This document shows positions 1 to 64,000 of a stretch of 64,000 nucleotides of DNA, one piece after another. Source of the stretch: a virus (taxonomy: Duplodnaviria > Caudoviricetes); the IMG/VR virus record IMGVR_UViG_3300016649_000355. One strand, 5' to 3'. Position 1 is the stretch's first letter, and each line of letters begins with the position of its first letter. Under the pieces are notes generated by a model that worked only from the letters and a program-made list of their open reading frames with translations, was not told the DNA's origin and did not search any database. Made by a program: the position numbers and the translations under genes.

Positions 1-2583
1 CCAACCTAAATTTCCAAGATAATTTATATTAGGTTGTGAATTTGTTGTTAATGTACCTGTAAGGTAGTTAGCTGAAACTAGATTTCCCCCTGATACATTA
101 CCGGCATTGACATTTCCTGTAATGTTTGCTCTGAGTAAAGTAGTATTACCTGTACCAACTAAATTAACTGTTTGTACAGTATTTGTAGCGGTTATAGAAG
201 AAACATTGGCATTCGCGTTGACTAATATATTATTAGTTGTAATGTTTCCTGATACAGACAAATTTCCTAAAGTACCAACTGTTGTGATATTTGATTGCGC
301 TGCTAAAGTTACATTACCTGCATAACTTGCGAAATTAGCGTTAGAAATATTACCGGTAATATTACCTATAAAATTAGCTGCTGTTATATTTCCAGTAACT
401 GTTAAATTGCCAAGCGTACCTACATTTGTGATTCCGGGTTGATTACCTGTAGATAATATACCGCTCACATAGTTTGCTGATATGTTTCCACCGGTGATTA
501 AATTGCCAACAGTTGTATTACCTGATACTGACAATGAACTCAATGTACCTACACTAGTAATATTTGGTTGAGCATTTGTTGTTACTGTGCCTGCTGTATT
601 CGCTGATCCGGCACTTATTGCATAAGTTGCATTTGCGACTGTACCGGTTACATTAGCACCGGCAACTGAGTTCGCACTTGCTGCTACCGTAGCACTATTT
701 GCAGTATTCGCTTGTCCCGAATTCAATGCATAGTTTGCGTTTGCTACAGTGCCGGAAACATTAGCACCACTTACTGAATAAGCAATATTTGCAATATTTG
801 CAATATTTGCAGCAGAGACCACGCCAGTTACATTGGCTCCTGCTACCGAGTTAGCACTTGCAGCCACCGTAGCACTATTTGCTGTATTAGCTTGACCAGC
901 GTATAGCGCATAGTTTGCATTTGCAACTGTTCCGGAAACATTTGATCCACTTACTAGATACGCAACATTTGCTATAGCCGCTAAATTTGCGTAATTTGCA
1001 GTATTAGCAAAATTAGCGTTGCTGATGTTTCCAGAAAAGTTACCAATAAAGTTATTAGCACTTACATTACCTGTTACTGATAAATTTGTTAATGTTCCAA
1101 GGCTCGTTATATTTGGTTGACTATTTCCTACTACTGAATTTGCGAAATTTGCCGAATTAGCATTGGTAACAGTGCCAATGAAATTGCCTAAAAAATTCGC
1201 TGCTGTTACATTTCCTGTTACTGATAATCCTGTTAGTGTTCCTAAACTAGTGATATTAGGCTGTGCTGCTGTTGTAAGTATACCGGTAACTAAATTACTA
1301 ATTAATCGATTAGCGTATACATTATTACCTACATTAGCATTACCTGTTACTATTAAATTGCCTAAAGTTCCTACGCCGGTTATGTTTGGTTGATTGTTGT
1401 CTATAATTTGACTTGCGTAATTAGCAAGATTAGCATTAGATATGACACCAACAAAATTACCTACGAAATTACTTGCACTTATATTTCCCGAAACATTTAA
1501 TGTAGTTAAAGTGCCTAAACTTGTGATGTTAGGTTGTGATGCTGTGCTAATTACTCCCACTATCGTGTTTGCTGTAAGTCTATTGGAGGTAATATTATTA
1601 CCAACTGCAAGATTAGAAACTACATTTAAATTTTGTAAATTTCCTACTGTTGTTATATTTGCTTGGGTAGCAGTAGTCAAAATTCCAGATAGATAATTTG
1701 CTGTTACTAAGTTGCCACCGTTTACATTTCCAAAAATTCCATTTCCTGAAACAGTGAGATTGCTTAAAGTTCCGATTGAAGTAATGTTAGGCTGAGCAGA
1801 TGTTACTAATGAACCAGTTAATAAATTAGCTACTACATTATTTGATGTGATATTTCCTGTATTAGCATTTAAAAAAGAAGCATTACCTAAAACAGTTAAA
1901 GTAGCAAGATTACCTATCGATGTTATATTTGGCTGTGCACCGGTCGTTAATGTTCCTGTCAAAAAGTTTGCTGAAACATTATTTGCATTAGAAATATTTC
2001 CTACTAAATTACCTATAAAATAATTTGCTATTGCATTACCGTCAACAGTGATGAGGTCGGTAAGTATTTCAGCTACATCGATAGTCTGTGCTGATATATT
2101 TGAAACCGCCAAAAGTTCGAGGGCTGAATTATAGAAAAAGTTAGCATCGGCGCCTAAATTACCATTATTATTATATTGTATCTGCTGATTTGATCCTGCA
2201 GCAGATACTTGAAATGTGAATGGATCCCCGTTACTATCTAGATAATTGTCAGTAAGTATTCTAGTTACAACAATATTTCCCGACAATGATAATACATTAG
2301 AACTGTAATCAAACTGGAATGCATCGCTAGCACCGGCATTGCCTTCTTCATTAAAAAGTATAGATGTATTTGTGCCAGGCACTACAAAATTGCCTGATAC
2401 ATTACCTATAACATTACCTAAAAAATATGATGCTGTTACATTTCCTGAAACATCAATTATATTTGATGTTAAGTATGCTATAACCGCGCGGTTAGAGGTT
2501 ATGTTTCCATTGGCATCTACAACTGTGATAGGAGGTATACCTACAGAATAGCCACCTAATGTATTAAAGAGTTCAGCAGACAT
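1..2583 (-). CDS. Asn/Thr/Gly-rich repeat fibre or virion surface protein, partial (runs off the left edge; 861 codons visible)
   Basis: Not in the ORF track. Hand translation from ATG at 2583 (MSAELFNTLGGYSVGIPP...) stays open to position 1, with many (A/S)QPNITS(V/I/L)GTL repeats. AGGAAC SD at 2590-2595 and a GATAAATA box at 2613-2620 upstream. Confidence 0.9.
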   Translation of the reverse strand, partial: MSAELFNTLGGYSVGIPPITVVDANGNITSNRAVIAYLTSNIIDVSGNVTASYFLGNVIGNVSGNFVVPGTNTSILFNEEGNAGASDAFQFDYSSNVLSLSGNIVVTRILTDNYLDSNGDPFTFQVSAAGSNQQIQYNNNGNLGADANFFYNSALELLAVSNISAQTIDVAEILTDLITVDGNAIANYFIGNLVGNISNANNVSANFLTGTLTTGAQPNITSIGNLATLTVLGNASFLNANTGNITSNNVVANLLTGSLVTSAQPNITSIGTLSNLTVSGNGIFGNVNGGNLVTANYLSGILTTATQANITTVGNLQNLNVVSNLAVGNNITSNRLTANTIVGVISTASQPNITSLGTLTTLNVSGNISASNFVGNFVGVISNANLANYASQIIDNNQPNITGVGTLGNLIVTGNANVGNNVYANRLISNLVTGILTTAAQPNITSLGTLTGLSVTGNVTAANFLGNFIGTVTNANSANFANSVVGNSQPNITSLGTLTNLSVTGNVSANNFIGNFSGNISNANFANTANYANLAAIANVAYLVSGSNVSGTVANANYALYAGQANTANSATVAASANSVAGANVTGVVSAANIANIANIAYSVSGANVSGTVANANYALNSGQANTANSATVAASANSVAGANVTGTVANATYAISAGSANTAGTVTTNAQPNITSVGTLSSLSVSGNTTVGNLITGGNISANYVSGILSTGNQPGITNVGTLGNLTVTGNITAANFIGNITGNISNANFASYAGNVTLAAQSNITTVGTLGNLSVSGNITTNNILVNANANVSSITATNTVQTVNLVGTGNTTLLRANITGNVNAGNVSGGNLVSANYLTGTLTTNSQPNINYLGNLGW
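640..960 (-). repeat. Internal ~180-bp (~60-aa) tandem duplication in the fibre gene, including a (GCAATATTT)x3 micro-repeat at 782-811
   Basis: Two near-identical blocks VSG(S/A)NVSGTVANANYAL..GQANTANSATVAASANSVAGANVTG. The 9-bp unit encodes ANI-ANI-ANI. Confidence 0.8.
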
Positions 2584-2612
2584 TAAAAGTTCCTAAATCG
2601 CACACCATGATG

Positions 2613-2620
2613 TATTTATC
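2613..2620 (-). promoter_or_regulatory. T4-type late promoter box (GATAAATA) for the fibre gene
   Basis: Matches the TATAAATA-like box recurring upstream of structural genes; 30 nt upstream of the ATG. Confidence 0.65.
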
Positions 2621-2673
2621 AAATTATTATTATATAATAAATGGAAAAAAGATTGGAATGTAACTTTATTTTT

Positions 2674-2681
2674 ATTAAATA
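2674..2681 (+). promoter_or_regulatory. Late promoter box (ATTAAATA) 5 nt before the ATG of the HNH-like gene
   Basis: Box, 5-nt spacer, ATG at 2687; no SD. Confidence 0.5.
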
Positions 2682-2686
2682 ACAAT

Positions 2687-3052
2687 ATGTTGACGCAGCA
2701 ACCCAATAGACCTTTTTGCCAGCATTGTAAAATCGTCCTTGCTAAACCTAACGGGACGAGCAAGCACGGATTCAAAAAATGGCACAAATATTGTTCAAGT
2801 TGCTCAAAATATTTTTACGATAAGAAATATAAACATCTAGCAGTTAAGAAATCGATCTGCGATTCTTGTGGTTTTGTTCCAGTCGATATGTGCCAGCTAG
2901 ATTTGATCTATCTAGATGGGGATCAAAATAACAAAAAGAATTCTAATCTTAAAACACTGTGCGCTAATTGCAATAGGTTATTTCAAAAAAATATCAAGAA
3001 GAGCAAAAAGAAACTGTTAGACATAACAGTAGATGCCGATGTGAGACTATAA
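2687..3052 (+). CDS. Zn-binding HNH-fold protein with degenerate catalytic residues
   Basis: Four CxxC motifs (CQHC, CSSC, CDSC, CANC). The HNH core reads DLIYLDGDQNN..N...LCANCN, where active members typically read DHIDG..N..N...LCxxCH. Confidence 0.7.
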   Translation: MLTQQPNRPFCQHCKIVLAKPNGTSKHGFKKWHKYCSSCSKYFYDKKYKHLAVKKSICDSCGFVPVDMCQLDLIYLDGDQNNKKNSNLKTLCANCNRLFQKNIKKSKKKLLDITVDADVRL

Positions 3053-3079
3053 AACAAAAAGCACTCCGAAGAGTGCTTT
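3051..3079 (-). terminator. Rho-independent terminator of the capsid operon (C-UUCG-G tetraloop), probably bidirectional
   Basis: Minus strand AAAGCACTC-TTCG-GAGTGC-TTTTTGTTTT, located between the converging gp23 and HNH-like genes. Confidence 0.9.
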
Positions 3080-3107
3080 CTGAACTTCCCATCCCGAGAG
3101 AAGATTT

Positions 3108-4304
3108 TTACTGGAATGTAAGATTCTGAACTGCGATCTCACCAACATAGTCAGCAGCGTTACCGAATGATGACGCTGTGTTTGTTAATTCGATGTAGCC
3201 GTATCTTGTCATGAATGATACGACTGGCTCGAATGTTGATGGGTCTAGAACAACACCGCTGCTCATTAAAGGAATATATGGGCAGTAGAATGCTGCTGCA
3301 TCAGTCTCGCTTGAACCTTTGTAACCAACTAGAACAGGTTGTGTGTCAGGAGCATATGAGTCAACGAATACACGCATTGCACCGTTCAATGTACCAACAA
3401 ACTTTGTATTTGTTGGAGCTTCGAATGTACCTTCTGTTGTTCTTGCGAAAGCAGAAGTTGTTGCGGACTGTAGAACTGTTAATGCTGCTGAAGATACAAC
3501 TGCCCAGTTACCAGCACCACGACGGGTACGCTGTGCAATCAAGTTTGCAACACGGTTGATTAGAACTGCTAATGCAGCATGCTCGTCACCAACATAAGTT
3601 GCTGTACCTGATACTGTTGCTTGGTTGTATGTGAACTCAGTTGAAGCTAGAGTGCGTAGAGATAATAGGATCTCTTGATCAATTTCAGCAGTGATCTCTT
3701 GTGCTAATGCTGCCATGATCTCTGCTTCAACATCGATACCGTGTTGACTCTGTGCATCTTGTGCAGCTTCAAATGTCCAGCGTGCCTGTAACTTACGGCT
3801 CTTGGCTTCAACTGCCTGACGCAAGATTTGTACGCTGATCTGCTTACCGCCGTTACCTTCTAATGATGCTGTATCAGCACCAGTATAATAGTTAGTGCTT
3901 GTTGCACTTGAAGGAACGCGCGAGTATGCCTGAGCGATTAAGAATGGACTTAATGCTTCTTGACCTGCTGTTACAGATGTTTGTGCTGCTGAGTTATCTG
4001 TTAAAGACTGTGCATATCGAACACGCAATGTGTGGATTTGACCAACTGGTCCTGTCATTGGCTGAACACCAACTAGCTCATTAGCGATAACTGTTGGCAT
4101 TACACGACGGATAACTGGAAGAATCACACGGTTAAGTGTTGCGATGTTTCCTGCTGTTGTTGTACCTGCTGAACTTTCAGCAAGTAACTGCTTTTTGGTG
4201 TTTTCTAAGATAACACCCATAGTTGAACGACGAGTTCCTTTTAAGCCTTCTAGTAGGGCCTCTTTGGTCTCGTTCCAACGGCTTTCTAAGAGTACTTTAG
4301 ACAT
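3108..4304 (-). CDS. gp23: Major capsid protein (T4 gp23 family)
   Basis: Motifs VIRRVMPTVIANELVGVQPMTGPVGQIHTLR, RKLQARWTFEAAQD, AFYCPYIPL, FMTRYG; AGGAG SD; follows protease and scaffold. Confidence 0.97.
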   Translation of the reverse strand: MSKVLLESRWNETKEALLEGLKGTRRSTMGVILENTKKQLLAESSAGTTTAGNIATLNRVILPVIRRVMPTVIANELVGVQPMTGPVGQIHTLRVRYAQSLTDNSAAQTSVTAGQEALSPFLIAQAYSRVPSSATSTNYYTGADTASLEGNGGKQISVQILRQAVEAKSRKLQARWTFEAAQDAQSQHGIDVEAEIMAALAQEITAEIDQEILLSLRTLASTEFTYNQATVSGTATYVGDEHAALAVLINRVANLIAQRTRRGAGNWAVVSSAALTVLQSATTSAFARTTEGTFEAPTNTKFVGTLNGAMRVFVDSYAPDTQPVLVGYKGSSETDAAAFYCPYIPLMSSGVVLDPSTFEPVVSFMTRYGYIELTNTASSFGNAADYVGEIAVQNLTFQ

Positions 4305-4331
4305 TTTATTTTTCTCCTAATCTATGTCAAA

Positions 4332-5432
4332 TTAAAGCCCTGCCAGACGCTTAATTTCGATGACATTATCTTTGCCCTCGAATTCAATTTCGTGCTTTTT
4401 GGCAGATTTATCACCAGTTACTTCAACCACGCTCTCACTAATCATAGCTTTTTCAGCTTTTTTACTAGCTCCAGTGTTTAGAACTGCTGGTAGATACTTA
4501 TCGAAAGATGCTTGCAATTTGGTTGTCTGCACACTTTCAAGTAAACTTCTCATTACTTTAGCTTTCTCTTCATTGAGAGTAGATAGTAGGTCACCCATTA
4601 CCTTCTCACGCTGAACAGATTCTTTGATAATGCGAACTTCACGATCCTTTGATTCAACTAATTTCTTAGTCTCTTCAGTTTGTTTCATTGCTTCGGAAAG
4701 TTGAGCTTCTTTCTGAGCTAACCTTTGCATTAGCTTCTTAGTTTCTGCCTTTTCACTTAAATGAGTGACAGAGAACTCTCCTGCAAATGCTTCAAATATC
4801 TTGCGTCCAAAATTATTTTCTTGGGCAACTTTGATATCTTCTTTAAGTTGTGTTAGTTCATTCCTTAAATGCGATGATACAACAGAACTCAATTTCTTAG
4901 AACTTTCAGCTACAAATTTAGCTTTAAGTGCTTCTAATTGTTTTCTGCCTTCAGCAACTAATCTGACCTTAGCTTCAACAACAGCTTGTTTATCTTGTGC
5001 AAACTCTTTGATTTCTCTTGCAAGTGCATGTACGATAAATTTCTCAAGCTTTTCTTGATTTTCTTTCTGAATCTTACGATCTGCGCGTAATTCTTTGATT
5101 TCTTCTGCTAACTTTGTTACCATAAAATCATTAAACTTTGCTGCATCTTCTTTAAGTTTCATTCTAGCTTTAACACGGTCTTCATTGATTGCTTTTTTCT
5201 CCTCTTGAAATTCTCTAATTTCTTGAGAAAGATTGTCAGTAATCATCTTATCAAGGGCTTCTACCATCACACTTCTATCATGTTCATATCTTTGTGCAAA
5301 CTCATCACGGAGTTCTGCACGAACTTGTTCACGGGCTTCATTGAGTTTTACTTCCCAAGCTTCGTTAAGAGCCTGAGAAACATCTTCGTTGATCAGTCCG
5401 CTTTCAAGTAATGGTTTGATAGCATCTAACAT
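4332..5432 (-). CDS. gp22: Prohead core scaffold protein (T4 gp22-like)
   Basis: Long Glu/Lys-rich coiled coil between protease and capsid genes. Confidence 0.85.
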   Translation of the reverse strand: MLDAIKPLLESGLINEDVSQALNEAWEVKLNEAREQVRAELRDEFAQRYEHDRSVMVEALDKMITDNLSQEIREFQEEKKAINEDRVKARMKLKEDAAKFNDFMVTKLAEEIKELRADRKIQKENQEKLEKFIVHALAREIKEFAQDKQAVVEAKVRLVAEGRKQLEALKAKFVAESSKKLSSVVSSHLRNELTQLKEDIKVAQENNFGRKIFEAFAGEFSVTHLSEKAETKKLMQRLAQKEAQLSEAMKQTEETKKLVESKDREVRIIKESVQREKVMGDLLSTLNEEKAKVMRSLLESVQTTKLQASFDKYLPAVLNTGASKKAEKAMISESVVEVTGDKSAKKHEIEFEGKDNVIEIKRLAGL

Positions 5433-5443
5433 GCTGATTCCCC

Positions 5444-6082
5444 TTATTTGATTTTAAGTTCTGTAATCAGACGAGTTACCTCATCCTTTAGGAACTTTTG
5501 AACTTTTTTGTCGCCTTTAGCTTCTTTAACAACATCCAACACTTTATGACCATTCTTCATATTCATGAGACTTTCATAAATTGCTTTTGGATATGCGTTA
5601 GGAGCACTTGGCTGAGCGACAATATCTACAGTGACGATTTCAAAGTCACTGACACGGCCATCTAGATCGTTTACATTACCACTACCACGACTAGATACAC
5701 CAAGTTTCACACCACTCTCCAACATAGTTCTTACTAATTGACCCATTGGAGTTGGAAGAATTTTTAATTTACCGTACCCATTAGGACCGTCCATCCACAT
5801 ACTAGTAATCATATGAGATACACGATCTAAATTAATCTTGAGATCATCAGGGTGATCTACTTCCCCTAGAACTGAAAAACCTTCTGTGATTTGCTTATTC
5901 AATGTATCAACGGCTGATTCGATCTCAGAAACGGGGTAAACACGCTCGTTTGCGTTCTTTACCCCACCCTGAATAAAGATACCCTTCATATAAAGGGTCT
6001 TAAAGTCACCGTCTTCCTTGACAGACTCTAGAACCATATTAGCTCTATCGAATGTCAAGTGTTCTTTGAGATACAAAGCCAT
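5444..6082 (-). CDS. gp21: Prohead core protease (T4 gp21 family)
   Basis: GIFIQGGVKNANERVYP, GEVDHP, LGVSSRGSG, DIVAQPSAPNAY motifs. Confidence 0.95.
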   Translation of the reverse strand: MALYLKEHLTFDRANMVLESVKEDGDFKTLYMKGIFIQGGVKNANERVYPVSEIESAVDTLNKQITEGFSVLGEVDHPDDLKINLDRVSHMITSMWMDGPNGYGKLKILPTPMGQLVRTMLESGVKLGVSSRGSGNVNDLDGRVSDFEIVTVDIVAQPSAPNAYPKAIYESLMNMKNGHKVLDVVKEAKGDKKVQKFLKDEVTRLITELKIK

Positions 6083-6096
6083 TTGCTCTCAGTTCC

Positions 6097-6894
6097 TTAT
6101 CTTGCTACTGGACTGTGTGTACCAGTCGCGCCATCTTTTGTTACTGGTTTTGGTGTTGAACCTAGATCCTGGCTCTTTTGTCCGGGAGCATTTTTGAATG
6201 ATCCCGCACCCTTTACACTTGTTTCGCCTTTAGTATAAGCATTGCTAGGATTCTTAGGTCCTGTAGGAACAGACTCATCATGACCTGAGAACTTGACAGG
6301 TTTGCTGTCCATCCCTTTTGCACCAGAATTAGCTGCTACCGTGCTTTTTGTTTGTACTCCGTTGTCACCGTGTGTCACGGCAACTTTTTGTAGCTGAACA
6401 GCTTCCATCATAGCTTCATCTTCTTCGCTGTCTGACATTTCTTCTTCGTCACCCATGTCACTACCACTCATGATCTCTTCGAATTCAGCCATTAATTCAT
6501 CTAATTTATCTTCGATCTTAACAACACGGTCTTCTAACTCTTCATTACCACCCATGTCAGCATGATGATCTTCATCGTCATGCTCGTCTTCTAAGTCTTT
6601 TGTTAAATCTTCACCGTCTTCTTCTGCTTCATCATCAAATTTAATATCAGCATCATCTTCTTCTGCTTCTGTCATTCCACCGGCTTCGTCAGCATTAATC
6701 TCATCAAGTAAATCACCTACTTGACCGCCCATGCCTTCTTCCATATCTTCTTCACCCATCATTTCTTCATCCATGATTGACTCATAGATTTCACGGGACT
6801 TTTCGACTACGATTTCATGAAAAAGTTCACGGGCCTGCTCTTCGTTCTCATTGATAATCATATCAATAAGTTGTTCAAATTTTCTGTTATCCAT
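6097..6894 (-). CDS. Highly acidic prohead core or internal protein (gp67/gp68 position)
   Basis: D/E-rich N-terminal two thirds, G/K/S/P-rich tail; lies between portal and protease; AGGAG SD. Confidence 0.6.
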   Translation of the reverse strand: MDNRKFEQLIDMIINENEEQARELFHEIVVEKSREIYESIMDEEMMGEEDMEEGMGGQVGDLLDEINADEAGGMTEAEEDDADIKFDDEAEEDGEDLTKDLEDEHDDEDHHADMGGNEELEDRVVKIEDKLDELMAEFEEIMSGSDMGDEEEMSDSEEDEAMMEAVQLQKVAVTHGDNGVQTKSTVAANSGAKGMDSKPVKFSGHDESVPTGPKNPSNAYTKGETSVKGAGSFKNAPGQKSQDLGSTPKPVTKDGATGTHSPVAR

Positions 6895-6931
6895 TATAAG
6901 TTTCTCCTGAATGAAAATGGCTTTGTAGATT

Positions 6932-6939
6932 TATTTATA
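6932..6939 (-). promoter_or_regulatory. T4-type late promoter, exact consensus TATAAATA, driving core-protease-scaffold-capsid
   Basis: Exact consensus in an intergenic region upstream of the AGGAG SD of ORF 6097-6894. Confidence 0.85.
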
Positions 6940-7022
6940 GCATAGTCATAAAAATAACTCTAAATGTGCTATTTTTTTGCGTTTTTTGTAATATAAATGT
7001 AAAAAACGCTTTGAGTGTTGAA

Positions 7023-7256
7023 TTATAGAGTCGGAGATTGACCTTCAGTAGATGCCTGAGCACCGTATTGTTCTCTTACTTTTTTTAAGTATTCTTTTTT
7101 TTCATAATTTCTAACATCTAGCATTTGTCTAAGCTTTCTTATTTGTTTCAATGTAAGTTTAGTTTTTCTAGATGCTTTCCATGAAGGTTTACTATTATCA
7201 GCCTTTACAGACTGATAACCTTCGATGGGAGGATCAAACATTTCAAATAATTTCAT
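7023..7256 (-). CDS. Small basic head-associated protein (77 aa)
   Basis: Directly downstream of portal; AATAAATA box 5 nt before ATG; amphipathic K/R-rich helix. Confidence 0.7.
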   Translation of the reverse strand: MKLFEMFDPPIEGYQSVKADNSKPSWKASRKTKLTLKQIRKLRQMLDVRNYEKKEYLKKVREQYGAQASTEGQSPTL

Positions 7257-7261
7257 AACCG

Positions 7262-7269
7262 TATTTATT
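7262..7269 (-). promoter_or_regulatory. Late promoter box (AATAAATA), 5 nt before ATG 7256
   Basis: Box plus spacing; no SD. Confidence 0.6.
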
Positions 7270-7270
7270 C

Positions 7271-9058
7271 TTATATAGTACCTGGCCCAGAGACCGTGCC
7301 GGGAACGGGTGCCGCCGGAGCTGATTGCACAGGTCCTGCAACTTCAGGTGCAACTTCAGCATTCAATTCTTCTGTTCCTGATTCTAATTCTTCTCCGGTT
7401 TTTTCATCCATTTCTATATCACCTAATGATATCCCCACACTTCTAAGATCGGAACCCTGTGGGTTATTTAATTGATCTTTATTGTTTTCTTCTCTCCAAA
7501 GCTTTTCATTTCTATTGATCTCTTCTTCAGTAAGACCTAAAAATCTTTCTAATGCAAATCTTTTTGAGATATAAGGAAATGCCTGCATAGTACTGAATGT
7601 AGAAACTCGGGCAGTATCTAATTCGCTTTGACGATATGCAGCAAAGTTTTGAGGAGGATTAAATTCTAGAGAAAACAAACCTGAATCAATATTAAATCCT
7701 CTCCAACGCAAGAATAATTTAAATTCATCGTCTAGTTTCAATGACATATAATTTTGTAGGCGCTCACAATATTGATTGAATCTAAATTCTTGAATCATTG
7801 CAGTGCCCACACGCCCATCGCTTAACGGGGTAGTGTTATCGTCAGGGCCGGTTGGTAAGTAAGAACTGGGCACTCTTAGTCCCCTAGCAAGCCTATTATT
7901 GAAATATCTTAAGTCATCAATTTCACCCAGATTCTGACCTCCAGGTAATACTTCAACACTTGATCCTCTGCCATCTGCGGTGACAGGGAAGAAATAGTCT
8001 TCATTCATTGATAATGGATTATAACTAGCATCTACTACTGATTGTCCACCGTAAATGCTAGGAATTCTTCGTTGGTGAATCTCATTTTTAATCCGTTCGA
8101 CAAATGCCATTGCCATATGACTAGGCATATTACCCACATCGATCTTGAACATTCTTCTTTCAGGTGCTCGTTGTACCCTATAAATCAATACAGCATCTTC
8201 TAAAAGTTCTTTTTGTTTATAGACTTTAAAAATATTTTCTAATATGCTTTGACCAAAAGGCCAAAAACGATCAAGACCCTCAGTAAGACTCAGGTGTACA
8301 ATATGCTTCGCATCAATAGCACTTTCGCTTTGGCCCAATGTAAATCTTGATCCAGATGTATTATAGGGCATAGCAGGGACTGTGTATGGAGTATTTGTTC
8401 CTCCTCCCGTACCTCCTAATCCTGTAGCTGGGTTAGCTGCAAAATCTGTATTTGTTTTTTGAGCAACAGTTAAATTCTGTAGATTGATGTTGATATCTTT
8501 GATAACATATTGCTCAGGTTTCTTACCTTCACTTTCGTTGACTATGACTTTAATAACTTTTACCATGTCAACCCAGTATAACTTAAAGTTCTCAGGATCA
8601 CGCACAAATACCTGATCGCCGTACTTGATCACATTACGGAAAATCTTAAATGCCCTAGTATCCATTTCATTTAATTTACACCATTGCTGCAATTGTGTAG
8701 TAAGTATTTCTATCTCATGAGGAGTAGGATCTTGTTTAAATTCAATCGTGAACGGGGTATTATTATGTTCATTTCTTTGTGTGCTAAATTCTGCAATGAT
8801 GTCTAAACATGCATTGATTTCTGCATCAACATCCATCATTTCATATTGATTATAGCGTTCGATTCTGTTTGGATGACCTGTATAGACTTCAGGTAGTCTA
8901 CTCATGTAGTTCCTGTAGCCCCATTCTGCATTATTCCAACCGCCTGTAGGCATTCCATTTTGCCCGGGACTACCGTTCCACGCACCTGCATTGCTGTTTA
9001 AGCCAGAAATTGGGCTAGATATACCGCTTTTATTTAAAAATTTCTTTTTATATGACAT
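7271..9058 (-). CDS. gp20: Portal vertex protein (T4 gp20 family)
   Basis: EDAVLIYRVQRAPERRMFKIDVGNMP, SMNEDYFFP, GRGSSVEVLPGGQNLGEIDD, LRVPSS motifs. Confidence 0.96.
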   Translation of the reverse strand: MSYKKKFLNKSGISSPISGLNSNAGAWNGSPGQNGMPTGGWNNAEWGYRNYMSRLPEVYTGHPNRIERYNQYEMMDVDAEINACLDIIAEFSTQRNEHNNTPFTIEFKQDPTPHEIEILTTQLQQWCKLNEMDTRAFKIFRNVIKYGDQVFVRDPENFKLYWVDMVKVIKVIVNESEGKKPEQYVIKDININLQNLTVAQKTNTDFAANPATGLGGTGGGTNTPYTVPAMPYNTSGSRFTLGQSESAIDAKHIVHLSLTEGLDRFWPFGQSILENIFKVYKQKELLEDAVLIYRVQRAPERRMFKIDVGNMPSHMAMAFVERIKNEIHQRRIPSIYGGQSVVDASYNPLSMNEDYFFPVTADGRGSSVEVLPGGQNLGEIDDLRYFNNRLARGLRVPSSYLPTGPDDNTTPLSDGRVGTAMIQEFRFNQYCERLQNYMSLKLDDEFKLFLRWRGFNIDSGLFSLEFNPPQNFAAYRQSELDTARVSTFSTMQAFPYISKRFALERFLGLTEEEINRNEKLWREENNKDQLNNPQGSDLRSVGISLGDIEMDEKTGEELESGTEELNAEVAPEVAGPVQSAPAAPVPGTVSGPGTI

Positions 9059-9064
9059 GATTAG

Positions 9065-9072
9065 TATTTAGT
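9065..9072 (-). promoter_or_regulatory. Late promoter box (ACTAAATA), 6 nt before the portal ATG
   Basis: Box overlapping the tape-measure stop codon; no SD before ATG 9058. Confidence 0.65.
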
Positions 9073-12000
9073 TAAACCTGTGAGTACCGTAATATCTTAT
9101 CTTGAATACTATTGCTATCATCTAACTTAGTGATCATGGTGTCTAACTTTTCAGCTAGCATTGAAATCATTTCCATATTAATTGCTTCATTGCGTGAATT
9201 GTCTGTTTCGATTGGTGCGGGAGCCGAGGCCACTGTGGCAGATTCTGCGGGAGTTTCCATAAGTTTCTTTAATAAAGAATTCATTGGTGCAACTAATTCT
9301 TCACCGTGCAGCATTACAGGATAACCTGTATTTGGTCCTTTAAATATCCCACCATCCATTGCCTGAGGCGTTCCGGATTCTTTCATGAATGCCTGTGCTA
9401 GTTGGGCCCTTCGTGCAGTTTCTTCTTGACCCCCTGCATAACCTACAGCTTTACCGACCGCTGCGATATCTGTGAGATCGACACCCCGTTTTTCTTTTTC
9501 TTTAAAATACGCAGCAGCAATTTGTGCTGCAACATCAGGATCATTTGCAAGATCAGGATTTTCTACTAAATCTATACCTAACAGTTTTCCAAACTTTTCG
9601 TAGTTTGCTTTACCGGTTAATTGTATCAATCCGCGGCCGCGATACTTAAATCCTTCATCGGCAGCGTTGCCCATTCTTCCGCCGTATATCAAGTTTCCGA
9701 TAGCTTCAGGTCCTTGCGCAGCTAGTTGTTCAGCTTCTTCTAATGACTGGAATCGTACTTTATTTCCGCCCTTGTTTCCTGCGCCATATAATTCAAAAAG
9801 TTTTTTACCACTATAATTAAGATTTTCCGATCTTGATTTAAATCCGGACTCTGCTTGAACCTGCGCAAGTATGTTTGCTTGAGCAGCACCACCTGTTATA
9901 CCTTGTGCTTTCAGTGCTTCAAATAGTTTTTCTTGTTGTTGTCCTTTAGGTATAGTTAAACCTGTACCTAAAGCACCTTCCATCCCCTTGGTAGCGGTAG
10001 TTGTTTCTGCTTTTAATCCTATACCAGTCGATGGTTTTTCAGGAACTTTAATTCCCATACCATCTGATAATTTTTTAATTGCTTTTGAATATTCATTTGT
10101 AGAAGAGTCAATAATATCTGCAAATCTACTTTCTTTATCTTCTACATTTTCAATTTCTTTATTGACATCTTGAAGTTGTGTGTTGAATTTATTAAAGCTA
10201 ACAAGCACATTTCCCAATACTTTATCTACATCAATAAAACTTTTTGACAAATCAGTTGAAATCTTTAATTCTTTTTCTTTTTCACTTAGTAATTCATGGG
10301 TAAGTTCTTGAATAGATTCGATATGGTCATCTGTTTTTAAGGACTTGATCATTCCGCTCAAATTAGATATTTCTGTTAAAAGTTTTTCATTATTCAATCC
10401 GGTTATATCGACCGGTACTGTTCTGTTTTCTGACAAAGGTATAACTGCTTCAGGACCTGCTTCACCTGCGATAGTAGGACCTTTAGTTATTCCTCCCTTT
10501 GCCATTAATGGCATTTCAGGTAAACCTAAATCTTTGGTATCAAGATTGACAGATTTTTTCATTTTTGCAAGATCATTGCCCGCTAACCCACCTAAACTCT
10601 TTCCTGCCATGCCGCCAAATAATTGACCTCCCATTCCCCCCAATGCTGCTCCTAGTATTCCACCAATCGCAGTTCCTATTATAGGAACAACGGAACCTAT
10701 GGCAGCTCCGGCTGCGGCCCCGGCTAATGCACCTCCGACTCCCCCTGCTGCGCCACCAACCCCCTCACCCACCACTTCAGACTTTTTAACTGTGGCTTCT
10801 TTAGCAGTTATTTTACCTTCTTGTTTTTCTTTTTCTACCTTTTCTAATCCTTCTACTGCATCGCTAGCACTACTAACGACACCTACTAGTGCCCCTACGG
10901 GACCTGCAACCTTGCCCAATATACCTAAAGTTTTTCCTAATGCACCGTCAGCTTTGCCAAACGCGCCCTTAGCTGGTTCAGGTTCCGGCGGTTTAGTAAA
11001 TCTACCTTTATCATCTCTATATCTACCATCTTTACCCTGCGTTACTTTGCCCTTGTCTTTTAATGCGTCCCTTGAGTCACCTTTTATATTTCCACCTAAT
11101 GCACCCACAGCAGCAATTTTACCCAAAGCTATTGCTGCTGCGCCGGCCGCTGCTGCTAATGCACCGGCTGCTGCTGTTGCAAGTCCAAATCCCTTCATTA
11201 ACGGATTAAACTCTTGAACAACTTTGTCTAATCCAATCTGAATAGTGCGTTCTGTTTCTTGTAATGTAGCTCTTATATCTTTTGATGTATCTTGACCTTC
11301 TTCGCCGGCAGCCTTGATTTTTGCGGCAGCAGCATCTCTTGCTCCTTTTTCGTCGATGTCTCTTCTACCTGCCAAAAATTGTAAGAATTCTTTTTCTAGT
11401 CCAAATGCTTCTCTAACTTCTTTACTGAGCATACCGGCCGCACCAACACTATCTACAGTTTCATCTCCGGCTTTTTTCAATGCATTCATGAAATCGCTAG
11501 TGACATCTTCTCCCCTAGCCATTCTTTCCTTGAATTCTTCAAGCGGAATTCCCATTCTTGTTAAGAACGCATTTTGCTCATTGATGGCGCCGGTAGCAAA
11601 GAAGTTTGCGACGGCATCAGTTAATTTTTCACTTCCTGTCTGCGTTTTTACTGTTGCTAATAAATCATTTCTTGCTTTTAATTCATCTTCTAATACTTTG
11701 GCTCTTGCTTTGTCTTCTTCAGTTCCCGATGCCCTTAACCTATTAATTTCACGCTGTTGTATATTTGTTTGAATTAATGTTTCTTCTCTACTCAGTGCTG
11801 CTGCTTGTTCAGCTTTAACTGTATCAACATTTTTACCGGTAATTGCGGCAAGTTCTAATAAGTTATCAGTATATTCTAAACTTGCTTTTCTAAGGGAGCC
11901 GTCTCTTTTCATCTGCTCAGTGATCTGCATACCACTAGCTCTTTGCAATGATACATAATCAGCTTGATTTTGTAACAATTCTTCTTGGCTGACACCTAAA

Positions 12001-12698
12001 CGGCTATATCGCATTCTTTCTTCTTTGCTGATAGTAGCCATTTGAGTAAATGCTTCTGCACCTTTTCCTGCATCAGCACCCAATGATGTTAAGGCAGCGC
12101 CCATAGAGGCTAAAGGTTTCGTCAATAAGTTAAGATTTTTGCTTGTTAGTCCAACTTCATGTGCTAAGGATAAAAAACGATCAGCAGTAAATTGACCTGC
12201 GGCACCGAATTTAGTCATGTCATCTACTGCTTTTAGCGTGTTGTCAGCTTGTTCTAGTCCTGCTTTAGCGACCATGGTAAATGCTTTGACAGCACCGCCC
12301 AATGCCATGCCTAAGATACCAAAATTCTTTCCTAGACTGAACGCTGCATCACCGGCAGAATCTAAAGCACCACCGTATTTTGTGAATCCTTGCGTAGTAC
12401 TGAGTAATGCTTTTCCCAGACCTTTCACACTGTCTGTGGCAGAATTAAGACTTCTGCTGAAATTTGCCATGGCTTCGGCATATTTCTTTTCTTGTTCCGC
12501 TCTGATTTCTTCTGCCTTAGTGACACTGGCGGCACTGGTAGCGACATTTCCTAATCCTGTTGCTGCATTTGTTCCTGCACTCTTTATCGTTGCTCCTGCC
12601 GCACCCGCAGTTTTTGCAAGATTAGGTAATACAGTATTCAACTGTTGAAGATTTTCATTCAACTGTCGTATCAGTTCAGGATCTAAATTATCAGCCAT
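9072..12698 (-). CDS. Tape-measure-like protein with C-terminal GH19 (chitinase/lysozyme-like) peptidoglycan hydrolase domain
   Basis: Ala/Gly-rich helical protein with Gly-zipper segments and a MAKGG...GEAGPEAVIPL motif; GH19 motifs AQVQAESG..ENLNYS and KYRGRGLIQLTGKANY at ~9500-9900. Probable start is ATG 12698 rather than GTG 12710. Confidence 0.8.
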   Translation of the reverse strand: MADNLDPELIRQLNENLQQLNTVLPNLAKTAGAAGATIKSAGTNAATGLGNVATSAASVTKAEEIRAEQEKKYAEAMANFSRSLNSATDSVKGLGKALLSTTQGFTKYGGALDSAGDAAFSLGKNFGILGMALGGAVKAFTMVAKAGLEQADNTLKAVDDMTKFGAAGQFTADRFLSLAHEVGLTSKNLNLLTKPLASMGAALTSLGADAGKGAEAFTQMATISKEERMRYSRLGVSQEELLQNQADYVSLQRASGMQITEQMKRDGSLRKASLEYTDNLLELAAITGKNVDTVKAEQAAALSREETLIQTNIQQREINRLRASGTEEDKARAKVLEDELKARNDLLATVKTQTGSEKLTDAVANFFATGAINEQNAFLTRMGIPLEEFKERMARGEDVTSDFMNALKKAGDETVDSVGAAGMLSKEVREAFGLEKEFLQFLAGRRDIDEKGARDAAAAKIKAAGEEGQDTSKDIRATLQETERTIQIGLDKVVQEFNPLMKGFGLATAAAGALAAAAGAAAIALGKIAAVGALGGNIKGDSRDALKDKGKVTQGKDGRYRDDKGRFTKPPEPEPAKGAFGKADGALGKTLGILGKVAGPVGALVGVVSSASDAVEGLEKVEKEKQEGKITAKEATVKKSEVVGEGVGGAAGGVGGALAGAAAGAAIGSVVPIIGTAIGGILGAALGGMGGQLFGGMAGKSLGGLAGNDLAKMKKSVNLDTKDLGLPEMPLMAKGGITKGPTIAGEAGPEAVIPLSENRTVPVDITGLNNEKLLTEISNLSGMIKSLKTDDHIESIQELTHELLSEKEKELKISTDLSKSFIDVDKVLGNVLVSFNKFNTQLQDVNKEIENVEDKESRFADIIDSSTNEYSKAIKKLSDGMGIKVPEKPSTGIGLKAETTTATKGMEGALGTGLTIPKGQQQEKLFEALKAQGITGGAAQANILAQVQAESGFKSRSENLNYSGKKLFELYGAGNKGGNKVRFQSLEEAEQLAAQGPEAIGNLIYGGRMGNAADEGFKYRGRGLIQLTGKANYEKFGKLLGIDLVENPDLANDPDVAAQIAAAYFKEKEKRGVDLTDIAAVGKAVGYAGGQEETARRAQLAQAFMKESGTPQAMDGGIFKGPNTGYPVMLHGEELVAPMNSLLKKLMETPAESATVASAPAPIETDNSRNEAINMEMISMLAEKLDTMITKLDDSNSIQDKILRYSQV

Positions 12699-12708
12699 TT
12701 TTTTACCC

Positions 12709-12730
12709 ACTAAATATTATTATATTTAGT
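12709..12730. promoter_or_regulatory. Palindromic pair of divergent late promoters (ACTAAATAT-tatt-ATATTTAGT)
   Basis: Perfect 9-bp inverted repeat, each arm an ACTAAATA box, between divergent genes. Confidence 0.75.
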
Positions 12731-12765
12731 ATTGGTATAATAGCCATTTTAACAAAGGAACACAA

Positions 12766-13596
12766 ATGTCAATAGCTCACAATCCATTAAAACAATATTT
12801 CCGTAGACCTTCAGTTTATTTTAAATTACCTAGCGGAGGAAAAGGGTATAAATCAGGGGTAGTCAACATCCCTGAATCAGGGGAACTTCCTGTTTATCCA
12901 ATGACAGCGATTGATGAGATTACTACTAAAACTCCTGACGCATTGTTTAATGGTACTGCAATGGTAGATATTATTAAAAGTTGTGTCCCTGATATCAAAG
13001 ATCCCTGGGCCATTACCTCAGTAGATTTAGATGCAGTATTAATCGCTATCAGGGCAGCAGGTGGCGGTTCGGATCTAGAGATCGAATCAGAATGTCCGTC
13101 ATGTAAAGAAGTTTCAAGTTATGGTGTAAATCTGTCTGCAATGTTAGCAAACATGAAAGCAGGAGATTATGATAAAGATTTAAATATTCATGACCTCAGT
13201 ATTAAGTTTAGACCATTAACTTATAAAGAACTCAATCAAGCAGGACTTGCTCAATTTGAGATACAAAGAGTATTTTCCGGTATCGAAAGGATTGAGGATG
13301 AAGAAGAGCGAAACAAAAAAACACAAGACGCACTAAAATCAATCACATTACTTACCATGCAAGTCCTAGCACAAGCGGTTGAAGTGATCAGGACCCCAGG
13401 AACAGAAGTCACTGAACAAGAATTTATTGTCGATTTCCTACAAAATTGCGATAAAAATACATACATCGCTATCAGAGACTTTCATTCTAAACTTAAAGAA
13501 CAAACTGAATTAAAACCATTGCGCATCAAATGCGTAAGCTGCACACATGAGTATGATCAACCATTTACATTGAACCCAAGCGATTTTTTCGGTTAA
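12766..13596 (+). CDS. Baseplate hub / tape-measure assembly chaperone (T4 gp26-like)
   Basis: NPLKQYFRRP..LPSGG, VYPMTAIDE, DLDAVLIAIRAA motifs; CPSC and CVSC Zn ligands; AAAGGA SD; divergent from tape measure. Confidence 0.8.
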   Translation: MSIAHNPLKQYFRRPSVYFKLPSGGKGYKSGVVNIPESGELPVYPMTAIDEITTKTPDALFNGTAMVDIIKSCVPDIKDPWAITSVDLDAVLIAIRAAGGGSDLEIESECPSCKEVSSYGVNLSAMLANMKAGDYDKDLNIHDLSIKFRPLTYKELNQAGLAQFEIQRVFSGIERIEDEEERNKKTQDALKSITLLTMQVLAQAVEVIRTPGTEVTEQEFIVDFLQNCDKNTYIAIRDFHSKLKEQTELKPLRIKCVSCTHEYDQPFTLNPSDFFG

Positions 13597-13632
13597 GGCT
13601 TCTGTATTCCAATTATGAGGAACTACAGAAGC
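13584..13632 (+). promoter_or_regulatory. Candidate -1 programmed ribosomal frameshift signal: slippery heptamer T_TTT_TTC plus stimulatory hairpin
   Basis: Heptamer 13584-13590 in correct phase two codons before the stop; 7-nt spacer; stem GCTTCTGTA-TTCC / GGAA-c-TACAGAAGC (13598-13632). Confidence 0.75.
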
Positions 13633-13820
13633 TCATAGAAACCTATGAAAAAGATGTAAACAATATCAAAAAGAATTGTTTATCTCTAAGTTGGTATATG
13701 CGTGGCGGTGCTTCGTATGAAGATGTTCTGAATATGTCTTCATCCGAAAGAAATCTAATCGGCGAAATAGTAGATAGCAACTTAGAAGTCACCAAGAAAA
13801 GTCAATTGCCTTTCTTTTAA
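13590..13820 (+). CDS. gp51-like chaperone segment in the -1 frame (76 aa, RLRLLYSNYEELQKLIE...WYMRGGASYEDVLNMSSSER...KSQLPFF)
   Basis: Not in the ORF track. Frame is open from 13557 to 13820; first ATG is at 13698 with no SD, which would give only 40 aa. Confidence 0.7.
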   Translation, partial: RLRLLYSNYEELQKLIETYEKDVNNIKKNCLSLSWYMRGGASYEDVLNMSSSERNLIGEIVDSNLEVTKKSQLPFF

Positions 13821-13878
13821 AGTTGTCTTTCAGACAACTAATACCATCGCTCGTAAACTCGCTCGGTATTTCTTTTTT
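13821..13878. other. Twin hairpins at the convergence of two operons (possible terminator or ssDNA/RNA structure)
   Basis: AGTTGTC-tttca-GACAACT, then AATACC...GGTATT followed by TCTTTTTT on the plus strand; the second hairpin holds two GAGCGA copies on the minus strand. Confidence 0.55.
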
Positions 13879-14247
13879 ATTAAATCAATAGAACTTATTG
13901 CCGCTCAGAAGCCATGGTAGTGCTATTCAGCACTACCAATGGAAATTGCCATGCCCTTCTTCCATAGCTGCTTATACCCGTGATATCGCCTCTGTATGAC
14001 ATATCACGCTACCGGTTGCCCTTTAAAGTTTATGGTCTGTAGTGAAGCTATCACGATAAATTGTGACTCTTCGGCAACGCACATCCCGCGACATCAAAGC
14101 AGAGTATTCACGGGCTTGTCGAGGGTTCGCTTTGTCGATTGCCCTCTCGGTATTCCAAGGATAGGAATGTATCCTTGCTTTACTCCAGATCCGTCGGCAC
14201 AGCACTACCTGTACTTCCTCAAGGAGGTCTGACAACTCAGACAACAA
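13821..14247 (-). ncRNA. Putative large structured non-coding RNA or structured DNA element (~430 nt), family not recognised
   Basis: At least 8 clean stems; GC 47-53% in the two 60-nt lines counted, against AT-rich flanks; no credible ORF. Strand inferred from the upstream resolvase transcript and G-A pairing. Confidence 0.6.
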
Positions 14248-14250
14248 ATT

Positions 14251-14814
14251 TTATAGTACTACTGGGGTAGTTGTGATTTCTAATGGACTTGACTTGGTGT
14301 CGTTTGAGCCAGTGCAGTATACTTTAAATAATTCAGTATTGTGTTTGAAAAAATGATCGAAATCTATGATGAGCCAGTCTTTGTGACAGTTTGATGTGTA
14401 ATATAAAAATTGGTCCGTTACCCAGGTTCTATTGCTAGGTACAATTACGAATTTACCTTTTCTAGTGATCTTTAAAAATAGTATATTTAGATCACTTGAT
14501 TCGGCAACTGTCATCAATTGATCTAACCATGATTCTAAAACTTTGCAATCTCCGGACAATACAAGATTAAAGGGAAATTCTTTGTAATTTTTACATTCTG
14601 CGTTAAGGTGTTTGAATGACTCTCCTGGAACAATATCACCCTTGAAAGTGCGAATCTGCCCTTCGTGCAAAGTATTTTTTCTAGACTGATTTTTTCCGCC
14701 TATATAGGCACCAGAGCCCGGTGCCCGTATAAAACTTTCATTATAAGTCTCTGAAAGAAATTTTGCTACTTCTCTTTCGAAACTTGAACCCTTTGTTTTT
14801 TGTGGAGATGTCAT
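14251..14814 (-). CDS. Hjc-type PD-(D/E)xK Holliday junction resolvase
   Basis: KGSSFEREVAKFL, SGAYIGG, GDIVP, AECKNY motifs. Confidence 0.8.
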   Translation of the reverse strand: MTSPQKTKGSSFEREVAKFLSETYNESFIRAPGSGAYIGGKNQSRKNTLHEGQIRTFKGDIVPGESFKHLNAECKNYKEFPFNLVLSGDCKVLESWLDQLMTVAESSDLNILFLKITRKGKFVIVPSNRTWVTDQFLYYTSNCHKDWLIIDFDHFFKHNTELFKVYCTGSNDTKSSPLEITTTPVVL

Positions 14815-14819
14815 GTCTT

Positions 14820-14827
14820 TACTTATT
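14820..14827 (-). promoter_or_regulatory. Variant late promoter box (AATAAGTA), 5 nt before the resolvase ATG
   Basis: One mismatch to the TAAATA core; same 5-nt spacing as the other boxes. Confidence 0.45.
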
Positions 14828-14848
14828 ATTACAAAAATAATATGAAAA

Positions 14849-16603
14849 TTATTCTACATCTACCGAAGTATTGTATGAGGTAAAACCATTCTCTTTGATA
14901 ACTTTTAATACGCTAGGAACACGCCCCGCTAGTTCTTCACGGTGAGAGACTAGCCAAATGCTCTTGCTACGGCGCCTCGACATCTCTTTCAAAATAGCAA
15001 TACTATTTTCAACACCCATTGTATCTAATCCGCTGTCAATCAATTCATCAATGAATAATGTATTGATCGGGCTATATAGACTTTCCCATACATCACGGAA
15101 AGCAAAACTCAATCCTAGTATCAATCTGTTCCTCTCGCCCCTGCTAAGGTTGTCAAAATCAAGTTCACGCCCTAATTCAGTGATCTCCACAGATAGATCG
15201 TTCAAGAATATAACTTGGTGTGGCAAACCAATCTTATCTAGATAATGCGTCAGCCTAGCATTCAGATAACTTAGATTTTGATCAATGATCTTTTTACGGA
15301 CAAAACTATCTTTGCTAGTCAATAGATCAAGCAAGAACTTTTGGTGATCTAATACTTTTGTCAACACATTGATAGATTCAAAATCGATAACTTGCAATGC
15401 CTGATTCTCCATCTCAGTGATCTGTTCACCGTATGGGTCAACCTCACCGGTCTTATTTTCCATTTGCTTGATAAGATTTTCTAGTTGGCTACTATGCTTA
15501 ACCGCTTCTGCTTCTGTCTTATAATGTGTGACAGGTTCTGAACCAACAGTTACAGGATTACTTACCAATCCATCTAGTTGAAACTTATAGTCAGCCAATA
15601 AACTCTCGCTCTCAGCTAATTGCTTATTTTTGCTTTCGAGAACGGAGGCATGTGCGTGATCATGGAACTCTTGCCCACAAGCATAGCACTTATGATCTTT
15701 TAATTTTTCTACTTCTGCTATTAGTTTTTGATAGTTCTTATCTTCTTTCGTGATATCTTTCCTCAAACTATCTACTTTATTATCGTATTCCGTCTTCAAC
15801 CTAGACTGAGCATTATACATGATCAAATCTTTATGAGCCTGTAATTCTTTTGCGATATCAATCTGGCTCAATCTTGTATAGTCAACTGCTAGTTTTTCAA
15901 GATCCTCGTCATGCTTCATTTGCCATAACTTTTGTCTACGCTTTAAGCTTTCGATCTGTTCCTGCACCCTCTTGTTAGCTTCTTCAACGGCTTTTACCTT
16001 GAACTCTTCAAGTTGAATCTGGTCTTTTGTCTCTTTCATCAATAATTTGACTGCATCAGCCTTCTCAGAAAGCAATGTGATACCCAACAATTGCTCAATG
16101 ATATCTCTTTGCTCATTAGATTTCAATGCTAAGAAGGGTTCGCTATATGTGTTCAACGCAACGATATGCCTGAACATGTCAAGTTTCATACTGATCACTC
16201 GCTCAATCTGAGCCTGTGTCTCTTTATTCTCACCTTGTGCATCATCTTGAACTTTTTGTAGGTCGTCGTTGACATAGAATCTCAACACATTGGGCTTGCG
16301 ACCACGCTCAATCTTGTATTCGATACCGTTCACATTAAATTCGAGGGTCACCATCATGCCCTTACCATTTGTGCGGTTAACTAAATTATCTTTTCTGATA
16401 TTGTTGATTGGGTTACCAAACAATGCATAACACAAACCCTGAATCAATGTGGTCTTACCTGTACCATTTCTAGCACCGTCGCCACCTAGATCAAGATTTT
16501 CGCCTAAGATCAATGTAAGATCCTTGCGATCAAAGTCAACTGCTTGTGTTACTGCCCCGATGCTTAAAAAATTTCGTAATGTGATGTTTTTAAGGATTAT
16601 CAT
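14849..16603 (-). CDS. gp46: Recombination endonuclease ATPase subunit (T4 gp46 / Rad50-SbcC family)
   Basis: Walker A GARNGTGKT, coiled coil with Zn-hook CYAC, signature LSRGE, Walker B LFIDE, H-loop SH. Confidence 0.93.
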   Translation of the reverse strand: MIILKNITLRNFLSIGAVTQAVDFDRKDLTLILGENLDLGGDGARNGTGKTTLIQGLCYALFGNPINNIRKDNLVNRTNGKGMMVTLEFNVNGIEYKIERGRKPNVLRFYVNDDLQKVQDDAQGENKETQAQIERVISMKLDMFRHIVALNTYSEPFLALKSNEQRDIIEQLLGITLLSEKADAVKLLMKETKDQIQLEEFKVKAVEEANKRVQEQIESLKRRQKLWQMKHDEDLEKLAVDYTRLSQIDIAKELQAHKDLIMYNAQSRLKTEYDNKVDSLRKDITKEDKNYQKLIAEVEKLKDHKCYACGQEFHDHAHASVLESKNKQLAESESLLADYKFQLDGLVSNPVTVGSEPVTHYKTEAEAVKHSSQLENLIKQMENKTGEVDPYGEQITEMENQALQVIDFESINVLTKVLDHQKFLLDLLTSKDSFVRKKIIDQNLSYLNARLTHYLDKIGLPHQVIFLNDLSVEITELGRELDFDNLSRGERNRLILGLSFAFRDVWESLYSPINTLFIDELIDSGLDTMGVENSIAILKEMSRRRSKSIWLVSHREELAGRVPSVLKVIKENGFTSYNTSVDVE

Positions 16604-17616
16604 AGATTTCTATAGATGTCCAACAATAATTTTGGATCATAAAACTTGCTCTCAATGTTCTTAATTTGATCTAGTATTATCTGATCAACTGACTCAAATT
16701 TCAACTCGCTTGGGGCAAGATCCATTGCATGCTGTTCGTTCTTCATTGGGATCAATGCCATCTCACGCAATTCATGCTTTGGGATCAGTGTTTCCCGGAT
16801 ATAGTTTGCTTCTTCATAACTGATGTCAATGTCTAAATGTACCCTAACATGACTATCTTTGACTAGATATCCATCAGGATTTTCTAACACTTCGCTTAAT
16901 TTATAGACACGGAATAACGGTTGATTGGGCCAGCTATGAAATACGGGATCTTTATCCCATTCTAATATCATCATTCCCCGTTGATCATCACCCGCATCCG
17001 CATAATTGTGCGGGAAAGCGTTTCCGATATACCAGACATTCTTCCTGCATTGGCGTTTATGAAAATGCCCACTGAATACCTGATCAAAGCCTGACAACTG
17101 ATCAGCGTTGAGTTCTCCGTGATCTGGCATCTCAACCATTGCGTTCATATAAAAGTGTGGAAGTTCTAGGTGAGCAAATAGATATTTTCCACCCATCTTT
17201 TGTAATTTTTTATAATCATCCTGCACTAACCAGGGAGCGATCACAACATCCCCGTCACGCAACCAGTCATTGACAATGACAACATTTGGTAGATGTTTAG
17301 CCCATTCAACACTATGAATATCACGGCGATCCCTGTAATATAGATCGTGATTGCCCGGAATAAAATATACCCGTTCAAAGTTATCATTTAATTTTTCTAG
17401 TGCATTCAATCCAAATTGTAATGTATGAATATTGATGCTTGCCCTGTGATGATTGTAATCACCTAAGAACAAACATGTTTCACACCCCTCACTTTTAGCT
17501 TTTGATATGAACCAATCTACAAAATTAGCACAATCATTGTTATGAACTAGAGAATTAGACTTCAATCCAAAGTGTATATCCGTAAATACTGCTGCTTTTT
17601 TAAAAAGTTTACTCAT
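16600..17616 (-). CDS. gp47: Recombination endonuclease nuclease subunit (T4 gp47 / Mre11-SbcD family)
   Basis: Phosphoesterase motifs DIHFG, GD, GNHD, GHFH; 4-nt overlap with gp46. Confidence 0.93.
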   Translation of the reverse strand: MSKLFKKAAVFTDIHFGLKSNSLVHNNDCANFVDWFISKAKSEGCETCLFLGDYNHHRASINIHTLQFGLNALEKLNDNFERVYFIPGNHDLYYRDRRDIHSVEWAKHLPNVVIVNDWLRDGDVVIAPWLVQDDYKKLQKMGGKYLFAHLELPHFYMNAMVEMPDHGELNADQLSGFDQVFSGHFHKRQCRKNVWYIGNAFPHNYADAGDDQRGMMILEWDKDPVFHSWPNQPLFRVYKLSEVLENPDGYLVKDSHVRVHLDIDISYEEANYIRETLIPKHELREMALIPMKNEQHAMDLAPSELKFESVDQIILDQIKNIESKFYDPKLLLDIYRNL

Positions 17617-17623
17617 CTAGGTT

Positions 17624-17653
17624 ATGTTACACGCTTTCTATATTGATGTTCAA
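17624..17653 (-). promoter_or_regulatory. Possible sigma70-type promoter for gp47-gp46 (TTGAAC-18-TAACAT)
   Basis: Near-consensus hexamers; -10 lies 7 nt before the ATG; no SD seen. Confidence 0.35.
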
Positions 17654-17662
17654 CATTTTTGG

Positions 17663-18535
17663 TTATTCTTCATAAGTGCTGCTACTTGAATACTGACGGC
17701 TCCAGCTTGGGTTCAACCCATTGATCTCTAAGATATCGTCACGGATATTTTGATTTCTTTTCTCTGTGTTCAACACACGGCAGAAACTGTTAGTGATAGC
17801 CGCAGTGTAATATGCGAATGGATTAGCTGATTTGGCTTCATTGAATCGCAAACCCACATATGTCAATTGAAGTATAGCACTATTACGCATCTCATCGTTA
17901 TATGTGTAACCACGCCAGTTAAACTTCATGGCATATTTTTCACAAAGCATGATATACATTTTTGCCAATTTGTTAGTAATATTTCCATGATCTTTGCTGA
18001 AAGATCCTGTTTGTAGATCACCTTGCCAATGACTCTTGCCTACGCAATAGAATGATCCATTGTCATCGATCTTGTAATGTTGGAAAGGTGGAAAATTTAC
18101 CTTGACATGAACCATATCATCTACTTCCCCCGCTGTGGTTGGATCTTCTAGATCGGCGAATATTTCTTCTAAATCCGGTTCTTCGAATTCTAAAATATCT
18201 TTGGCTGTTTTTTTCTTCACGACCTTTCTAGGTTGTTTTGGGCTAACGGGAATATGTTCCCATGTCATGATTCGGAAAACTAGATCGGTATTCTTTACTT
18301 CTGAGACATCGATTCCTAATCGATTCGCCCTGATTTCGCGGGCTTGTTGAATAGTTTCTGGTTTGCATGCATATTCAAAGCTTTTGATCAGATCCTCTTG
18401 GGGAAGATCAACAATAAAATCATATCGATTATATTCTTTATCAGTGAAATAGCAATAAGAGTTTTTGCTTTCGTGGATTTCTTTTAAGATATCCTTATTA
18501 TTTAAATAATTTACTTTTTTGGTTGTTGTAGACAT
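17663..18535 (-). CDS. gp55: Late-transcription sigma factor (T4 gp55-like) with N-terminal extension
   Basis: YLNNKDILKEI at N-terminus; region-2-like NWRGYTYNDEM...RFNEAKSANPFAYYTAAITNSF; synteny 55-47-46 as in T4. Confidence 0.85.
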   Translation of the reverse strand: MSTTTKKVNYLNNKDILKEIHESKNSYCYFTDKEYNRYDFIVDLPQEDLIKSFEYACKPETIQQAREIRANRLGIDVSEVKNTDLVFRIMTWEHIPVSPKQPRKVVKKKTAKDILEFEEPDLEEIFADLEDPTTAGEVDDMVHVKVNFPPFQHYKIDDNGSFYCVGKSHWQGDLQTGSFSKDHGNITNKLAKMYIMLCEKYAMKFNWRGYTYNDEMRNSAILQLTYVGLRFNEAKSANPFAYYTAAITNSFCRVLNTEKRNQNIRDDILEINGLNPSWSRQYSSSSTYEE

Positions 18536-18557
18536 ACTTTCCTTTAAAATTTGAAAA

Positions 18558-18587
18558 ATTATAACATGCTTTGTAACAGAATTACAA
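18558..18587 (-). promoter_or_regulatory. Sigma70-type promoter for gp55 (TTGTAA-18-TATAAT with TGn extension)
   Basis: Perfect -10, extended TG, -35 one mismatch from TTGACA; AAAGGA SD downstream. Confidence 0.65.
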
Positions 18588-18623
18588 GCTAACGGGAAAG
18601 AAAAAAGGGAAAAACTACGCCTT

Positions 18624-19046
18624 TTATTTATCTCTTAGGATTTTTTGACCCTGCGCTATAAACTTATCTAACTGCTCAACTGACATATTCTTAGCCATCT
18701 CAACTACCTGACTTGCTTTTAAATATCTTTCTGTGTCATCTCGATGCCAGACATTTTCCATTACTGTAGTCCATTCCAGATTGTCTACTTTATTATTTTT
18801 TTTATTTTTATCTTTGTGATTGACAACTAGTGCCTTGTTCACAGTCGGTATGAACACTTCAGCAACTAATCTATGAATATAACTAGTGTATCGTTTTTTA
18901 CCATCGGATAGGCAGACTAACTCATATCCGTGATTGTTGGTACAAACCTTTAACAATCTGTTCTTCCCTTTTTTGATAGACCTTACCTTACCGTAACTAC
19001 TAACCTCATAATTTGGTATTCGTTCAAGGGTTTTCCATACTTCCAT
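18624..19046 (-). mobile_element. Free-standing NUMOD4-HNH homing endonuclease gene
   Basis: WKTLERIPNYEVSSYGKVRS (NUMOD4), YIHRLVAEVF, VVNHKDKNKKNNKVDNLEW (HNH_3). Likely start ATG 19046, AAAGGA SD. Confidence 0.88.
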
Positions 19047-19063
19047 TGCCATTCCTTTATTTT

Positions 19064-19077
19064 TATTTATATAAATA
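19064..19077. promoter_or_regulatory. Perfect 14-bp palindrome TATTTATATAAATA = two back-to-back TATAAATA late promoters
   Basis: Exact consensus on both strands (19064-19071 minus, 19070-19077 plus). Confidence 0.65.
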
Positions 19078-19108
19078 TTTTGTTGATTAAACACTGATAT
19101 TTTAAAAC

Positions 19109-19116
19109 ACTAAATA
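19109..19116 (+). promoter_or_regulatory. Late promoter box (ACTAAATA) at the head of the baseplate operon
   Basis: Box upstream of TAAGGA SD and ATG 19139. Confidence 0.65.
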
Positions 19117-19138
19117 TAAGTAAGGATAATAAGATAAT

Positions 19139-20791
19139 ATGGCAACCCTTCTTGAACAATCAATAGAATATCAAAAACGAGAGATAGCTCAATTAGAGGC
19201 TCAGCAAGCGCAGCTTGAGCAGGCCAGCAGCCAACTTTTCAACAGATACCGTGACGCTAGAAGTGCCTTAAATGCAGCCAAAGCCAATCCTGCTACGCCA
19301 CCCGCAACATTGAATCAACTTCAGCAAGCATTTGATAATGTAGCGGCAGAAAGAGAAACAGCTAATGATAACTTAGAATCTACAAGTGCTAGATTAGATA
19401 GACTAAGACAAGCACTATCAAACAATGAAGCAAAATTATCAGATCCGGCAAATAACACTTCACTAGCAACTTCTGGAAATACCACATCTGACCCTGGCAC
19501 TAATCCACAGATCAATGCACAGGCTACGGCACAGGCAAATGCACAATCAGGTACGATACCTCCAAACCAAGAGGCAACACCTACCCCACCGCCCGTTCCT
19601 ACCCAAGACCCTGCAATTACCTCAACCACTGCTGGCACCGTTGAAAACAGCACGCCCGTCGAACTCGATCTTGAAACCGGCGAGGTTACCGATCAACCCT
19701 TCATATCAAATAGCGAAGAAATTGAGCTTGATCTTGAAGAACCCACAGATGAACAGATTCAAAATGAAGACAATCCCACTACTAATCCTTTTGATAGGGA
19801 TACGGATACGATAGATCCAACAGAAGAACAGATTCAAAACGAAGATAATCCCACTGCCGATCCATATGATCGTGATACTGACATCGGAGTATTGACCGAA
19901 GAAGATATACAAGAACAAGACAATCCAGGGTACACCGCAAAAGGAAGTGGTCGTGGATTACAGGGAGCTGAAACTAGAACTAGGGAACAAGCTACGGCAC
20001 AAGATGTTGCAAACTTCAAGCAAAGAGAAGACTGGCGTGTTAGATTAGCCTTAGCTCCAAACGCATCATATCTGTATAAAGACACCAATAACACATTGTT
20101 AAAGCCTTTGCGCGACACTGATGGAATTATCTTCCCCTACACACCTAGCATAAGCGTACAATATAATGCAACTTATGATCAATCAGTATTGACTCATAGC
20201 AATTATAAAATATTTCAGTATACGGGAAGTTCTGTAGATAGTGTTACTATAGGGTGTGACTTTACTGCACAAGATACATTTGAAGCAAATTATCTCATGG
20301 CAGTGATACATTTCCTACGATCAGTGACAAAAATGTTTTACGGTAAAGATCAGGACCCTAAACCCGGAGTTCCTCCTCCCTTGTGTTATTTGACCGGGCT
20401 TGGTGCATTTCAATTTGACGCACATCCATTAGCGATCACGAGTTTTAATTATCAATTACCCACTGATGTGGACTATATACGGGCGGGGACTATTAATTCT
20501 GGCGCAGGGGTGAATAGATCGTCGGCAAGCACCCCCAACAACTCGCAAGTGACATCTACAAACAGATTGGGAACACAACTTCAACCCGGGGGTATAGGAA
20601 GAGCAGCAGTGTTTCAATCTGAACCTGCAGGAACTACAGAACCTACATATGTACCTACAAAAATGAATATACAAATATCAGCTATACCAATCGTGTCAAG
20701 GAATGATATAAGCAATAACTTTAGTTTGAAAAAGTATGCCACTGGTGAGTTGTTGAGGGGAACTAGAAGAAAAGCGGGAGGTATCTGGTAA
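19139..20791 (+). CDS. Baseplate tail-tube initiator/cap (gp48/gp54-like domain) with a long coiled-coil and acidic N-terminal extension
   Basis: C-terminal IIFPYTP..THSNY..FTAQ..IHFLRSVTKMFYG..PPP domain of tube-initiator type; precedes the gp53-like gene. Confidence 0.65.
   Translation: MATLLEQSIEYQKREIAQLEAQQAQLEQASSQLFNRYRDARSALNAAKANPATPPATLNQLQQAFDNVAAERETANDNLESTSARLDRLRQALSNNEAKLSDPANNTSLATSGNTTSDPGTNPQINAQATAQANAQSGTIPPNQEATPTPPPVPTQDPAITSTTAGTVENSTPVELDLETGEVTDQPFISNSEEIELDLEEPTDEQIQNEDNPTTNPFDRDTDTIDPTEEQIQNEDNPTADPYDRDTDIGVLTEEDIQEQDNPGYTAKGSGRGLQGAETRTREQATAQDVANFKQREDWRVRLALAPNASYLYKDTNNTLLKPLRDTDGIIFPYTPSISVQYNATYDQSVLTHSNYKIFQYTGSSVDSVTIGCDFTAQDTFEANYLMAVIHFLRSVTKMFYGKDQDPKPGVPPPLCYLTGLGAFQFDAHPLAITSFNYQLPTDVDYIRAGTINSGAGVNRSSASTPNNSQVTSTNRLGTQLQPGGIGRAAVFQSEPAGTTEPTYVPTKMNIQISAIPIVSRNDISNNFSLKKYATGELLRGTRRKAGGIW
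19751..19930 (+). repeat. 75-bp (25-aa) tandem repeat, ~2.4 copies (EQIQNEDNPT..P.DRDTD)
   Basis: Units start at 19751, 19826 and 19901. Confidence 0.85.
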
Positions 20792-21099
20792 TGGCAAATT
20801 CGATCTATCCTGCAACTAGTCCTTACTACAACACCGGTGTAGTGAATGGCAAGTTTTTAGATATCATGGTAAACAGACCTATACCAATGCTACCGTCTGA
20901 CATCTATTATGTTATACCTCCTGTATACGAGTTTAGACCTGACATGCTCGCATATGACTTATATACTGATCCCAGATTGTGGTGGGTCTTTGCCCAACGA
21001 AATCCTAATAGACTTAAAGATCCATATTTTGATTTTGTGGGCGGTCTTGGAATTTATGTTCCTAAATTAGAGACACTAAGACAAGTTTTAGGAATCTAA
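20791..21099 (+). CDS. Baseplate wedge protein (gp53-like, LysM-type)
   Basis: RPDMLAYDLYTDPRLWWVFAQRN motif; translationally coupled. Confidence 0.8.
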   Translation: MANSIYPATSPYYNTGVVNGKFLDIMVNRPIPMLPSDIYYVIPPVYEFRPDMLAYDLYTDPRLWWVFAQRNPNRLKDPYFDFVGGLGIYVPKLETLRQVLGI

Positions 21100-23955
21100 A
21101 TGGCAAAAATATATGAAGTGCAATCTTTAGACATTGGTGGAAGACTGTTTGCCATTTCGGCACAGCTAGATACTGAAACTGGAAATATTTTAGCTCAAGT
21201 ATCAGTTGATGGTGTTCCGGGAGCAGCCGGTGAAGAATCTATTGATGCTAAAATTCAAAGAGCAGCTGGATTACCTGCCCCATATAACGGGCCTTTAGTT
21301 CAAGCATTGGAGGGAATTAAATCAACCCTTCAGGCACAAAATACGGCATTACAACCTGAGAATGTTGGCACCGATCCGGGTGCCCCTGAAAATACCAACA
21401 CTGAACAACAGAACAAAGAATATGCTGCTAGCGGATCAGCAGACGACGATAAGAATCCCCAAACAACGCCTGAAGTAACTCCATATACACAATCAACTAC
21501 CAGTCAGACTAATTCTACGCCCGGTGAAATTTCTTCTAATAATGCTGGAACAACGGTTGCGGGAAAATCCGGTACACAGGCTAATCCACAGGCACAGGAA
21601 AAACCAGGCAATAGATTGTTCAATCCTCTTGGATACTTATCGAGTTATAATTATCAAATTACCCTATATATGATAACTCCTGATGCATATGATGCGTTCA
21701 TACAGGGAGGCAGGAAAAATATCAATGCGATTCAAAATCCAGGAAATACAAACGCTGCTGCGTCATTGGCAAATAGTCAAGCCGGCGCGTTCATCATTGC
21801 GCAGTCCGGGGGAGTTAATAACTCGTTTGACCGCAGAGCCCCAGGGTTCGATGTAGACTTTTATATAGACGAATTGAAATTTACAACTATTACTAATAGC
21901 AAATCTCAATCTGCATCTGCATTTCAAACTAACATTTCTTTTAATATCTACGAACCATATGGATTTTCTTTTATCACGAAGTTGAGGGAAGCTAATCAGG
22001 CTTTACAAAAATATACAAGTACTGTTAAGAATTTTAAAAATGTTGTTAATGCTTTAAGACAATTTTTTGTTTTAGGAATAAGGTTTTATGGTTATGACAG
22101 GGCGGGAAATTTAGTCAAGGGCAATGAAACTATAAATGGACAACCGTTAGATCCTACAAGTAATGGACAATCATTATTTGAAAAATATTTTGATATAGAA
22201 ATTACTGATTTCAAATTTAAGATTGATGGTAAGGCAACCACCTATTATGTAAAAGCAGCACAAAAATCTGCCCGCACTGCCTTCGGAATCAAAAGAGGTA
22301 GATTGGATAATGGTGTAACAGTAGCAGCGAGCAATGTCACTGAAGCACTATCAGACTCCAGCCCCAACGGTTTATTGGCTAAATTGAATGACACGCAACA
22401 AAAACTATTAGCAGCTAAAAATATAGAGATTCCAAATGTGTATAAGGTTAGATGGGTAACTGGTACAGAGGATATACAAAAAGCTAACCTTGTTACGCAG
22501 GCAGACATAGATAAAGCGAAAAAGCCAATGGCCCCGGTAGCATCGACCACACAAGTAAATGATGCCACGGCAGCAAAAGCTAGCCCCGATCTAACAAAAC
22601 AAACAATCGCATTCAAGAATGATACTTCTATTATTCAAGCGATAGATCAAATCATAGCTCAGAGTTCTTTCTTGACTGACGCATTAAAAGCCGTAGCGAA
22701 AGCTAATGAGCCACCTGATCCAAACAATCCTGAAAAATACAAGGAAAATTTAGATAGTCCCAAATATATATCTTGGTATAATTTAAGTTCGGAAGTTAAG
22801 TGTCTGGGTTTTGATACAGTCGTGGGAGATTGGGCATACGAGATTACCTATGTGATTCAACCATATATAACTCCTATCGTTGTGAGTCCATATGCTAATC
22901 CGGGCGGTAAATATTATGGTCCTCATAAACGGTATGATTATTGGTACACAGGACAAAATAGGGAAATATTATCCTATGAACAGCAAATGAATACAGGATA
23001 TTTCACTGTTACAGTAGCAGGGTTAGATGTCAAAGCACAGCAAGGGCAGGGAGGCGCGACACAGGTACCCACTGTTCCTAATAAGAGAAATGACGAGTCA
23101 AGGATAGGCAGCAATGACCAAGGATTGGAGGCACAGAATAGCTATAGAACAAGTTTATATGATCCCGGGGCATATGCAAAGTCAAAAATCACTATTTTAG
23201 GCGATCCTGATTTTTTGATGGATACATCACCGACGGCAGCAAATGCAGTCTATAGTCAATTCTATAAGGGTGATGGACTAACGATCAATCCTAACGGGGG
23301 TCAAGTGTTTGTGGAAATTGATTTTAAAGAAGCAGTCGATTATCAACATAGCAAAGGTTATTTAAATTTAAATGACAGCATATTATTTTGGCCCTATCCT
23401 CCCGAGATAGCGAAGGTCGTAAAGGGTGTGAGTTTTCAGGTATTGCAAGTCAACAGTGATTTTAGTAAGGGCAAATTTACTCAGACCCTAGACCTCTTTA
23501 TCAATCAATTCTCTGATACTAAAAAAACAAGTAATACTATTGATTCAGGAAGACCTGATTTTATTGGGGAATCATATGCAGTTCCTGGAACCGTTCCCGA
23601 TCTTGTGGGAGAATCATATGCAGTTCCCGGAACAATACCGCAGAATACCAATACTGGCCTCAAACCCGATCCTGCTGTACAAGCGTCCAGCAACGAGACC
23701 GCTATACAAAGTTCATTAGAGTCTTCAAATCAAAGCGTGCCTTCGAACGACCCTAATTTTAATCCTACCCTTACTCCAGTGACCTCGCCTGCTAGGATCG
23801 TGACAAATAATGCTGCTGAAAATACAGGAGCGGTACAAACGGGAAGTGGCGGGAATAATCCTTCTCCCAGCATAGTAAACGACGACGATGCAGTGAGTAG
23901 CAATCCAACTAGTCCGGGATTATCAGGCAGTTCGTATGATGGAGGAAGAGATTAA
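21100..23955 (+). CDS. Baseplate hub protein (gp27 / P2 gpD-like) with low-complexity termini
   Basis: Position between gp53-like and spike genes; ITILGDPDFL and FSKGKFTQTLDL hub-like C-terminal motifs. Confidence 0.6.
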   Translation: MAKIYEVQSLDIGGRLFAISAQLDTETGNILAQVSVDGVPGAAGEESIDAKIQRAAGLPAPYNGPLVQALEGIKSTLQAQNTALQPENVGTDPGAPENTNTEQQNKEYAASGSADDDKNPQTTPEVTPYTQSTTSQTNSTPGEISSNNAGTTVAGKSGTQANPQAQEKPGNRLFNPLGYLSSYNYQITLYMITPDAYDAFIQGGRKNINAIQNPGNTNAAASLANSQAGAFIIAQSGGVNNSFDRRAPGFDVDFYIDELKFTTITNSKSQSASAFQTNISFNIYEPYGFSFITKLREANQALQKYTSTVKNFKNVVNALRQFFVLGIRFYGYDRAGNLVKGNETINGQPLDPTSNGQSLFEKYFDIEITDFKFKIDGKATTYYVKAAQKSARTAFGIKRGRLDNGVTVAASNVTEALSDSSPNGLLAKLNDTQQKLLAAKNIEIPNVYKVRWVTGTEDIQKANLVTQADIDKAKKPMAPVASTTQVNDATAAKASPDLTKQTIAFKNDTSIIQAIDQIIAQSSFLTDALKAVAKANEPPDPNNPEKYKENLDSPKYISWYNLSSEVKCLGFDTVVGDWAYEITYVIQPYITPIVVSPYANPGGKYYGPHKRYDYWYTGQNREILSYEQQMNTGYFTVTVAGLDVKAQQGQGGATQVPTVPNKRNDESRIGSNDQGLEAQNSYRTSLYDPGAYAKSKITILGDPDFLMDTSPTAANAVYSQFYKGDGLTINPNGGQVFVEIDFKEAVDYQHSKGYLNLNDSILFWPYPPEIAKVVKGVSFQVLQVNSDFSKGKFTQTLDLFINQFSDTKKTSNTIDSGRPDFIGESYAVPGTVPDLVGESYAVPGTIPQNTNTGLKPDPAVQASSNETAIQSSLESSNQSVPSNDPNFNPTLTPVTSPARIVTNNAAENTGAVQTGSGGNNPSPSIVNDDDAVSSNPTSPGLSGSSYDGGRD
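23554..23637 (+). repeat. 42-bp (14-aa) tandem duplication PD(F/L)(I/V)GESYAVPGT(V/I)
   Basis: GAATCATATGCAGTTCC at 23569 and 23611. Confidence 0.85.
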
Positions 23956-26900
23956 TGGCACAAGATGAATTTTTGCCGCGTGGCTCTACAAAAGCCAGCA
24001 AACCCACGGCCGGTGGTGCAAACATACGATCAGTACCTGTAATAGGCATCGTAAAAAATAATATAGACCCTATCAAGGCAGGCCGTATACAAGTATATCT
24101 ACTAGATAATAGCGGAACAGACCCCGATAATTCTGAAAATTGGAAAACAGTAAACTTCCTCTCTACCTTCTTTGGATTCACATCCGGTAGCGCAGCAAAC
24201 GAAGGTTATGGTACATACACAAAGAATCCAACAGCTTACGGTCAATGGAATAGTCCTCCCGATATCGGAACTAGGGTGTTATGCATTTTTGTAAACGGTG
24301 ATGAAAATTATGGTTATTACATAGGCTGTATTCCAGAACCTGAGACACTTTTTATGGTTCCTGCAATCGGCGCTACTGAAAATATCGTAGCTAATGAGGG
24401 TGAAGCTCAGAGTTACGGTGGTGCTACAAAATTACCGGTCAGTAGTTTAAATGTAAACAATCAAGGAATCAACGATAATCCGTCTTTTTTAAAAGAAGCG
24501 AGACCTGTACATAGCTATGCTGCAAGCGTGATGTTTCAGCAAGGTATATTGCGTGATCCTATAAGGGGAGCGATATCAAGTTCATCACAGCGAGAAACTC
24601 CTAGCAGGGTAGGCTGGGGAGTAAGCACTCCAGGCAGACCTATATATGAGGGAGGTTTCACGGATGAATCAGCAGTACAGAATTTAGATTCACCAAATCC
24701 AAAACAACTTAAAATCATTTCCCGGCGAGCAGGACATACTATTGTCATGGATGATGGGGACCAGATAGGTAGGGACCAGTTGGTTCGCATCAGGACAGCA
24801 ATGGGTCATCAGATTTTAATGAGCGATGATGGACAGTGTTTGTTCATATTACACAGCAATGGACAATCTTGGATAGAATTAGGAAAAGAAGGCACTATTG
24901 ATATGTATGCTACAAATAGTGTCAATATAAGGACTCAGGGTGATCTTAACCTGCATGCTGATAATAATATCAATTTACATGCTAAGAAAAATTTCAATTT
25001 GCAAGCAGAAAATATCAATGTAAACACTGAAAAAGAATACAAACAACGGGTGGGAACAAATTATCTCAACTACACAATGGGCAAATATATGCACAAAGTA
25101 GATGGCACCATGAGCTGGGATAGCAAGGGCGTTGCATCCTATGCAAGCAGTGATGTAACATATATCAATGGGTCTAAGATAAATCTCAATACTGGCTCTA
25201 CCAGCGCGGTGCCTGAAGTTGTTCCTCCTATTCCAGTCATAGCGCATACTGACACATTGTTCGATCAAACTAAAGGATTTATAGCAGCGCCCGCTAAATT
25301 GATAAGCATAACATCGAGGACCCCCGCACATCAGCCTTGGGTAAATTCAGGACAGGGAGTAGATGTAAAAGTTAGCTTGAACGCAAGTTCAGAATTACCC
25401 TCACCACCTAGCGCATCTGTTACTGCGTTGAACTCTGCTAGCCAAGGTGCTGCCACGGCTACTCCAACCGTGGCTTCATCAGCAACGGTTCCAGGCAGCA
25501 TACCGATTAGTTCTGCATTGGATAAGGCAACTACAAGCACACTTGTTAGTGCAGCAGCGACATCAGCAGCAGCAGGACCCGCTGCATCTGCTATAGCTAA
25601 GGGTGCGGGTATAGTTAATACCGCACAAGGAGCCATAGCAGTAGTAGGTTCTACCGCTTTAAATCCAAAACAATTACAAACGGCCGGCATACTCAAGCCC
25701 GGAGCAGCAACATTGATCAATGGATTGACGCAGGGTGGTGCCAATGTCAACGCAGCCATGACTACGAATTTATTTACAGGAAAACCCGGGGCAGAATCAT
25801 TGTCATCTTTAGTACAAAATCCTGCTGGGCAGGTAAACGCAACTGTAGTGAATCTTCAAAAGGCACAGACTGCACTTACATCATCAGGCGTACTCACAGG
25901 AAAAGAAGCTCCCGGCGCGATAGCAGGAGTTGTTAATGCTGCGTCAAGTCTTGGAGTAACGCCAACATTAGATGCCCTCAAAACAGTAGCAGGTAATCCT
26001 AACGCAGTTTCTTCGTTGATACCTTCTAGTAAATCATTAGGGGCAGTAAGTCAAGCAGTCAGTACCGGCAATTTCGCAGCTGGATTAGCAACAAATGTAA
26101 CTGGAGGATTGGGCGCTGTTGCAGGAGCATTGGCGGCTAAATCGGGAGGCGTACCCGGATTGTCAGGCGCCATCGATCAAGCGAAAGGTCTTGCAGGTTC
26201 AGCATTCGCTGCAATTGCATCTTCATTCCAACCACTCAAAGCAGGAGTACCGCAAAATCTTGGGGCTATCGCGGGGGCAGCGGCTGAGAAAGTTGCATCT
26301 GAAGCAGCAAGTCCACTAAGTGGAGGTAGCCTACCTAAACTATCAGTGCCATCGATTGGGAGTCTAGGTTCGGGATTGATTCCAACTGCGGGGGGAGTAA
26401 CAGGAATATCTAGCACTATTGCTAGTGGACTATCATCACTACCGGGAGGACAAAGTGCAATCTCATCGGTATTTAATAATGCACCCGGTGTGAAGTACCA
26501 ATTGCCCGGTGGAGAGGGTGTAAGTAATCTTGTTAAAAATGCATCAACATCCGCATTGAATAATATATCATTAGGCAAAGCAGCCACATCGGGACTAACA
26601 AGCGCATTGAGTACAGCAGGAGGAGGATTAAATGTTGGATCATTGCAGTCATCTGTTGGTTCATTAGCGGGATCATTAACCGGCGGACTGGATAAATTAA
26701 AATCAGGATCAGGTAGTTTAGCATCTTTAGCACTATCAGGGATACCTGCAGGAATCGCAGCACAGATGAATTCTGCATTGAGTTCATTGAGTTCAGGTGG
26801 AAGTTTACCGATCAAAGTACCTGCAGTTGCTATTAATACCACCAATAGAGATGAGATAGGAGCTAGTGTTACTTCAACTTTAGGGGACGCTAAAATTCCT

Positions 26901-27176
26901 CCCCCAATATTCGGGCAACCTCCTAGTGAAGGGACAAAGAGTGCGTTACAAAAACAATTAGATAAACAGAATGAAATTTCTAATACTGTGAAAGAACTAC
27001 AAAAAATAAATGAGCAAGCTGTATTGGCACAGAAAGCATACTATCAAGCAAAAGTTGATTTACCACAAGGAGACCCAAAAATTCAACAAGCGTTGGATAA
27101 CTGGACTAGTATAGTGGATTCTCCTGAAAGACAGAATCTAAAGAAAAAACTAGCTGAATTATCAGGTACAGGATAA
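23955..27176 (+). CDS. Central spike (gp5/VgrG-like: OB fold plus beta-helix) with ~650-aa Ala/Gly/Ser-rich C-terminal extension
   Basis: IGIVKNNIDP..GRIQVY, PPDIGTRVLC.F (OB fold); GHTIVMDD, GHQILMSD, NSVNIRTQGDLNLHAD (beta-helix). No lysozyme motif recognised. Confidence 0.8.
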   Translation: MAQDEFLPRGSTKASKPTAGGANIRSVPVIGIVKNNIDPIKAGRIQVYLLDNSGTDPDNSENWKTVNFLSTFFGFTSGSAANEGYGTYTKNPTAYGQWNSPPDIGTRVLCIFVNGDENYGYYIGCIPEPETLFMVPAIGATENIVANEGEAQSYGGATKLPVSSLNVNNQGINDNPSFLKEARPVHSYAASVMFQQGILRDPIRGAISSSSQRETPSRVGWGVSTPGRPIYEGGFTDESAVQNLDSPNPKQLKIISRRAGHTIVMDDGDQIGRDQLVRIRTAMGHQILMSDDGQCLFILHSNGQSWIELGKEGTIDMYATNSVNIRTQGDLNLHADNNINLHAKKNFNLQAENINVNTEKEYKQRVGTNYLNYTMGKYMHKVDGTMSWDSKGVASYASSDVTYINGSKINLNTGSTSAVPEVVPPIPVIAHTDTLFDQTKGFIAAPAKLISITSRTPAHQPWVNSGQGVDVKVSLNASSELPSPPSASVTALNSASQGAATATPTVASSATVPGSIPISSALDKATTSTLVSAAATSAAAGPAASAIAKGAGIVNTAQGAIAVVGSTALNPKQLQTAGILKPGAATLINGLTQGGANVNAAMTTNLFTGKPGAESLSSLVQNPAGQVNATVVNLQKAQTALTSSGVLTGKEAPGAIAGVVNAASSLGVTPTLDALKTVAGNPNAVSSLIPSSKSLGAVSQAVSTGNFAAGLATNVTGGLGAVAGALAAKSGGVPGLSGAIDQAKGLAGSAFAAIASSFQPLKAGVPQNLGAIAGAAAEKVASEAASPLSGGSLPKLSVPSIGSLGSGLIPTAGGVTGISSTIASGLSSLPGGQSAISSVFNNAPGVKYQLPGGEGVSNLVKNASTSALNNISLGKAATSGLTSALSTAGGGLNVGSLQSSVGSLAGSLTGGLDKLKSGSGSLASLALSGIPAGIAAQMNSALSSLSSGGSLPIKVPAVAINTTNRDEIGASVTSTLGDAKIPPPIFGQPPSEGTKSALQKQLDKQNEISNTVKELQKINEQAVLAQKAYYQAKVDLPQGDPKIQQALDNWTSIVDSPERQNLKKKLAELSGTG

Positions 27177-27179
27177 ATA
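27172..27179 (+). promoter_or_regulatory. Late promoter box (GATAAATA), 5 nt before the gp25 ATG
   Basis: Box overlaps the spike stop codon; no SD. Confidence 0.65.
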
Positions 27180-27184
27180 ATATC

Positions 27185-27634
27185 ATGCCGACATATATAG
27201 GATTTTCAACAATAAACGCGAATGAAATAAAATCAACTAATCTTACTTCAGGAGTTGACGGTGGTATAGGTAATACTACTAAGCCATTAATAATGGGAAA
27301 AAAGTATAGATTAGTTGACGAACCACTGGTGATCAGGGATTTTATTAATGCATTATCGATCAGACAGGGAGAAAAGGTTGGCAATCCTGAATATGGCACA
27401 ACACTCTGGAACTTTGTATTTGAACCCAATACTGCTGATACTCAGTTTCAATTAGAAAATGAGATCAGGCGTGTTGCGAATCTTGATCCCAGATTGATAG
27501 TTAACACCGTAAAAGCATTTCCACAAGAAAATGGAATACTTGTCGAAGTAGAGATAGCTATCGCTCCCTTCAATAATGCAGAGATAATAAGTGTGTTTTT
27601 CAGTCAGGCACTTAATCAAGCCATCTTACAATAA
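27185..27634 (+). CDS. gp25: Baseplate wedge / sheath initiator (gp25 family)
   Basis: IRQGEKVGNPEYGTTLWNFVFEP...DPRL motif. Confidence 0.88.
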   Translation: MPTYIGFSTINANEIKSTNLTSGVDGGIGNTTKPLIMGKKYRLVDEPLVIRDFINALSIRQGEKVGNPEYGTTLWNFVFEPNTADTQFQLENEIRRVANLDPRLIVNTVKAFPQENGILVEVEIAIAPFNNAEIISVFFSQALNQAILQ

Positions 27635-27660
27635 CCTTAAAAAAGTGGATTTTTAGGTAT

Positions 27661-27668
27661 GATAAATA
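27661..27668 (+). promoter_or_regulatory. Late promoter box (GATAAATA) for gp6 and the giant protein
   Basis: Intergenic box 19 nt upstream of ATG 27688. Confidence 0.65.
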
Positions 27669-27687
27669 CTTAAAAGAGAATAGGGTT

Positions 27688-30600
27688 ATGGCAACAAGTT
27701 CAAGACAATCTCAATTATTTGGTGTGAATGACTGGAAAGCAATATACCAGACATTCCGTGAAGCTGACTTCCGTAGTTATGACTACGAGACACTGCGCAA
27801 AAGCTTTATCGACTACCTTCGCATTTACTATCCCGAAACATATAACGATTTTATCGAGAGCAGTGAATTCGTTGCATTAATGGATGTTATCGCATTCATG
27901 GGTCAAGGTTTAGCTTTTCGCAATGATCTGAATACCCGCGAAAATTTTATAGACACCGCTGAGAGAAGGGATAGTGTAGTAAAACTGGCTAATTTAGTAA
28001 GTTATACAGCAAAAAGAAATCTTTGTGCTGAGGGCGTGTTAAAAGTAGTTAGCATACAAACAACACAAAATGTAACTGATCTAAACGGTGTAAATCTAAG
28101 CAATATTCCTATATTATGGAATGATCCTGCTAATCCTAATTTTTTAGAGCAATTCAACGCCATCATTAATGCAGCACTTGTAGATTCACAGCGCATAGGT
28201 AGACCCGGAAATAGTGCAGATATTCTTAATGTAAAAACGGATGAGTACTCTATCAGTGTCCCATCAACTGTTCTTCCAGTCGTCCCCTTCACATCTACCG
28301 TTGATACTATCAATATGCCTTTTGAGTTAGTTAGTGTTACTAGTGTTGATAGTCAATCATTATATGAAATACCACCGGCACCTAGCGGCAGATTTAATAT
28401 ATTATATAGAAATGATAGACTTGGATTTGGAAGTCCAAATACTGGATATTTTTTCTATTTTAAACAAGGCACGCTTTTAAATTATGATTTTAATTTAGAG
28501 CAACAGATTTCAAATCAGGTTATCGATATAGATATTCAAGGTGTCAATAATACCGATACATGGTTGTATCAACTAAATGTAAACAACGATCCCAATGGTA
28601 GATTATTATGGAAGCAAGTTCCTAACATCTATGCAGACGCATATCTACAAACTGAGACAAGCGCAAAGAAAATCTTCTCGGTGGGTTCAGGATTCAACGA
28701 TGCGGTAAATTATGTTTTCGGTGATGGAGTCTTTTCTGAAATTCCTGTAGGAAGCTTTAGAGCGTATGTGAGATCCAGTAACGGTCTTACATACACTGTC
28801 GATCCCAATGAAATGCAAGGAATAACTGTATCTTTCACATATGTGTCTAGGTTAGGTAGAGCAGAAACATTGACTGTTGTTTTATCTTTGCAATTGCCGG
28901 TATCTAATGCACAGGCTAGAGAAAGCCTGTCAAGCATCAAGCAACGGGCTCCCACAAGATACTATACACAAAATAGAATGGTTAACGGAGAAGACTACAA
29001 CAACTTTCCATATACCTTGTATAGTTCAATAATTAAATCAAAAGCAGTCAACCGTAGTTCTGTGGGTGTTTCAAAAAATATTGATTTATTAGATCCCACA
29101 GGAAAATATTCCAGTACTAATTCTTTTGCAAGTGATGGCGCATTATATAGTGATGATACTGATGGTGCATTGACCTTGCAAATTTTTACATTGGGTAATA
29201 TTATCACCTTCTTAACAGATACTTTATCTTCAGTTTTATCATCTAATAGAGCTATTCAATATTATGTTGCTAATTATTCAAGATACAATATTAATTCTTC
29301 GTCCGGTGATGGAACAGTATATTGGCAAACAAGCACTGTCGATTCTAACTCTGAAACAGGTTATTTTTATATAATTAGTAACAACATTGATACTCCCATA
29401 GCATTAGGAACATATTCTACAAACAATGTAAAATATGTCACCAACGGTGCCTTGATAAAATTTGTTGCTCCCTCTGGTTTCTATTTTGATAATAATAATC
29501 GATTGGTAGCAGGCATCCCCCCATCTGAAAATCAAACTTATTTTTGGACATCAGTATTAAATGTGATCGGGGACGGATACAATAACGGTGAGGGGCAGTT
29601 TTCTAACGGAACGGGACCCGTAGTATTAAATGGATATGTCCCTTCAGGTGCAGTACTTACTGAAGTACTTCCAGCTTTTGATAGCACTTTACCTAACGAT
29701 GTAGTGCAAGAAGCAATTGTAAGAATGGAGTTACAACAAAATTTCTCACTGGTTTTTAATAATTCATTATCTATAAATCAAAATAGGTGGATAATTAGAC
29801 CATACAGTGAAACGAATTATTTTGTAAACTTTTTAAGCAATGGAAATAACAGATATACTGTTACATATAAATCATTAGCATATTATTTTGGTAGTGTGAG
29901 TGATGTTAGATTTGCATTTGAAGCTGATAAGTTAGTATATGATCCCTTTTCAGGAAAAATTTTACAGGATTTTGTAAATGTGTTAGCAACTAACACACAA
30001 CCCTCTTCAAATAACCCTCTGTCAAATAATATAATTTTAAATGTCATCGGTCAAACAGTAGAATCAGATGGATATATCAACGACTTTGAGGTAGAAGTTT
30101 CTACTACTGATGTCAATAATAGATCATTGATCACGAATCCAGACTTTTTCAACATCGTGACGGGTTACACTGTTGGCAATGCTAACATTGGAATCTATGT
30201 ATTTTTTGAAGAAATACAGGATGCGATAAGCTTAACAAGATTGCAGATTGTTCCAACCAGTGAGGTAGTGTTTTCGTATCCTACAAAAACTCAAATAGAA
30301 ACTGTAAAATATGATTATCCATTGGGTCAATTATTCTATGCCTATACTGATAATAAATTTTACATTTCAGTTCAAGATCAGGCAATCAATACTCCTTTTT
30401 ACACTTTGGTGGAGCAACCACAGTATAGTGTTAAACCCGGTAGACAGGCATTAGCATATCAATATAGACACAATTCAAATAATACAACACGCATCGATCC
30501 AGCAACCACAAATATCATCGATTTATATCTAGTAACACAGGCATACTATACACAGTATCAAAATTACATACAAGATACGACAGGTAGTGTAACAGAACCT

Positions 30601-31065
30601 GCTAGACCCACAATCAATGAGTTGAATGCTGCATATGGGCAATTACAAGATTACAAGATGCTTAGTGATAGTGTGGTGCCTAACAGTGTTATTTTTAAAC
30701 CGTTATTTGGTTCAAAGGCTGCTCCAGCATTGAGAGCCACGATCAAGGTGATCAAAAATTCAAATACTGATGCAAGTGATAGTGAGATCAGGAGTTCAGT
30801 ACTTGCTGCTATGAATTCTTACTTTAATATCAATAATTGGAATTTTGGGGATACTTTTTATTTTTCAGAATTAAGTGCATATCTGCACTCTGAAGTAGGA
30901 GAACTAATCAGTTCCGCTGTTCTCGTTCCAAATGATCCTACAATGAAATTTGGCGATCTTTATGAAATAAAATCAGCACCCTATGAAATTTTTGTTAATG
31001 CCGCCACAGCAACAGATGTTCAAGTTATAGCTGCATTGACGCCCACTGAGCTACAAATTGGATAA
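27688..31065 (+). CDS. gp6: Baseplate wedge subunit (gp6 family)
   Basis: SYDYETLR..YND.IESSEFVALMD.IA..TAERRDSV..LA..Y; FGDG.F..IP; QNRMVNGEDY motifs. Confidence 0.88.
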   Translation: MATSSRQSQLFGVNDWKAIYQTFREADFRSYDYETLRKSFIDYLRIYYPETYNDFIESSEFVALMDVIAFMGQGLAFRNDLNTRENFIDTAERRDSVVKLANLVSYTAKRNLCAEGVLKVVSIQTTQNVTDLNGVNLSNIPILWNDPANPNFLEQFNAIINAALVDSQRIGRPGNSADILNVKTDEYSISVPSTVLPVVPFTSTVDTINMPFELVSVTSVDSQSLYEIPPAPSGRFNILYRNDRLGFGSPNTGYFFYFKQGTLLNYDFNLEQQISNQVIDIDIQGVNNTDTWLYQLNVNNDPNGRLLWKQVPNIYADAYLQTETSAKKIFSVGSGFNDAVNYVFGDGVFSEIPVGSFRAYVRSSNGLTYTVDPNEMQGITVSFTYVSRLGRAETLTVVLSLQLPVSNAQARESLSSIKQRAPTRYYTQNRMVNGEDYNNFPYTLYSSIIKSKAVNRSSVGVSKNIDLLDPTGKYSSTNSFASDGALYSDDTDGALTLQIFTLGNIITFLTDTLSSVLSSNRAIQYYVANYSRYNINSSSGDGTVYWQTSTVDSNSETGYFYIISNNIDTPIALGTYSTNNVKYVTNGALIKFVAPSGFYFDNNNRLVAGIPPSENQTYFWTSVLNVIGDGYNNGEGQFSNGTGPVVLNGYVPSGAVLTEVLPAFDSTLPNDVVQEAIVRMELQQNFSLVFNNSLSINQNRWIIRPYSETNYFVNFLSNGNNRYTVTYKSLAYYFGSVSDVRFAFEADKLVYDPFSGKILQDFVNVLATNTQPSSNNPLSNNIILNVIGQTVESDGYINDFEVEVSTTDVNNRSLITNPDFFNIVTGYTVGNANIGIYVFFEEIQDAISLTRLQIVPTSEVVFSYPTKTQIETVKYDYPLGQLFYAYTDNKFYISVQDQAINTPFYTLVEQPQYSVKPGRQALAYQYRHNSNNTTRIDPATTNIIDLYLVTQAYYTQYQNYIQDTTGSVTEPARPTINELNAAYGQLQDYKMLSDSVVPNSVIFKPLFGSKAAPALRATIKVIKNSNTDASDSEIRSSVLAAMNSYFNINNWNFGDTFYFSELSAYLHSEVGELISSAVLVPNDPTMKFGDLYEIKSAPYEIFVNAATATDVQVIAALTPTELQIG

Positions 31066-31070
31066 GTATA

Positions 31071-34000
31071 ATGGCTACGAGAATTAGAACGCTTAATTTT
31101 TTACCGGAAGTTTTTAAGACCCCAACTAATGCACAGTTCTTAAATGCAACATTAGACCAGATCGTATCACAGCCTGCAGTCAGAAGAGTTGAAGGTTACA
31201 TAGGTAGTAAATTGGGTTATGGAATAAATGCCAAAGATTATTATGTAACAGAACCTACTAAAGTAAGAACGGATTACCAGCTTGATCCCGGAATCGTCAC
31301 AACAAAAATCGATGAAAGTACGGCTAAAGATTTTATCTCATATCCCGGTTTATTAGATAGTATCAAGTTAAATGGCGGCATCACAGATAATAACAGTAGG
31401 TTATTCAAGAGTCAGATTTATTCGTGGGACTCATTTACCGATCTAGATAAAATAATAAACTTCAATCAATACTATTGGTTGCCTGACGGCCCCGAAGCAG
31501 TGACAGTAGCAAGCGATACGATTTATAGTACCACCGATTATCTTGTTACAGATGTGATAAATGGTTATCAAATAAATCCTTTAGGTCAGTCAGGCGGAGC
31601 TTTAAACCCAACATTGACACTTTTAAGGGGCGGTACTTATAGATTTTCAGTAAATCAACTCACACAATTTTGGATTCAAGGCGAGCCCGGGGTAACTGGA
31701 TTCGATCCTTCCCAACCTAATATACAAACTAGAGATATATTAGGAGTAGAAAATAATGGCGCCACAAATGGAATAGTAACTTTTACAGTACCTAGTAAAG
31801 ATGCACAAAGTCAGTATAATTTTCCAGGAAATAATATTGTCGATGTAGTGAGTACCAGTACTTTTGCAGAAATTAATGGTAGACGAATAAGTGATATAGG
31901 TTCGATTGATGGAATAACTAGTCTCGATGGGTTAACTGTTATGTTTTATGAGACCGGTTTACCTAATGAAGTTGGGTATGTGTCAAAATTTTATGATGCG
32001 ACCCCCTATGATAATAACGGTGGATTCGTATCTCCCATAACTATACAAGTAACAAATACATCAAGCACTGGAAATTTAATTACCTGCGATTCTACTGCTA
32101 ATTTATCAGTTAATTCTTCGATAACTTTTAGTGGCGTACCATTTGGCAACCTAACAACGGGTACAATTTATTATGTGCTTACTGTAGATAGTGCTACAGA
32201 ATTTACTATTTCTGAATCGATAGGGGGTTCACCCGTCGCATTAGTTAATGCTAGTGGAACCCTGACAGGTAATGTCAACCAAGGTTTATTTGAAGAGGGT
32301 TATTACACAACTGTAAATCAATATTTTTATAGAATTACTTATGTAGGTGATCTTTCTGATCCCGTGATAAGTTTGACTCCTGAAGTTGAAATACCGATAA
32401 ACGAAAAAATTACTGCTAAATTTGGAACAGAATTTATTAATAGAAACTTTTATAAGAGCAGTGCTGGTAATATAATAATTTATCCTTATCTGAGTGCTAT
32501 ACTTGATACCCTTTATTATCAAGATGGTACGAGTGATAATAAAGTAGGAGTAATTAGATTAATCGAAAGCAATGTAACAAATAGTATTGATGTTGAAACT
32601 GATATCTTAGGCAAGGTAAATTATACAGCACCCAACGGTGTTGTATTTACAAATGGATTGAAGGTGGAATTTAATGGAAGTATAGAACCAGCATCTTATT
32701 TGACGGGTGAATACTATGTAGAGGGTGTAGGTACTGCCATAGAACTGATACCAACAAATCAATTAATTGCGCCAGAACCATTTACAGTTGGAAATTTTAT
32801 TCCCTATGATACAACCCCCTATGACATAGGAAATTATGATAGTAATCTGTATATCCCGGCTACGCCCGATTATATAACTATCGCTAGAAATTCTATCAAT
32901 AAAAATGCATGGTCAAGAAGTAATAGGTGGTTTCATGTCGATGTGATTAACGCAACAGCACAGTATAATAACAACCCTGATTTAGCGACATTATATGCAA
33001 CTGCTGAAGCCAAAGCTAAAAGACCTATTATTGAATTTTATCCAAATCTTGCCTTATTCAACTCAGGTGTTATAGGTAAAGATTTTATCGATTTTATAGA
33101 TTTCAGAACTACGGATGCCTTTTCACAGGTAGCCGGTCAGCAAAATTATTATCCTGATGTCACTGCATATTCGACCTATAGTGCAAGCATTACCGGGGTC
33201 ACCGCAAATATTGTAAGAAGTGTTACCGACACTACCGCATCGGGAAATTTTATAACATGCTCTAGTACAACAGGATTTCATGTGAACGATAAAGTGGTAT
33301 TTACTGGTACTGTGTTCGGTGGAGTAATCGTTAATGCAACATATTATATCGAAAGTATCGTTGACAGCACCAAATTTACAATTTCTTCAGAGCAGAATGG
33401 CGAGGTATTTGTATTGTCAACAGCTTCAGGCACAATGACCGCGACCATTACTCCCTTGACTACAACAATTACAGTCTCGTCAGATGCGATAACAGGAAAT
33501 ATTGCAGTTAATCAATATATCACAGACTCCACTAATCTATTACCCAGAAACTCTATTGTGACAGATATTTCAGGAACATCAACATTAACTTTAACAGTTA
33601 CTTGGAATACTCCTGAATTTTTCACATCGTCAATTAACTCATCATCTTTGATATTTACTGATACTACCAATGACAATTATGCGTTATTTGAGGGGTCCCG
33701 TGTAGTATTCGCTAATGATACTGATCCCGAAGTTAGAAATAAAATTTATGTATCCAGATTTTCTACTGTTACAGGAACTTCTACTCCAGTCATCACATTG
33801 ACACCTGCTCAAGATGGTTCAGTACTGCCTAAAGATCAAACTGTTGCTTTCAGGGGCTACAACAATCAAGGTAAAGATTTTTATTTTGACGGCACAGACT
33901 GGAATCTGTCACAACAAAAAACAGATGTTAATCAACCGCCACTATTTGATATATTTGACGAAAACGGTATAAGTTTCGGAGATAGTGAAATATATGTTGG

Positions 34001-37000
34001 TACATCATTTCAAGGAAACAAACTCTTTGCCTATGGAATAGGTTCAGGCATCGACGATATATATCTTGGTTTTCCAATAAGATATAGCTCTATAGACAAT
34101 GTTGGTGATATAAATTTTGATGTTTCTTTAAATTTAGATACTTTTGATTATGTAAGAAATAGTCAACCCATCACGCAAAAAGTAAACACTGGATATGTGT
34201 ATAATTATACCACTAGAACTATTTTTGAAAGGGAATTGGGCTGGCAAACTGCTATCGCAGATAGCACACAATATCAGGTTTTTCAATTTCCATATGTATT
34301 AGGTCAAGTAAGCCTCTCTTTTACTTGTGACATCGCTAAATTATCAGATGATGATTCTGCATGGCCTACAATACAAGTTTTTAACAATAACAATTTTTTA
34401 TCTTCAGATGAATATGTAGTAGATACTACCTCTACTACCACAATTATAACACTTAATCAAGCACCGACTGAGGATACTGTCATCGAAATTTTATTATTGA
34501 GTGATCAGGTAAGCAATCAAGCTTATTATACTATTCCAGTCAATCTTTCAAATAATCCATTGAATGGTGATCTAACAACAGCAGATTTAGGCGATATTCG
34601 CGGGCATTATCAAAGTATTTTTTATAACAATCCCGACACCACGGGTCCCGTGTTTGGCGCTAATAATTACAGGGATCTAGGAAACATCGTACCGTACGGT
34701 ACAAGAATCATTCAGAATAGTGCAAGTTTAGTATTACCCGGGCTATTTTCAAGAAATTCTCAATACAATTTATCAAATGCATTGTTGTTTAATAGTCGTC
34801 AATATATTACTTTTAAAACATTATTGGTAGATACAATCAATAAAACTGCTTATGAGCAAAGATATAATCCAGCTGAAATTTTAGATGCCGCCTTAGATGT
34901 GATCACTTCCTATAAAGTTGATACAGAACCATTCTTTTGGAGTGATATGATTCCATCTAAAGCAGCTTTTATAACTAATACATATTCATTTGCAAACAGC
35001 CTCGATGTTAGTATATATCCATTAAGTAGAATTTATAATTTTAATACTGCAAATTATTACGGTGTATTAGTATATCTTACCCGTACAGTCGACGGCTTTA
35101 CTTTCACGCAGCAATTGATAAAAAATGTTGATTATACAATCAGTGAAGACAGTCCTTCATTAACGGTGACATTGGACTTACTAGCAAATGATCAGATCAC
35201 GATCAAAGAATACAATCAAACATATGGTAGCTATGTCCCTAATACTCCAACTAAGTTAGGATTATATCCATCTTTTGTTCCTGAAGTCGTACTTGATTCC
35301 GCCTATACCGTGCCCACTTATTTTATAAGGGGCCATGATGGCTCATACACAAAACTTTATGGAGACTATATTCCTGAAACTAACACACTAATTGATTTTA
35401 GAGATCAAGGTCTATTGGAATTTGAAAAGCGTATCTATAATAATTTAAAATTAAGCAGTGCAATCCCCATTAATTTTTATGATGTGATCCCCGGATTTTC
35501 TAGAGATACAGATTACACCTGGGATGAAATCATGCAAATTTATTCACCTTTATTTTTAACATGGGTGGGCGAGAACAGAATTGATTATAAGACTCAATTA
35601 TACAATTCAGGAAATCAATTTACATATAACTATTCAGATTCAGGGAATAAAGTCAACAAAAAACCCATACAACAAGGTTACTGGAGAGGAGTTTATAGTT
35701 ACTTTTATGATAGTGTGAATCCCGATACCGCCCCCTGGGAAATGATAGGTTATAGTGATCAGCCCGGCTGGTGGACATCTAGATATGGTCCTGCCCCATA
35801 CACTAGCGATAACCTAATATTATGGAACGATTTAGCACAGGGTATAGATTATAATGACGGAATTCCTAGGGTATTACCTCAATATATTAGACCTGAATTA
35901 TTACAAATTTTACCGGTAGATTCTAATGGTAATTTATTGAGCCCATTCAATTCTATCGTTGGAAATTACAATGGAAATACATTTAGAAAAGACTGGAAAG
36001 TGGGGGATGACAGCCCGGCGGAATTCAGCTACAGAAGAAGTAGTTCATGGCCATTCGATCTAATGCGCCTCTATTCTCTCACACAGCCTGCTAATTTCTT
36101 TAATCTGGGAGTAGACCTTGACAATTATAGATATAGTGATGAATTCGATCAATACCTAGTTAATGATAGAAGCCATTTGATATTGAATCAAATTCAAATC
36201 TATGGCTCGGGCACCGCCAAAACTAGTTACATAAACTGGATAGTTGATTATGAAAAACAATTAGGAGTTAATTCTACTGAGGCGATCACCGACCTGTTAA
36301 ACAATGTAGATGTAAGATTAGTCTATAGATTGGCAGGCTTTAGTGATAAAACCTTGCTTAAATTTTATGTTGAGAAAGGCACACCTAATAGTAGAAATGC
36401 TAGCTTATTGATTCCTGATGAGAGTTATACTGTATTATTGTATGATAATCAACCATTTGATAGAATCATATATTCGGGGGTCGTGGTACAAAAAACAAAC
36501 GATGGTTACAAAGTATACGGAAATTCTCAGACAGAAACTTACTTTAGAATCAGCAAACCTGAAAACAACGGTAAATTCATCAATCTTGATGTAGAAGGTG
36601 TAAAAATAAAATTAGCAACTGATTATACTTCGCAAACTATTCTTGTTCCCTATGGGTATCAGTTTGGTAGCATACAAGAAGTTTCTCAGTTCCTAATGAG
36701 TTATGGTAACAGGCTTCAACAGCAAGGGATGAAGTTTGATAAGATAGAAAACGGCATTGAAGTTACATGGCAGCAGATGGTTTTAGAATTTGCTTATTGG
36801 TCTCAGACTGGCTGGGAAATTGGAAGCATAGTTACAATCAATCCGGCAGCCACACAAATTCAGATCGAAAAAGATAGCTATGTTGTCCAGCCATTGACGA
36901 TTCAAAGACAGAATTTTATATTGAATCAAAATTTATATCCCATTCAGACAAAAGATTTGAATATCCTCAGGGATGAGACATTGTTCAATGTCGAACCGTT

Positions 37001-40000
37001 GAATCCGGGAGATGCTTTAAGTTATGGTCAATTTGATATTTCAAACTTTGAGCATGGTATAGTATTTGATAATGTTACACTGTTTAATGATGTAATTTAT
37101 AATCTTGTAACAGGTCTCAGGCAAAATCGCATATTGTTGAGGGGCACCAAGACAGCAGAATGGAACGGTACAGTAACTACTTCAGGATTCATTCTCAATC
37201 AAGATAATATCTTGACCTGGCAACAAGGTGTAAAATATACGAAGGGTGCTATTGTAAAATATAAAAACAAATACTGGACTGCGATTAAAATTATCGAAGC
37301 TAAGACAGTTTTTGATGAACTAGATTGGAAAGTTACAGATTACAATGAGATTCAAAAAGGTCTATTACCCAATAGTAGCACAAGATCATATGAGAGTACA
37401 TTGTATTTTAATTGCAATAGAACAAATCTAGAAAGAGATGGAGATCTATTAGCATTCTCGTTGATAGGTTATAGGCCCCGTGATTATCTAGCATTAGCTG
37501 ATCTTACCGATGTCACGCAAATCAATGTATATAAAAACTTAATTAAGATGAAAGGTACCCGTGACGCAGCAAGGGCATTTAAAGGTGCTACCTTACCCCA
37601 AGGTGGAATTGATTATGATATCTATGAAAATTGGGCGATAAAATCTGCTGAATTCGGTGGTGTGCTAAGTGATAATTTTGTTGAATTTAAAGTCAACGAA
37701 AAATACATGACAGGAAATCCCAGCATTGTTGGTTTAACTAATGGTGTATACACAGAAGGTGTGCAGCAGGAAGTTCCAATTTATTCATTGTATAATTACA
37801 ATCAACCTATAAACAACCCATCTATTTTAACAACTATTCCTGTAGATACCCCTGACATATTATATCCGTCGGCAGGATATGTAAACTACAACGATGTAAA
37901 GATGTCGGCGTATTACTACGCTAACATGCCAAATGGTGTGGATAAAAATAATCAATTAGTGCCTATATCTGATCTTTATGTGCGCGATTACATATGGCTT
38001 GCTGATTACTTAGGTACTTGGCAGGTGTATACTCCTGCTTCAAATGGGCAGATTATTTTTGTTAAAAATAATTTAAATGGTACTGCCACCATACAATTTG
38101 CCGAACCCCACAATTTGAACCAATACGGCATATTTGCAATAGTCAATTTTAATATTAATGTGAATGGCTATTATGTTGTTCAGCTTGTGGTTGACCCTTA
38201 TAGAGTAATAGTAAATTTAAACTTAAACACATCTGTGCGTGAGATTTCAGGTCAAGGTATCGCATTGAACTTTGAAAATCAGCGCGTAGCTGAACCATCT
38301 GATATCATAAATTTAAATCTGTTAGGTTCTGAATTTGCGAAAAATAAAGTATGGGTAGATACAAATAATGATGGTTCGTGGGCAGTATATAGAAAGTCAT
38401 TAAACTATCAATATGAAAAAGAATTTTTAAAAGACAATACACAAACATTTGGTAGTGCTGTGGCTTACACCAATGAATTGGGTTATCTGATAGGCGATGC
38501 CGATGATGGTAATGTGTATAGATATACATTCAGCCCCTTAGTAGAAGATTACACTGTCACTCAGACATTAACTTTTGGTCCGTCATTTGGAACCACGATA
38601 GTCCACGAACAAGAAATATTTGTTATAAGTGAGCCTACAAATACTCCACGAGTTCATATTTACGAATTACTGAATACGGCTGCAAGCAAAGATTTAACAT
38701 CTTACCAATCACCTATATCACGGCCTGGACCAGTGACTGGAGAATGGGGAACAGCATTAGCATTATCAGGTGATAAGAAATGGCTATACATCTCAGCATA
38801 CGAGGATGCATTAGTATATGTGTACCGTTTATCTCAAATTAGCAATGAGTATGAGTTCTCAAACACTATCGACGGTACCGCATTAGGACTAACTGGATCG
38901 GATAAATTTGGCTATAGCATAACAACTGATTATTACGGTGACACTGTGGTGATCGGAAGCCCCAATGAAGACTATGATGTGACTACTGATAACTGGGGTC
39001 GTGCTTATGTATACTACAGATCGACACAGAATTTTGAAGCACAGTATACAAGCATACCTAATGTTGCGCAGACATTTGCTCTTGGTTGGTCTCCGACAAC
39101 CACAACAATAACTGTAACTGCCACAACCGCCAGCAACGATAGATTTACATGTGCCGATAGCAGCTTATTTGATGATGATCAACCGGTATTATTCTCAGGA
39201 ACTATTATTGCTGACAGCAATGTAAGTCCCGACACCGTATATTATATATATGACAAGCCCACCGGCACAACCTTTAGACTTACTACTGTGAGGGGAGAAT
39301 TAGCGAATATAGTTGACATATTAGCTAACGGTTCAGGGTCTATGACTATGACTGTACAGGACACGCCCTTATATGTATCAGTTAATGGAATATTGGTGGA
39401 AGATAATAACTACGGCGTGATAGGCAGTACCTTCTATTACACCGGGTCACTGATTGCAGGTGATATTGTTAATGTCAGCGGAAATGAATTTGTAAAATTA
39501 CAAACATTGACTACAGAAACTACGCCTAGGGTCGGTGTGCATTTTGGTCAAAGCTTAGACACCACTGGATTCGGTATGGAAATTATCGTAGGTGCGCCAT
39601 TTGAACTGAACACACAAAATCAAGAAGGTGCAGCATACAGATACACCAATGGCGGTGAAAGATATGGATTAGTGATAGGCACTGGGGTTGTTGATGTTAC
39701 GGCTACTAGAATATTGTTGATAAATGGATTCAGTGTAACTATTCCTGTAGGCAGTGCTAGCGTAGCCGCAAATGCAATTAACGGATCAGGAGTGTCAAAT
39801 GTTCAAGCACTTGCAAATGCTGATGGCACATTAACTATCCAATTAATAAACAGCAATCTCGCACAGGTTAATAACAAATTAAGTTTAGCAGCATTTTCTG
39901 AAACTACCCTCAATGAATTGGGAATAAATTTATACACACAAACACAAATCATTAATTGTCCCCATGTGCAAGGTCCTACACAATTTGGATCTACAGTAAA

Positions 40001-43000
40001 ATACGGCACACAGGGATCTGTTGTGATTAGTGCCCCTGCAGGAACTAGATATGCTGGCACTACCTTTGATTTTACTGACGATGAAAACTTAGATAACGAC
40101 ACAGTATTCGATAATAATGCTACGCAATTTGTAGATGCTTATCCTAATGCAGGTGCGGTATATATGTTTGATTATTTGTCGAACTATAATGAGAATTTGT
40201 CTAATCCTGGAAAATATGTTTATGCACAAAGCGTAAACGCTAGAAATCAAACATATGGATTGCAACCATACTATGGACATGCACTTGATTTTTATGACAA
40301 CCACATTTTGATTGGTACTCCCGAATTCAATGAAGGAACAGATTACGGTCAAGTTGTTTCTTATGAATCCTTGACATCAGCTACGGATTGGGAAATTTAC
40401 AGGCAGTCATCAGCAATCGTTGATATACAAAAAATAAAAAATATACAACTGTTCAGTGCTGAAACCAACGAAACATTAGAACATTTAGACTATATCGACC
40501 CCTTGCAAGGAAAAATATTAGGATCAGTGAGGCAGAATATCGATGTAGTTTCAAATGTCGATCCAGCATACTATACAAATAGTGTTGACAGAAATATCGG
40601 AGTTATCTGGGGCAAGGATAAAGTTGGTCAAACATGGCTCAATACCTCTAATATGAAGTATGTAAATTATCATCAGGATAGTGTCGAATACAATTCAAAA
40701 TATTGGGGAACATTATTTCCTGGATCTGATCCTGCAGTATATACCTGGATAGAAAGCAATGTTACACCTGATCAATATGCTGGCCCGGGAACGCCCTATG
40801 ACATAACGAGCTATACGACAGGTTATGTAACTAACAACATTCAAACAGTTAGCCCTGTTTATTATTTCTGGGTAAGAAATACAAACACTGTTTATACCCT
40901 AGAAGGAAAAACTTTAGCCGATTCTATTTTAGAAAGTTATATATTAAATTCTAAAGCATCTGGAATCGCCTACTTTGCCCCATTACTACCTAATGTATTT
41001 GCCTTATATAATAGTCAATCCTATATAAATGCAAATGATAGCGTACTCCACATAGGTTATTCTACTGGATCAGGGAATGTAGAAACTCATAATCAATATA
41101 GTTTGATTCGTAGTAATTATGCAGACGATTTCTTACCGGGCTTACCTGGAGTAGGAAATGTTACGAGACCTGAATCGCTGTACGATAGAATGTTAGATAG
41201 TTTGAGCGGAGTAGATGAAGCCGGCAATGTTGTTCCAAATCCTTATCTACCTAAGGCCGTTCAATTGGGGGTGTTAGCAAGACCACGACAAAGCTTTTTC
41301 TTGAATAGATTTTTAGCATTAAAGAATTACTTTACCTTCGCTAATGACATTCTAGCTCAATATCCTATCACCGAGATCAGAGAAAATGCATCATTCTTGT
41401 TCGCTGAAGGGGAATTTTTTAACACACCCGACTACTGGGAATATATCAATTACTGGGCTACAGGGTATGATAACAATACTAAATCAGCATTGCAAGTACA
41501 AATTTATGCAGACCTATTAACATTATCAGTTGCAGAAGGAACTATTGTAAGAGTAGCTCAGAATGGCGATGGCAAAGCAGAAACATACATCTATCAAGAG
41601 TCAATATGGATAAGGATAGGTCTTGAAAATGGAACAATAAGGCTTAAAGATTCATTGTGGGACTATGCAGCAGCACGAACAGGCTACGGAGATAACTTTT
41701 TTGACACCGATGTATTTGATTTTTATCCAAGTGAAGAAACCAGATATATTATCCGCGCGCTAAATGAACAAATTTATATCGATGAATTAGCATTATTTAG
41801 AAATACCAGTTTGATATTATTGTTTGAATATATTCAAAGTGAAACCACAGAAAGTCAAAATTATCTGCCGTGGTTGAACAAAACCTCATTGATCGATGTA
41901 TCTCACACAATCAGAGAATTATTACCATTAGAAGTATTTCAGTCTGATAATCAAGACTTTCTGTCAGGATATCTCAATGAAATTAAACCATATCATGTTG
42001 TAATAAAAGATTTCTTGTTTAAATATACCGGCGAAAATGTTTTTGAGGGTGACATAACTGATTTTGATTTACCTGCTCAATTTAATTTCAACCAAAACCA
42101 ATTTATAACTCCACAATTAGTTTATAGCAATCCAAACGGGATCAATCAATATACTCCAGATTCTACCATATGGCAAGAAAGTGCATACAAATCTTGGTTT
42201 GAAAATTATGGGGTCAGCATCACAGGTCAAGATGATGTGTTGATGACCACTCTAGCATCTTATCTGACATTAAATAGCACAGCATTCGTGGTGGATAACG
42301 CAAATGGTTTCCCGATAAACGGTGTGATAAGAATTGGCACAGAAGAAATTGGATATAGCAGTGTCGATAGAAATTTAAATGTATTGACTGGATTAACCAG
42401 AGGAGTTAATGGAACAACTGTTTCTACTCACCTTCCGGGCGAACAAATTTATATGGATCTGCCTGCGGTAACAGTATTGAATGGCGGTCGCGGGTATTCA
42501 GAGCCGCCAAAAGTAACCGCATACATAGATACTTCGATATATCCTGAGCCTAGAGACCCTGCAATTTTACAAGCAAATATGGATCTAGATACAGTATTGA
42601 GCGTCACTGTTATAGATCCGGGGTCAGGGTATGCTGTGTTACCCGAGATAAGGATAGATCCTTCTATCTCGATAATTTTTGCTAGCACCGAAGTAAGCAC
42701 AGTTACTAACACGATCACCCTTTATGCTCCATTATTACAAACAGGTGATTTAGTAAAATACATTGCAGGGGAAGATTCAACAACAATAGGTGGTTTAGAA
42801 AATAACCAATGGTATTATATTAATGTATTAGAAACTGTTCCCACTGTTTCTATTGCGCTTTACACCAACTACTCTGGTGCGATAAATGATGAAGATAGGG
42901 TTACATTCTATACTTCAGGTACAGGATCAAATCATAAGATTGAAGTAGGAGCAAGGGCAACATCTATCACTTCTGCTGCGCCAATAAGAGAAAATAATAT

Positions 43001-46000
43001 AGCCCTGAAATTTGATAGGACCACATATACTTCTCAGGTCACCGACTGGGAAGCAGGAAGATTTTACGGAGCTTTTTATGCAGGTGCCTACACAAGCGAA
43101 GATTTATCTAGCTCGTCCGTGCAATTATACAGCGAATATCCACCAATTGACAACATACTGGCAAGTAATCAAGGATTGGTATTAGAAATAACCGATGTAG
43201 AAAATGATCAAACATTAACATGGTCATCCTTTGTTCGTTCAGTAGAACAAACTATCGGGGGAGCGTCTGATATAATAAGACTAGAATATGATTCCACCGA
43301 ACCAAATGCATCGGGGTCTACAATTGGTTTTTATGTTGGAATGCCTATCAAGTTTGTAGGCGCGGTAGTAGGTACGAATATAATAGATAGCCAAACATAT
43401 TATGTTCATACTATAGTGAACGACAGTGATTTTAAGATCAGTAGTTCTGTTAGCGGATCCGTACTCAACCTCAACTCAGTAACTATAGGGGCAGCAGGAT
43501 TATCATGCTATGTAGGTGAAGTCACGAATGTCGCGGTGATCACTGCTAATTACCCCGGCATAATGTCTGCTACTGCCACATCTTCTTTAAATAATGCGAT
43601 CACTATACCAAAATCAGTAGTGGGAACAGGCGGCACAATAGGTTTTTACACAAATCTCCCTGTATTTTTTACCAATACTGTGTTCGGTGGTATCATACAA
43701 AACGAGATTTATTATGTAACTACCGTTATCGATGGCGAAACATTTACATTATCGGAAACTCAAAATCCGTTAATATTAACAGTCACTAATACCACATCAT
43801 CAACAAATGTCGTGACAGTATCATCTACAGAAAATCTTTCTATAAATGAACCGTTGATATTTACAGGAACAACATTTGGTGGAATCACGGCAGGAACATT
43901 ATACTATATCAATAGTATTGAAAGTTCGACTACATTTAAGATATCAACAGAATTTAATGGACCTGTGTTGACACTAACAACTGCATCAGGTACTTGCATA
44001 TTGACTAGTCAGGCTGATGTTGTGCAATTAACAACTGCTACCGGCAACATGACAATCAATGTTAATCTTCCTGTAAGTCCAGGCCAAGTAAATGGACAAG
44101 AATTTACTTTATATCAGACATCAGAAGAATATCCCGGCGTCACGGGCGCCGAAAGTAATCTGATCGAAAGAATCATCGAAGTGGCTATCGGTTCCGGGGT
44201 AAATATATTACCAATTAAAACATCAAGTGGAGCACTAACAAATGTTTATGTAAATATGCCTGTAAGATTTTCTGCTGCACTGGGAGGTTTATCGGCTGCT
44301 ACAACTTATTATGTTAAAACGACTGGTACTATTGAAGTAGAAGTAACAAATACTTCAAGTTCAACGAATCGGTTGACTACTCTAAGTACAGCCGAATTAT
44401 ATGTTGGGATGTCAATCATATTCTCGGGTAATGTGTTTGGAAATATTTCTGAAAATACTCAATATTATGTATTAAGCATCGTTAATGCTACACAGTTTAC
44501 CATTTCTACATCAATATCCGGTTCAGCATTAATATTGACTACCAGTTCAGGTTCAATGACTGGTACAGGAGAAACATATATTCAAGTTTCAGCGACACTA
44601 GGCGGATCAGTTTTCGCGCTTAGTGCAGGTAGAAACTATGGTCCAATCACCGCCACGCAATATCCTAACCCTACAGGCACCGATGATCCTGAATTTGCTG
44701 TAAGGTATATATTAGGGGGGTATAGCGTGATCATCACCAATGATAGTTCTGGTTACGCTACAACGAACACTATCACGATCCCGGGCACATCGTTGGGTGG
44801 ATTGACCCCAGATAACGATCTCACATTGACTGTTAGTGATATAGGTAATAATGGTGAAATAGAATCACTGATCGCTTCAGGTAATCCAGCCGGTATAGCA
44901 AAACAATATTATCTAAAAGTTATATCTCCCAATCAATTTGAAGTTTACTCAAATCAATTAATGACAGTTCCGGTAACTGGTATAGGATTCAACTATCAAG
45001 GATATAAGACAACAACTGTTTTAGAAACACAGTCTGCCACTGATATAATTACTGTGGATAGTACTACAGATTTTGAAGTGAATGACGCAGTGGTATTCAG
45101 TGGGAATGTGACAGGAGGAATCACCCCATATCAAACATATTATATTCTTGATAATGTTAATTTTACCCCTACTACTTTTCAAATTAGTACTGTCCCCGGC
45201 GGAAGTGTATTTGGATTATCAACTGCTTTATCGCAGAATTATACTATGGCAAAAGCTGGCAGTTATGCATATCTACCCGAACCCTTCTATTTCAATCAAA
45301 GTATCGTTAAGTATAACAACAGGGTATATGTCTGTATCATCTCAAATAATGACGACGAATTTATTTTTGGTAAATGGGAATTATTAAGTCCCGGAGATAG
45401 AAGATTAAATGCATTAGATAGAATTGTTGGTTATTATCAACCCACTGTAAATATGCCGGGCTTAGATTTGACACAACTGGTAAATGGAATTTCTTACCCT
45501 AATCCAATTTATCTAGACAATCCTTTCGAACCCGACCAGCAATTTACATATGACACTCTACTATCAGATCAAGAATTTTATCCAACCGAGATCGACATAA
45601 AAGGTATTGTTTATGATGGGTCAAATTACTTAGGTCCATCAGATAGCCCAGAGTATTCAGCAATAGTTTCAAGCCCAACTACACAGTCGTGGAGCATAAA
45701 CACCTTGTCTAATCAAGTGTTAAATGCTACAGATATTATCTATGCAAATGGATTATATGTGATCACTACGAACAATAGTGCAACACCTATTTATCGTAGT
45801 AATAACGGAATAAGTTGGACCACTAATGGTCAGTTCACTCCTTATGGGTACAGTGGATATGATGATTTACCCTACGATGTCACTTCATTAAGTGTTTCGT
45901 CACTTTCTCTCAATAGTGTTGCATATGGGTCGAACAAATTTATTGCTGTTGGAGAAAATATTATTTCTTCTACTGATACCTATTCATGGACAGAAAGATA

Positions 46001-49000
46001 TGAATTTACTGATGGATTATTGAACCAATTAAATGGTGTAACTTACGCAAATACAGGTAGCTTTTCTGGATTTGTCGCAGTAGGATCAAGCCAAGAGTAC
46101 GATTATTCGTCTGGATTAACTCAAATAGTCGATAGAAATGCAATATTGATCAGTAGCACCGGTGACACATGGAACAAACTTTCTAGTATTTCACCACAAA
46201 CTTTTTATACCGTAACTTTTGGTAACGGAATTTTGCTTGCAGCAGGAGAAAACAATGTAAAATACTATAGCCAAAACGGAACAACTTGGTTCGGCATTAA
46301 TCAAACTGAAGTTTTAAGTGTAAATACCGCAACAAATGTTATAGTTGTAACATCTACTATTGGTTTTTCAGTCAATGATCCTATAAGAATTACTTCAGCC
46401 TTTAGCAATTTAAGTGTAGGCACAACATATTATATCCAAGCAGTAGTTAATTCTACTCAGCTCCGTGTATCATCTAGTTCAGGTGGTTCAGCAATAACTC
46501 TGGCAGTTGGCGATCCGTCGACAAGAACATGGGTAAATGCGTATCCTATGGGCGAGACACTAAAAGATTTAATTTATGCGAATTCGATCTTCATGGCAGT
46601 GGGACAAAATGGATTTATAGAAACTAGCCCAGATGGTATATTTTGGACATCGCAAACTAGCGGTGTAGCTGAAAATCTTAATGCCATAACCTACAACTCC
46701 GCAGAGTCTTTATTTGTTGTTGTTGGAGACAACAACACTATCATTCAAAGTTCTGATAACGGAGTGACCTGGACAAGTAGTTCAGTGTTTGTTCAAGATC
46801 CCACAGTATATGATGTAGTTGGAAATCCATTTCAATCAGGATATGGCCCAGAGGAATTAGTGCCAGGATTTGTATCAGACAATTTGACTATGATCGTGAA
46901 TACGAGACCGGGAACGAATTGGGATGTGACTGAGTATGCGCATGTAGGTTATAAAGTTTTTTCACTAGAACTGATTCCTTTAGATGCTATTCAAACTGTT
47001 TATAGTTTTGCAGGATATGTACAAACTCCTGCACTAATATATGTGGCAATCATCGACGGTACAACTATGTTGAGCAATTCAATATATGAGCCCCAATACA
47101 CTATAGATTGGATAAATTTCACTATCACCTTAAATTCGCCTCTGACATTTACGCCTGTTACTGATAAATTAAGAATTGACATTTATGAGGTTGGTAATGG
47201 CGATCAGTTAGTAAAGTCTAACAGTGAGACTGACCCGCTACGATACAACAGTGTGACCGGATTTACAGAAATTTATTTAAATTGTAATTATAGCGATACT
47301 ATTTTTAACGGCGGCGGCGCGATTCGTCCGGGAACTGAGCCTAGATATGTAAATGCAATACAAACAGATTCAATTGATGATACAATTTTGTGTGATTCAG
47401 TGGATAGTTTCTTATTAAATTCTGCTATAAAATTTCAAGGAAATGTTTTCGGGGGACTACAAGAAGATACAACATATTATGTAAAAACTATTAGCACATT
47501 TACCAATAAGATCACCGTATCTACTAGTTACAATATCGGATCAGGAACAGCGGGTCCAACATATCAAGTAACAACTAACAGTGGCTCTATGACAGCGGTA
47601 ATTCAAACTGGATCAGGTCTAGTATGGTCAGACCCCTTTGTGTACCATAATGGCAACAAATTAGTATGGGGTATTACTGGTACAGTAACAAGGACAAAAA
47701 ATACCAACAACAGGCTCACTGTTAATACTACTTCTGGTTTAGCAGCGAATGATCCAATAACATTCTCTTCAAATATATTTGGTGGTATAAGCCCTAATGT
47801 TACTTACTATATCAGCCAGGTAATCGATAATAACGAAATTACTATCTCTACCTCCCCCGGCGGGGCAGAGGTCGTATTAACCGCTGCCACCGGTAGCGCA
47901 CAGTTTATAACAAATGATTTTGCTATAGGAATACAACCTAACAGTGTCCAGGCAAAATTGATATTCGTGGATAGTTATGTACAAGGGACTGACTATTTGG
48001 TATACTCGATATTCGGAGAGACGACTCCTGATCAATATGGATATACTATTCCAACCGCTCAACTAATCGCTTCTACGGGAAGTAACACTTATGCTTTAAC
48101 CAATTATCTGGGTGGTGCTAATGAATATAATGCAATAGTAGAAGTCGATGGAATAAGACAAACTATATCACAGTATGACATTAATGTAAACAACAGCAAT
48201 ATTACTTTTGTATCACCGCCCCCGGCAAACTCTATAATAACAGTAACAACCTATAATCTAACTGATAGACAATACCTAAATACTCAATATGGAATCACAG
48301 GATCACCTGGGGCAGCATCGTTGACATTGAATATAGGAAATTCTGTGCATGAACCGGGTTATGATACTTTGGTAACGGCGGGGTTTTTTATTATAGGAAC
48401 AGAGTATATCATAGAAACGATCGGAACCACAGACTTTACTTTGATCGGCGCAGCAAGTAATACAGTTGGTATAGCATTTGTTGCTACTGGGGCAGGTACA
48501 GGTACAGGTACAGCAGCAATTGGTTGGTCTAGTGGCGTGATAACTACTGCTGGATCATTTACAATAGGTGGTAATTATGAGATATTGACAGTAGGTACTA
48601 CAGATTTTACTCTGATAGGTTCTCCTGATAACAACATAGGTACAATGTTTACAGCTACCGGAGTAGGTTCGGGAACAGGAACAGCAGGTACTGGGCTATT
48701 TGGGCCGGGGCCCGACTATCTTGAATTGTCTTCAGGTAATACCAGTAATTTGAATATCAATGATACTATTACATTCTCGTCACCCACGATAGGTGGACTA
48801 GTAGCCGGAGTTACATATTATGTTGTAGAAATTATAGACTCTACTAAATTTGCGATTTCGACACTAGTAGGCGGTGATCCTATTACATTGACGACTGAAT
48901 CGGGCGCGATGACGGGGTCTACTAACCCATTAAGTGTCTCTGATGTTTCTGGGGTAAACAATACAATCACTCCGCCACTGGATGTAGTTAGTGTCACTGC

Positions 49001-50558
49001 TACAGATAGCGTAACTGACTATATCACCTGTGACGATACAAGCAATTTTGTTATTGGTCAAACAATTATTTTCAGGGGAACAAGTTTTGGTGGAATAAAC
49101 ACTAACGGTCTTGTTTATTTTGTCCGAAGCGTAATAGATTCTACAGATTTCACAATCATGGATGAGACAGGGACTTTAGTTACGGTAACAACTGATACAG
49201 GATTGATGATCGCTACTGTGGGCGGTACACCAACAGTGACTATAACTACATCTCAGCCTCACAACTTTATAGAAAATGAAAAAATTAGGATAGATGATTT
49301 AACAGGGGCCGATCAACTAAATAATAATGTTTACTACGCACATATTATAAATTCAACCGTATTTGAAATTTATACCGAACCATATGATCCAGCATTCGGG
49401 GCAGTAAACTATCCCGTTACAACAATCAACGCATATATATCCGGAGGATATGTATGGAAAGATGGATTATTCACATTAATCACAACTACAACTACAGGAT
49501 CCTCTAGTTCAGGAAATATTATTACTGTTCAATCTACTGAAAACCTTGAAGCCAATACTCCTGTGATATTTACCAAATACGGTAACGATGTGGGTGATAA
49601 CATATTGGGTGGCATAATATACGGCACCACTTATTATGTTAAAGAGGTTTTAAATTCAACCTCATTTAAAATAAGTGCTACTAGGGGAGGAACTATATTT
49701 ACCCTTACCACAGCCACTGCGGTAGTCAATGTAACACAATGGGAACAAACAAATGTTGATCGACTATGGGTCACTGTCAATGGATATAGAGTTCCGTCAT
49801 CTAAATTAAGATTAAACCCTGATAATAATCTTAGCATATTGACGACCATAGTAGCAGGAGATGAAGTGATCATTACTAGCATGATACCATCAAGCACCCC
49901 CAATGAAGAAGTTTATTTACTGAATGTAAATCAAACAAATAATGCGGTAGTTTATAGGGCTAATACTGAAACAAGAACATGGCTCACTCAAAACTTAGAC
50001 ATAACTGACTCTACGATACATGTTTATGATGTTACTAGAATAACAGATATTGTTTCACAAACAAATACTACCCCTGCCGCGATAGATGATAAGCACTATA
50101 TAGGATTGATCGCAGATAAGAATATCATTTCTAATATCACTGTTTATAATGAAACTACTGGCGAATATATTGATAGCGAAAATTACAGACTAATCATAGA
50201 AGATTTAAGTCCAATACTTGAAATTGACAATGGTCCTTACATCACTGCGGGTGATATATTGTTAATCACGATATTAGAGGGTAACTTAATTATGATTAAC
50301 GGAGAGCAAATCAAATTTACCAATGCTGATCTAACAAACAATACAATTTCAGGCTTGCAGCGTGGCGCAAATGGCACTTCCGCAAATCAATTTGTTCCTA
50401 AATTCACTGAAGTTTACAGCCTCCTCTCGAATAATAGAATGACGAATATAAATTATCAATTGACTTGGAATAGCGATATTTATAATGCTACACTAGGTGA
50501 TCCTCTACAAATAAGTGAAACCAATGCAGCAGAATTCTTAAGAACCGATATTACCTGA
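31071..50558 (+). CDS. Giant (6495 aa) modular baseplate wedge/fibre protein (gp7 position)
   Basis: Follows gp6; N-terminal DFTDLDKIINFNQYYWLP; at least 14 copies of a ~75-aa beta module; FG-GAP-like and Asp-box propeller motifs. Confidence 0.8.
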   Translation: MATRIRTLNFLPEVFKTPTNAQFLNATLDQIVSQPAVRRVEGYIGSKLGYGINAKDYYVTEPTKVRTDYQLDPGIVTTKIDESTAKDFISYPGLLDSIKLNGGITDNNSRLFKSQIYSWDSFTDLDKIINFNQYYWLPDGPEAVTVASDTIYSTTDYLVTDVINGYQINPLGQSGGALNPTLTLLRGGTYRFSVNQLTQFWIQGEPGVTGFDPSQPNIQTRDILGVENNGATNGIVTFTVPSKDAQSQYNFPGNNIVDVVSTSTFAEINGRRISDIGSIDGITSLDGLTVMFYETGLPNEVGYVSKFYDATPYDNNGGFVSPITIQVTNTSSTGNLITCDSTANLSVNSSITFSGVPFGNLTTGTIYYVLTVDSATEFTISESIGGSPVALVNASGTLTGNVNQGLFEEGYYTTVNQYFYRITYVGDLSDPVISLTPEVEIPINEKITAKFGTEFINRNFYKSSAGNIIIYPYLSAILDTLYYQDGTSDNKVGVIRLIESNVTNSIDVETDILGKVNYTAPNGVVFTNGLKVEFNGSIEPASYLTGEYYVEGVGTAIELIPTNQLIAPEPFTVGNFIPYDTTPYDIGNYDSNLYIPATPDYITIARNSINKNAWSRSNRWFHVDVINATAQYNNNPDLATLYATAEAKAKRPIIEFYPNLALFNSGVIGKDFIDFIDFRTTDAFSQVAGQQNYYPDVTAYSTYSASITGVTANIVRSVTDTTASGNFITCSSTTGFHVNDKVVFTGTVFGGVIVNATYYIESIVDSTKFTISSEQNGEVFVLSTASGTMTATITPLTTTITVSSDAITGNIAVNQYITDSTNLLPRNSIVTDISGTSTLTLTVTWNTPEFFTSSINSSSLIFTDTTNDNYALFEGSRVVFANDTDPEVRNKIYVSRFSTVTGTSTPVITLTPAQDGSVLPKDQTVAFRGYNNQGKDFYFDGTDWNLSQQKTDVNQPPLFDIFDENGISFGDSEIYVGTSFQGNKLFAYGIGSGIDDIYLGFPIRYSSIDNVGDINFDVSLNLDTFDYVRNSQPITQKVNTGYVYNYTTRTIFERELGWQTAIADSTQYQVFQFPYVLGQVSLSFTCDIAKLSDDDSAWPTIQVFNNNNFLSSDEYVVDTTSTTTIITLNQAPTEDTVIEILLLSDQVSNQAYYTIPVNLSNNPLNGDLTTADLGDIRGHYQSIFYNNPDTTGPVFGANNYRDLGNIVPYGTRIIQNSASLVLPGLFSRNSQYNLSNALLFNSRQYITFKTLLVDTINKTAYEQRYNPAEILDAALDVITSYKVDTEPFFWSDMIPSKAAFITNTYSFANSLDVSIYPLSRIYNFNTANYYGVLVYLTRTVDGFTFTQQLIKNVDYTISEDSPSLTVTLDLLANDQITIKEYNQTYGSYVPNTPTKLGLYPSFVPEVVLDSAYTVPTYFIRGHDGSYTKLYGDYIPETNTLIDFRDQGLLEFEKRIYNNLKLSSAIPINFYDVIPGFSRDTDYTWDEIMQIYSPLFLTWVGENRIDYKTQLYNSGNQFTYNYSDSGNKVNKKPIQQGYWRGVYSYFYDSVNPDTAPWEMIGYSDQPGWWTSRYGPAPYTSDNLILWNDLAQGIDYNDGIPRVLPQYIRPELLQILPVDSNGNLLSPFNSIVGNYNGNTFRKDWKVGDDSPAEFSYRRSSSWPFDLMRLYSLTQPANFFNLGVDLDNYRYSDEFDQYLVNDRSHLILNQIQIYGSGTAKTSYINWIVDYEKQLGVNSTEAITDLLNNVDVRLVYRLAGFSDKTLLKFYVEKGTPNSRNASLLIPDESYTVLLYDNQPFDRIIYSGVVVQKTNDGYKVYGNSQTETYFRISKPENNGKFINLDVEGVKIKLATDYTSQTILVPYGYQFGSIQEVSQFLMSYGNRLQQQGMKFDKIENGIEVTWQQMVLEFAYWSQTGWEIGSIVTINPAATQIQIEKDSYVVQPLTIQRQNFILNQNLYPIQTKDLNILRDETLFNVEPLNPGDALSYGQFDISNFEHGIVFDNVTLFNDVIYNLVTGLRQNRILLRGTKTAEWNGTVTTSGFILNQDNILTWQQGVKYTKGAIVKYKNKYWTAIKIIEAKTVFDELDWKVTDYNEIQKGLLPNSSTRSYESTLYFNCNRTNLERDGDLLAFSLIGYRPRDYLALADLTDVTQINVYKNLIKMKGTRDAARAFKGATLPQGGIDYDIYENWAIKSAEFGGVLSDNFVEFKVNEKYMTGNPSIVGLTNGVYTEGVQQEVPIYSLYNYNQPINNPSILTTIPVDTPDILYPSAGYVNYNDVKMSAYYYANMPNGVDKNNQLVPISDLYVRDYIWLADYLGTWQVYTPASNGQIIFVKNNLNGTATIQFAEPHNLNQYGIFAIVNFNINVNGYYVVQLVVDPYRVIVNLNLNTSVREISGQGIALNFENQRVAEPSDIINLNLLGSEFAKNKVWVDTNNDGSWAVYRKSLNYQYEKEFLKDNTQTFGSAVAYTNELGYLIGDADDGNVYRYTFSPLVEDYTVTQTLTFGPSFGTTIVHEQEIFVISEPTNTPRVHIYELLNTAASKDLTSYQSPISRPGPVTGEWGTALALSGDKKWLYISAYEDALVYVYRLSQISNEYEFSNTIDGTALGLTGSDKFGYSITTDYYGDTVVIGSPNEDYDVTTDNWGRAYVYYRSTQNFEAQYTSIPNVAQTFALGWSPTTTTITVTATTASNDRFTCADSSLFDDDQPVLFSGTIIADSNVSPDTVYYIYDKPTGTTFRLTTVRGELANIVDILANGSGSMTMTVQDTPLYVSVNGILVEDNNYGVIGSTFYYTGSLIAGDIVNVSGNEFVKLQTLTTETTPRVGVHFGQSLDTTGFGMEIIVGAPFELNTQNQEGAAYRYTNGGERYGLVIGTGVVDVTATRILLINGFSVTIPVGSASVAANAINGSGVSNVQALANADGTLTIQLINSNLAQVNNKLSLAAFSETTLNELGINLYTQTQIINCPHVQGPTQFGSTVKYGTQGSVVISAPAGTRYAGTTFDFTDDENLDNDTVFDNNATQFVDAYPNAGAVYMFDYLSNYNENLSNPGKYVYAQSVNARNQTYGLQPYYGHALDFYDNHILIGTPEFNEGTDYGQVVSYESLTSATDWEIYRQSSAIVDIQKIKNIQLFSAETNETLEHLDYIDPLQGKILGSVRQNIDVVSNVDPAYYTNSVDRNIGVIWGKDKVGQTWLNTSNMKYVNYHQDSVEYNSKYWGTLFPGSDPAVYTWIESNVTPDQYAGPGTPYDITSYTTGYVTNNIQTVSPVYYFWVRNTNTVYTLEGKTLADSILESYILNSKASGIAYFAPLLPNVFALYNSQSYINANDSVLHIGYSTGSGNVETHNQYSLIRSNYADDFLPGLPGVGNVTRPESLYDRMLDSLSGVDEAGNVVPNPYLPKAVQLGVLARPRQSFFLNRFLALKNYFTFANDILAQYPITEIRENASFLFAEGEFFNTPDYWEYINYWATGYDNNTKSALQVQIYADLLTLSVAEGTIVRVAQNGDGKAETYIYQESIWIRIGLENGTIRLKDSLWDYAAARTGYGDNFFDTDVFDFYPSEETRYIIRALNEQIYIDELALFRNTSLILLFEYIQSETTESQNYLPWLNKTSLIDVSHTIRELLPLEVFQSDNQDFLSGYLNEIKPYHVVIKDFLFKYTGENVFEGDITDFDLPAQFNFNQNQFITPQLVYSNPNGINQYTPDSTIWQESAYKSWFENYGVSITGQDDVLMTTLASYLTLNSTAFVVDNANGFPINGVIRIGTEEIGYSSVDRNLNVLTGLTRGVNGTTVSTHLPGEQIYMDLPAVTVLNGGRGYSEPPKVTAYIDTSIYPEPRDPAILQANMDLDTVLSVTVIDPGSGYAVLPEIRIDPSISIIFASTEVSTVTNTITLYAPLLQTGDLVKYIAGEDSTTIGGLENNQWYYINVLETVPTVSIALYTNYSGAINDEDRVTFYTSGTGSNHKIEVGARATSITSAAPIRENNIALKFDRTTYTSQVTDWEAGRFYGAFYAGAYTSEDLSSSSVQLYSEYPPIDNILASNQGLVLEITDVENDQTLTWSSFVRSVEQTIGGASDIIRLEYDSTEPNASGSTIGFYVGMPIKFVGAVVGTNIIDSQTYYVHTIVNDSDFKISSSVSGSVLNLNSVTIGAAGLSCYVGEVTNVAVITANYPGIMSATATSSLNNAITIPKSVVGTGGTIGFYTNLPVFFTNTVFGGIIQNEIYYVTTVIDGETFTLSETQNPLILTVTNTTSSTNVVTVSSTENLSINEPLIFTGTTFGGITAGTLYYINSIESSTTFKISTEFNGPVLTLTTASGTCILTSQADVVQLTTATGNMTINVNLPVSPGQVNGQEFTLYQTSEEYPGVTGAESNLIERIIEVAIGSGVNILPIKTSSGALTNVYVNMPVRFSAALGGLSAATTYYVKTTGTIEVEVTNTSSSTNRLTTLSTAELYVGMSIIFSGNVFGNISENTQYYVLSIVNATQFTISTSISGSALILTTSSGSMTGTGETYIQVSATLGGSVFALSAGRNYGPITATQYPNPTGTDDPEFAVRYILGGYSVIITNDSSGYATTNTITIPGTSLGGLTPDNDLTLTVSDIGNNGEIESLIASGNPAGIAKQYYLKVISPNQFEVYSNQLMTVPVTGIGFNYQGYKTTTVLETQSATDIITVDSTTDFEVNDAVVFSGNVTGGITPYQTYYILDNVNFTPTTFQISTVPGGSVFGLSTALSQNYTMAKAGSYAYLPEPFYFNQSIVKYNNRVYVCIISNNDDEFIFGKWELLSPGDRRLNALDRIVGYYQPTVNMPGLDLTQLVNGISYPNPIYLDNPFEPDQQFTYDTLLSDQEFYPTEIDIKGIVYDGSNYLGPSDSPEYSAIVSSPTTQSWSINTLSNQVLNATDIIYANGLYVITTNNSATPIYRSNNGISWTTNGQFTPYGYSGYDDLPYDVTSLSVSSLSLNSVAYGSNKFIAVGENIISSTDTYSWTERYEFTDGLLNQLNGVTYANTGSFSGFVAVGSSQEYDYSSGLTQIVDRNAILISSTGDTWNKLSSISPQTFYTVTFGNGILLAAGENNVKYYSQNGTTWFGINQTEVLSVNTATNVIVVTSTIGFSVNDPIRITSAFSNLSVGTTYYIQAVVNSTQLRVSSSSGGSAITLAVGDPSTRTWVNAYPMGETLKDLIYANSIFMAVGQNGFIETSPDGIFWTSQTSGVAENLNAITYNSAESLFVVVGDNNTIIQSSDNGVTWTSSSVFVQDPTVYDVVGNPFQSGYGPEELVPGFVSDNLTMIVNTRPGTNWDVTEYAHVGYKVFSLELIPLDAIQTVYSFAGYVQTPALIYVAIIDGTTMLSNSIYEPQYTIDWINFTITLNSPLTFTPVTDKLRIDIYEVGNGDQLVKSNSETDPLRYNSVTGFTEIYLNCNYSDTIFNGGGAIRPGTEPRYVNAIQTDSIDDTILCDSVDSFLLNSAIKFQGNVFGGLQEDTTYYVKTISTFTNKITVSTSYNIGSGTAGPTYQVTTNSGSMTAVIQTGSGLVWSDPFVYHNGNKLVWGITGTVTRTKNTNNRLTVNTTSGLAANDPITFSSNIFGGISPNVTYYISQVIDNNEITISTSPGGAEVVLTAATGSAQFITNDFAIGIQPNSVQAKLIFVDSYVQGTDYLVYSIFGETTPDQYGYTIPTAQLIASTGSNTYALTNYLGGANEYNAIVEVDGIRQTISQYDINVNNSNITFVSPPPANSIITVTTYNLTDRQYLNTQYGITGSPGAASLTLNIGNSVHEPGYDTLVTAGFFIIGTEYIIETIGTTDFTLIGAASNTVGIAFVATGAGTGTGTAAIGWSSGVITTAGSFTIGGNYEILTVGTTDFTLIGSPDNNIGTMFTATGVGSGTGTAGTGLFGPGPDYLELSSGNTSNLNINDTITFSSPTIGGLVAGVTYYVVEIIDSTKFAISTLVGGDPITLTTESGAMTGSTNPLSVSDVSGVNNTITPPLDVVSVTATDSVTDYITCDDTSNFVIGQTIIFRGTSFGGINTNGLVYFVRSVIDSTDFTIMDETGTLVTVTTDTGLMIATVGGTPTVTITTSQPHNFIENEKIRIDDLTGADQLNNNVYYAHIINSTVFEIYTEPYDPAFGAVNYPVTTINAYISGGYVWKDGLFTLITTTTTGSSSSGNIITVQSTENLEANTPVIFTKYGNDVGDNILGGIIYGTTYYVKEVLNSTSFKISATRGGTIFTLTTATAVVNVTQWEQTNVDRLWVTVNGYRVPSSKLRLNPDNNLSILTTIVAGDEVIITSMIPSSTPNEEVYLLNVNQTNNAVVYRANTETRTWLTQNLDITDSTIHVYDVTRITDIVSQTNTTPAAIDDKHYIGLIADKNIISNITVYNETTGEYIDSENYRLIIEDLSPILEIDNGPYITAGDILLITILEGNLIMINGEQIKFTNADLTNNTISGLQRGANGTSANQFVPKFTEVYSLLSNNRMTNINYQLTWNSDIYNATLGDPLQISETNAAEFLRTDIT
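48380..48695 (+). repeat. Two ~45-aa repeats G.F.IG..Y.I.T.GTTDFTLIG...N..G..F.ATG.G.GTGTA within the giant protein
   Basis: Seen in translation; the second copy begins near 48550. Confidence 0.75.
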
Positions 50559-50572
50559 AAGATAAATAGATC

Positions 50573-50722
50573 ATGAACAAAACTACGGACAATAAAGAAA
50601 AAGAGATAAAACAATCCGATAATAAACCAAATGAAATCGGAGGATTTTATTTTTCATCCCATATCAAAATTACTGATCCCAATACAAAAGAAGTTTTAGT
50701 ACAAAAAAGAGGCGATAACTGA
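50573..50722 (+). CDS. Small unannotated protein (49 aa, MNKTTDNK...KITDPNTKEVLVQKRGDN)
   Basis: Below ORF-track cutoff; GATAAATA box at 50561-50568, 4 nt before ATG; TGATG overlap with the next gene. Confidence 0.7.
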   Translation: MNKTTDNKEKEIKQSDNKPNEIGGFYFSSHIKITDPNTKEVLVQKRGDN

Positions 50723-51342
50723 TGTCAGTCATAACATTATCTTATAAGATAGAAGGATTTTTAAAAATATTTGACCCTAATAATGGCGAAATATTTGTAA
50801 ACAAGAAAAATGCTATCAATTATGAAAATATGTCAGAGGCTATAGCTGACACATTAAGCAGTCGTGGATATGGTGAAATATATGAGATGGCATTTGGTAA
50901 TGGCGGAGCATCGGTAGATCAGACGGGAGTCATAACATATCTACCACCAAATACTACTGGACAGAATGCAGCATTATATAATCAAACTTATGCGAAAATT
51001 GTAGACGATACTAGCGTATTTAATCTAGACCCCACTAGAAATAAGATGACAGTATCTCATATTACCGGTCGATTATATACAGATATTTTAGTTCAGTGTT
51101 TGTTGGATTACGGCGAGCCGGCAGGACAAAGCGCATTTGATAATAGCACTCAAACAGATTCAACCTATGTATTTGATGAGTTGGGGCTGCTTGCAAATTA
51201 CGGTACTAATAATGATGGCAATGTTATAACAAGATTATTAACGCATGTTATTTTTCACCCAGTACAAAAATCACTGAATAGGCAGATACAAATTGATTAT
51301 ACCGTAAGAATTCAGAGCTTAACTAATTTAGTTACGATTTAA
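50722..51342 (+). CDS. Virion structural protein, baseplate or fibre-attachment type
   Basis: Beta-rich (FDELGL, THVIFHPVQKS..IQIDYTVRI); within the structural operon. Confidence 0.55.
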   Translation: MSVITLSYKIEGFLKIFDPNNGEIFVNKKNAINYENMSEAIADTLSSRGYGEIYEMAFGNGGASVDQTGVITYLPPNTTGQNAALYNQTYAKIVDDTSVFNLDPTRNKMTVSHITGRLYTDILVQCLLDYGEPAGQSAFDNSTQTDSTYVFDELGLLANYGTNNDGNVITRLLTHVIFHPVQKSLNRQIQIDYTVRIQSLTNLVTI

Positions 51343-51343
51343 A

Positions 51344-51351
51344 GATAAATA
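51344..51351 (+). promoter_or_regulatory. Late promoter box (GATAAATA)
   Basis: Intergenic, upstream of GGAG SD and ATG 51375. Confidence 0.6.
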
Positions 51352-51374
51352 ATAAAGATAGCGGAGCGACAAAA

Positions 51375-52589
51375 ATGGCATATACGATTATAAAAAGTGA
51401 CGGTACAGTATTAACTACCATTGCGGATGGTACAATTAATACTACAAGTACATCACTTGGATTACCAGGAAGAAACTATGCAGGATATGGACAAACACTA
51501 GACACAAACTTTGTTCATATCACTGAAAATTTTGCAGATTCTTCTCCTCCCCCAAATCCATTAGCGGGTCAATTATGGTATAATACAAATGATACTACAC
51601 TCTATGTCTGTCCCACAGATGGAGAATCTAACGCCAATGCATGGACAGCACTAGCACAAGCAGGTGGAGGCGCAAATACTACCTTCGGTGGAATAACAGT
51701 GACGGGAAATGCTTCCGCTAATAATTTTACCGCTGTTAACAATTTAACAGGTAATGCACTTTCAGTATCTTTCGCTACAATTTCTGCTAATGCTAATATT
51801 GGAAATGCAAACATCACTTCAGCAACTATCGGCACTTTGACTACTACTGCTATAACGGCAGGTTCTGCAGGAACATCAGGCACGCTTACCGGTACTTGGT
51901 CAGTAAATGGCACTGTAAGTGGCAATGGCATAGTGATGACTGCGGGTAATATTTACATCAACAACAGTGGCAATATTTACGGAATTAAAACAGACAAGTA
52001 TATGTACGCGAACGGAGATCCTATCTCATTTGCAGGTACATACAGTAATAGCAATGTGGCAGCATATATGCCTGTTTATGGTGGAAATATACTGTCTACG
52101 CAGATTCAAGCTACCGTTCTCACAACCGGGGCTAACACAACACCCGGCAATATAACTGGTAATTGGACACTAACTACAGGATCAAGACTTCAGGCAACAT
52201 ATGCTGACCTTGCAGAAAGATTTGAAGCAGATGAAGCATATGACGCAGGAACTGTCGTAGAGTTAGGCGGTGCTAAAGAAATTACAGCAGTCAAGTATGA
52301 TTTAAGTGAAGATGTTTTTGGTGTGGTTTCTGATACTGCTGCATACCTAATGAATGCAGGTGCAGGAAACGATCAGACTCATCCACCTATAGCGGTTACA
52401 GGGCGTGTCAAGGTAAAAGTTACCGGTCCCATAGCTAAAGGTCAAAGATTAGTAAGTGCAGGCGAAGGTAGGGCAAGAGCAGCAAATCCCGGTGAAGCAA
52501 CAGCATTTAACACCATAGGTCGTTCATTAGAAGAAAAACACACGATTGACACAAGCCTCATTGAGGCCATAGTCACGATCAAAGGATAA
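51375..52589 (+). CDS. Tail fibre-like protein with C-terminal intramolecular chaperone / autocleavage (Peptidase_G2-like) domain
   Basis: Asn/Thr-rich shaft; C-terminal YADLAERF...GTVVELGG...GVVS...GRVKVKV...KGQRLVS pattern. Confidence 0.7.
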   Translation: MAYTIIKSDGTVLTTIADGTINTTSTSLGLPGRNYAGYGQTLDTNFVHITENFADSSPPPNPLAGQLWYNTNDTTLYVCPTDGESNANAWTALAQAGGGANTTFGGITVTGNASANNFTAVNNLTGNALSVSFATISANANIGNANITSATIGTLTTTAITAGSAGTSGTLTGTWSVNGTVSGNGIVMTAGNIYINNSGNIYGIKTDKYMYANGDPISFAGTYSNSNVAAYMPVYGGNILSTQIQATVLTTGANTTPGNITGNWTLTTGSRLQATYADLAERFEADEAYDAGTVVELGGAKEITAVKYDLSEDVFGVVSDTAAYLMNAGAGNDQTHPPIAVTGRVKVKVTGPIAKGQRLVSAGEGRARAANPGEATAFNTIGRSLEEKHTIDTSLIEAIVTIKG

Positions 52590-52599
52590 AGGAAAAAAC

Positions 52600-53553
52600 A
52601 TGAGTTACGCACAGTTTGGATTAATTGAAGCTACAGATTTCAACGCATTGGTAGGTGGAAACCCCACAACAACTGCCAATACCTTGAATGCAACTTGGGC
52701 GACAGGTGGCGGCACTGCAGGGTATGGTCAAACTGCGGTAGCGAATGTGACTGCAGGAAATAGTGTAGTAGCAACTGGTCAGTGGAATGCATTAGTATCT
52801 AATACTGCAAGTGCGGCAACACATCAAGGCTCATCTATTACATCCGTGACCGCTCCTGTAGCAGGAAACACTGTTACATACTTAAGTGCTATCCCTACAA
52901 ATTTGCAAACGATTTATGCAAGTAGATTAAACGCAGCAACACAGGGATCCACTACATCTAATACCGCGACATTTGGTAGTACATGGAGTTCATTGTTAAC
53001 ATTTACACATACTGCTACATTTGCTAACGGTGATGCAGCCCGTTACTTCTTTAATTCAGGTGGTCAATTAGCGATGACAGTGTCTCACCCAAATGGTACA
53101 GGAATCAATCTACTATTCAATAACTTAGCTTCTAATGTTGGTACTGTAGTCATGAGCGCGCCATCTTCTGGATCGGTTAGCATAGCAGGAACATCATATA
53201 ATGGCATCACTAAGATAGGCGGTGGCGGCAACGCCCCCACTATCAGTGCTAATACTGGTTATTTTGCATTAACAACATCTAATGTAACGGCATTTACTCA
53301 AACCGCATCTACGGGCCCGGCGGGCTATCTATCAACCTTCATTCGATTTATAGTCAAATCTAACGGCACTCAAGGATCAAATGGTGACGCCGGTTCTGTA
53401 ATTACTATCTATACTATTTGGGATGAAGTACCCGACGGTTTAACAGTGTCATCGGGAACCGCTACAACAATGACAGTAAGACCCCCCGAGACTACAAATC
53501 TAGCAAATTCTTGGGGAACAATCACATTAGCCGGAAGCGTGGCAGGTTCCTAA
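52600..53553 (+). CDS. Thr/Gly/Ala/Ser-rich virion structural protein
   Basis: Composition, AAGGA SD, operon position; DAARYFFNSGG motif. Confidence 0.6.
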   Translation: MSYAQFGLIEATDFNALVGGNPTTTANTLNATWATGGGTAGYGQTAVANVTAGNSVVATGQWNALVSNTASAATHQGSSITSVTAPVAGNTVTYLSAIPTNLQTIYASRLNAATQGSTTSNTATFGSTWSSLLTFTHTATFANGDAARYFFNSGGQLAMTVSHPNGTGINLLFNNLASNVGTVVMSAPSSGSVSIAGTSYNGITKIGGGGNAPTISANTGYFALTTSNVTAFTQTASTGPAGYLSTFIRFIVKSNGTQGSNGDAGSVITIYTIWDEVPDGLTVSSGTATTMTVRPPETTNLANSWGTITLAGSVAGS

Positions 53554-53579
53554 TTAAATTTAAATCAGTCTTTGTATCT

Positions 53580-53587
53580 ATTAAATA
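53580..53587 (+). promoter_or_regulatory. Late promoter box (ATTAAATA) at the head of the GT/radical SAM cluster
   Basis: Intergenic, upstream of TAAGGAG SD and ATG 53604. Confidence 0.55.
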
Positions 53588-53603
53588 CTCTAAGGAGTGA
53601 TTT

Positions 53604-53915
53604 ATGGATACAAAGACTTTAATTTTAGAATCAAAAGCTAGATTTGCTCACAATTCAGCTAAAGCTTACCTTAGAGAAAAATACGAAAACAAATTGTTTC
53701 TGGCGGATCAAGGAGGACTTTGGAAAGCCGATATTCAAACCATATCCTTCTTAGAAAGCAATCATACACAAGTTACCGAAATTGTTTTGATAGACACTTT
53801 TAATAATCCGGTAAAAGTGAATGCATCCGCTCTACTAAATAAACTTCAAGACCTATACCACACTGTCATGGAAGAATGGCATAAAGAATGGAAAGAGTTA
53901 GAAGGTAAAAGATGA
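53604..53915 (+). CDS. Hypothetical protein (103 aa), first gene of the modification cluster
   Basis: Strong SD; ATGA overlap with the next gene. Confidence 0.75.
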   Translation: MDTKTLILESKARFAHNSAKAYLREKYENKLFLADQGGLWKADIQTISFLESNHTQVTEIVLIDTFNNPVKVNASALLNKLQDLYHTVMEEWHKEWKELEGKR

Positions 53916-54718
53916 GTAAAGGGGTCATTCTTTTTGCGTTCAACTCTCCCAAATATGACTATTTTGCTATGGCAAAATACTCGGCTAAAAGAATCAATCA
54001 TTTTTTAAATCTACCAGTAACTTTAATTACTGATAAAGAATCATATGATCCCGATTCGACTGAGTTTGATAAAGTATTTTTAACAGAACCAGACAAAACA
54101 AACAAACGAGATTGGGGTCTGTGGTTCAACAAAGGTAGATACAAGGCATACGAATATAGTCCATATGATGAAACTATATTGTTAGATACTGATTATATGG
54201 TTTGTTCTGACAAATTATTGAAAACTTTTGATATTTACAATGATTTTTGTTGTCATGGAGATACGGAATTTTTAATGCAACCCAATGCTCCACAAGAAAT
54301 ATTAAGTGCATATAGTCATAAAACTTTATGGGCCACCGTGGTCACATTTAAAAAAACATCGAGAGCTAAACAAATTTTTGAATGTTTAAAAATGGTTCAA
54401 GAAAATTATGATCATTATGCTAATATACATAGTTTTATAAGTGGCACATACAGGAACGATTACGCGCTTACTTTGGCACTTAGGATAGCCAATGGGCAGA
54501 CTATTTTAGACAAAGATATTATTCCGTGGAATCTATTACACTTGGGGAAAAATACAACTATTTTCGCCAAAAGCCAACATCCATTCAATACAGAATATAC
54601 TATATTGTACGATAATTGGCAAAGGGGAAAAATTAAAAAAGAATATATCGACATCAAAGATTGCGATTTTCATGTCATGAACAAAGACAATTTTACGGAG
54701 TTGATAAAAGATGAATAA
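53912..54718 (+). CDS. GT-A-fold (GT8-like) glycosyltransferase
   Basis: KGVILFAF..PVTLITD; SPYDETILLDTD (DxD). Confidence 0.65.
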   Translation: MSKGVILFAFNSPKYDYFAMAKYSAKRINHFLNLPVTLITDKESYDPDSTEFDKVFLTEPDKTNKRDWGLWFNKGRYKAYEYSPYDETILLDTDYMVCSDKLLKTFDIYNDFCCHGDTEFLMQPNAPQEILSAYSHKTLWATVVTFKKTSRAKQIFECLKMVQENYDHYANIHSFISGTYRNDYALTLALRIANGQTILDKDIIPWNLLHLGKNTTIFAKSQHPFNTEYTILYDNWQRGKIKKEYIDIKDCDFHVMNKDNFTELIKDE

Positions 54719-55535
54719 AGGATTTGTAGTTTTGGCACAAAATACAGATCAGGTAAATTATGTTAAGTGTGCTGAAGCATTGGCCATGAGCCTATATAAT
54801 GTCATGCCTGAAGCTCATGTTACATTAATATCTGATAATATCACATCGTCAGATTATTTTGATAATGTTGTTTCATTACCATACGGCGATCTCGCAAAAA
54901 ATAGTGATTGGAAGTTAATCAATGATTGGCAAGTGTACGAAGCCAGTCCCTATGAATACACGATAAAATTAGAGGCCGATCTGTACATACCTAGATCAAT
55001 CGAACATTGGTGGGAAATTTTGAAACCACATGATTTGATCATATCGACTAATATAAGAAATTTTCACAATGAGTTGTCAAATGTGAGGGCTTATCGTAGA
55101 TTCATAGACGATAATAAGTTGCCGGATACATATAATGCGATAACTTATTTTAAAAAATCAGATAAAGCCAAAAAATTCTTTGATACCGTAAAACAAATTT
55201 TCAATGACTGGGAACAAATAAAATCAAATTTTAAATGTAATCCTGACGAAAAAGCCTCTACCGATTTCGTTTATGCTATCGCAGCACATATAATCGGAGA
55301 AGAGAATTGTACATTGCCGTTGTTTAAAGATATGTCAATGATACATATGAAGCAATATATCAATAATCTACCATCCGAAGATTGGACTGATATTTTTGTA
55401 TACGAAATATTACCCAACGCACTAAGAGTGAACACTATCCCTCAGATGTATCCATTTCACTATCATGCCAAGCATTTTTGTGATACTTTAATAAAAGAAA
55501 CAGAATCATGGAAAATAAAGAAGAATACATATTAA
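54711..55535 (+). CDS. GT-A-fold (GT8-like) glycosyltransferase paralogue
   Basis: KGFVVLAQN..VTLISD; SPYEYTIKLEAD (ExD); alignable by eye with the preceding gene. Confidence 0.62.
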   Translation: MNKGFVVLAQNTDQVNYVKCAEALAMSLYNVMPEAHVTLISDNITSSDYFDNVVSLPYGDLAKNSDWKLINDWQVYEASPYEYTIKLEADLYIPRSIEHWWEILKPHDLIISTNIRNFHNELSNVRAYRRFIDDNKLPDTYNAITYFKKSDKAKKFFDTVKQIFNDWEQIKSNFKCNPDEKASTDFVYAIAAHIIGEENCTLPLFKDMSMIHMKQYINNLPSEDWTDIFVYEILPNALRVNTIPQMYPFHYHAKHFCDTLIKETESWKIKKNTY

Positions 55536-55861
55536 TTTGGGAAGCACCCAAGATAGTTCCACCTGAGTTTCGTTTGTATTATGATGACACTGGAAAAGTA
55601 TTATGTTATACTTGCGAGAAGCTAGAAGGTAATTATATTGTAATTGACAGCATTACCTATGCTGAAGCAAGGCCCGATATAAGAGTAGTTAACGGAAAAA
55701 TATCTACGGTATCCCCTCATTTAGTGATTTCAAAATTGGTCATGGATGATACTCAAGGTAAGTCGTGTTCGATTGATAATATAAGTATCATAGTTGAAAA
55801 TAATGAAGTTGAAACAAAAAAATGGAAACTAAAAACATATGAACTCGTCCAGCATAATTGA
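55508..55861 (+). CDS. Hypothetical protein (117 aa)
   Basis: Open frame overlapping both neighbours, typical codon usage. Confidence 0.7.
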   Translation: MENKEEYILIWEAPKIVPPEFRLYYDDTGKVLCYTCEKLEGNYIVIDSITYAEARPDIRVVNGKISTVSPHLVISKLVMDDTQGKSCSIDNISIIVENNEVETKKWKLKTYELVQHN

Positions 55862-56792
55862 TGTTGCAGATTTAGATTGCATATATCTAAGTTATGATGA
55901 GCCGCAGAAGGAAGAATTTTGGCTCAAGATCAAGAACATGGTGCCGTGGGCAAAGCGCGTTGACGGTGTGAAAGGTAGCGATGCCGCACACAAAGCGGCA
56001 GGAGAGGCTAGCGACACTGAACGATTCATTTTGATCGATGGTGATAACATGCCTGATGAATCTTTTTTTAATATGCAATTAGACTTCACTGATAAAGATC
56101 CTAGTTATCATAAAGCTCAGTTTCGATGGAAGGCAGTGAATTCAATCAATGGATTAAGATACGGCAACGGTGGTATGAGTTCATGGACTAAAACTTATGT
56201 CAGCGAGATGAAAACACATGAACATCAGGATGAAGGTGATTTATCCAGGGTGGCTGATTTCTGTTTAGATAGCAAAGATAATTTATATTGGGCTATGTAC
56301 GACTGTTATAGCACGACTTATCCGAACTATACACCATTTCAAGCGTGGCGTGCAGGTTTCCGTGAAGGTGTAAAAATGGTGTTAGATAGGGGTCATAGAC
56401 CAACTGTCGATGATTTTAAAGAGCGTGTAGCTAGCAGGAATTTAAACAATTTAACGATATGGCACAATATAGGGACAGATGTACAGAATGGTTTCTGGGC
56501 TATATATGGTAGTCGATTGGGTACTTACATGACATTATTGACTGATTGGGATCACACCAATGTTCAATGGTTTGATAACTATTTAGAGATGTGGGAAGAA
56601 CATAAAAACAAGAACCCTGAAGAAGAAGCAAATAGATTGGGCGTGTCATTGCATGATAAACTGGGATTGCCTATGTCTATAATGAATAAAGAACAGAGCA
56701 AGTTTTTCAAGCGACACTATAAAGCAGATTTTCATAATCTAGGTCCACTAGTTACTGAGATGGAAGTTATCCGTAGAATCGAAGGTTGGTAA
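55839..56792 (+). CDS. Putative GT-A-like nucleotide-sugar-using enzyme
   Basis: DCIYLSYDEP, RFILIDGD (DxD after a hydrophobic strand). Confidence 0.5.
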   Translation: MNSSSIIDVADLDCIYLSYDEPQKEEFWLKIKNMVPWAKRVDGVKGSDAAHKAAGEASDTERFILIDGDNMPDESFFNMQLDFTDKDPSYHKAQFRWKAVNSINGLRYGNGGMSSWTKTYVSEMKTHEHQDEGDLSRVADFCLDSKDNLYWAMYDCYSTTYPNYTPFQAWRAGFREGVKMVLDRGHRPTVDDFKERVASRNLNNLTIWHNIGTDVQNGFWAIYGSRLGTYMTLLTDWDHTNVQWFDNYLEMWEEHKNKNPEEEANRLGVSLHDKLGLPMSIMNKEQSKFFKRHYKADFHNLGPLVTEMEVIRRIEGW

Positions 56793-58183
56793 TGTCAGAC
56801 GAACAAAAACGAATTAAAGATATAAAAATCAAAATTGAGAATGAGGTTGGACCTACCTTTTGTCTAGCCAAATGGCATCATGTTACTATGTATCTGCAAT
56901 CAGGAGAAACGCATAGCTGTTATCATCCTCGCCCACACAAGATTCCATTGAATGAATTGCAGAATAATCCTTCTGCATTGCATAACACACAAGAAAAGAA
57001 AATGGAACGCAAGTTGATGCTTGAGGGCGGCAAGCCCGAAGGATGCCAATACTGCTGGAACATTGAAGCGATGGGTCCCGATTACATCAGTGATAGACAT
57101 ATCAGGAACGGTAGCATCTTTACCGAAGAAAGATACAATCAGTGTAAAGATAGCTGGACAGTTGATGTTAATCCAGAATATATTGAGATCAATTTCGGTA
57201 ACGAGTGTAATTTTAAATGCGGTTATTGTCATCCCAAATATAGCACAAGCTTTTATAAAGAGATCGAAACACACGGACCAGTAACATCTGTCAAGAACCA
57301 TCGTTGTGACATCGACTGGATGAAACTTTATCAGCGTGAAGAAGAGAACCCATATGTTGATGCGTTCTGGGAGTGGTGGCCTGAATTAAGGAAAACATTA
57401 AACATCATGCGTGTGACTGGGGGAGAACCCACATTGCACAAATCTACATGGACATTACTAGACAAGATCGACCAGGATCCCATGCCGTGGTTAGAACTAA
57501 ATATTAATAGTAATTTAGGAACAAAGCCTGTGTTGATCGAAAGACTGGCAGCAAAAGTAAAAAAATTAACATCAGAAAATAAAATAAAAAACTTTAAATT
57601 ATTTACTAGCATGGATACTTGGGGAGATAGGGCAGAATACATACGCACCGGATTAGATTTAGAATTATGGGAACATAATTTTCATACATATCTTCAAGGT
57701 ACCGACAGCCCCATAACTTTCATGATTACTTTTAATATTTTCAGTGTCACTACATTTAAATCATTATTAGAGAAAATGTTAGAATGGCGAAAGCAGTATG
57801 GATGGTATGATGATATCAAATCACACAGGGTAAGATTTGACACACCTTATCTGCGCGATCCTATACAATATGATATGAATATCTTACCTAAAGAAGAATT
57901 CATGCCTTATATGCATGAAGCATTAAAATTCATGAAAGATAATTTGAATGATGATGCAAGCGATAAGTTTACCAGTATTGAATATGAAAAATTCAAGCGT
58001 GTGGTAGACTACATGGCAGAAACAGTTTATCCCGAAGAAAGATTGATCGAAGGCCGAAAAGATTTTTATAATTGGTTTAATGAATTAGATGAAAGAAGGG
58101 ATAATGATATGTTATCTGTATTTCCAGAAATGATTAAATTTTATAGATTATGTCAAGAAACAAATCAACTAAACCCAAACTAA
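56792..58183 (+). CDS. Radical SAM protein 1 with N-terminal Cys cluster (twitch-like)
   Basis: CNFKCGYC (CxxxCxxC), TGGEP; N-terminal FCLAKW..SCYH..GCQYCW. Probable start ATG 56792 (TAATG). Confidence 0.88.
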   Translation: MSDEQKRIKDIKIKIENEVGPTFCLAKWHHVTMYLQSGETHSCYHPRPHKIPLNELQNNPSALHNTQEKKMERKLMLEGGKPEGCQYCWNIEAMGPDYISDRHIRNGSIFTEERYNQCKDSWTVDVNPEYIEINFGNECNFKCGYCHPKYSTSFYKEIETHGPVTSVKNHRCDIDWMKLYQREEENPYVDAFWEWWPELRKTLNIMRVTGGEPTLHKSTWTLLDKIDQDPMPWLELNINSNLGTKPVLIERLAAKVKKLTSENKIKNFKLFTSMDTWGDRAEYIRTGLDLELWEHNFHTYLQGTDSPITFMITFNIFSVTTFKSLLEKMLEWRKQYGWYDDIKSHRVRFDTPYLRDPIQYDMNILPKEEFMPYMHEALKFMKDNLNDDASDKFTSIEYEKFKRVVDYMAETVYPEERLIEGRKDFYNWFNELDERRDNDMLSVFPEMIKFYRLCQETNQLNPN

Positions 58184-59442
58184 ACTTAGATAAAAGCTTT
58201 AATCTCACTGAGAGCAAAACTTTTTGTATGGCGCCATGGGTGCATCTACATACTACACCGACTGGTCTAGTAGCGCCCTGCTGCATATCTACTGCCACTT
58301 CAACAGAACACGGATTTGGAAATTCTAAGGATAATACTATCGAAGAATTGATAAATGTCGAGGAGATGAAAAAATTACGGGTAGATATGTTAAGCGGTGT
58401 GGAAAATATCGAATGTAATGGGTGTTACGCGCATGAAAAAAATAATATCAAGAGTTTTCGACAAATGCACAACGAAGAGTTGGGTAAATTTTACGATAGT
58501 GATGTTTTAGAAAATACCAATAAAAACGGTTCCTTAAAAAAATTCACTATGCGATATTTTGATATGCGGTTTAATAACATATGTAATTTTAAATGTCGAA
58601 CCTGTGGCCCCTTTTTCAGTAGTCAATGGGAACAAGAAAATCTTAAAAATAATGTAGTTTGGGCTAAACCAGTACCGAAAAACAATAAGCCTGAATTTTT
58701 AGAAGAATTATTAACACATGTAGATTACTTAGATAGCGCATATTTTGCCGGCGGTGAACCATTGATCACTGATGAGCATTATGTGATGCTTGAAGAAATG
58801 ATTAAAAAGAATCGAACTGATATCAAGTTAAGGTATAATACAAATCTGAGCAATTTAAAATTTAAAGATAAAGATTTACTGTCATTATGGAAGCACTTTA
58901 AAAACCCTGTAGATGTTTATGCTAGTATAGATCATTTTGGGGAAAAGGCAGAATATATAAGGCATGGCACAGACTGGGCCACTGTAGAAGAAAATTTTCA
59001 GAAAGTAAAATCCACCAAATTCATAAAAGTTTATATTAATACTGTTTTAAGTGTTTTTAATTACATGACATTACATGAATTCTTTCAATATTTGATTGAC
59101 AAAAAATTTTATAATCCTAGAGATGGTGCTTTTACAGTATATAAAATGTCTACTCCTGCACATTTTGCAGCACATATAATTCCGGAAAAACTTAAGTTAA
59201 TAGGAAAAGATAATATTTCTAAATTACACGATTATATGAAAATTCAAAAATTTAAAAAAGAGCAGTTGAAACAAATCGAGGATATCAATGCATGGGTATG
59301 CTCAACCGATACTTGGGACCTGCATCAGGATGCATTCCGTTTAGAAATTAACCGTGTGGATAAAATACGGGGCGAAAGATTTAGTAAAGTTTTTCCAGAA
59401 CTATCTGAGTTGGTAGACAGAAAAAGGTTTTTTCCTTTATGA
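58150..59442 (+). CDS. Radical SAM protein 2 with N-terminal twitch-like domain
   Basis: CNFKCRTC, AGGEP; FCMAPW..PCC..ECNGCY. Confidence 0.9.
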   Translation: MSRNKSTKPKLNLDKSFNLTESKTFCMAPWVHLHTTPTGLVAPCCISTATSTEHGFGNSKDNTIEELINVEEMKKLRVDMLSGVENIECNGCYAHEKNNIKSFRQMHNEELGKFYDSDVLENTNKNGSLKKFTMRYFDMRFNNICNFKCRTCGPFFSSQWEQENLKNNVVWAKPVPKNNKPEFLEELLTHVDYLDSAYFAGGEPLITDEHYVMLEEMIKKNRTDIKLRYNTNLSNLKFKDKDLLSLWKHFKNPVDVYASIDHFGEKAEYIRHGTDWATVEENFQKVKSTKFIKVYINTVLSVFNYMTLHEFFQYLIDKKFYNPRDGAFTVYKMSTPAHFAAHIIPEKLKLIGKDNISKLHDYMKIQKFKKEQLKQIEDINAWVCSTDTWDLHQDAFRLEINRVDKIRGERFSKVFPELSELVDRKRFFPL

Positions 59443-60674
59443 AATTGAACAAAACATTTTTACTTGAAGAAAGTAAAGTATTTTGCATGTTTCCATGGCT
59501 ACACTTGAATGTTACCCCTAAGGGCGATATTTATCCTTGTTGTAGTAATAACTATACTACCCCTTTTGGAAATACGAAAGAGATCACATTAAAGCAGGCT
59601 TTTAATAGTCCCGAGATGAAACAATTGCGACTTGACATGCTCAATGAGCGTCCTAATAAAATTTGCGATTTCTGTTATAAACACGAAGAAGCGGGACCAC
59701 ATAGTTTTAGAAATTATAGCAAAGAGCAATTCGCTAAACATTTTGATGAATTAGTTCCCACTACACAACAAGACGGTACAGTTGATCAATTTAAAATGCA
59801 CTATTTTGATATCCGTTTCAGTAATATATGTAACTTTAAATGCAGGACCTGCGGTTCAGAGTTTAGTAGTCAGTGGGCAGCAGAGATGCAAAAAAATTAT
59901 GATCCAAAACATCCTATAGTGATTCATGCAGATGATGGTAAAGGAAAATTATTAGAAGAAGTTCTAACTCATATCGAACACATTGACCTTGCCTATTTTG
60001 CAGGGGGCGAACCATTGATCACTGATGAGCATTATGTGATGCTTGAAGAGATGATCAGAATGAAAAGAACTGACATCACTCTAAGGTACAACACGAACGC
60101 TAGCAATATTAAATATAAAAATCATGATGTATTAGACTTATGGAAACATTTCAAACGGATAGAACTAAGTTGTTCAATCGACCATTATGGTGATAGAGCC
60201 GAATATCTACGAAAGGGAACTGACTGGGGAAAAGTAGAAAGCAATTTGCTTACTTTTCGTGATCTTGATTTTGTGATATTTCAGATGAACACTGTGTTTA
60301 GTTTATATAATTACTTAACCATTGGTGAATTTTATCAGTACTTGAAAGATAAAAATATTGTTCGCAGGGAAGATTGGTATCATAGTCTATATCTTGCGGT
60401 GCATCCCAGCTATTATTGTGCTAAGAGTTTACCAAAAGAATTAAAATTACAAGCAGAACAAAAAGCATTAAGATATAGTGATGCAAACAAAGATGACGGA
60501 ACATCATTGTCAAGATTAATCACTGATGCGGTCAATTTTGCCAAAGACGGTCATGGTTGGCAAGATAACCGCGAAAAGTTCTTGATGCATACTAAATCTA
60601 TTGATAGAATACGGGATGAAAGTTTTTGGAAAACATTCCCTGAATTAAATAAACTTGCTGACCTACTGGAGTAA
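59439..60674 (+). CDS. Radical SAM protein 3 with N-terminal twitch-like domain
   Basis: CNFKCRTC, AGGEP; FCMFPW..PCC..ICDFCY. Confidence 0.9.
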   Translation: MKLNKTFLLEESKVFCMFPWLHLNVTPKGDIYPCCSNNYTTPFGNTKEITLKQAFNSPEMKQLRLDMLNERPNKICDFCYKHEEAGPHSFRNYSKEQFAKHFDELVPTTQQDGTVDQFKMHYFDIRFSNICNFKCRTCGSEFSSQWAAEMQKNYDPKHPIVIHADDGKGKLLEEVLTHIEHIDLAYFAGGEPLITDEHYVMLEEMIRMKRTDITLRYNTNASNIKYKNHDVLDLWKHFKRIELSCSIDHYGDRAEYLRKGTDWGKVESNLLTFRDLDFVIFQMNTVFSLYNYLTIGEFYQYLKDKNIVRREDWYHSLYLAVHPSYYCAKSLPKELKLQAEQKALRYSDANKDDGTSLSRLITDAVNFAKDGHGWQDNREKFLMHTKSIDRIRDESFWKTFPELNKLADLLE

Positions 60675-60676
60675 TA

Positions 60677-61948
60677 ATGGATACAATCACAACCGAAAAC
60701 CTTGTTAAACATGGAAAACATTTTTGCGTACTGCCCTGGGTACACTTTCATAGCTGGCCTGATGGCAGGGTAATGCCTTGTTGCGTGGCAGATAGTAATA
60801 TGCCTGTCGCCGATCTCAAAGATGATGAGTCTATCATTCAAATGATGAATAGCAACGATTTTAAAAAGTTGCGTGTAGCCATGATGAACGATGAACCAGT
60901 AGAAGCCTGTAAAAGATGCTATGATCTAGAACTCATGGGTACCTGGACTATGCGTCAGAGCCATAACAAACGCAAGGGTCTAGAGTATGTCAAGTATATC
61001 AGTGAAAATACCAATGAAGATGGGAGTCTCAAGAAGTTTGAGATGAAATATATGGATCTACGATTCAGTAGCATTTGCAACATGAAATGTCGTAGTTGTG
61101 GACCCGGCTGCTCAAGCCAGTGGGCGCAAGAATTCGTAGATAGAATGGGGGTAGATGAGTACGAAAAATATTTCAAGACACGCAAGATCGTTATCAACAC
61201 ATCCGAAGAAATGAATTTCATGACAAAACTCAAGCCATACTTACAAGATGTCACTGAAGTTTATTTTGCGGGCGGTGAGATCATCATCACCCCTGAGCAT
61301 TATGAGTGTCTTGATTATTGGATCGAGAACGGAATCAATGAAACAATTGAGTTAACTTACACAACAAACTTTAGCACCCTCAAAGGATATAAAGATAAAG
61401 ATTTACTTGAGTATTGGAAAAAATTCCCTAAATTAAAAATTTGGGCAAGCTTAGATGCGCATGGCAAAGTTGCAGAGTGTATCCGTAAAGGCACTGACTG
61501 GGAAAAGATCGAAAACAATATCAAACTTGTAAAAGAGCAAGTGCCACACGCAGAATTTCAGATCACCCCCACAATTAGTTTGTGGAATGTATTTACCTTT
61601 CCTGACTTTTTTGATTACATGATCGATAAAGGATACATCGATACTAAATCAAGCCCTAGATTTAATCTCGCTACTAATCCGTGGTATGCAAATATCATGA
61701 TCATGCCTGCTCATGTCAAGCGTAGATTAGCTGAACTTTATAGAGTCTATCAAAATAAGTATAAGGACAATGTTGATATACATAATGGTTTCAAGATGAT
61801 CATCTATAATCTCACTGTGGGAGATGAAAATAAAGGTGGTATACAGGAATTTATAAAGTTCAACGAAGAGTTAGACGGTTTTAGAAATGAAAAATTAGAA
61901 GATATTATTCCTGAACTTAAAGAGGTGTTTCATTGGGCAAGAAATTAA
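60677..61948 (+). CDS. Radical SAM protein 4 with N-terminal twitch-like domain
   Basis: CNMKCRSC, AGGE; FCVLPW..PCC..ACKRCY. Confidence 0.9.
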   Translation: MDTITTENLVKHGKHFCVLPWVHFHSWPDGRVMPCCVADSNMPVADLKDDESIIQMMNSNDFKKLRVAMMNDEPVEACKRCYDLELMGTWTMRQSHNKRKGLEYVKYISENTNEDGSLKKFEMKYMDLRFSSICNMKCRSCGPGCSSQWAQEFVDRMGVDEYEKYFKTRKIVINTSEEMNFMTKLKPYLQDVTEVYFAGGEIIITPEHYECLDYWIENGINETIELTYTTNFSTLKGYKDKDLLEYWKKFPKLKIWASLDAHGKVAECIRKGTDWEKIENNIKLVKEQVPHAEFQITPTISLWNVFTFPDFFDYMIDKGYIDTKSSPRFNLATNPWYANIMIMPAHVKRRLAELYRVYQNKYKDNVDIHNGFKMIIYNLTVGDENKGGIQEFIKFNEELDGFRNEKLEDIIPELKEVFHWARN

Positions 61949-62913
61949 TAGCAATCGAAGCTCCGCAGCCCTACTTAGCCGTTACCTGGCAAGTCAATAA
62001 TTTTTGCAATTACAAATGTAGCTATTGCAATCCAGGCAATTGGGGAGGAACTGATCGCAATGAAGGTAATCTAGACCTTTATCTTGCTAACCTAGAAACG
62101 ATCATCAATCGATATAGGCATTCGGGATACAAAAACTTTAAATTCTTTTTTAGTGGCGGTGAGCCCACAGCCTGGAGTAACTTCATTCCGATTTGTGAAT
62201 GGATATATAATACATTACCAAGGGCCACTTTAGCAGTCAATACTAACTTAAGCAGGCCATTGGCATGGTGGCAAAAACATTATCATCTATTTGACGATGT
62301 GGTTGCAAGTTTTCACATTGAGTTTGCTGATAAAAAAAGATACGAAGAGAACAGTATATTTTTGTGTGATAAGGTAAACTATCTTTCTACAAAGATGCTG
62401 ATGCATGAAGAAAGATTTTGGGAAGTAGTCGAGTATGGAAATTATCTCAAAACAGTGATGCCTAACTACTTCTTAGAATGGACTCCCCTGTTTGATGAAA
62501 TGAGTGTAAATACTGGTCCATGGCATTACAAAGATCCTGCCAAAGAACAATGGCTGAAAGAACACATTACTGAAATTCAGCAAACCAAACGCAAGCCCAT
62601 GAAGCGCACCACACTTACTGTAAGTTACAACAAGTATGATGATGGGTCTAGTGAAGTGTGCAACAGCAATGAAGTTATCGTCGCCGGGAATAATTTTTTC
62701 AGTGGATGGAATTGTAATGTAGGTGATTGTATTTTTATAAATCCGGTAGGGGAGATGAGTCTAGCAAGCTGCGGTATGGGCGGTTATGTAGGTCATATTT
62801 TAAATGATATTAATAGGGTAGGTCCTAAACAAATCATTTGTGAAAAAGAACATTGTCACTGCGGTACAGATATCATTATTCCTAAATTTAATTCTGATTT
62901 TGTTACCCAATGA
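61933..62913 (+). CDS. Radical SAM protein 5 with C-terminal Cys cluster
   Basis: CNYKCSYC, SGGEP; C-terminal WNC..SC..ICEKEHCHC; TTG start with GAGGTG SD. Confidence 0.88.
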   Translation: MGKKLIAIEAPQPYLAVTWQVNNFCNYKCSYCNPGNWGGTDRNEGNLDLYLANLETIINRYRHSGYKNFKFFFSGGEPTAWSNFIPICEWIYNTLPRATLAVNTNLSRPLAWWQKHYHLFDDVVASFHIEFADKKRYEENSIFLCDKVNYLSTKMLMHEERFWEVVEYGNYLKTVMPNYFLEWTPLFDEMSVNTGPWHYKDPAKEQWLKEHITEIQQTKRKPMKRTTLTVSYNKYDDGSSEVCNSNEVIVAGNNFFSGWNCNVGDCIFINPVGEMSLASCGMGGYVGHILNDINRVGPKQIICEKEHCHCGTDIIIPKFNSDFVTQ

Positions 62914-64000
62914 ATAAGATATATGTAGCATATAGTTGGATAGGTCCCACTGGCCCACTCTCTAATAATCAAGTACCCACAATTCTTACTTTAGCAGATA
63001 ATTATAATGAAACAAATATAATATCTGATAAAAATGATCGCGAGGATACATGGGAAAGAATTTTTTCGCAGGGGCCAGACTTGTATTCTTTAAAACCTTC
63101 GGCTACTCTTGAACAAAATGATATTTTTGTTTTTCCATTCAAGCTTAATGTAAGAACACCGTTATCAAGTTATTTTTCATACAATAATGGTTTGCTAGAA
63201 TATAGTTTTACCGGCGGTGATGTCAACGCAAAAGTAAGAGAATTTAATGGCTATTTTGTATTTGATTTCAGAGATGAAGCTTCAGTTAGCGAACAATTTT
63301 TTTCAGCAATACACTCTTATTTTAAAATGCACGGTATGCTCGCGTATAAAGTGATATTTTTAACAGGTGCTATAAATGTTGTAGAATTATATGAAAAATT
63401 TTGTAGCAAGCATAATTTTACGCCGGGGGAGCAATCTAGAATTAAATTTATTCCTTGCCCTGACTATGAACCATTCAATAAACAGATATGTCATAAGACG
63501 ATACATACTTTTACAGAACCTGAATATAATATAGAAGTAGTCCCGAGTAAATTTTTTCTATGCTGGAATCGCAGATTTAGGAAGCATAGAATCACACTTT
63601 GCCTGGCTATGGAAAAATCAAAATTGATTGAGAAAAGTTACCTAAGCCTTGCTAGAAAAGACGCTGCGTTCGACAAAGACATCACAGAATTTATACATGA
63701 TATTCCACCGGAAATGAATATTGATGAAAATACTAAAAATGAATTAATTAAAAGATTGCCTTTGATTTTAGATGAGGAATCTAATGTTTCTGAAATGTGT
63801 ACGGATTCCTTATATAAGACGAGACCTTTTTATAGTGATAGTTTAGTTAGTATCGTCACTGAAACAAATTTTGATTTGCCCATATTAACATCTACAGAAA
63901 AAACATTTAAACCGATGCGCGAAAAACATCCGTTTATATTAGTTGCTTCCTCGGGAGCATTAAAAGCCTTAAAAAGTATAGGATTTAAAACATTCGATAA
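62910..64000 (+). CDS. Partial CDS, possibly GT-B-like (TEK motif) protein
   Basis: Not in the ORF track. ATGA overlap with rSAM5; open to the window edge (MNKIYVAYSWIGP...FLCWNRRFRKHR...SIVTETNF..STEKTFKP..HPFI). Family assignment is weak. Confidence 0.7.
   Translation, partial: MNKIYVAYSWIGPTGPLSNNQVPTILTLADNYNETNIISDKNDREDTWERIFSQGPDLYSLKPSATLEQNDIFVFPFKLNVRTPLSSYFSYNNGLLEYSFTGGDVNAKVREFNGYFVFDFRDEASVSEQFFSAIHSYFKMHGMLAYKVIFLTGAINVVELYEKFCSKHNFTPGEQSRIKFIPCPDYEPFNKQICHKTIHTFTEPEYNIEVVPSKFFLCWNRRFRKHRITLCLAMEKSKLIEKSYLSLARKDAAFDKDITEFIHDIPPEMNIDENTKNELIKRLPLILDEESNVSEMCTDSLYKTRPFYSDSLVSIVTETNFDLPILTSTEKTFKPMREKHPFILVASSGALKALKSIGFKTFD

What the first reader, a model, noticed from the sequence alone, without database searches (positions are those of the whole stretch)
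13557..13820. Hidden -1 ribosomal frameshift fusing gp26-like and gp51-like chaperones (lambda G/GT logic in a T4-like phage)
Seen: the gp26-like ORF ends GAT TTT TTC GGT TAA, giving an in-phase X_XXY_YYZ heptamer T_TTT_TTC (13584-13590). Seven nt later a 13-bp stem forms (GCTTCTGTA-TTCC / GGAA-c-TACAGAAGC, 13598-13632). The -1 frame is open for 76 codons past the site, and its only ATG lies 36 codons in with no SD. Known: tail assembly chaperones of lambda and many long-tailed phages are made as G and G-T by -1 frameshift beside the tape measure gene; T4 gp26 and gp51 are annotated as separate genes acting in hub/gp29 assembly. Inference: a 276-aa product plus a ~351-aa fusion, implying gp26/gp51 equal G/T in this clade. 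I know of no description for this group but cannot check the literature.
Basis: partly seen in the sequence, partly recalled or inferred. Interest (0 to 1): 0.9.

Follow-up and report, generated by a model that had tools for sequence, protein, structure and literature searches.

The report
Frameshift makes two baseplate-hub chaperone forms
One tail-assembly gene of this giant T4-related phage very probably makes a short and a long protein, because some ribosomes slip back one base at a conserved TTTTTTC run followed by an RNA hairpin; phage T4 encodes the same two forms as separate genes (26 and 51), and I found no published report of the slip.

Summary
ORF 12766-13596 belongs to the T4 gp26/gp51 family (Pfam PF12322). 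It ends GAT TTT TTC GGT TAA, so U_UUU_UUC (13584-13590) lies in phase. A 13-bp hairpin follows after 7 nt (z -5.2). The -1 frame stays open for 76 codons.

The site is conserved. The in-phase heptamer occurs in 128 of 130 related loci, and the other two carry different slippery heptamers. It also occurs in five isolated jumbo phages at 26-34% identity, in KVP40, and in 80 of 80 cyanophage loci. The -1 frame shows coding periodicity from the slip site onward. No start codon is conserved there. The hairpin shows compensatory changes.

The conceptual 351-aa fusion is collinear with T4 gp51, which is PF12322 plus a C-terminal tail (tail comparison E 9.5e-7). The jumbo phages have one PF12322 gene; T4 has two.

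I read this as a real programmed -1 frameshift (about 0.9). It works like lambda G/GT, but I found no homology to G/GT. A role as tape-measure chaperone is inferred only.

No record I read and no paper I found describes the frameshift. This scan has already noted the same thing on other DNA: 64 notes in at least 57 genomes.

The parts
12766..13596 (+). Zero-frame ORF, 276 aa: short form of a gp26/gp51-family (PF12322) baseplate-hub assembly protein with two CxxC pairs (C110/C113, C256/C259)
   Evidence: Pfam PF12322 E 5e-17, 62.8 bits against a cut-off of 24.5; phrog_150 'baseplate hub'. The cysteines are invariant or nearly so. AlphaFold2 model: pLDDT 95.5, pTM 0.89.
13584..13590 (+). Slippery heptamer U_UUU_UUC in X_XXY_YYZ phase (Phe274 and Phe275 codons)
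   Evidence: Identical and in phase in 128 of 130 related loci. The other two have T_TTT_TTA or A_AAT_TTT. Also present in KVP40, S-PM2, P-SSM2 and 80 of 80 cyanophage loci.
13591..13597 (+). 7-nt spacer containing the zero-frame stop TAA (13594-13596)
   Evidence: The stop lies one codon after the heptamer in 122 of 130 loci.
13598..13632 (+). Stimulatory stem-loop: 13 bp, bulged C at 13623, loop 13611-13618
   Evidence: MFE z -5.18. The outer helix pairs in at least 90% of 60 diverse sequences, with GC->AU, UA->CG and CG->UA double changes. The post-heptamer window is among the lowest 5% of its own gene's folding energies in 80% of 70 loci.
13633..13648 (+). Second small hairpin (6 bp) directly abutting the first; role unknown
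   Evidence: It is seen in only some relatives.
13590..13820 (+). -1 frame extension, 76 codons plus TAA: gp51-C-tail-like helical domain. It gives a 351-aa long form when joined after Phe275.
   Evidence: Codon-position entropy is 0.95/0.72/1.43 upstream of the first ATG. hhalign against the gp51 tail gives E 9.5e-7. The model is helical, pLDDT 89.9.
9072..12710 (-). Divergent neighbour: tape-measure-like protein of about 1210 aa with a lysin/GH19 domain. This is the presumed client of the chaperone (inferred).
   Evidence: phrog_794 tape measure E 9.8e-20; phrog_181 endolysin E 7e-43; PF00182. The same divergent synteny occurs in PA5oct, 121Q, RaK2 and Phosso.

Best explanation
The gp26-like gene is decoded in two ways. 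Most ribosomes read TTT TTC GGT and stop at TAA, which gives a 276-aa short form. A fraction pause on U_UUU_UUC, held by the hairpin 7 nt downstream. Both tRNA-Phe then re-pair one base back (UUU/UUC to UUU/UUU), and translation continues in the -1 frame for 76 more codons. That gives a 351-aa long form with a small helical C-terminal domain.

The short form corresponds to T4 gp26 and the long form to T4 gp51. T4 encodes the two as separate paralogous genes.

Shown here:
- the signals are present and conserved;
- the -1 frame is coding from the slip site;
- the fusion is collinear with gp51;
- the jumbo phages have one family gene where T4 has two.

Inferred:
- that slippage actually happens, and at what ratio;
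- that the pair acts on the tape measure protein and hub as lambda G and GT act on gpH and gpV.
For: 1. Heptamer conservation. It is in phase in 130 of 130 loci (96 distinct genes): 128 are T_TTT_TTC. It is also in five isolated jumbo phages at 26-34% protein identity, in KVP40, S-PM2, P-SSM2 and HTVC008M, and in 80 of 80 cyanophage loci.

2. Selection acts on the nucleotides, not only on Phe-Phe. The slip-site FF is coded TTT-TTC in about 98% of genes. The FF at the end of the extension in the same genes is TTT-TTC in 7 of 78. TTC makes up only 32% of Phe codons elsewhere in these genes. T4 gp26 keeps the FF but codes it TTC TTT, which is not slippery.

3. The -1 ORF is always 71-77 codons in this clade, and the other frames carry stops in 87 of 87 sequences. 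Codon periodicity upstream of the first ATG (0.95/0.72/1.43) matches that of the upstream gene (1.09/0.83/1.45).

4. The first possible start codon in the -1 frame ranges from codon 2 to codon 38 of the extension (offsets 1-37 after its first codon), and one gene has none.

5. The stem-loop is conserved and shows compensatory changes.

6. Homology to gp51. Extension profile against gp51 tail: prob 91.3%, E 9.5e-7. Fusion profile against full-length gp51: collinear through the junction, global prob 95.5%, E 5e-9. T4 gp51 is PF12322 plus a tail.

7. Atu_ph07, PA5oct, 121Q and RaK2 each have one PF12322 gene; T4 has two.

8. In S-PM2 and KVP40 the gene order is tube-like, gp26, -1 ORF, then a large protein on the same strand. 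In S-PM2 the large protein has a tape-measure hit. This is the order I recall for G/GT.
Against: There is no direct evidence for the long product: no proteomic, ribosome-profiling or reporter data.

Thirteen of 96 genes have an ATG at codon 2 of the -1 ORF, overlapping the stop (ATGA or TAATG), so coupled re-initiation could add to expression there.

In 121Q and RaK2 the stem is weak within a 44-nt window.

No sequence or fold link to lambda-type chaperones was found.

In this window the gene is divergent from the tape-measure-like gene, not upstream of it on the same strand.
Confidence: 0.87

Rival explanations
1. There are two separate genes. The downstream ORF is translated on its own by independent initiation, or by termination-reinitiation at the overlapping stop. 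This is how S-PM2, KVP40, 121Q, Phosso and Turkey5 are annotated.
For: Several records annotate a separate small CDS. Thirteen of 96 genes have an ATG at codon 2 of the -1 ORF. Thirty-five of 63 cyanophage genes have a Met at codon 4.
Against: In this window no ATG, GTG or TTG occurs in the first 36 conserved codons. The position of the first start is not conserved. Coding conservation begins at the heptamer itself. This reading does not explain the nucleotide-level fixation of T_TTT_TTC or the stem at 7 nt. T4 carries the same tail fused in frame to a gp26-like body.
Confidence: 0.06
2. Transcriptional slippage. RNA polymerase adds one U at the T6 run, so a subset of mRNAs encodes the fusion in a single frame.
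For: An extra U would give the same protein. Homopolymer slippage is known in bacteria and phages (general knowledge).
Against: From general knowledge, a run of six is shorter than the runs of about 8-9 that usually slip. One relative uses A_AAT_TTT, which is not a homopolymer but is a valid tandem-slippage site. A hairpin at 5-9 nt is the signature of ribosomal frameshifting. The Z base is fixed as C, which keeps the run short.
Confidence: 0.04
3. It is a chance T-run, a sequencing error or a decaying gene, and the downstream frame is meaningless.
For: None beyond the general frequency of T-runs in AT-rich phage DNA.
Against: The arrangement is the same in more than 200 independent loci from several phage families, and the -1 frame is under purifying selection.
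Confidence: 0.01

Closest known systems
Lambda gpG/gpGT and the conserved -1 frameshift of tail assembly chaperone genes in long-tailed phages, including P2 E/E+E' (Xu, Hendrix & Duda 2004; recalled from memory, the paper is not held)
   Same: A -1 slip on an X_XXY_YYZ heptamer near the end of a small assembly gene. It gives a short and a long form with a shared N-terminus. The proteins are needed for assembly and are thought to be absent from the virion. The gene sits next to the tape measure gene. In S-PM2 and KVP40 the order is tube-like gene, this gene, large protein, on one strand.
   Different: No Pfam, PHROG or fold match to G/T-type chaperones. The short form is larger (276 aa) and has a zinc-ribbon-like pair of CxxC motifs. 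In this window the gene is divergent from the tape-measure-like gene. Binding partners are untested.
Bacteriophage T4 gp26 and gp51, listed as hub assembly chaperones by Leiman et al. 2010 (PMC3004832)
   Same: Same Pfam family, PF12322. The short form ends where gp26 ends (...FF plus 1-3 residues). The long form is collinear with gp51, including its C-terminal tail.
   Different: T4 uses two paralogous genes, divergently arranged, and has no slippery site: gp26 has TTC TTT and gp51 has GTG TTT AAG. T4 proteins are shorter (208 and 249 aa). The gp51 tail is about 48 aa against 76 aa here.
The annotated 'gp26' plus mini 'gp51' ORF pairs of cyanophage S-PM2 and vibriophage KVP40
   Same: Same gene pair and the same T_TTT_TTC one codon before the stop. 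The -1 ORF is recognised by the annotators as similar to the C-terminus of T4 gp51.
   Different: Those records treat the second ORF as an independent 55-57-aa gene. None of the 12 records I read joins the two by ribosomal slippage.

Membership tests
Canonical programmed -1 ribosomal frameshift site (tandem slippage) | X_XXY_YYZ heptamer in the zero-frame phase | tested here: met
   T_TTT_TTC at 13584-13590, in phase. Conserved in 128 of 130 loci, and the other two carry alternative heptamers.
Canonical programmed -1 ribosomal frameshift site (tandem slippage) | Stable RNA structure 5-9 nt downstream, conserved as a structure | tested here: met
   7-nt spacer and a 13-bp stem, z -5.18. Covariation score 0.261 against 0.189 in shuffles (0 of 500 as high), and above all slid registers. 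The post-heptamer window is in the lowest 5% of its own gene's folding energies in 80% of 70 loci.
Canonical programmed -1 ribosomal frameshift site (tandem slippage) | -1 frame open and under coding selection from the slip site, with no start of its own | tested here: met
   76 codons open. Periodicity 0.95/0.72/1.43 before the first ATG. The first start varies from codon 2 to codon 38 of the extension (offsets 1-37).
Canonical programmed -1 ribosomal frameshift site (tandem slippage) | Trans-frame protein actually produced | not testable with these tools
   Needs a reporter assay, mass spectrometry or ribosome profiling.
Pfam PF12322 T4_baseplate (T4 gp26/gp51 family) | Profile match above the curated cut-off over the whole domain | tested here: met
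   62.8 bits against a cut-off of 24.5, residues 50-275 on profile positions 34-218 of 219. T4 gp26 and gp51 both match the same profile.
T4 gp51 (long form) equivalence | C-terminal tail beyond the PF12322 domain that is homologous to the gp51 tail and collinear with it | tested here: met
   hhalign of extension against gp51 tail: prob 91.3%, E 9.5e-7 over 38 columns. Fusion against full gp51, global mode: prob 95.5%, E 5e-9, aligned through the junction.
Lambda G/GT-type tail assembly chaperone | Gene lies between the tail tube gene and the tape measure gene on the same strand | tested here: not met
   In this window the gene is adjacent to the tape-measure-like gene but divergent from it, and the 10 of the 20 large ORFs between 17.6 and 64 kb that I scanned gave no tube match. 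The order is met in the relatives S-PM2 and KVP40.
Lambda G/GT-type tail assembly chaperone | Sequence or fold homology to known G/T chaperone families | tested here: inconclusive
   No chaperone family appears in the Pfam or PHROG scans. Foldseek and VIA-align against the PDB gave only generic helical-hairpin matches.
Lambda G/GT-type tail assembly chaperone | Short form binds the tape measure protein; the extra domain of the long form binds the tube protein | not testable with these tools
   Needs pull-downs or co-expression experiments.

The most novel reading that the evidence does not exclude
The gp26/gp51 family is the long-missing G/GT equivalent of the whole T4-like superfamily. In this reading, an ancestral single gene with a -1 frameshift survives in RaK2-like and other jumbo phages, cyanophages, a pelagiphage and KVP40. 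T4 and its close relatives replaced it by duplication into a short gene (26) and an in-frame long gene (51). That would make the enigmatic 'hub assembly catalyst' gp51 the bridging chaperone that couples the tape measure protein to tube initiation.
Probability: 0.45. Interest if true: 0.85.

Novelty: new member of a known kind. Interest (0 to 1): 0.75.

Why it matters
Nearly all long-tailed phages make their tail assembly chaperones as a frameshifted short/long pair. As far as I recall, T4-like phages were the notable group with no such pair identified.

This finding places a textbook -1 frameshift in the gp26 gene of a very large group of phages. The family has 1113 clusters at 50% identity, and it includes abundant marine cyanophages.

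It has three practical consequences:
- It explains the orphan mini 'gp51' ORFs in those genomes.
- It gives a testable role for T4 gp26 and gp51, whose functions have been unclear since the 1970s.
- It shows that annotation needs correcting: none of the 12 public records I read joins the two ORFs, and the same heptamer recurs in over 200 loci from public collections.

It also offers a natural experiment, one frameshifted gene against two genes, for asking why a fixed ratio of chaperone forms matters.

Tried and rejected
- Nucleotide search against isolated phages found no close relative.

- Fold searches of the short-form model (PDB by Foldseek, the 48,161-chain VIA-align search, AlphaFold Swiss-Prot) and of the extension model (PDB by Foldseek) gave nothing above generic helical hairpins. 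No structural link to known chaperones can be claimed or excluded.

- Complex prediction of the tape-measure-like protein (residues 1-720) with the short form returned no verdict (score 0.00). That is neither for nor against binding.

- A direct HMM of the extension against T4 gp51 was only marginal (E 0.003 in a search space of two sequences). A profile-profile comparison was needed.

- A fixed-column test of the inner stem was blurred because the bulge register differs between lineages. I therefore used per-sequence folding energies.

- No whole genome is held for this window, so I could not count PF12322 copies in this phage itself. I used complete relatives instead.

- Ten literature searches and several papers gave no description of the frameshift. 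Xu et al. 2004 is not held.

- Rfam and tRNA scans of 13500-14400 gave nothing significant.

- The simple terminator scan found no intrinsic terminator after 13820.

Full report
**What is in the window**

ORF 12766-13596 (+) encodes 276 aa ending NPSDFFG*. Its last codons are GAT TTT TTC GGT TAA. T_TTT_TTC at 13584-13590 is therefore in X_XXY_YYZ phase.

Seven nucleotides later, 13598-13632 forms a 13-bp stem with one bulged C. The 67-nt stretch folds at -22.8 kcal/mol, against -9.6 +/- 2.55 for shuffles (z -5.18). A second 6-bp hairpin abuts the first.

The -1 frame is open from just upstream of the heptamer to TAA 13818-13820. That is 76 codons after the slip, and the other two frames are closed. 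The first ATG, GTG or TTG in that frame is ATG 13698, codon 37.

**What the gene is**

The ORF matches Pfam PF12322 T4_baseplate (E 5e-17) and phrog_150 'baseplate hub'.

Its neighbours are as follows:
- A divergent protein of about 1210 aa with tape-measure and lysin/GH19 matches.
- Behind that, T4-like portal, prohead protease and major capsid genes.
- Downstream on the minus strand, a PDDEXK nuclease, gp46/47-like SbcCD and a late sigma factor.

The closest isolated phages are jumbo myoviruses: Atu_ph07, Phosso, PA5oct, 121Q, RaK2, GAP32 and others, at 26-34% identity. Metagenomes hold thousands of closer relatives.

**Conservation of the recoding signals**

I examined 130 loci with 96 distinct gene sequences. 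These are IMG/VR contigs, five isolates and the window itself.
- 128 loci have T_TTT_TTC in phase. One has T_TTT_TTA and one has A_AAT_TTT.
- The stop follows one codon after the heptamer in 122 loci.
- The -1 ORF is always 71-77 codons.

The five isolates share under 35% protein identity with the window yet keep the identical heptamer.

Phe-Phe conservation alone does not explain this.
- T4 gp26 keeps ...EFFELL* but codes it TTC TTT.
- The same jumbo-phage genes end their extension with another FF. That one is coded TTC-TTC or TTC-TTT in 71 of 78 genes and TTT-TTC in only 7.
- TTC is the minority Phe codon elsewhere in these genes, at 32%.

**The -1 frame is coding from the slip site**

I compared 87 distinct sequences without gaps.
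- Codons 1-36 of the extension lie upstream of the only ATG in the window. Their position entropies are 0.95/0.72/1.43. The upstream gene gives 1.09/0.83/1.45.
- Synonymous differences are 2.7 to 4.3 times more frequent in this frame than in the other two.
- The other two frames carry stops in 87 of 87 sequences.

The first possible start codon ranges from codon 2 to codon 38 of the extension (offsets 1-37 after its first codon), and one gene has none. So there is no conserved independent start.

**The stem**

The outer helix is GCUUCU/AGAAGC in most sequences. It pairs in at least 90% of 60 diverse sequences and shows double changes: GC->AU in 6, UA->CG in 2, CG->UA in 3. The covariation score is 0.261 against 0.189 in shuffles (0 of 500 as high), and it exceeds all slid registers.

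The inner helix changes register between lineages. More distant relatives use unrelated stem sequences, for example GCCUAAC/GUUAGGC and GGUCCUUAA/UUAAGAGACC.

In 80% of 70 diverse loci, the window just after the heptamer is among the 5% most stable windows of its own gene (median z -2.8).

**Relation to T4**

In T4, gene 26 (208 aa) is followed by gene 25, and gene 51 is divergent from gene 26.

T4 gp51 (249 aa) is itself PF12322 over residues 1-201 (E 3.9e-52), plus a tail of about 48 aa. Its homologues carry PF12322 plus PF28602.

A profile of the extension matches a profile of the gp51 tail at prob 91.3%, E 9.5e-7. A profile of the conceptual fusion aligns with full-length gp51 collinearly through the junction (sdFFR.rLL.l.pe.I against i.iFkL..LlnPDEiF). 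In global mode this gives prob 95.5%, E 5e-9; in local mode 77.9%, E 1.9e-5.

Earlier notes of this scan pointed me to this test. Before reading them I had rated 'gp51-like' at about 15%.

Complete genomes of Atu_ph07, PA5oct, 121Q and RaK2 each have one PF12322 gene. T4 has two.

**Breadth**

S-PM2, P-SSM2, HTVC008M and KVP40 each have one PF12322 match. It ends in T_TTT_TTC (T_TTT_TTT in HTVC008M), followed by a gp51-tail-like -1 ORF.

All 80 cyanophage-clade IMG/VR loci (63 distinct genes) have T_TTT_TTC one codon before the stop. The Met used as the annotated start of 'gp51' in S-PM2 is conserved in only 35 of 63.

The S-PM2 and KVP40 records annotate the -1 ORF as a separate mini gp51. 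The KVP40 note calls it similar to the C-terminus of T4 gp51.

In those two phages the gene order on one strand is tube-like protein, gp26, -1 ORF, large protein. The large protein has a tape-measure hit in S-PM2.

Among the 150 best cluster representatives, 126 end in FF within their last 14 residues, mostly 1-4 residues before the end.

**Mechanism and function**

The signals are those of canonical tandem slippage. Both codons are read by tRNA-Phe, which can re-pair on UUU after a one-base shift (general knowledge).

The function is inferred. T4 gp26 and gp51 are listed as hub assembly chaperones (PMC3004832), and the hub contains the tape measure protein gp29. A short/long chaperone pair beside the tape measure gene works like lambda G/GT.

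Membership of the G/GT families is not shown. There is no family or fold match. The short form is a confidently predicted alpha/beta protein with no similar solved structure (pLDDT 95.5). The extension is a three-helix unit (pLDDT 89.9).

**Rivals**

- Independent initiation or re-initiation fits only the minority of genes with an ATG at the stop. It leaves the heptamer, the stem and the gp51 collinearity unexplained.
- Transcriptional slippage is unlikely on a six-base run, and it cannot apply to the A_AAT_TTT variant.
- Chance or error is excluded by conservation.

**Novelty**

None of the 12 public records I read joins the two ORFs. Ten full-text searches found no description. The key 2004 paper is not held, so my statement about T4-like phages in that paper rests on memory.

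This scan has already reported the same feature on other DNA: 64 notes in at least 57 genomes. My score rests on what I tested here.

Noticed in passing
L144 (Rhodothermus phage RM378, NC_004735 about 26400-26700): The PF12322 gene ends ...TCC TTT TTT TGG AAT AAG TTA TGA. The continuation (FFGISYDSEEELEKIVV...) lies in the +1 frame, not -1. This could be a homopolymer error in an old record, an in-frame long form, or a different recoding event.
   Followed up: no
L050:2314-2330 and L051:2314-2330; L142 (HTVC008M): These loci have variant slippery sites in the same phase. L050 has A_AAT_TTT. L051 has T_TTT_TTA directly followed by TAA. HTVC008M has T_TTT_TTT followed by TAA. The function appears to be kept while the sequence changes.
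   Followed up: partly
window 13633-13648: A second 6-bp hairpin (CUCAUAG...CUAUGA) directly abuts the stimulatory stem. It is present in only some relatives. It could stack on the first stem.
   Followed up: partly
window 13813-13820 versus 13585-13590: The short form ends ...DFFG and the long form ends ...LPFF, so both have an FF near the C-terminus. The terminal FF of the extension avoids the slippery codon pair: it is TTC-TTC or TTC-TTT in 71 of 78 relatives.
   Followed up: partly
window 9072-12710 (-): The tape-measure-like protein carries a GH19/endolysin-like domain at residues about 780-1106. Its true start is probably ATG 12698 rather than GTG 12710. It is the first gene of the operon that continues into the portal, protease and capsid genes.
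   Followed up: partly
window 13821-14250: This is about 430 nt without an ORF, lying between the extension's stop and the next minus-strand gene. There is no Rfam match above threshold, no tRNA, and no simple terminator match.
   Followed up: partly
window 2687-3052 (+): A small HNH-endonuclease-like ORF lies on the opposite strand, between the capsid gene and a large fibre-like gene. It is probably a mobile homing nuclease.
   Followed up: no
L147:7640-8386 (KVP40) and L148:3678-4466 (S-PM2): A tail-tube paralogue (phrog_45) lies directly upstream of gp26 in both phages. The 656-aa KVP40.0326 after the -1 ORF has no annotated function, but it sits where a tape measure gene would be.
   Followed up: partly
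L006:3803-4090 (T4 gene 26'): The T4 record annotates an internal in-frame product of gene 26, called 26'. So T4 already makes two forms of gp26 that share a C-terminus, in addition to the paralogue gp51.
   Followed up: no

Follow-up and report, generated by a model that had tools for sequence, protein, structure and literature searches.

A conserved pseudoknotted RNA, and probably a non-coding RNA gene, between two convergent genes of freshwater T4-like jumbo phages

Introduction

What is encoded in the long gap between two convergent genes of an uncultured T4-like jumbo phage, and what might it do for the virus? The stretch of DNA considered here, 64 kb in length and referred to throughout as the window, originates from such a phage, and encodes a T4-type portal protein, a gp55-like late sigma factor, and the SbcD/SbcC-like proteins gp47 and gp46. 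The gap in question follows a gp26-like gene. It was described in an earlier reading of the bare sequence (hereafter, the original prediction) as an ornate, non-coding element of about 430 nt, with repeats at its ends and a helix capable of switching partners. A large phage RNA, a packaging-associated RNA, or a structured replication origin were suggested as its possible identities.

Comparison with relatives of this phage answers the first part of the question with some assurance. That the locus specifies a conserved, structured RNA is, in our judgement, close to certain. An element is indeed present, but the unit that is conserved spans approximately 347 nt (13896–14242, minus strand) and not 430. 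It is probable, at a lower level of confidence, that this unit is a single-copy gene belonging to a new family of pseudoknotted non-coding RNAs, some 350 nt long, carried by uncultured freshwater T4-like jumbo phages.

Few large RNAs have an architecture of ribozyme grade, and every class added so far has led to new biology. The RNA described here belongs, as a single-copy gene, to the core set of a widespread group of giant lake phages, and it is better conserved than its protein-coding neighbours. In most members, it also has a position that is occupied by the same base at two separate sites, for which ordinary base pairing offers no explanation. At about 350 nt, it is a well-defined object for study by cryo-EM, chemical probing and pull-downs, and may reveal how replication starts in jumbo phages or how RNA controls host or phage machinery. 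Annotators should no longer leave this gap blank.

Genomic context

The RNA locus lies between a gp26-like gene on the plus strand and a gene for a PDDEXK_15 nuclease on the minus strand. The components of the locus are as follows.

12766–13596, plus strand: gp26-like baseplate hub gene, with a conserved extension in the -1 frame to 13820
13821–13870, between the convergent genes: two conserved hairpins, with compensatory changes in both
13871–13895, no strand assigned: AT-rich spacer of variable length
13896–14242, minus strand: the structured RNA
14248–14255, minus strand: A/T box TATAAAAT, overlapping the nuclease stop codon
14251–14814, minus strand: PDDEXK_15 nuclease gene, 187 aa, with the PHROG name ‘RusA-like resolvase’

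The RNA is oriented like the nuclease gene and the recombination genes 46 and 47, and the latter two precede it. When the minus strand is read, the element begins about 8 nt beyond the nuclease stop codon (14251–14253), in keeping with the claim that it starts immediately after a ‘resolvase’ gene. The higher GC content reported for the gap is also borne out (0.47–0.49, versus 0.31–0.38 alongside). The gap is not, however, the only long non-coding one in the window, as had been stated, since another of about 375 nt, lacking any ORF of at least 100 aa, occurs at 6895–7270.

Distribution and conservation

Relatives of the locus were collected from IMG/VR by two routes. Protein-guided searches with the two flanking genes yielded 125 loci, and a scan for an internal 19-nt pattern yielded 118 further loci, all of which share a single order: gp26, RNA, and the convergent nuclease gene. 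According to nhmmer searches of IMG/VR, approximately 230 jumbo-phage loci possess the RNA (235 profile matches, comprising 121 distinct full-length sequences), always at the same position between the gp26-like and nuclease genes, and almost all loci with enough space for the element match the profile. Proteins encoded on either side are 55–70% identical to those of the window, and blastn aligns the interval 13896–14250 at 70–79% identity. At the nucleotide level, identity to the window averages 0.75 in the RNA, versus 0.68–0.69 in the flanking coding sequences.

Four IMG/VR genomes rated as complete, which range from 348 to 525 kb, contain the RNA, each of them exactly once. A covariance model of the core junction (R1, 152 positions) likewise detects a single copy in the 64-kb window, at 147 bits, and a single copy in L170, a 12-kb contig that was excluded when the model was built, at 133 bits. 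The same model detects no RNA in a distant relative of 364 kb (G005), and none is found in the distant gp26 relatives L119 and L121–L125.

Searches of isolates and of cellular genomes define the known range of the family more narrowly. When the gap was compared by BLASTN with 50,697 records of isolate phages, no match was returned, and the 5-kb neighbourhood matched these phages only in SbcC-like genes, namely those of jumbo phages infecting Pseudomonas and Sinorhizobium. The whole record of phage 121Q was rejected as a carrier, its best R1 score not being significant (E 0.24, 13.6 bits). Among 185,579 prokaryote species genomes, the 19-nt pattern scan produced 48 chance matches, none of which contained the RNA.

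The L170 contig differs from the common arrangement. Its PDDEXK nuclease gene is absent, and genes for radical-SAM, SPASM and SegE-like GIY-YIG proteins are located between the gp46-like gene and the RNA (3708–7161), while the RNA and the A/T box upstream of it are retained. Because the RNA has been kept where the nuclease gene is missing, we infer that it is independent of the nuclease encoded next to it. The endonuclease gene probably arrived by insertion next to the highly conserved RNA gene.

Secondary structure

The structure combines an RNAalifold prediction from 67 sequences with a mutual-information scan that compared all positions with one another in 121 sequences. It comprises 88 pairs in 15 helices (alignment A3), which are 89.3% paired, versus 31–44% when the partners are slid by one to three columns. 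Both sides have changed in 62 of the 88 pairs, and the covariation score is 0.336 versus 0.154 in shuffles; any of the observed measures is reached by none of 500 shuffles. Such a test of covariation in syntenic relatives had been proposed with the original prediction, as had a comparison of folding energy with dinucleotide shuffles, which over the 430 nt gives z values of -3.3 for the plus strand and -4.1 for the minus strand. Almost all of the top mutual-information pairs are Watson-Crick pairs, and both pseudoknots are among them.

The fold consists of a 5' domain (P1–P4), followed by a compact four-way junction (P5–P8), which two pseudoknots tie to the strand beyond P9. A 3' module, in which the invariant P10 stands between two short boxes, completes the unit. 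The elements are listed below.

14227–14242, minus strand: P1, the 5' hairpin, variable in sequence and conserved in pairing; four covarying pairs in the 121-sequence alignment, with G-U 35 versus A-C 2
CUCC 14223–14226 with GGAG 14183–14186, minus strand: P2, both sides invariant, enclosing P3; 99.3% paired in 67 sequences
14197–14214, minus strand: P3, a variable hairpin; 6 of 6 pairs changed on both sides
14156–14177, minus strand: P4, a variable hairpin with large insertions in some relatives; 7 of 7 pairs covary
14010–14152, minus strand: core four-way junction, in which P5 closes P6, P7 and P8
14148–14152 with 14010–14014, minus strand: P5; 99.4% paired, 1 pair changed on both sides
14121–14146, minus strand: P6; 99.7% paired, 4 pairs changed on both sides
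14081–14119, minus strand: P7; 95.4% paired, 9 pairs changed on both sides
14015–14078, minus strand: P8; 96.8% paired, 4 pairs changed on both sides
P7 loop CUGCUU 14097–14102 with AAGCAG 13968–13973, minus strand: pseudoknot A, 6 pairs; 5 of 6 pairs changed on both sides, 100% paired in 67 sequences, one of the top mutual-information signals
14034–14036 (P8 internal strand) with 13976–13978, minus strand: pseudoknot B, 3 pairs; 99.5% paired, 3 of 3 pairs covary, pair 230-290 with MIp 1.00
13980–14007, minus strand: P9, a hairpin of 8–10 pairs, 7 of them covarying; G-U 67 versus A-C 2
13945–13955, minus strand: box A GGGCAUGGCAAU, whose base at 13954 is the same as that at 13904 of box B in most members
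13912–13942, minus strand: P10, a 13-bp hairpin of nearly invariant sequence; 94% paired
13896–13905, minus strand: box B AGCGGCAAUA, the limit of family conservation

Most of the stems that had been picked out by eye are real, as compensatory changes in the relatives maintain their pairing. The stem placed at 14228–14243 corresponds to P1, that at 14156–14177 to P4, that at 14121–14147 to P6, that at 14015–14078 to P8 with its inner hairpins, that at 13979–14008 to P9, and that at 13916–13937 to the core of P10; the two hairpins at 13821–13870 also show compensatory changes. Other parts of the original prediction are not conserved. A stem at 14218–14227 is not conserved, and its CUCC pairs instead with the invariant GGAG 40 nt away, forming P2. 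The switch between two exclusive folds relied on a second copy of CAGCACTACC, which is part of the variable hairpin P3; many relatives have a quite different hairpin there, so that the switch is not a conserved feature. Similarly, the direct repeat of TCAGACAAC at both ends, and the pairing of these ends through AGTTGTC/GACAACT, are confined to this window, the corresponding hairpins of relatives being unrelated in sequence. P2, P5, P7, both pseudoknots, and the strand of the RNA had not been recognised.

Within 14183–14226, the invariant CCUCCUUGA is situated directly after a hairpin and resembles the anti-Shine-Dalgarno end of 16S rRNA. The helix that it forms with GGAG could be a mimic of the Shine-Dalgarno duplex, or simply a structural helix.

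The two boxes of the 3' module display a relationship of a different kind. Position 13954 in box A is the same base as position 13904 in box B in 104 of 121 members (G/G in 63, U/U in 23, C/C in 15 and A/A in 3), and this is the strongest non-Watson-Crick signal in the mutual-information scan. Even relatives that are 96% identical change both positions together, as seen for L082 versus L044 and for L075 versus L074. The 3' parts of the boxes co-vary as well, appearing as GGCAAU, GGUAAU, GAUAAU, GGCAUGU, AGCAGA, and others. Words of at least 7 nt are shared between the boxes in 17% of molecules, versus 5% when box A and box B are drawn from different members. Box A has an insertion of 1–2 nt relative to box B.

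No complement of the boxes occurs within the RNA or in the 3 kb on either side. The P8 strand GUUGCC was considered as a partner for GGCAA and rejected, as it is invariant while the boxes vary. Two arrangements are possible: a symmetric pair of identical bases in locally parallel strands, or base pairing between box A and the template strand at box B, as in ColE1 RNA II.

Strand, ends and expression

The mutual-information helices contain 212 G-U wobbles if the minus strand is read, versus 32 for the plus strand, and P9 is predicted on the minus strand only. Together, the excess of G-U pairs and the minus-only P9 indicate that the RNA is read from the minus strand. A coding signal is absent, and stop-free stretches are equivalent to those of shuffles (68 versus 62 codons). 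The lengths of insertions and deletions are mostly not multiples of three (865, 231 and 147 for 1, 2 and 0 modulo 3, respectively), and conservation is without 3-base periodicity.

Upstream of P1, a sigma-70-type scan of the window reports ATCACA and TAAAAT separated by an 18-nt spacer, with 9 of 12 matches and a weak -10 score. Among 108 distinct relatives, 75 have a similar A/T hexamer that ends 3–7 nt upstream of P1, versus 35 of 108 in a control stretch, and the A/T box persists in L170 despite the different gene upstream (SegE-like GIY-YIG). There is no clear -35 element or MotA box at this site, which also does not fit the late TAAATA-type motif of this phage. The A/T box is possibly a -10 promoter element, or else part of a 5' leader of the RNA. 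From such patterns, we infer that a promoter of the early or middle type precedes the RNA.

At the other end, conservation across the family ceases after box B (13896). The 30 nt that follow average 77% A+T in 120 relatives, versus 55% in the body of the RNA. Beyond them, the second of the two intergenic hairpins (13840–13866) precedes a T-run when the plus strand is read, which identifies it as the terminator for the gp26-like gene. In the minus-strand reading, only UUU comes after the last hairpin, and no good intrinsic terminator is found past box B; judging from their sequence, the hairpins at 13821–13870 may also weakly terminate the RNA transcript.

No RNA run is listed with the exact sequence of this phage. 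Two freshwater metatranscriptome studies include contigs of 95–292 nt that lie on the RNA of relatives (80% likeness), and over the nuclease gene there are only short matched pieces, at 14625–14670. Being assembled contigs from relatives, which carry no information on strand, ends or level, they give a weak hint that the RNA is expressed. In one contig, the sequence gives way to an Illumina adapter precisely at 13954.

Comparison with known RNAs

A search of the 64-kb window with the 4227 models of Rfam 15, which had been among the checks proposed, found no match at gathering scores. These models include GOLLD, ROOL, OLE, raiA, HEARO, RNase P, tmRNA, SRP, 6S, and ribozymes. In 19 relatives, Rfam returned nothing other than a chance histone stem-loop, and ARAGORN reported no tRNA or tmRNA in the window. 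A group I intron was rejected, with 15.8 bits versus a cut-off of 50, a chance-level score from a match mostly outside the RNA. The Polynucleobacter-1 RNA motif (RF01718), known from freshwater and estuary metagenomes (Weinberg et al. 2010, PMC2864571), was rejected too: it matched neither the region at E ≤ 10 nor the 19 members at E ≤ 1.

The RNA nonetheless resembles in kind the orphan large ‘ornate’ RNAs of phages. It shares with GOLLD and ROOL its large size, intricate and pseudoknotted fold, carriage by phages, and position away from any regulable gene downstream. It differs from them in having no Rfam 15 match, either at gathering scores or at E ≤ 10, and in being a strictly single-copy, syntenic core gene of one lineage, equipped with twin boxes. 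It is also shorter, at about 350 nt, while GOLLD and ROOL measure approximately 580–800 nt. The identification of the element as a large, ornate phage RNA distinct from ROOL and GOLLD is strongly supported by its conservation, its covariation, and the lack of both a coding signal and an Rfam match. The end repeats and switchable helix by which it was originally characterised are not conserved. Nothing points to a role in packaging, which had been offered as an alternative.

Possible functions

The mode of action that we consider probable is that of a stable, folded RNA acting in trans. Such an RNA would be transcribed independently from the -10-type A/T box over the nuclease stop codon, with its 5' end at or near P1 and its 3' end at or beyond box B, and the downstream hairpins (13821–13870) would serve as terminators for both convergent transcripts. 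It would act as a scaffold for phage or host proteins, or as a catalytic or ligand-binding RNA, and its working surfaces would be the invariant nucleotides of the junction, the CCUCCUUGA/GGAG helix, and P10. Among the points that count against a trans-acting fold is the presence of the twin boxes, which the simple version does not explain. Fremin et al. 2023 (PMC10690425) give 10,006 candidates, and the family may already be one of them without a name.

The boxes are the starting point for a second proposal, which is rather unlikely, namely that the RNA is the pre-primer of an R-loop replication origin comparable to ColE1 RNA II or to oriF and oriG of T4. The folded RNA would bring box A to the template strand at box B, the two boxes being the same in sequence, and the resulting RNA-DNA hybrid would be stabilised at the AT-rich stretch downstream and then processed into a primer. 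The likeness to those origins lies in a folded transcript, an upstream segment that equals downstream sequence, and an AT-rich region that follows. RNA-template pairing would require just what the boxes exhibit, which is the same base at one position in 104 of 121 members and co-varying 3' parts, and the length-variable, 77% AT-rich stretch after box B and the single copy per complete genome are in accord with an origin. T4 oriF lies in uvsY, beside genes 25 and 26; the RNA similarly adjoins the gene 26 homologue, and its locus comes after recombination genes 46 and 47.

Several observations are difficult to reconcile with a pre-primer. Cumulative GC skew, which had been recommended as a check for an origin, gives no signal at the locus in a complete relative (G004), and strand switches in that genome do not mark it either, the nearest being 5.5 kb away. 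In contrast to the ColE1 and T4 origins, neither an antisense regulator nor a MotA-type middle promoter is seen. The two pseudoknots and a conserved fold of around 300 nt exceed what known R-loop origins need, and we know of no pseudoknots in ColE1 RNA II or in the RNAs of T4 oriF and oriG. Moreover, the 1–2 nt insertion in box A disturbs its correspondence with box B, and T4-type phages replicate mostly by recombination. In mechanism, an R-loop pre-primer is the one concrete analogy. It is similarly doubtful, though conceivable, that the boxes represent a copying or anchoring step, as in the pre-primer of a single origin, or a rare parallel-strand motif with a symmetric same-base pair, within a new fold of ribozyme size. 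If the former were true, phages of 350–525 kb would possess a type of origin that depends on RNA architecture and is new in T4-like viruses.

It is quite unlikely that the RNA is instead a cis-acting 3' untranslated element of the gp55-gp47-gp46-nuclease operon, giving protection from exonucleases and insulating the convergent units from each other. The start of the RNA 8 nt past a stop codon in the direction of the operon would suit such a role, as would its location between convergent genes, the hairpins at its far end, and the fact that a strong independent promoter is not evident. However, a stabiliser would need far less than a fold of 350 nt that has two pseudoknots and numerous invariant bases outside helices. 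The RNA is also better conserved than the gene it would serve, and persists after exchange of the upstream gene. Finally, the metatranscriptome contigs cover the RNA of relatives and only short pieces of the nuclease gene, although this is a weak argument.

A further proposal, that the RNA is a guide or scaffold of the adjacent PDDEXK nuclease within an RNA-protein nuclease, is very improbable. In almost every locus, the RNA and the nuclease gene are neighbours with a common orientation, but the whole gene block is syntenic and this adjacency is therefore of little weight. No hypervariable, unpaired, guide-like segment was found, the variable parts being hairpin stems; nor do the boxes have a complement nearby. 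As L170 retains the RNA on a 12-kb contig from which the nuclease gene is absent, and a guide-like segment is missing, a working partnership of RNA and nuclease is unlikely. That the gap holds a protein-coding gene, small or in decay, or else a miniature mobile element bounded by terminal repeats, is hardly credible and is refuted as far as sequence analysis can do so. The gap does contain ORFs of 78 and 74 codons and, in the window, repeats at both ends, but it shows no coding signature, is without end repeats in relatives, is single-copy and always syntenic, and has a P10 motif that is not dispersed in the window.

A trans-acting folded RNA remains our preferred reading, and its putative promoter can be set against the other promoter-like sequences of the window. 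TAAATA-type boxes, similar to T4 late promoters, occur before many structural genes, and promoter-like boxes are located upstream of 6894, 9058, 12710, 12766, 19139, 27185, 27688, 51375 and 53604. The exact T4 late promoter TATAAATA is not enriched in the window, and none lies upstream of the RNA. Upstream of the late-sigma gene (18536–18600) stand TAGCTTGTAA and, after a gap, TGTTATAAT, an arrangement like that of a T4 middle promoter.

Other features of the window

A single ORF of 6495 codons (31071–50558) takes up 30% of the window. The gp26-like hub gene adjoining the RNA locus ends in GAT TTT TTC GGT TAA, with a slippery site at 13584–13590 (region 13557–13820). The -1 frame is open for 76 codons more, and its first start codon lies only in the second half of this extension. 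Relatives (loci L081–L125) down to about 35% protein identity retain the extension as well as the T_TTT_TTC heptamer, with AAT TTT T variants in two of the most distant. By its sequence, this looks like a conserved programmed -1 frameshift in the gp26-like gene.

Follow-up and report, generated by a model that had tools for sequence, protein, structure and literature searches.

Large variable islands that combine tail-fibre genes with many glycosyltransferase genes are found in the structural module of pelagimyophages and cyanomyophages, where they are known as the host recognition cluster (Zaragoza-Solas et al., 2020; PMC7029224). The phages of that study infect marine SAR11; their radical SAM genes were not analysed, and modification of the host O-chain was favoured. 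The position of the genes in the T4-like cluster has also been interpreted as host-surface modification (PMC7029224). In mycobacteriophages, transferase genes adjoin structural genes and virion proteins are glycosylated on the C-termini of capsid and tail-tube proteins (Freeman et al., 2023, as cited in PMC12619734). As portrayed in the citing article, these systems have one or two transferases, without radical SAM, B12, or carbamoyl tailoring.

In this work, we analysed a window of 64,000 nt (the whole stretch of DNA) from an uncultured freshwater jumbo (giant) myophage. An operon is embedded in the tail-fibre part of its structural module. Like the pelagimyophage cluster, it is a large variable island; unlike this phage, the freshwater members of that group were reported without radical SAM genes (PMC7029224). 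The segment 53604-64000 is packed with 11 plus-strand ORFs, which form the first third of the larger operon. The features are as follows.

50722-53553, + strand: three genes for virion structural proteins of fibre or pin type, directly 5' of the cluster (Pfam, homologue matches, and synteny)
53581-53588, + strand: late-promoter-like box TTAAATAC ahead of the ATG at 53604
53592-53597, + strand: Shine-Dalgarno sequence AAGGAG ahead of the same ATG
53604-53915, + strand: 103-aa protein with no family match; evenly conserved, globular in appearance, without Cys, and with pN well below pS
53912-54718, + strand: GT-A-like transferase 1, 268 aa, with an invariant D92-x-D94 in the alignment
54711-55535, + strand: GT-A-like transferase 2, 274 aa, similar to Nucleotid_trans and GT8 (Atlas model)
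55508-55861, + strand: 117-aa protein with no family match, evenly conserved in the alignment
55839-56792, + strand: GT2-like GT-A transferase, 317 aa, with an invariant D67-G-D69 (AF2, Foldseek, and VIA)
56786-58183, + strand: radical SAM 1, N-terminal twitch domain (NF033640, 312 bits)
58150-59442, + strand: radical SAM 2, N-terminal twitch domain (NF033640, 367 bits)
59439-60674, + strand: radical SAM 3, N-terminal twitch domain (NF033640, 375 bits)
60677-61948, + strand: radical SAM 4, N-terminal twitch domain (NF033640, 356 bits)
61933-62913, + strand: radical SAM 5, 326 aa, with CX3CX2C at Cys25, Cys29, and Cys32 and a C-terminal auxiliary Cys set
62910-64000, + strand: first 363 of the 439 residues of an X439-family protein; the gene is cut by the end of the window and is full length on an identical contig

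Among the junctions between these ORFs, nine of ten are overlaps of 4-34 nt and the tenth is a 2-nt gap. The longest non-coding stretch of the cluster is its 50-nt leader (53554-53603), and the single terminator-like site on the plus strand is weak and lies within a gene. This layout agrees with the initial annotation, which described at least 11 co-oriented and mostly overlapping genes, headed by a TAAATA box and followed by no recognised terminator. In all ten complete genes, pN (0.06-0.30) is far below pS (0.63-0.95, saturated), which indicates real genes under purifying selection. The box and the Shine-Dalgarno site are conserved in all 21 relatives, with the box at an identical position even though the remaining spacer has diverged. 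Its sequence is CTAAATAC in 20 of these relatives and CTTAAATAC in the other (L050). The strict T4 late box TATAAATA was looked for and, unlike TTAAATAC, was not found. CTAAATA also occurs directly 5' of four more gene starts in the window (9065, 12710, 12723, and 19110), all before genes of the structural region. The conserved late-type box and the structural-gene context point to late expression, and the timing proposed earlier stands to that extent.

The three genes directly upstream encode proteins of 206, 404, and 317 aa, the last with 28% Ser+Thr. The 404-aa protein has a weak Pfam match to the Peptidase_G2 intramolecular-chaperone domain and matches a "virion structural protein" of PA5oct and a "baseplate wedge subunit and tail pin" of vB_Pa-PAC2. 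The synteny of these structural genes is retained in at least 20 relatives. What had been called fibre genes are, on the Pfam and homologue matches, virion structural genes of fibre- or pin-like type. This setting bears on DNA hypermodification, in which modified bases would receive sugars from the transferases, to be tailored in turn by the radical SAM enzymes. Phage transferases can glycosylate DNA with diverse glycans, according to the account of Pyle et al. (2024) given in PMC12619734, and the pathway found here is soluble; however, the cluster is preceded by a late-type box and is placed in the structural module rather than among replication genes. Furthermore, in a 95%-complete relative with the same cluster (G003), the thymidylate synthase family is represented by a single gene, a canonical ThyA above the equivalog cut-offs, which leaves no family member as a dCMP or dUMP hydroxymethylase; this result concerns a relative and the T4-type route only. 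Glycosylation of DNA in the T4 style is thus disfavoured, in line with the earlier preference against a DNA target, and we consider hypermodification highly improbable.

Three GT-A-like proteins had been reported from the sequence, with the lack of a GT fold named as grounds for rejection. Structural models confirm a GT-A fold for two of them. The Atlas model of transferase 2 (pTM 0.90) has PF03407/PF01501 as structural neighbours (TM 0.67), D90 is invariant within an E-A-D motif, and there is a weak glycogenin profile match (E 0.2-0.7). For the 317-aa GT2-like protein (AF2 pLDDT 76), all Foldseek matches are GT-A/GT2 and the top VIA Z is 9.9; its gene is always directly 5' of radical SAM 1, in approximately 50 contigs and in the cultured Ralstonia phage RsoM2USA. 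Transferase 1 is confirmed as the same type by the hhalign match of its family to that of transferase 2 (99.6%, E 1e-23). The 317-aa protein also aligns with enzymes of giant-virus capsid and fibre glycosylation, namely, PBCV-1 A64R (Z 8.4, rmsd 3.4 Å over 138 residues) and Mimivirus R699 (Z 8.0). Identity is only approximately 7-11%, and many cellular GT-A enzymes score at least as high, so that only the fold is shared and not a specific relationship.

The NCBIfam family NF033640 (N_Twi_rSAM; 398 model positions, cut-off 170 bits) is catalogued without a known reaction, and our literature search found no paper naming it. Radical SAM 1-4 cover the full model at 312-375 bits, with the N-terminal four-Cys domain, CX3CX2C, and GGE; in this phage, the family is represented by four old paralogues (20-46% identical), encoded in a single operon alongside transferases. 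Radical SAM 5 has generic radical SAM matches only in profile searches; its Cys261, 280, 303, 308, and 310 are retained in every one of 19 orthologues from phages and Bdellovibrionota. The cluster and SAM motifs are intact in all five enzymes, the number given in the initial annotation. The invariant residues of radical SAM 3 are C16, C34, C76, C79, C131, C135, C138, and G189-G-E191, and since its N-terminal domain has only four auxiliary Cys, it is a twitch rather than a full SPASM domain. Radical SAM 1, which likely starts at the ATG at 56792 (public gene call, 463 aa), belongs to an orthogroup common to RsoM2USA and Bdellovibrionota (clade support 100%); that of radical SAM 4 is common to Bdellovibrionota (99%), and radical SAM 2 and 3 form a phage-only clade.

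The best solved-structure match of the NF033640-family profile is BtrN, the 2-deoxy-scyllo-inosamine dehydrogenase of butirosin (PDB 4M7S/4M7T; E 1.3e-5). The match joins the auxiliary-cluster twitch domain of BtrN to the N-terminal Cys domain of the phage enzymes, and profile comparison identifies the two as homologous, which upholds the link to sugar dehydrogenases drawn earlier. The Cys spacing of the phage domain is C-x17-C-x41-C-x2-C, which we take to resemble that of the BtrN ligands. The domain order is permuted, since the twitch domain is C-terminal in BtrN and N-terminal in the phage enzymes. The phage enzymes are also longer by approximately 150 residues and have a helical region at the C-terminus, and their radical SAM cores are detectably no closer to BtrN than to other superfamily members. 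The similarity of the twitch domains leaves the substrate class unfixed.

Peptides or proteins are the substrates of most characterised SPASM/twitch enzymes, as far as covered in PMC8326336 and PMC5682303, and the radical SAM genes here adjoin genes for Ser/Thr/Gly-rich fibre-type proteins. The enzymes could cross-link, epimerise, or oxidise fibre proteins directly, much as RiPP or anSME enzymes do, with the transferases acting separately. We regard this as very unlikely: profile searches found no PqqD/RRE-type domain in any of the five enzymes, the auxiliary Cys make a twitch and not a full SPASM domain, and the best solved relative of that domain is a sugar enzyme. RiPP maturation is likewise disfavoured. 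The two small ORFs do not look like precursors, being low in Cys and evenly conserved, and the gaps between genes are too short to conceal a peptide gene; within the limits of sequence evidence, the earlier statement that no precursor is present holds.

The last ORF of the window belongs to a very large unnamed family (X439; 13,325 clusters at 50% identity) and has no Pfam or PDB profile match. Some members are fused to an NDP-sugar dehydrogenase or SDR epimerase, and a 774-aa protein of the phage itself is an X439 fusion to a nucleotide-sugar enzyme. The protein is probably a nucleotide-sugar-dependent transferase; its resemblance to GT10 (Atlas score 0.78) is a lead only. The "further possible GT" of the initial annotation is thus a candidate with a family tie to nucleotide-sugar enzymes. 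On a contig that matches the window at 100% identity, the operon extends approximately 16 kb past the right edge, for a total of approximately 26 kb and 23 genes with three X439-family domains. This continuation contains the nucleotide-sugar genes that had been suggested as a check: a nucleotide-sugar (NDP-sugar) dehydrogenase, an SDR epimerase/reductase, a carbamoyltransferase, and a DegT ORF that is a 195-aa fragment. Two B12-radical SAM enzymes are also encoded there. No membrane segment was detected in any of the 23 proteins, and no flippase, polymerase, or priming transferase was found among them; the acceptor must therefore be reachable in the cytoplasm.

This absence of membrane proteins argues against host-surface remodelling, in which soluble enzymes would make unusual nucleotide sugars or lipid-independent intermediates that host membrane machinery transfers to LPS or capsule. 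The altered surface of the infected cell might, for example, exclude competing phages or stop re-adsorption of progeny. The glycosyltransferases of the pelagimyophage cluster have been read in this way, with radical SAM cassettes noted (PMC7029224); nucleotide-sugar enzymes are present in our operon, and among 82 neighbours of bacterial N_Twi homologues, GT2 is the most frequent type, with 7. However, given the late-type box and the structural setting, lysis would follow too soon for much envelope turnover, and the phage transferase families are missing from true bacterial loci. We consider such remodelling unlikely.

The core of the cluster recurs in approximately 50 phage contigs. Comparison across relatives, as had been proposed, revealed a constant core and a variable periphery, which fits a diversity-generating surface trait. 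For example, radical SAM 2 occupies a variable slot (at most 56% identity to relatives) that has no gene in L002 and L012 and is taken by a 605-aa B12-type enzyme in L001. One gene order (404-aa homologue, GT-A, GT-A, small ORF, GT2-like, and radical SAM 1) is shared by three lineages, namely, the clade of the window, the L013/L017/L021 clade, and RsoM2USA. In RsoM2USA the minimal module (ORF353-348) adjoins tail genes; its neighbours are the tail sheath gene ORF359 and ORF356, the latter detected in virions. The virion is probably the target, judging from this position in three lineages and from the promoter type.

Chromosomes of Halobacteriovorax and other Bdellovibrionota carry an operon of radical SAM 1, 4, and 5 together with a B12 type. 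Neither fibre genes nor members of the phage transferase families are present at these loci, so a virion substrate is not in itself required by the radical SAM enzymes. In Vibrio phage K566, a homologous cassette is not visibly beside structural genes. Both observations are counterpoints to a virion target.

A pathway for building a glycan and tailoring it by radical chemistry, as first suggested, is well supported by the predicted GT-A folds, the nucleotide-sugar genes past the edge, and the BtrN-like twitch domain. In the fuller explanation that we tentatively favour, which may well be correct but which we would stop short of calling probable, a soluble late-type operon makes and tailors a glycan whose acceptor is most probably fibre-type virion proteins. 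The downstream nucleotide-sugar dehydrogenase and SDR would supply activated sugars of uronic-acid or deoxy/keto type. The three GT-A transferases and three X439-family domains would then assemble a short glycan in the cytoplasm, most probably on the neighbouring fibre-type proteins before assembly. The five twitch-type radical SAM enzymes would take hydrogen from unactivated sugar carbons, leading to oxidation, epimerisation, or deoxygenation, after the pattern of BtrN-type chemistry. Finally, the two B12-radical SAM enzymes may add C-methyl groups and the carbamoyltransferase an O-carbamoyl group. These substrates, reaction types, and the virion target are inferred; what the analysis establishes directly is the gene content with its synteny and purifying selection, the folds and intact catalytic motifs, the conservation of the late-type box, and the lack of membrane proteins.

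Aminoglycoside tailoring employs BtrN-type twitch radical SAM enzymes, GenK-type B12 C-methyltransferases, TobZ-type carbamoyltransferases, and DegT-type aminotransferases; GenD1 belongs to the same enzyme sets. A heavily tailored product, either a free oligosaccharide or an aminoglycoside-like compound, with an effect on the host or competitors would fit these enzyme classes, the solubility of all proteins, and the radical-SAM-only operon in Bdellovibrionota, which would suit a metabolite pathway. We regard such a product as quite unlikely, as it leaves the tight and repeated linkage to fibre-type genes unexplained and the DegT ORF is merely a fragment. Compared with the aminoglycoside sets, the phage cluster is late-type and lies among fibre genes, and it has no Pfam/NCBIfam match to a cyclitol or scaffold synthase, resistance gene, or exporter. 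What it has in common with them is the combination, in one cluster, of twitch and B12 radical SAM enzymes, a carbamoyltransferase, a sugar aminotransferase fold, NAD-dependent sugar dehydrogenases, and transferases.

The right end of the window (53604-64000) is filled by 11 plus-strand ORFs, and nine of their ten junctions are overlaps of 4-34 nt, the remaining one being a 2-nt gap. This agrees with the initial annotation, which had described at least 11 co-oriented and mostly overlapping genes here, and these junctions leave no space for hidden genes. The earlier statement that no terminator could be recognised also holds: terminator-like sites are rarer than in shuffled sequences, and no such site is intergenic. 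In each of the ten complete genes of the cluster, synonymous sites are saturated relative to the orthologues, compared with a non-synonymous divergence of 0.06-0.30.

The 50-nt leader ahead of the cluster contains a short box and a Shine-Dalgarno sequence. Both occur at the same spot in 21 of 21 related contigs, in which the remaining spacer has diverged; the box reads CTAAATAC in 20 of these relatives and CTTAAATAC in the contig L050. Furthermore, the heptamer CTAAATA is found immediately before the start of four more genes in the structural part of the window. These sites are as follows.

53581-53588, plus strand: box TTAAATAC, in the leader of the cluster
53592-53597, plus strand: Shine-Dalgarno AAGGAG, preceding the ATG at 53604
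9065-9071, minus strand: CTAAATA just upstream of a gene start
12710-12716, plus strand: CTAAATA just upstream of a gene start
12723-12729, minus strand: CTAAATA just upstream of a gene start
19110-19116, plus strand: CTAAATA just upstream of a gene start

The two copies in the divergent spacer 12710-12766 stand back to back. CTAAATA is rarer than expected in the window (11 observed vs. 19 expected), and it is a candidate for the late-promoter consensus of this phage. The strict T4 late box, TATAAATA, was sought ahead of the cluster and not found; because it is not used, the term "late-type box" is applied by analogy.

Consistent with the earlier proposal of GT-A-like proteins, we found support for a GT-A fold in the products of genes 53912, 54711, and 55839 (268, 274, and 317 aa, respectively). 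The 317-aa protein was modelled by AF2 (pLDDT 76) as a GT-A domain, in which a DGD motif is invariant; the model matched GT2 enzymes in Foldseek with a probability of up to 1.0, and VIA gave Z scores of 9.9-8 over ~140 residues against GT2-type enzymes, PBCV-1 A64R among them at 8.4. The fold evidence for the 274-aa protein comes from a high-confidence Atlas model (TM 0.67 to Nucleotid_trans/GT8 clusters), AF2 having reached a pLDDT of only 46 from a nine-sequence alignment. The 268-aa protein matches the 54711 family in hhalign (99.6%) and is a distant paralogue of the 274-aa protein. In profile searches against the PDB, the 268-aa family gave zero matches and the 317-aa family noise, and the best that the 274-aa family yielded was weak similarity to glycogenin (E 0.2-0.7). 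Among the family alignments, DxD motifs are invariant in A1 (268-aa family; D92-x-D94) and A3 (317-aa family; D67-x-D69), and D90 alone of an E-A-D motif is invariant in A2 (274-aa family).

Four of the five radical SAM genes, namely rS1 (56786), rS2 (58150), rS3 (59439), and rS4 (60677), encode members of NF033640 (NCBIfam, "twitch domain-containing radical SAM protein"), with 312, 367, 375, and 356 bits, respectively; membership required that the full-length score exceed 170 bits, the curated cut-off. Gene 61933 (rS5) was ruled out as a member of this family (N_Twi_rSAM), scoring only 25 bits; it encodes a generic radical SAM enzyme with five invariant C-terminal Cys residues. In the N-terminal-twitch enzymes, a Pfam SPASM match (16-92) is followed by Radical_SAM (126-312). 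In an alignment of 13 diverse members, C16, C34, C76, and C79 precede the CX3CX2C triad of C131, C135, and C138 and all are invariant, as are a GGE motif and several more polar residues. The sole significant solved relative of the family profile A6 in the PDB is BtrN (4M7S/4M7T; E 1.3e-5), with query positions 11-93 aligned to BtrN 163-245. Since this part of BtrN is its C-terminal twitch domain, the N-terminal auxiliary domain of the phage enzymes is therefore a permuted twitch domain. The auxiliary-cluster domains are thus homologous by profile match, but in BtrN (~250 aa) the core precedes a C-terminal twitch domain, whereas the phage enzymes have an N-terminal twitch domain and are 411-465 aa in length. 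In the literature, we found no mention of NF033640 or N_Twi_rSAM and no paper on the chemistry of these enzymes; NF033640 is a catalogued but unstudied family.

RiPP-type chemistry by these radical SAM enzymes is disfavoured, since neither a recognition domain nor a precursor was found in the cluster. Pfam and NCBIfam scans detected no PqqD/RRE-type peptide-recognition domain in the five enzymes, and RiPP maturase models scored far below their cut-offs. The small ORFs of 103 aa (53604) and 117 aa (55508) gave no family match and have neither a leader/core split nor a Cys-rich tail. Both are evenly conserved, unlike precursor peptides, and there is no intergenic space for another candidate, such that, at the sequence level, the earlier report of no RiPP precursor stands.

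The remainder of the operon is carried by a public contig that shares 12,068 nt with the window at 100% identity. The initial annotation had pointed past the right edge for nucleotide-sugar genes, and both an SDR epimerase/reductase and a nucleotide-sugar dehydrogenase are found there. The products encoded on this contig are:

Full 439-aa product of the last window gene
438-aa paralogue of the 439-aa protein
SDR nucleotide-sugar epimerase/reductase
308-aa protein with no assigned function
B12-binding radical SAM enzyme
774-aa nucleotide-sugar dehydrogenase
Second B12 radical SAM enzyme
195-aa DegT-fold fragment
Three proteins without assignment
Carbamoyltransferase
1830-aa protein, followed by small genes

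No membrane segment was predicted in any of the 23 operon proteins. The 439-aa protein, from gene 62910, represents a family (here X439) of 13,325 clusters at 50% identity, for which Pfam has no model. The 774-aa protein also contains an X439 domain, which forms its C-terminal half (hhalign 100%, E 1e-46), and fusions to nucleotide-sugar dehydrogenases or to SDR epimerases occur in some other X439 proteins. These fusions therefore tie the family to nucleotide-sugar chemistry, and such sequence evidence supports a putative sugar-nucleotide role for X439. The earlier suggestion that gene 62910 encodes a further possible GT is strengthened by the fusions and is not proven by them. An Atlas feature score of 0.78 for GT10 provides a lead only, and the conserved TET...EK.FKP...HPF motif is one that we take to resemble GT10. 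Profile searches of Pfam and the PDB with X439 gave zero matches even at E 10, including PF00852 and the solved GT10 structures.

The 1830-aa protein that closes the operon (L144:11488-16980, in the downstream continuation; window-equivalent about 79635-85127) contains at least 10 copies of a repeat of ~66 residues, in which the motif FDxSW(R/H)PDPxDPPYIYxFG recurs. At its C-terminus lies a domain homologous to the 317-aa GT2-like protein (E 7e-9), with the DxD motif replaced, and no Pfam match was found. The 195-aa DegT-like ORF (L142:14631-15218, also in the continuation) matches only positions 186-274 of 359 in LegC/PseC-type aminotransferase models. The following 323-aa ORF (L142:15211-16182) lies in a different frame and gave no match. 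These two ORFs may be an aminotransferase that has been split or has decayed, or they may have a new domain arrangement.

A homologue was found in each of 59 IMG/VR loci, and approximately 50 of these share a conserved order of the GT2-like gene, rS1, rS2/rS3-type copies, rS4, rS5, and X439. The N-terminal-twitch copies range from three to five and the X439 copies from one to four; the rS2 slot is sometimes empty or occupied by a B12-type enzyme, the GT2-like domain forms the end of a 673-793-aa protein in three loci, and the periphery of the cluster varies from clade to clade. Near-identical DNA is present in freshwater metagenomes from several studies, and megablast of the window stretch against cultured phages returned nothing. 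Two contigs assigned to bacteria, namely L075 (Legionellales MAG, 42.7 kb) and L138 (Gammaproteobacteria MED685), carry phage-type transferases and many co-directional genes for twitch radical SAM enzymes, and look like phage sequences binned into MAGs.

The closest cultured relatives of this phage are PA5oct, Atu_ph07, and RsoM2USA-type jumbo phages. Directly 5′ of the structural neighbours of the cluster, one uninterrupted frame of 6495 codons (31071-50558, plus strand) has ~29% identity over its first 1800 residues to "virion structural protein" genes of PA5oct-like Pseudomonas jumbo phages and the Agrobacterium phage Atu_ph07. In Pfam, it matches only an FG-GAP repeat and, weakly, E1_FCCH, and its product is a giant fibre- or decoration-type protein.

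Among cultured phages, the radical SAM family occurs only in RsoM2USA, two Vibrio phages, and a marine single-virus fragment. In the Ralstonia phage RsoM2USA (MG752970; locus L145, 209750-228673), which has a latent period of 270 min (PMC8504454), ORF353-348 encode GT-A, GT-A, a small ORF, GT2-like (41% identical), rS1 (35%), and GT2-like proteins. ORF355 is similar to the 404-aa fibre/pin-type structural protein encoded upstream of the cluster in the window, ORF356 was detected in virions by mass spectrometry, and ORF359 is the tail sheath gene. Between ORF359 and ORF356 lies ORF358, an SDR nucleotide-sugar-type gene whose product is 27% identical to the SDR of the cluster; all of these genes carry "hypothetical" annotations. 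A second rS1-type gene and a carbamoyltransferase gene (47% identical) are located elsewhere in this genome. A minimal version of the cluster thus adjoins tail genes in a cultured phage, which makes the question bench-testable.

For bacterial genomes, we scanned for radical SAM homologues with profile A6, since A5 was too diverse. The homologues found have 28-38% identity and come from many MAGs and from some isolates. Phage and Bdellovibrionota members occur together in both the rS1 clade (support 100) and the rS4 clade (99) of the tree, and the rS2/rS3 clade contains phage members only. Halobacteriovorax and relatives have a chromosomal operon of six genes, which encode rS4, rS5, a short twitch enzyme, a 378-aa protein, rS1, and a B12 radical SAM enzyme. 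In one Halobacteriovorax MAG (GCA_964352405.1; L148:6982-15672), a small OMP beta-barrel gene precedes the rS4-like gene, and the same operon is present in L079, L084, and L088. The B12 enzyme of the Bdellovibrionota operon is 58-59% identical to that of the related phage L001. The 378-aa protein gave no match with the phage transferase, X439, and radical SAM profiles. No transferase was called in this operon, and the phage transferase families are absent from the true bacterial loci examined; GT2 is the commonest family among 82 immediate bacterial neighbours (n = 7), a modest enrichment.

As this operon demonstrates, virion proteins are not required for the radical SAM set to work, which keeps alive the readings in which the product serves the host surface or is a small molecule. 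In the window, the transferase genes adjoin virion structural genes. The pathway is soluble and has no export or lipid-carrier steps; together with the late-type box, the place in the structural module, and the linkage to homologues of the 404-aa gene in three lineages, this favours an acceptor that is modified in the cytoplasm and later becomes part of the virus particle. T4-style DNA glycosylation is disfavoured as the role of the cluster: a hydroxymethylase check, made on the relative G003 (95% complete, same cluster) rather than on the genome of the window itself, found one thymidylate synthase family member, a canonical ThyA (349.6 bits vs. a cut-off of 327).

The set common to aquatic jumbo phages and predatory Bdellovibrionota comprises rS1, rS4, rS5, and the B12-dependent enzyme. 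It is conceivable, although we consider it improbable, that this set is an oxygen-independent glycan editor that epimerises, oxidises, deoxygenates, or C-methylates ordinary sugars, possibly after their attachment to tail-fibre proteins, with NF033640 and X439 as the catalysts. If so, phages could have exotic and fast-diversifying fibre surfaces without a separate nucleotide-sugar pathway for each rare sugar.

We read the cluster as a phage pathway for a glycan that radical SAM enzymes would tailor extensively. The present analysis adds the extension on an identical contig, the transferase fold tests, the BtrN twitch homology, the evidence from X439 fusions, the orthology with Bdellovibrionota at the level of the module, and the cultured RsoM2USA as an experimental handle. 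If the product decorates the virion, this form of phage particle glycosylation would be widespread (~50 related contigs and many more Atlas clusters) and much more elaborate than in the one- or two-transferase systems of mycobacteriophages. It would also provide the first function for two large uncharacterised families, NF033640 and X439 (>13,000 clusters at 50% identity), and would have implications for host range, for how phages evade grazers or defences, and for the use of oxygen-sensitive Fe-S chemistry during freshwater infection. Among known systems, the cluster resembles the host recognition cluster of T4-like myophages, in which fibre genes and transferases form a variable island within the structural module; for pelagimyophages, radical SAM cassettes in this cluster are mentioned in passing only (PMC7029224). 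Mycobacteriophages are known to glycosylate their virions (cited in PMC12619734), and the systems cited are without radical tailoring, unlike the pathway proposed here.
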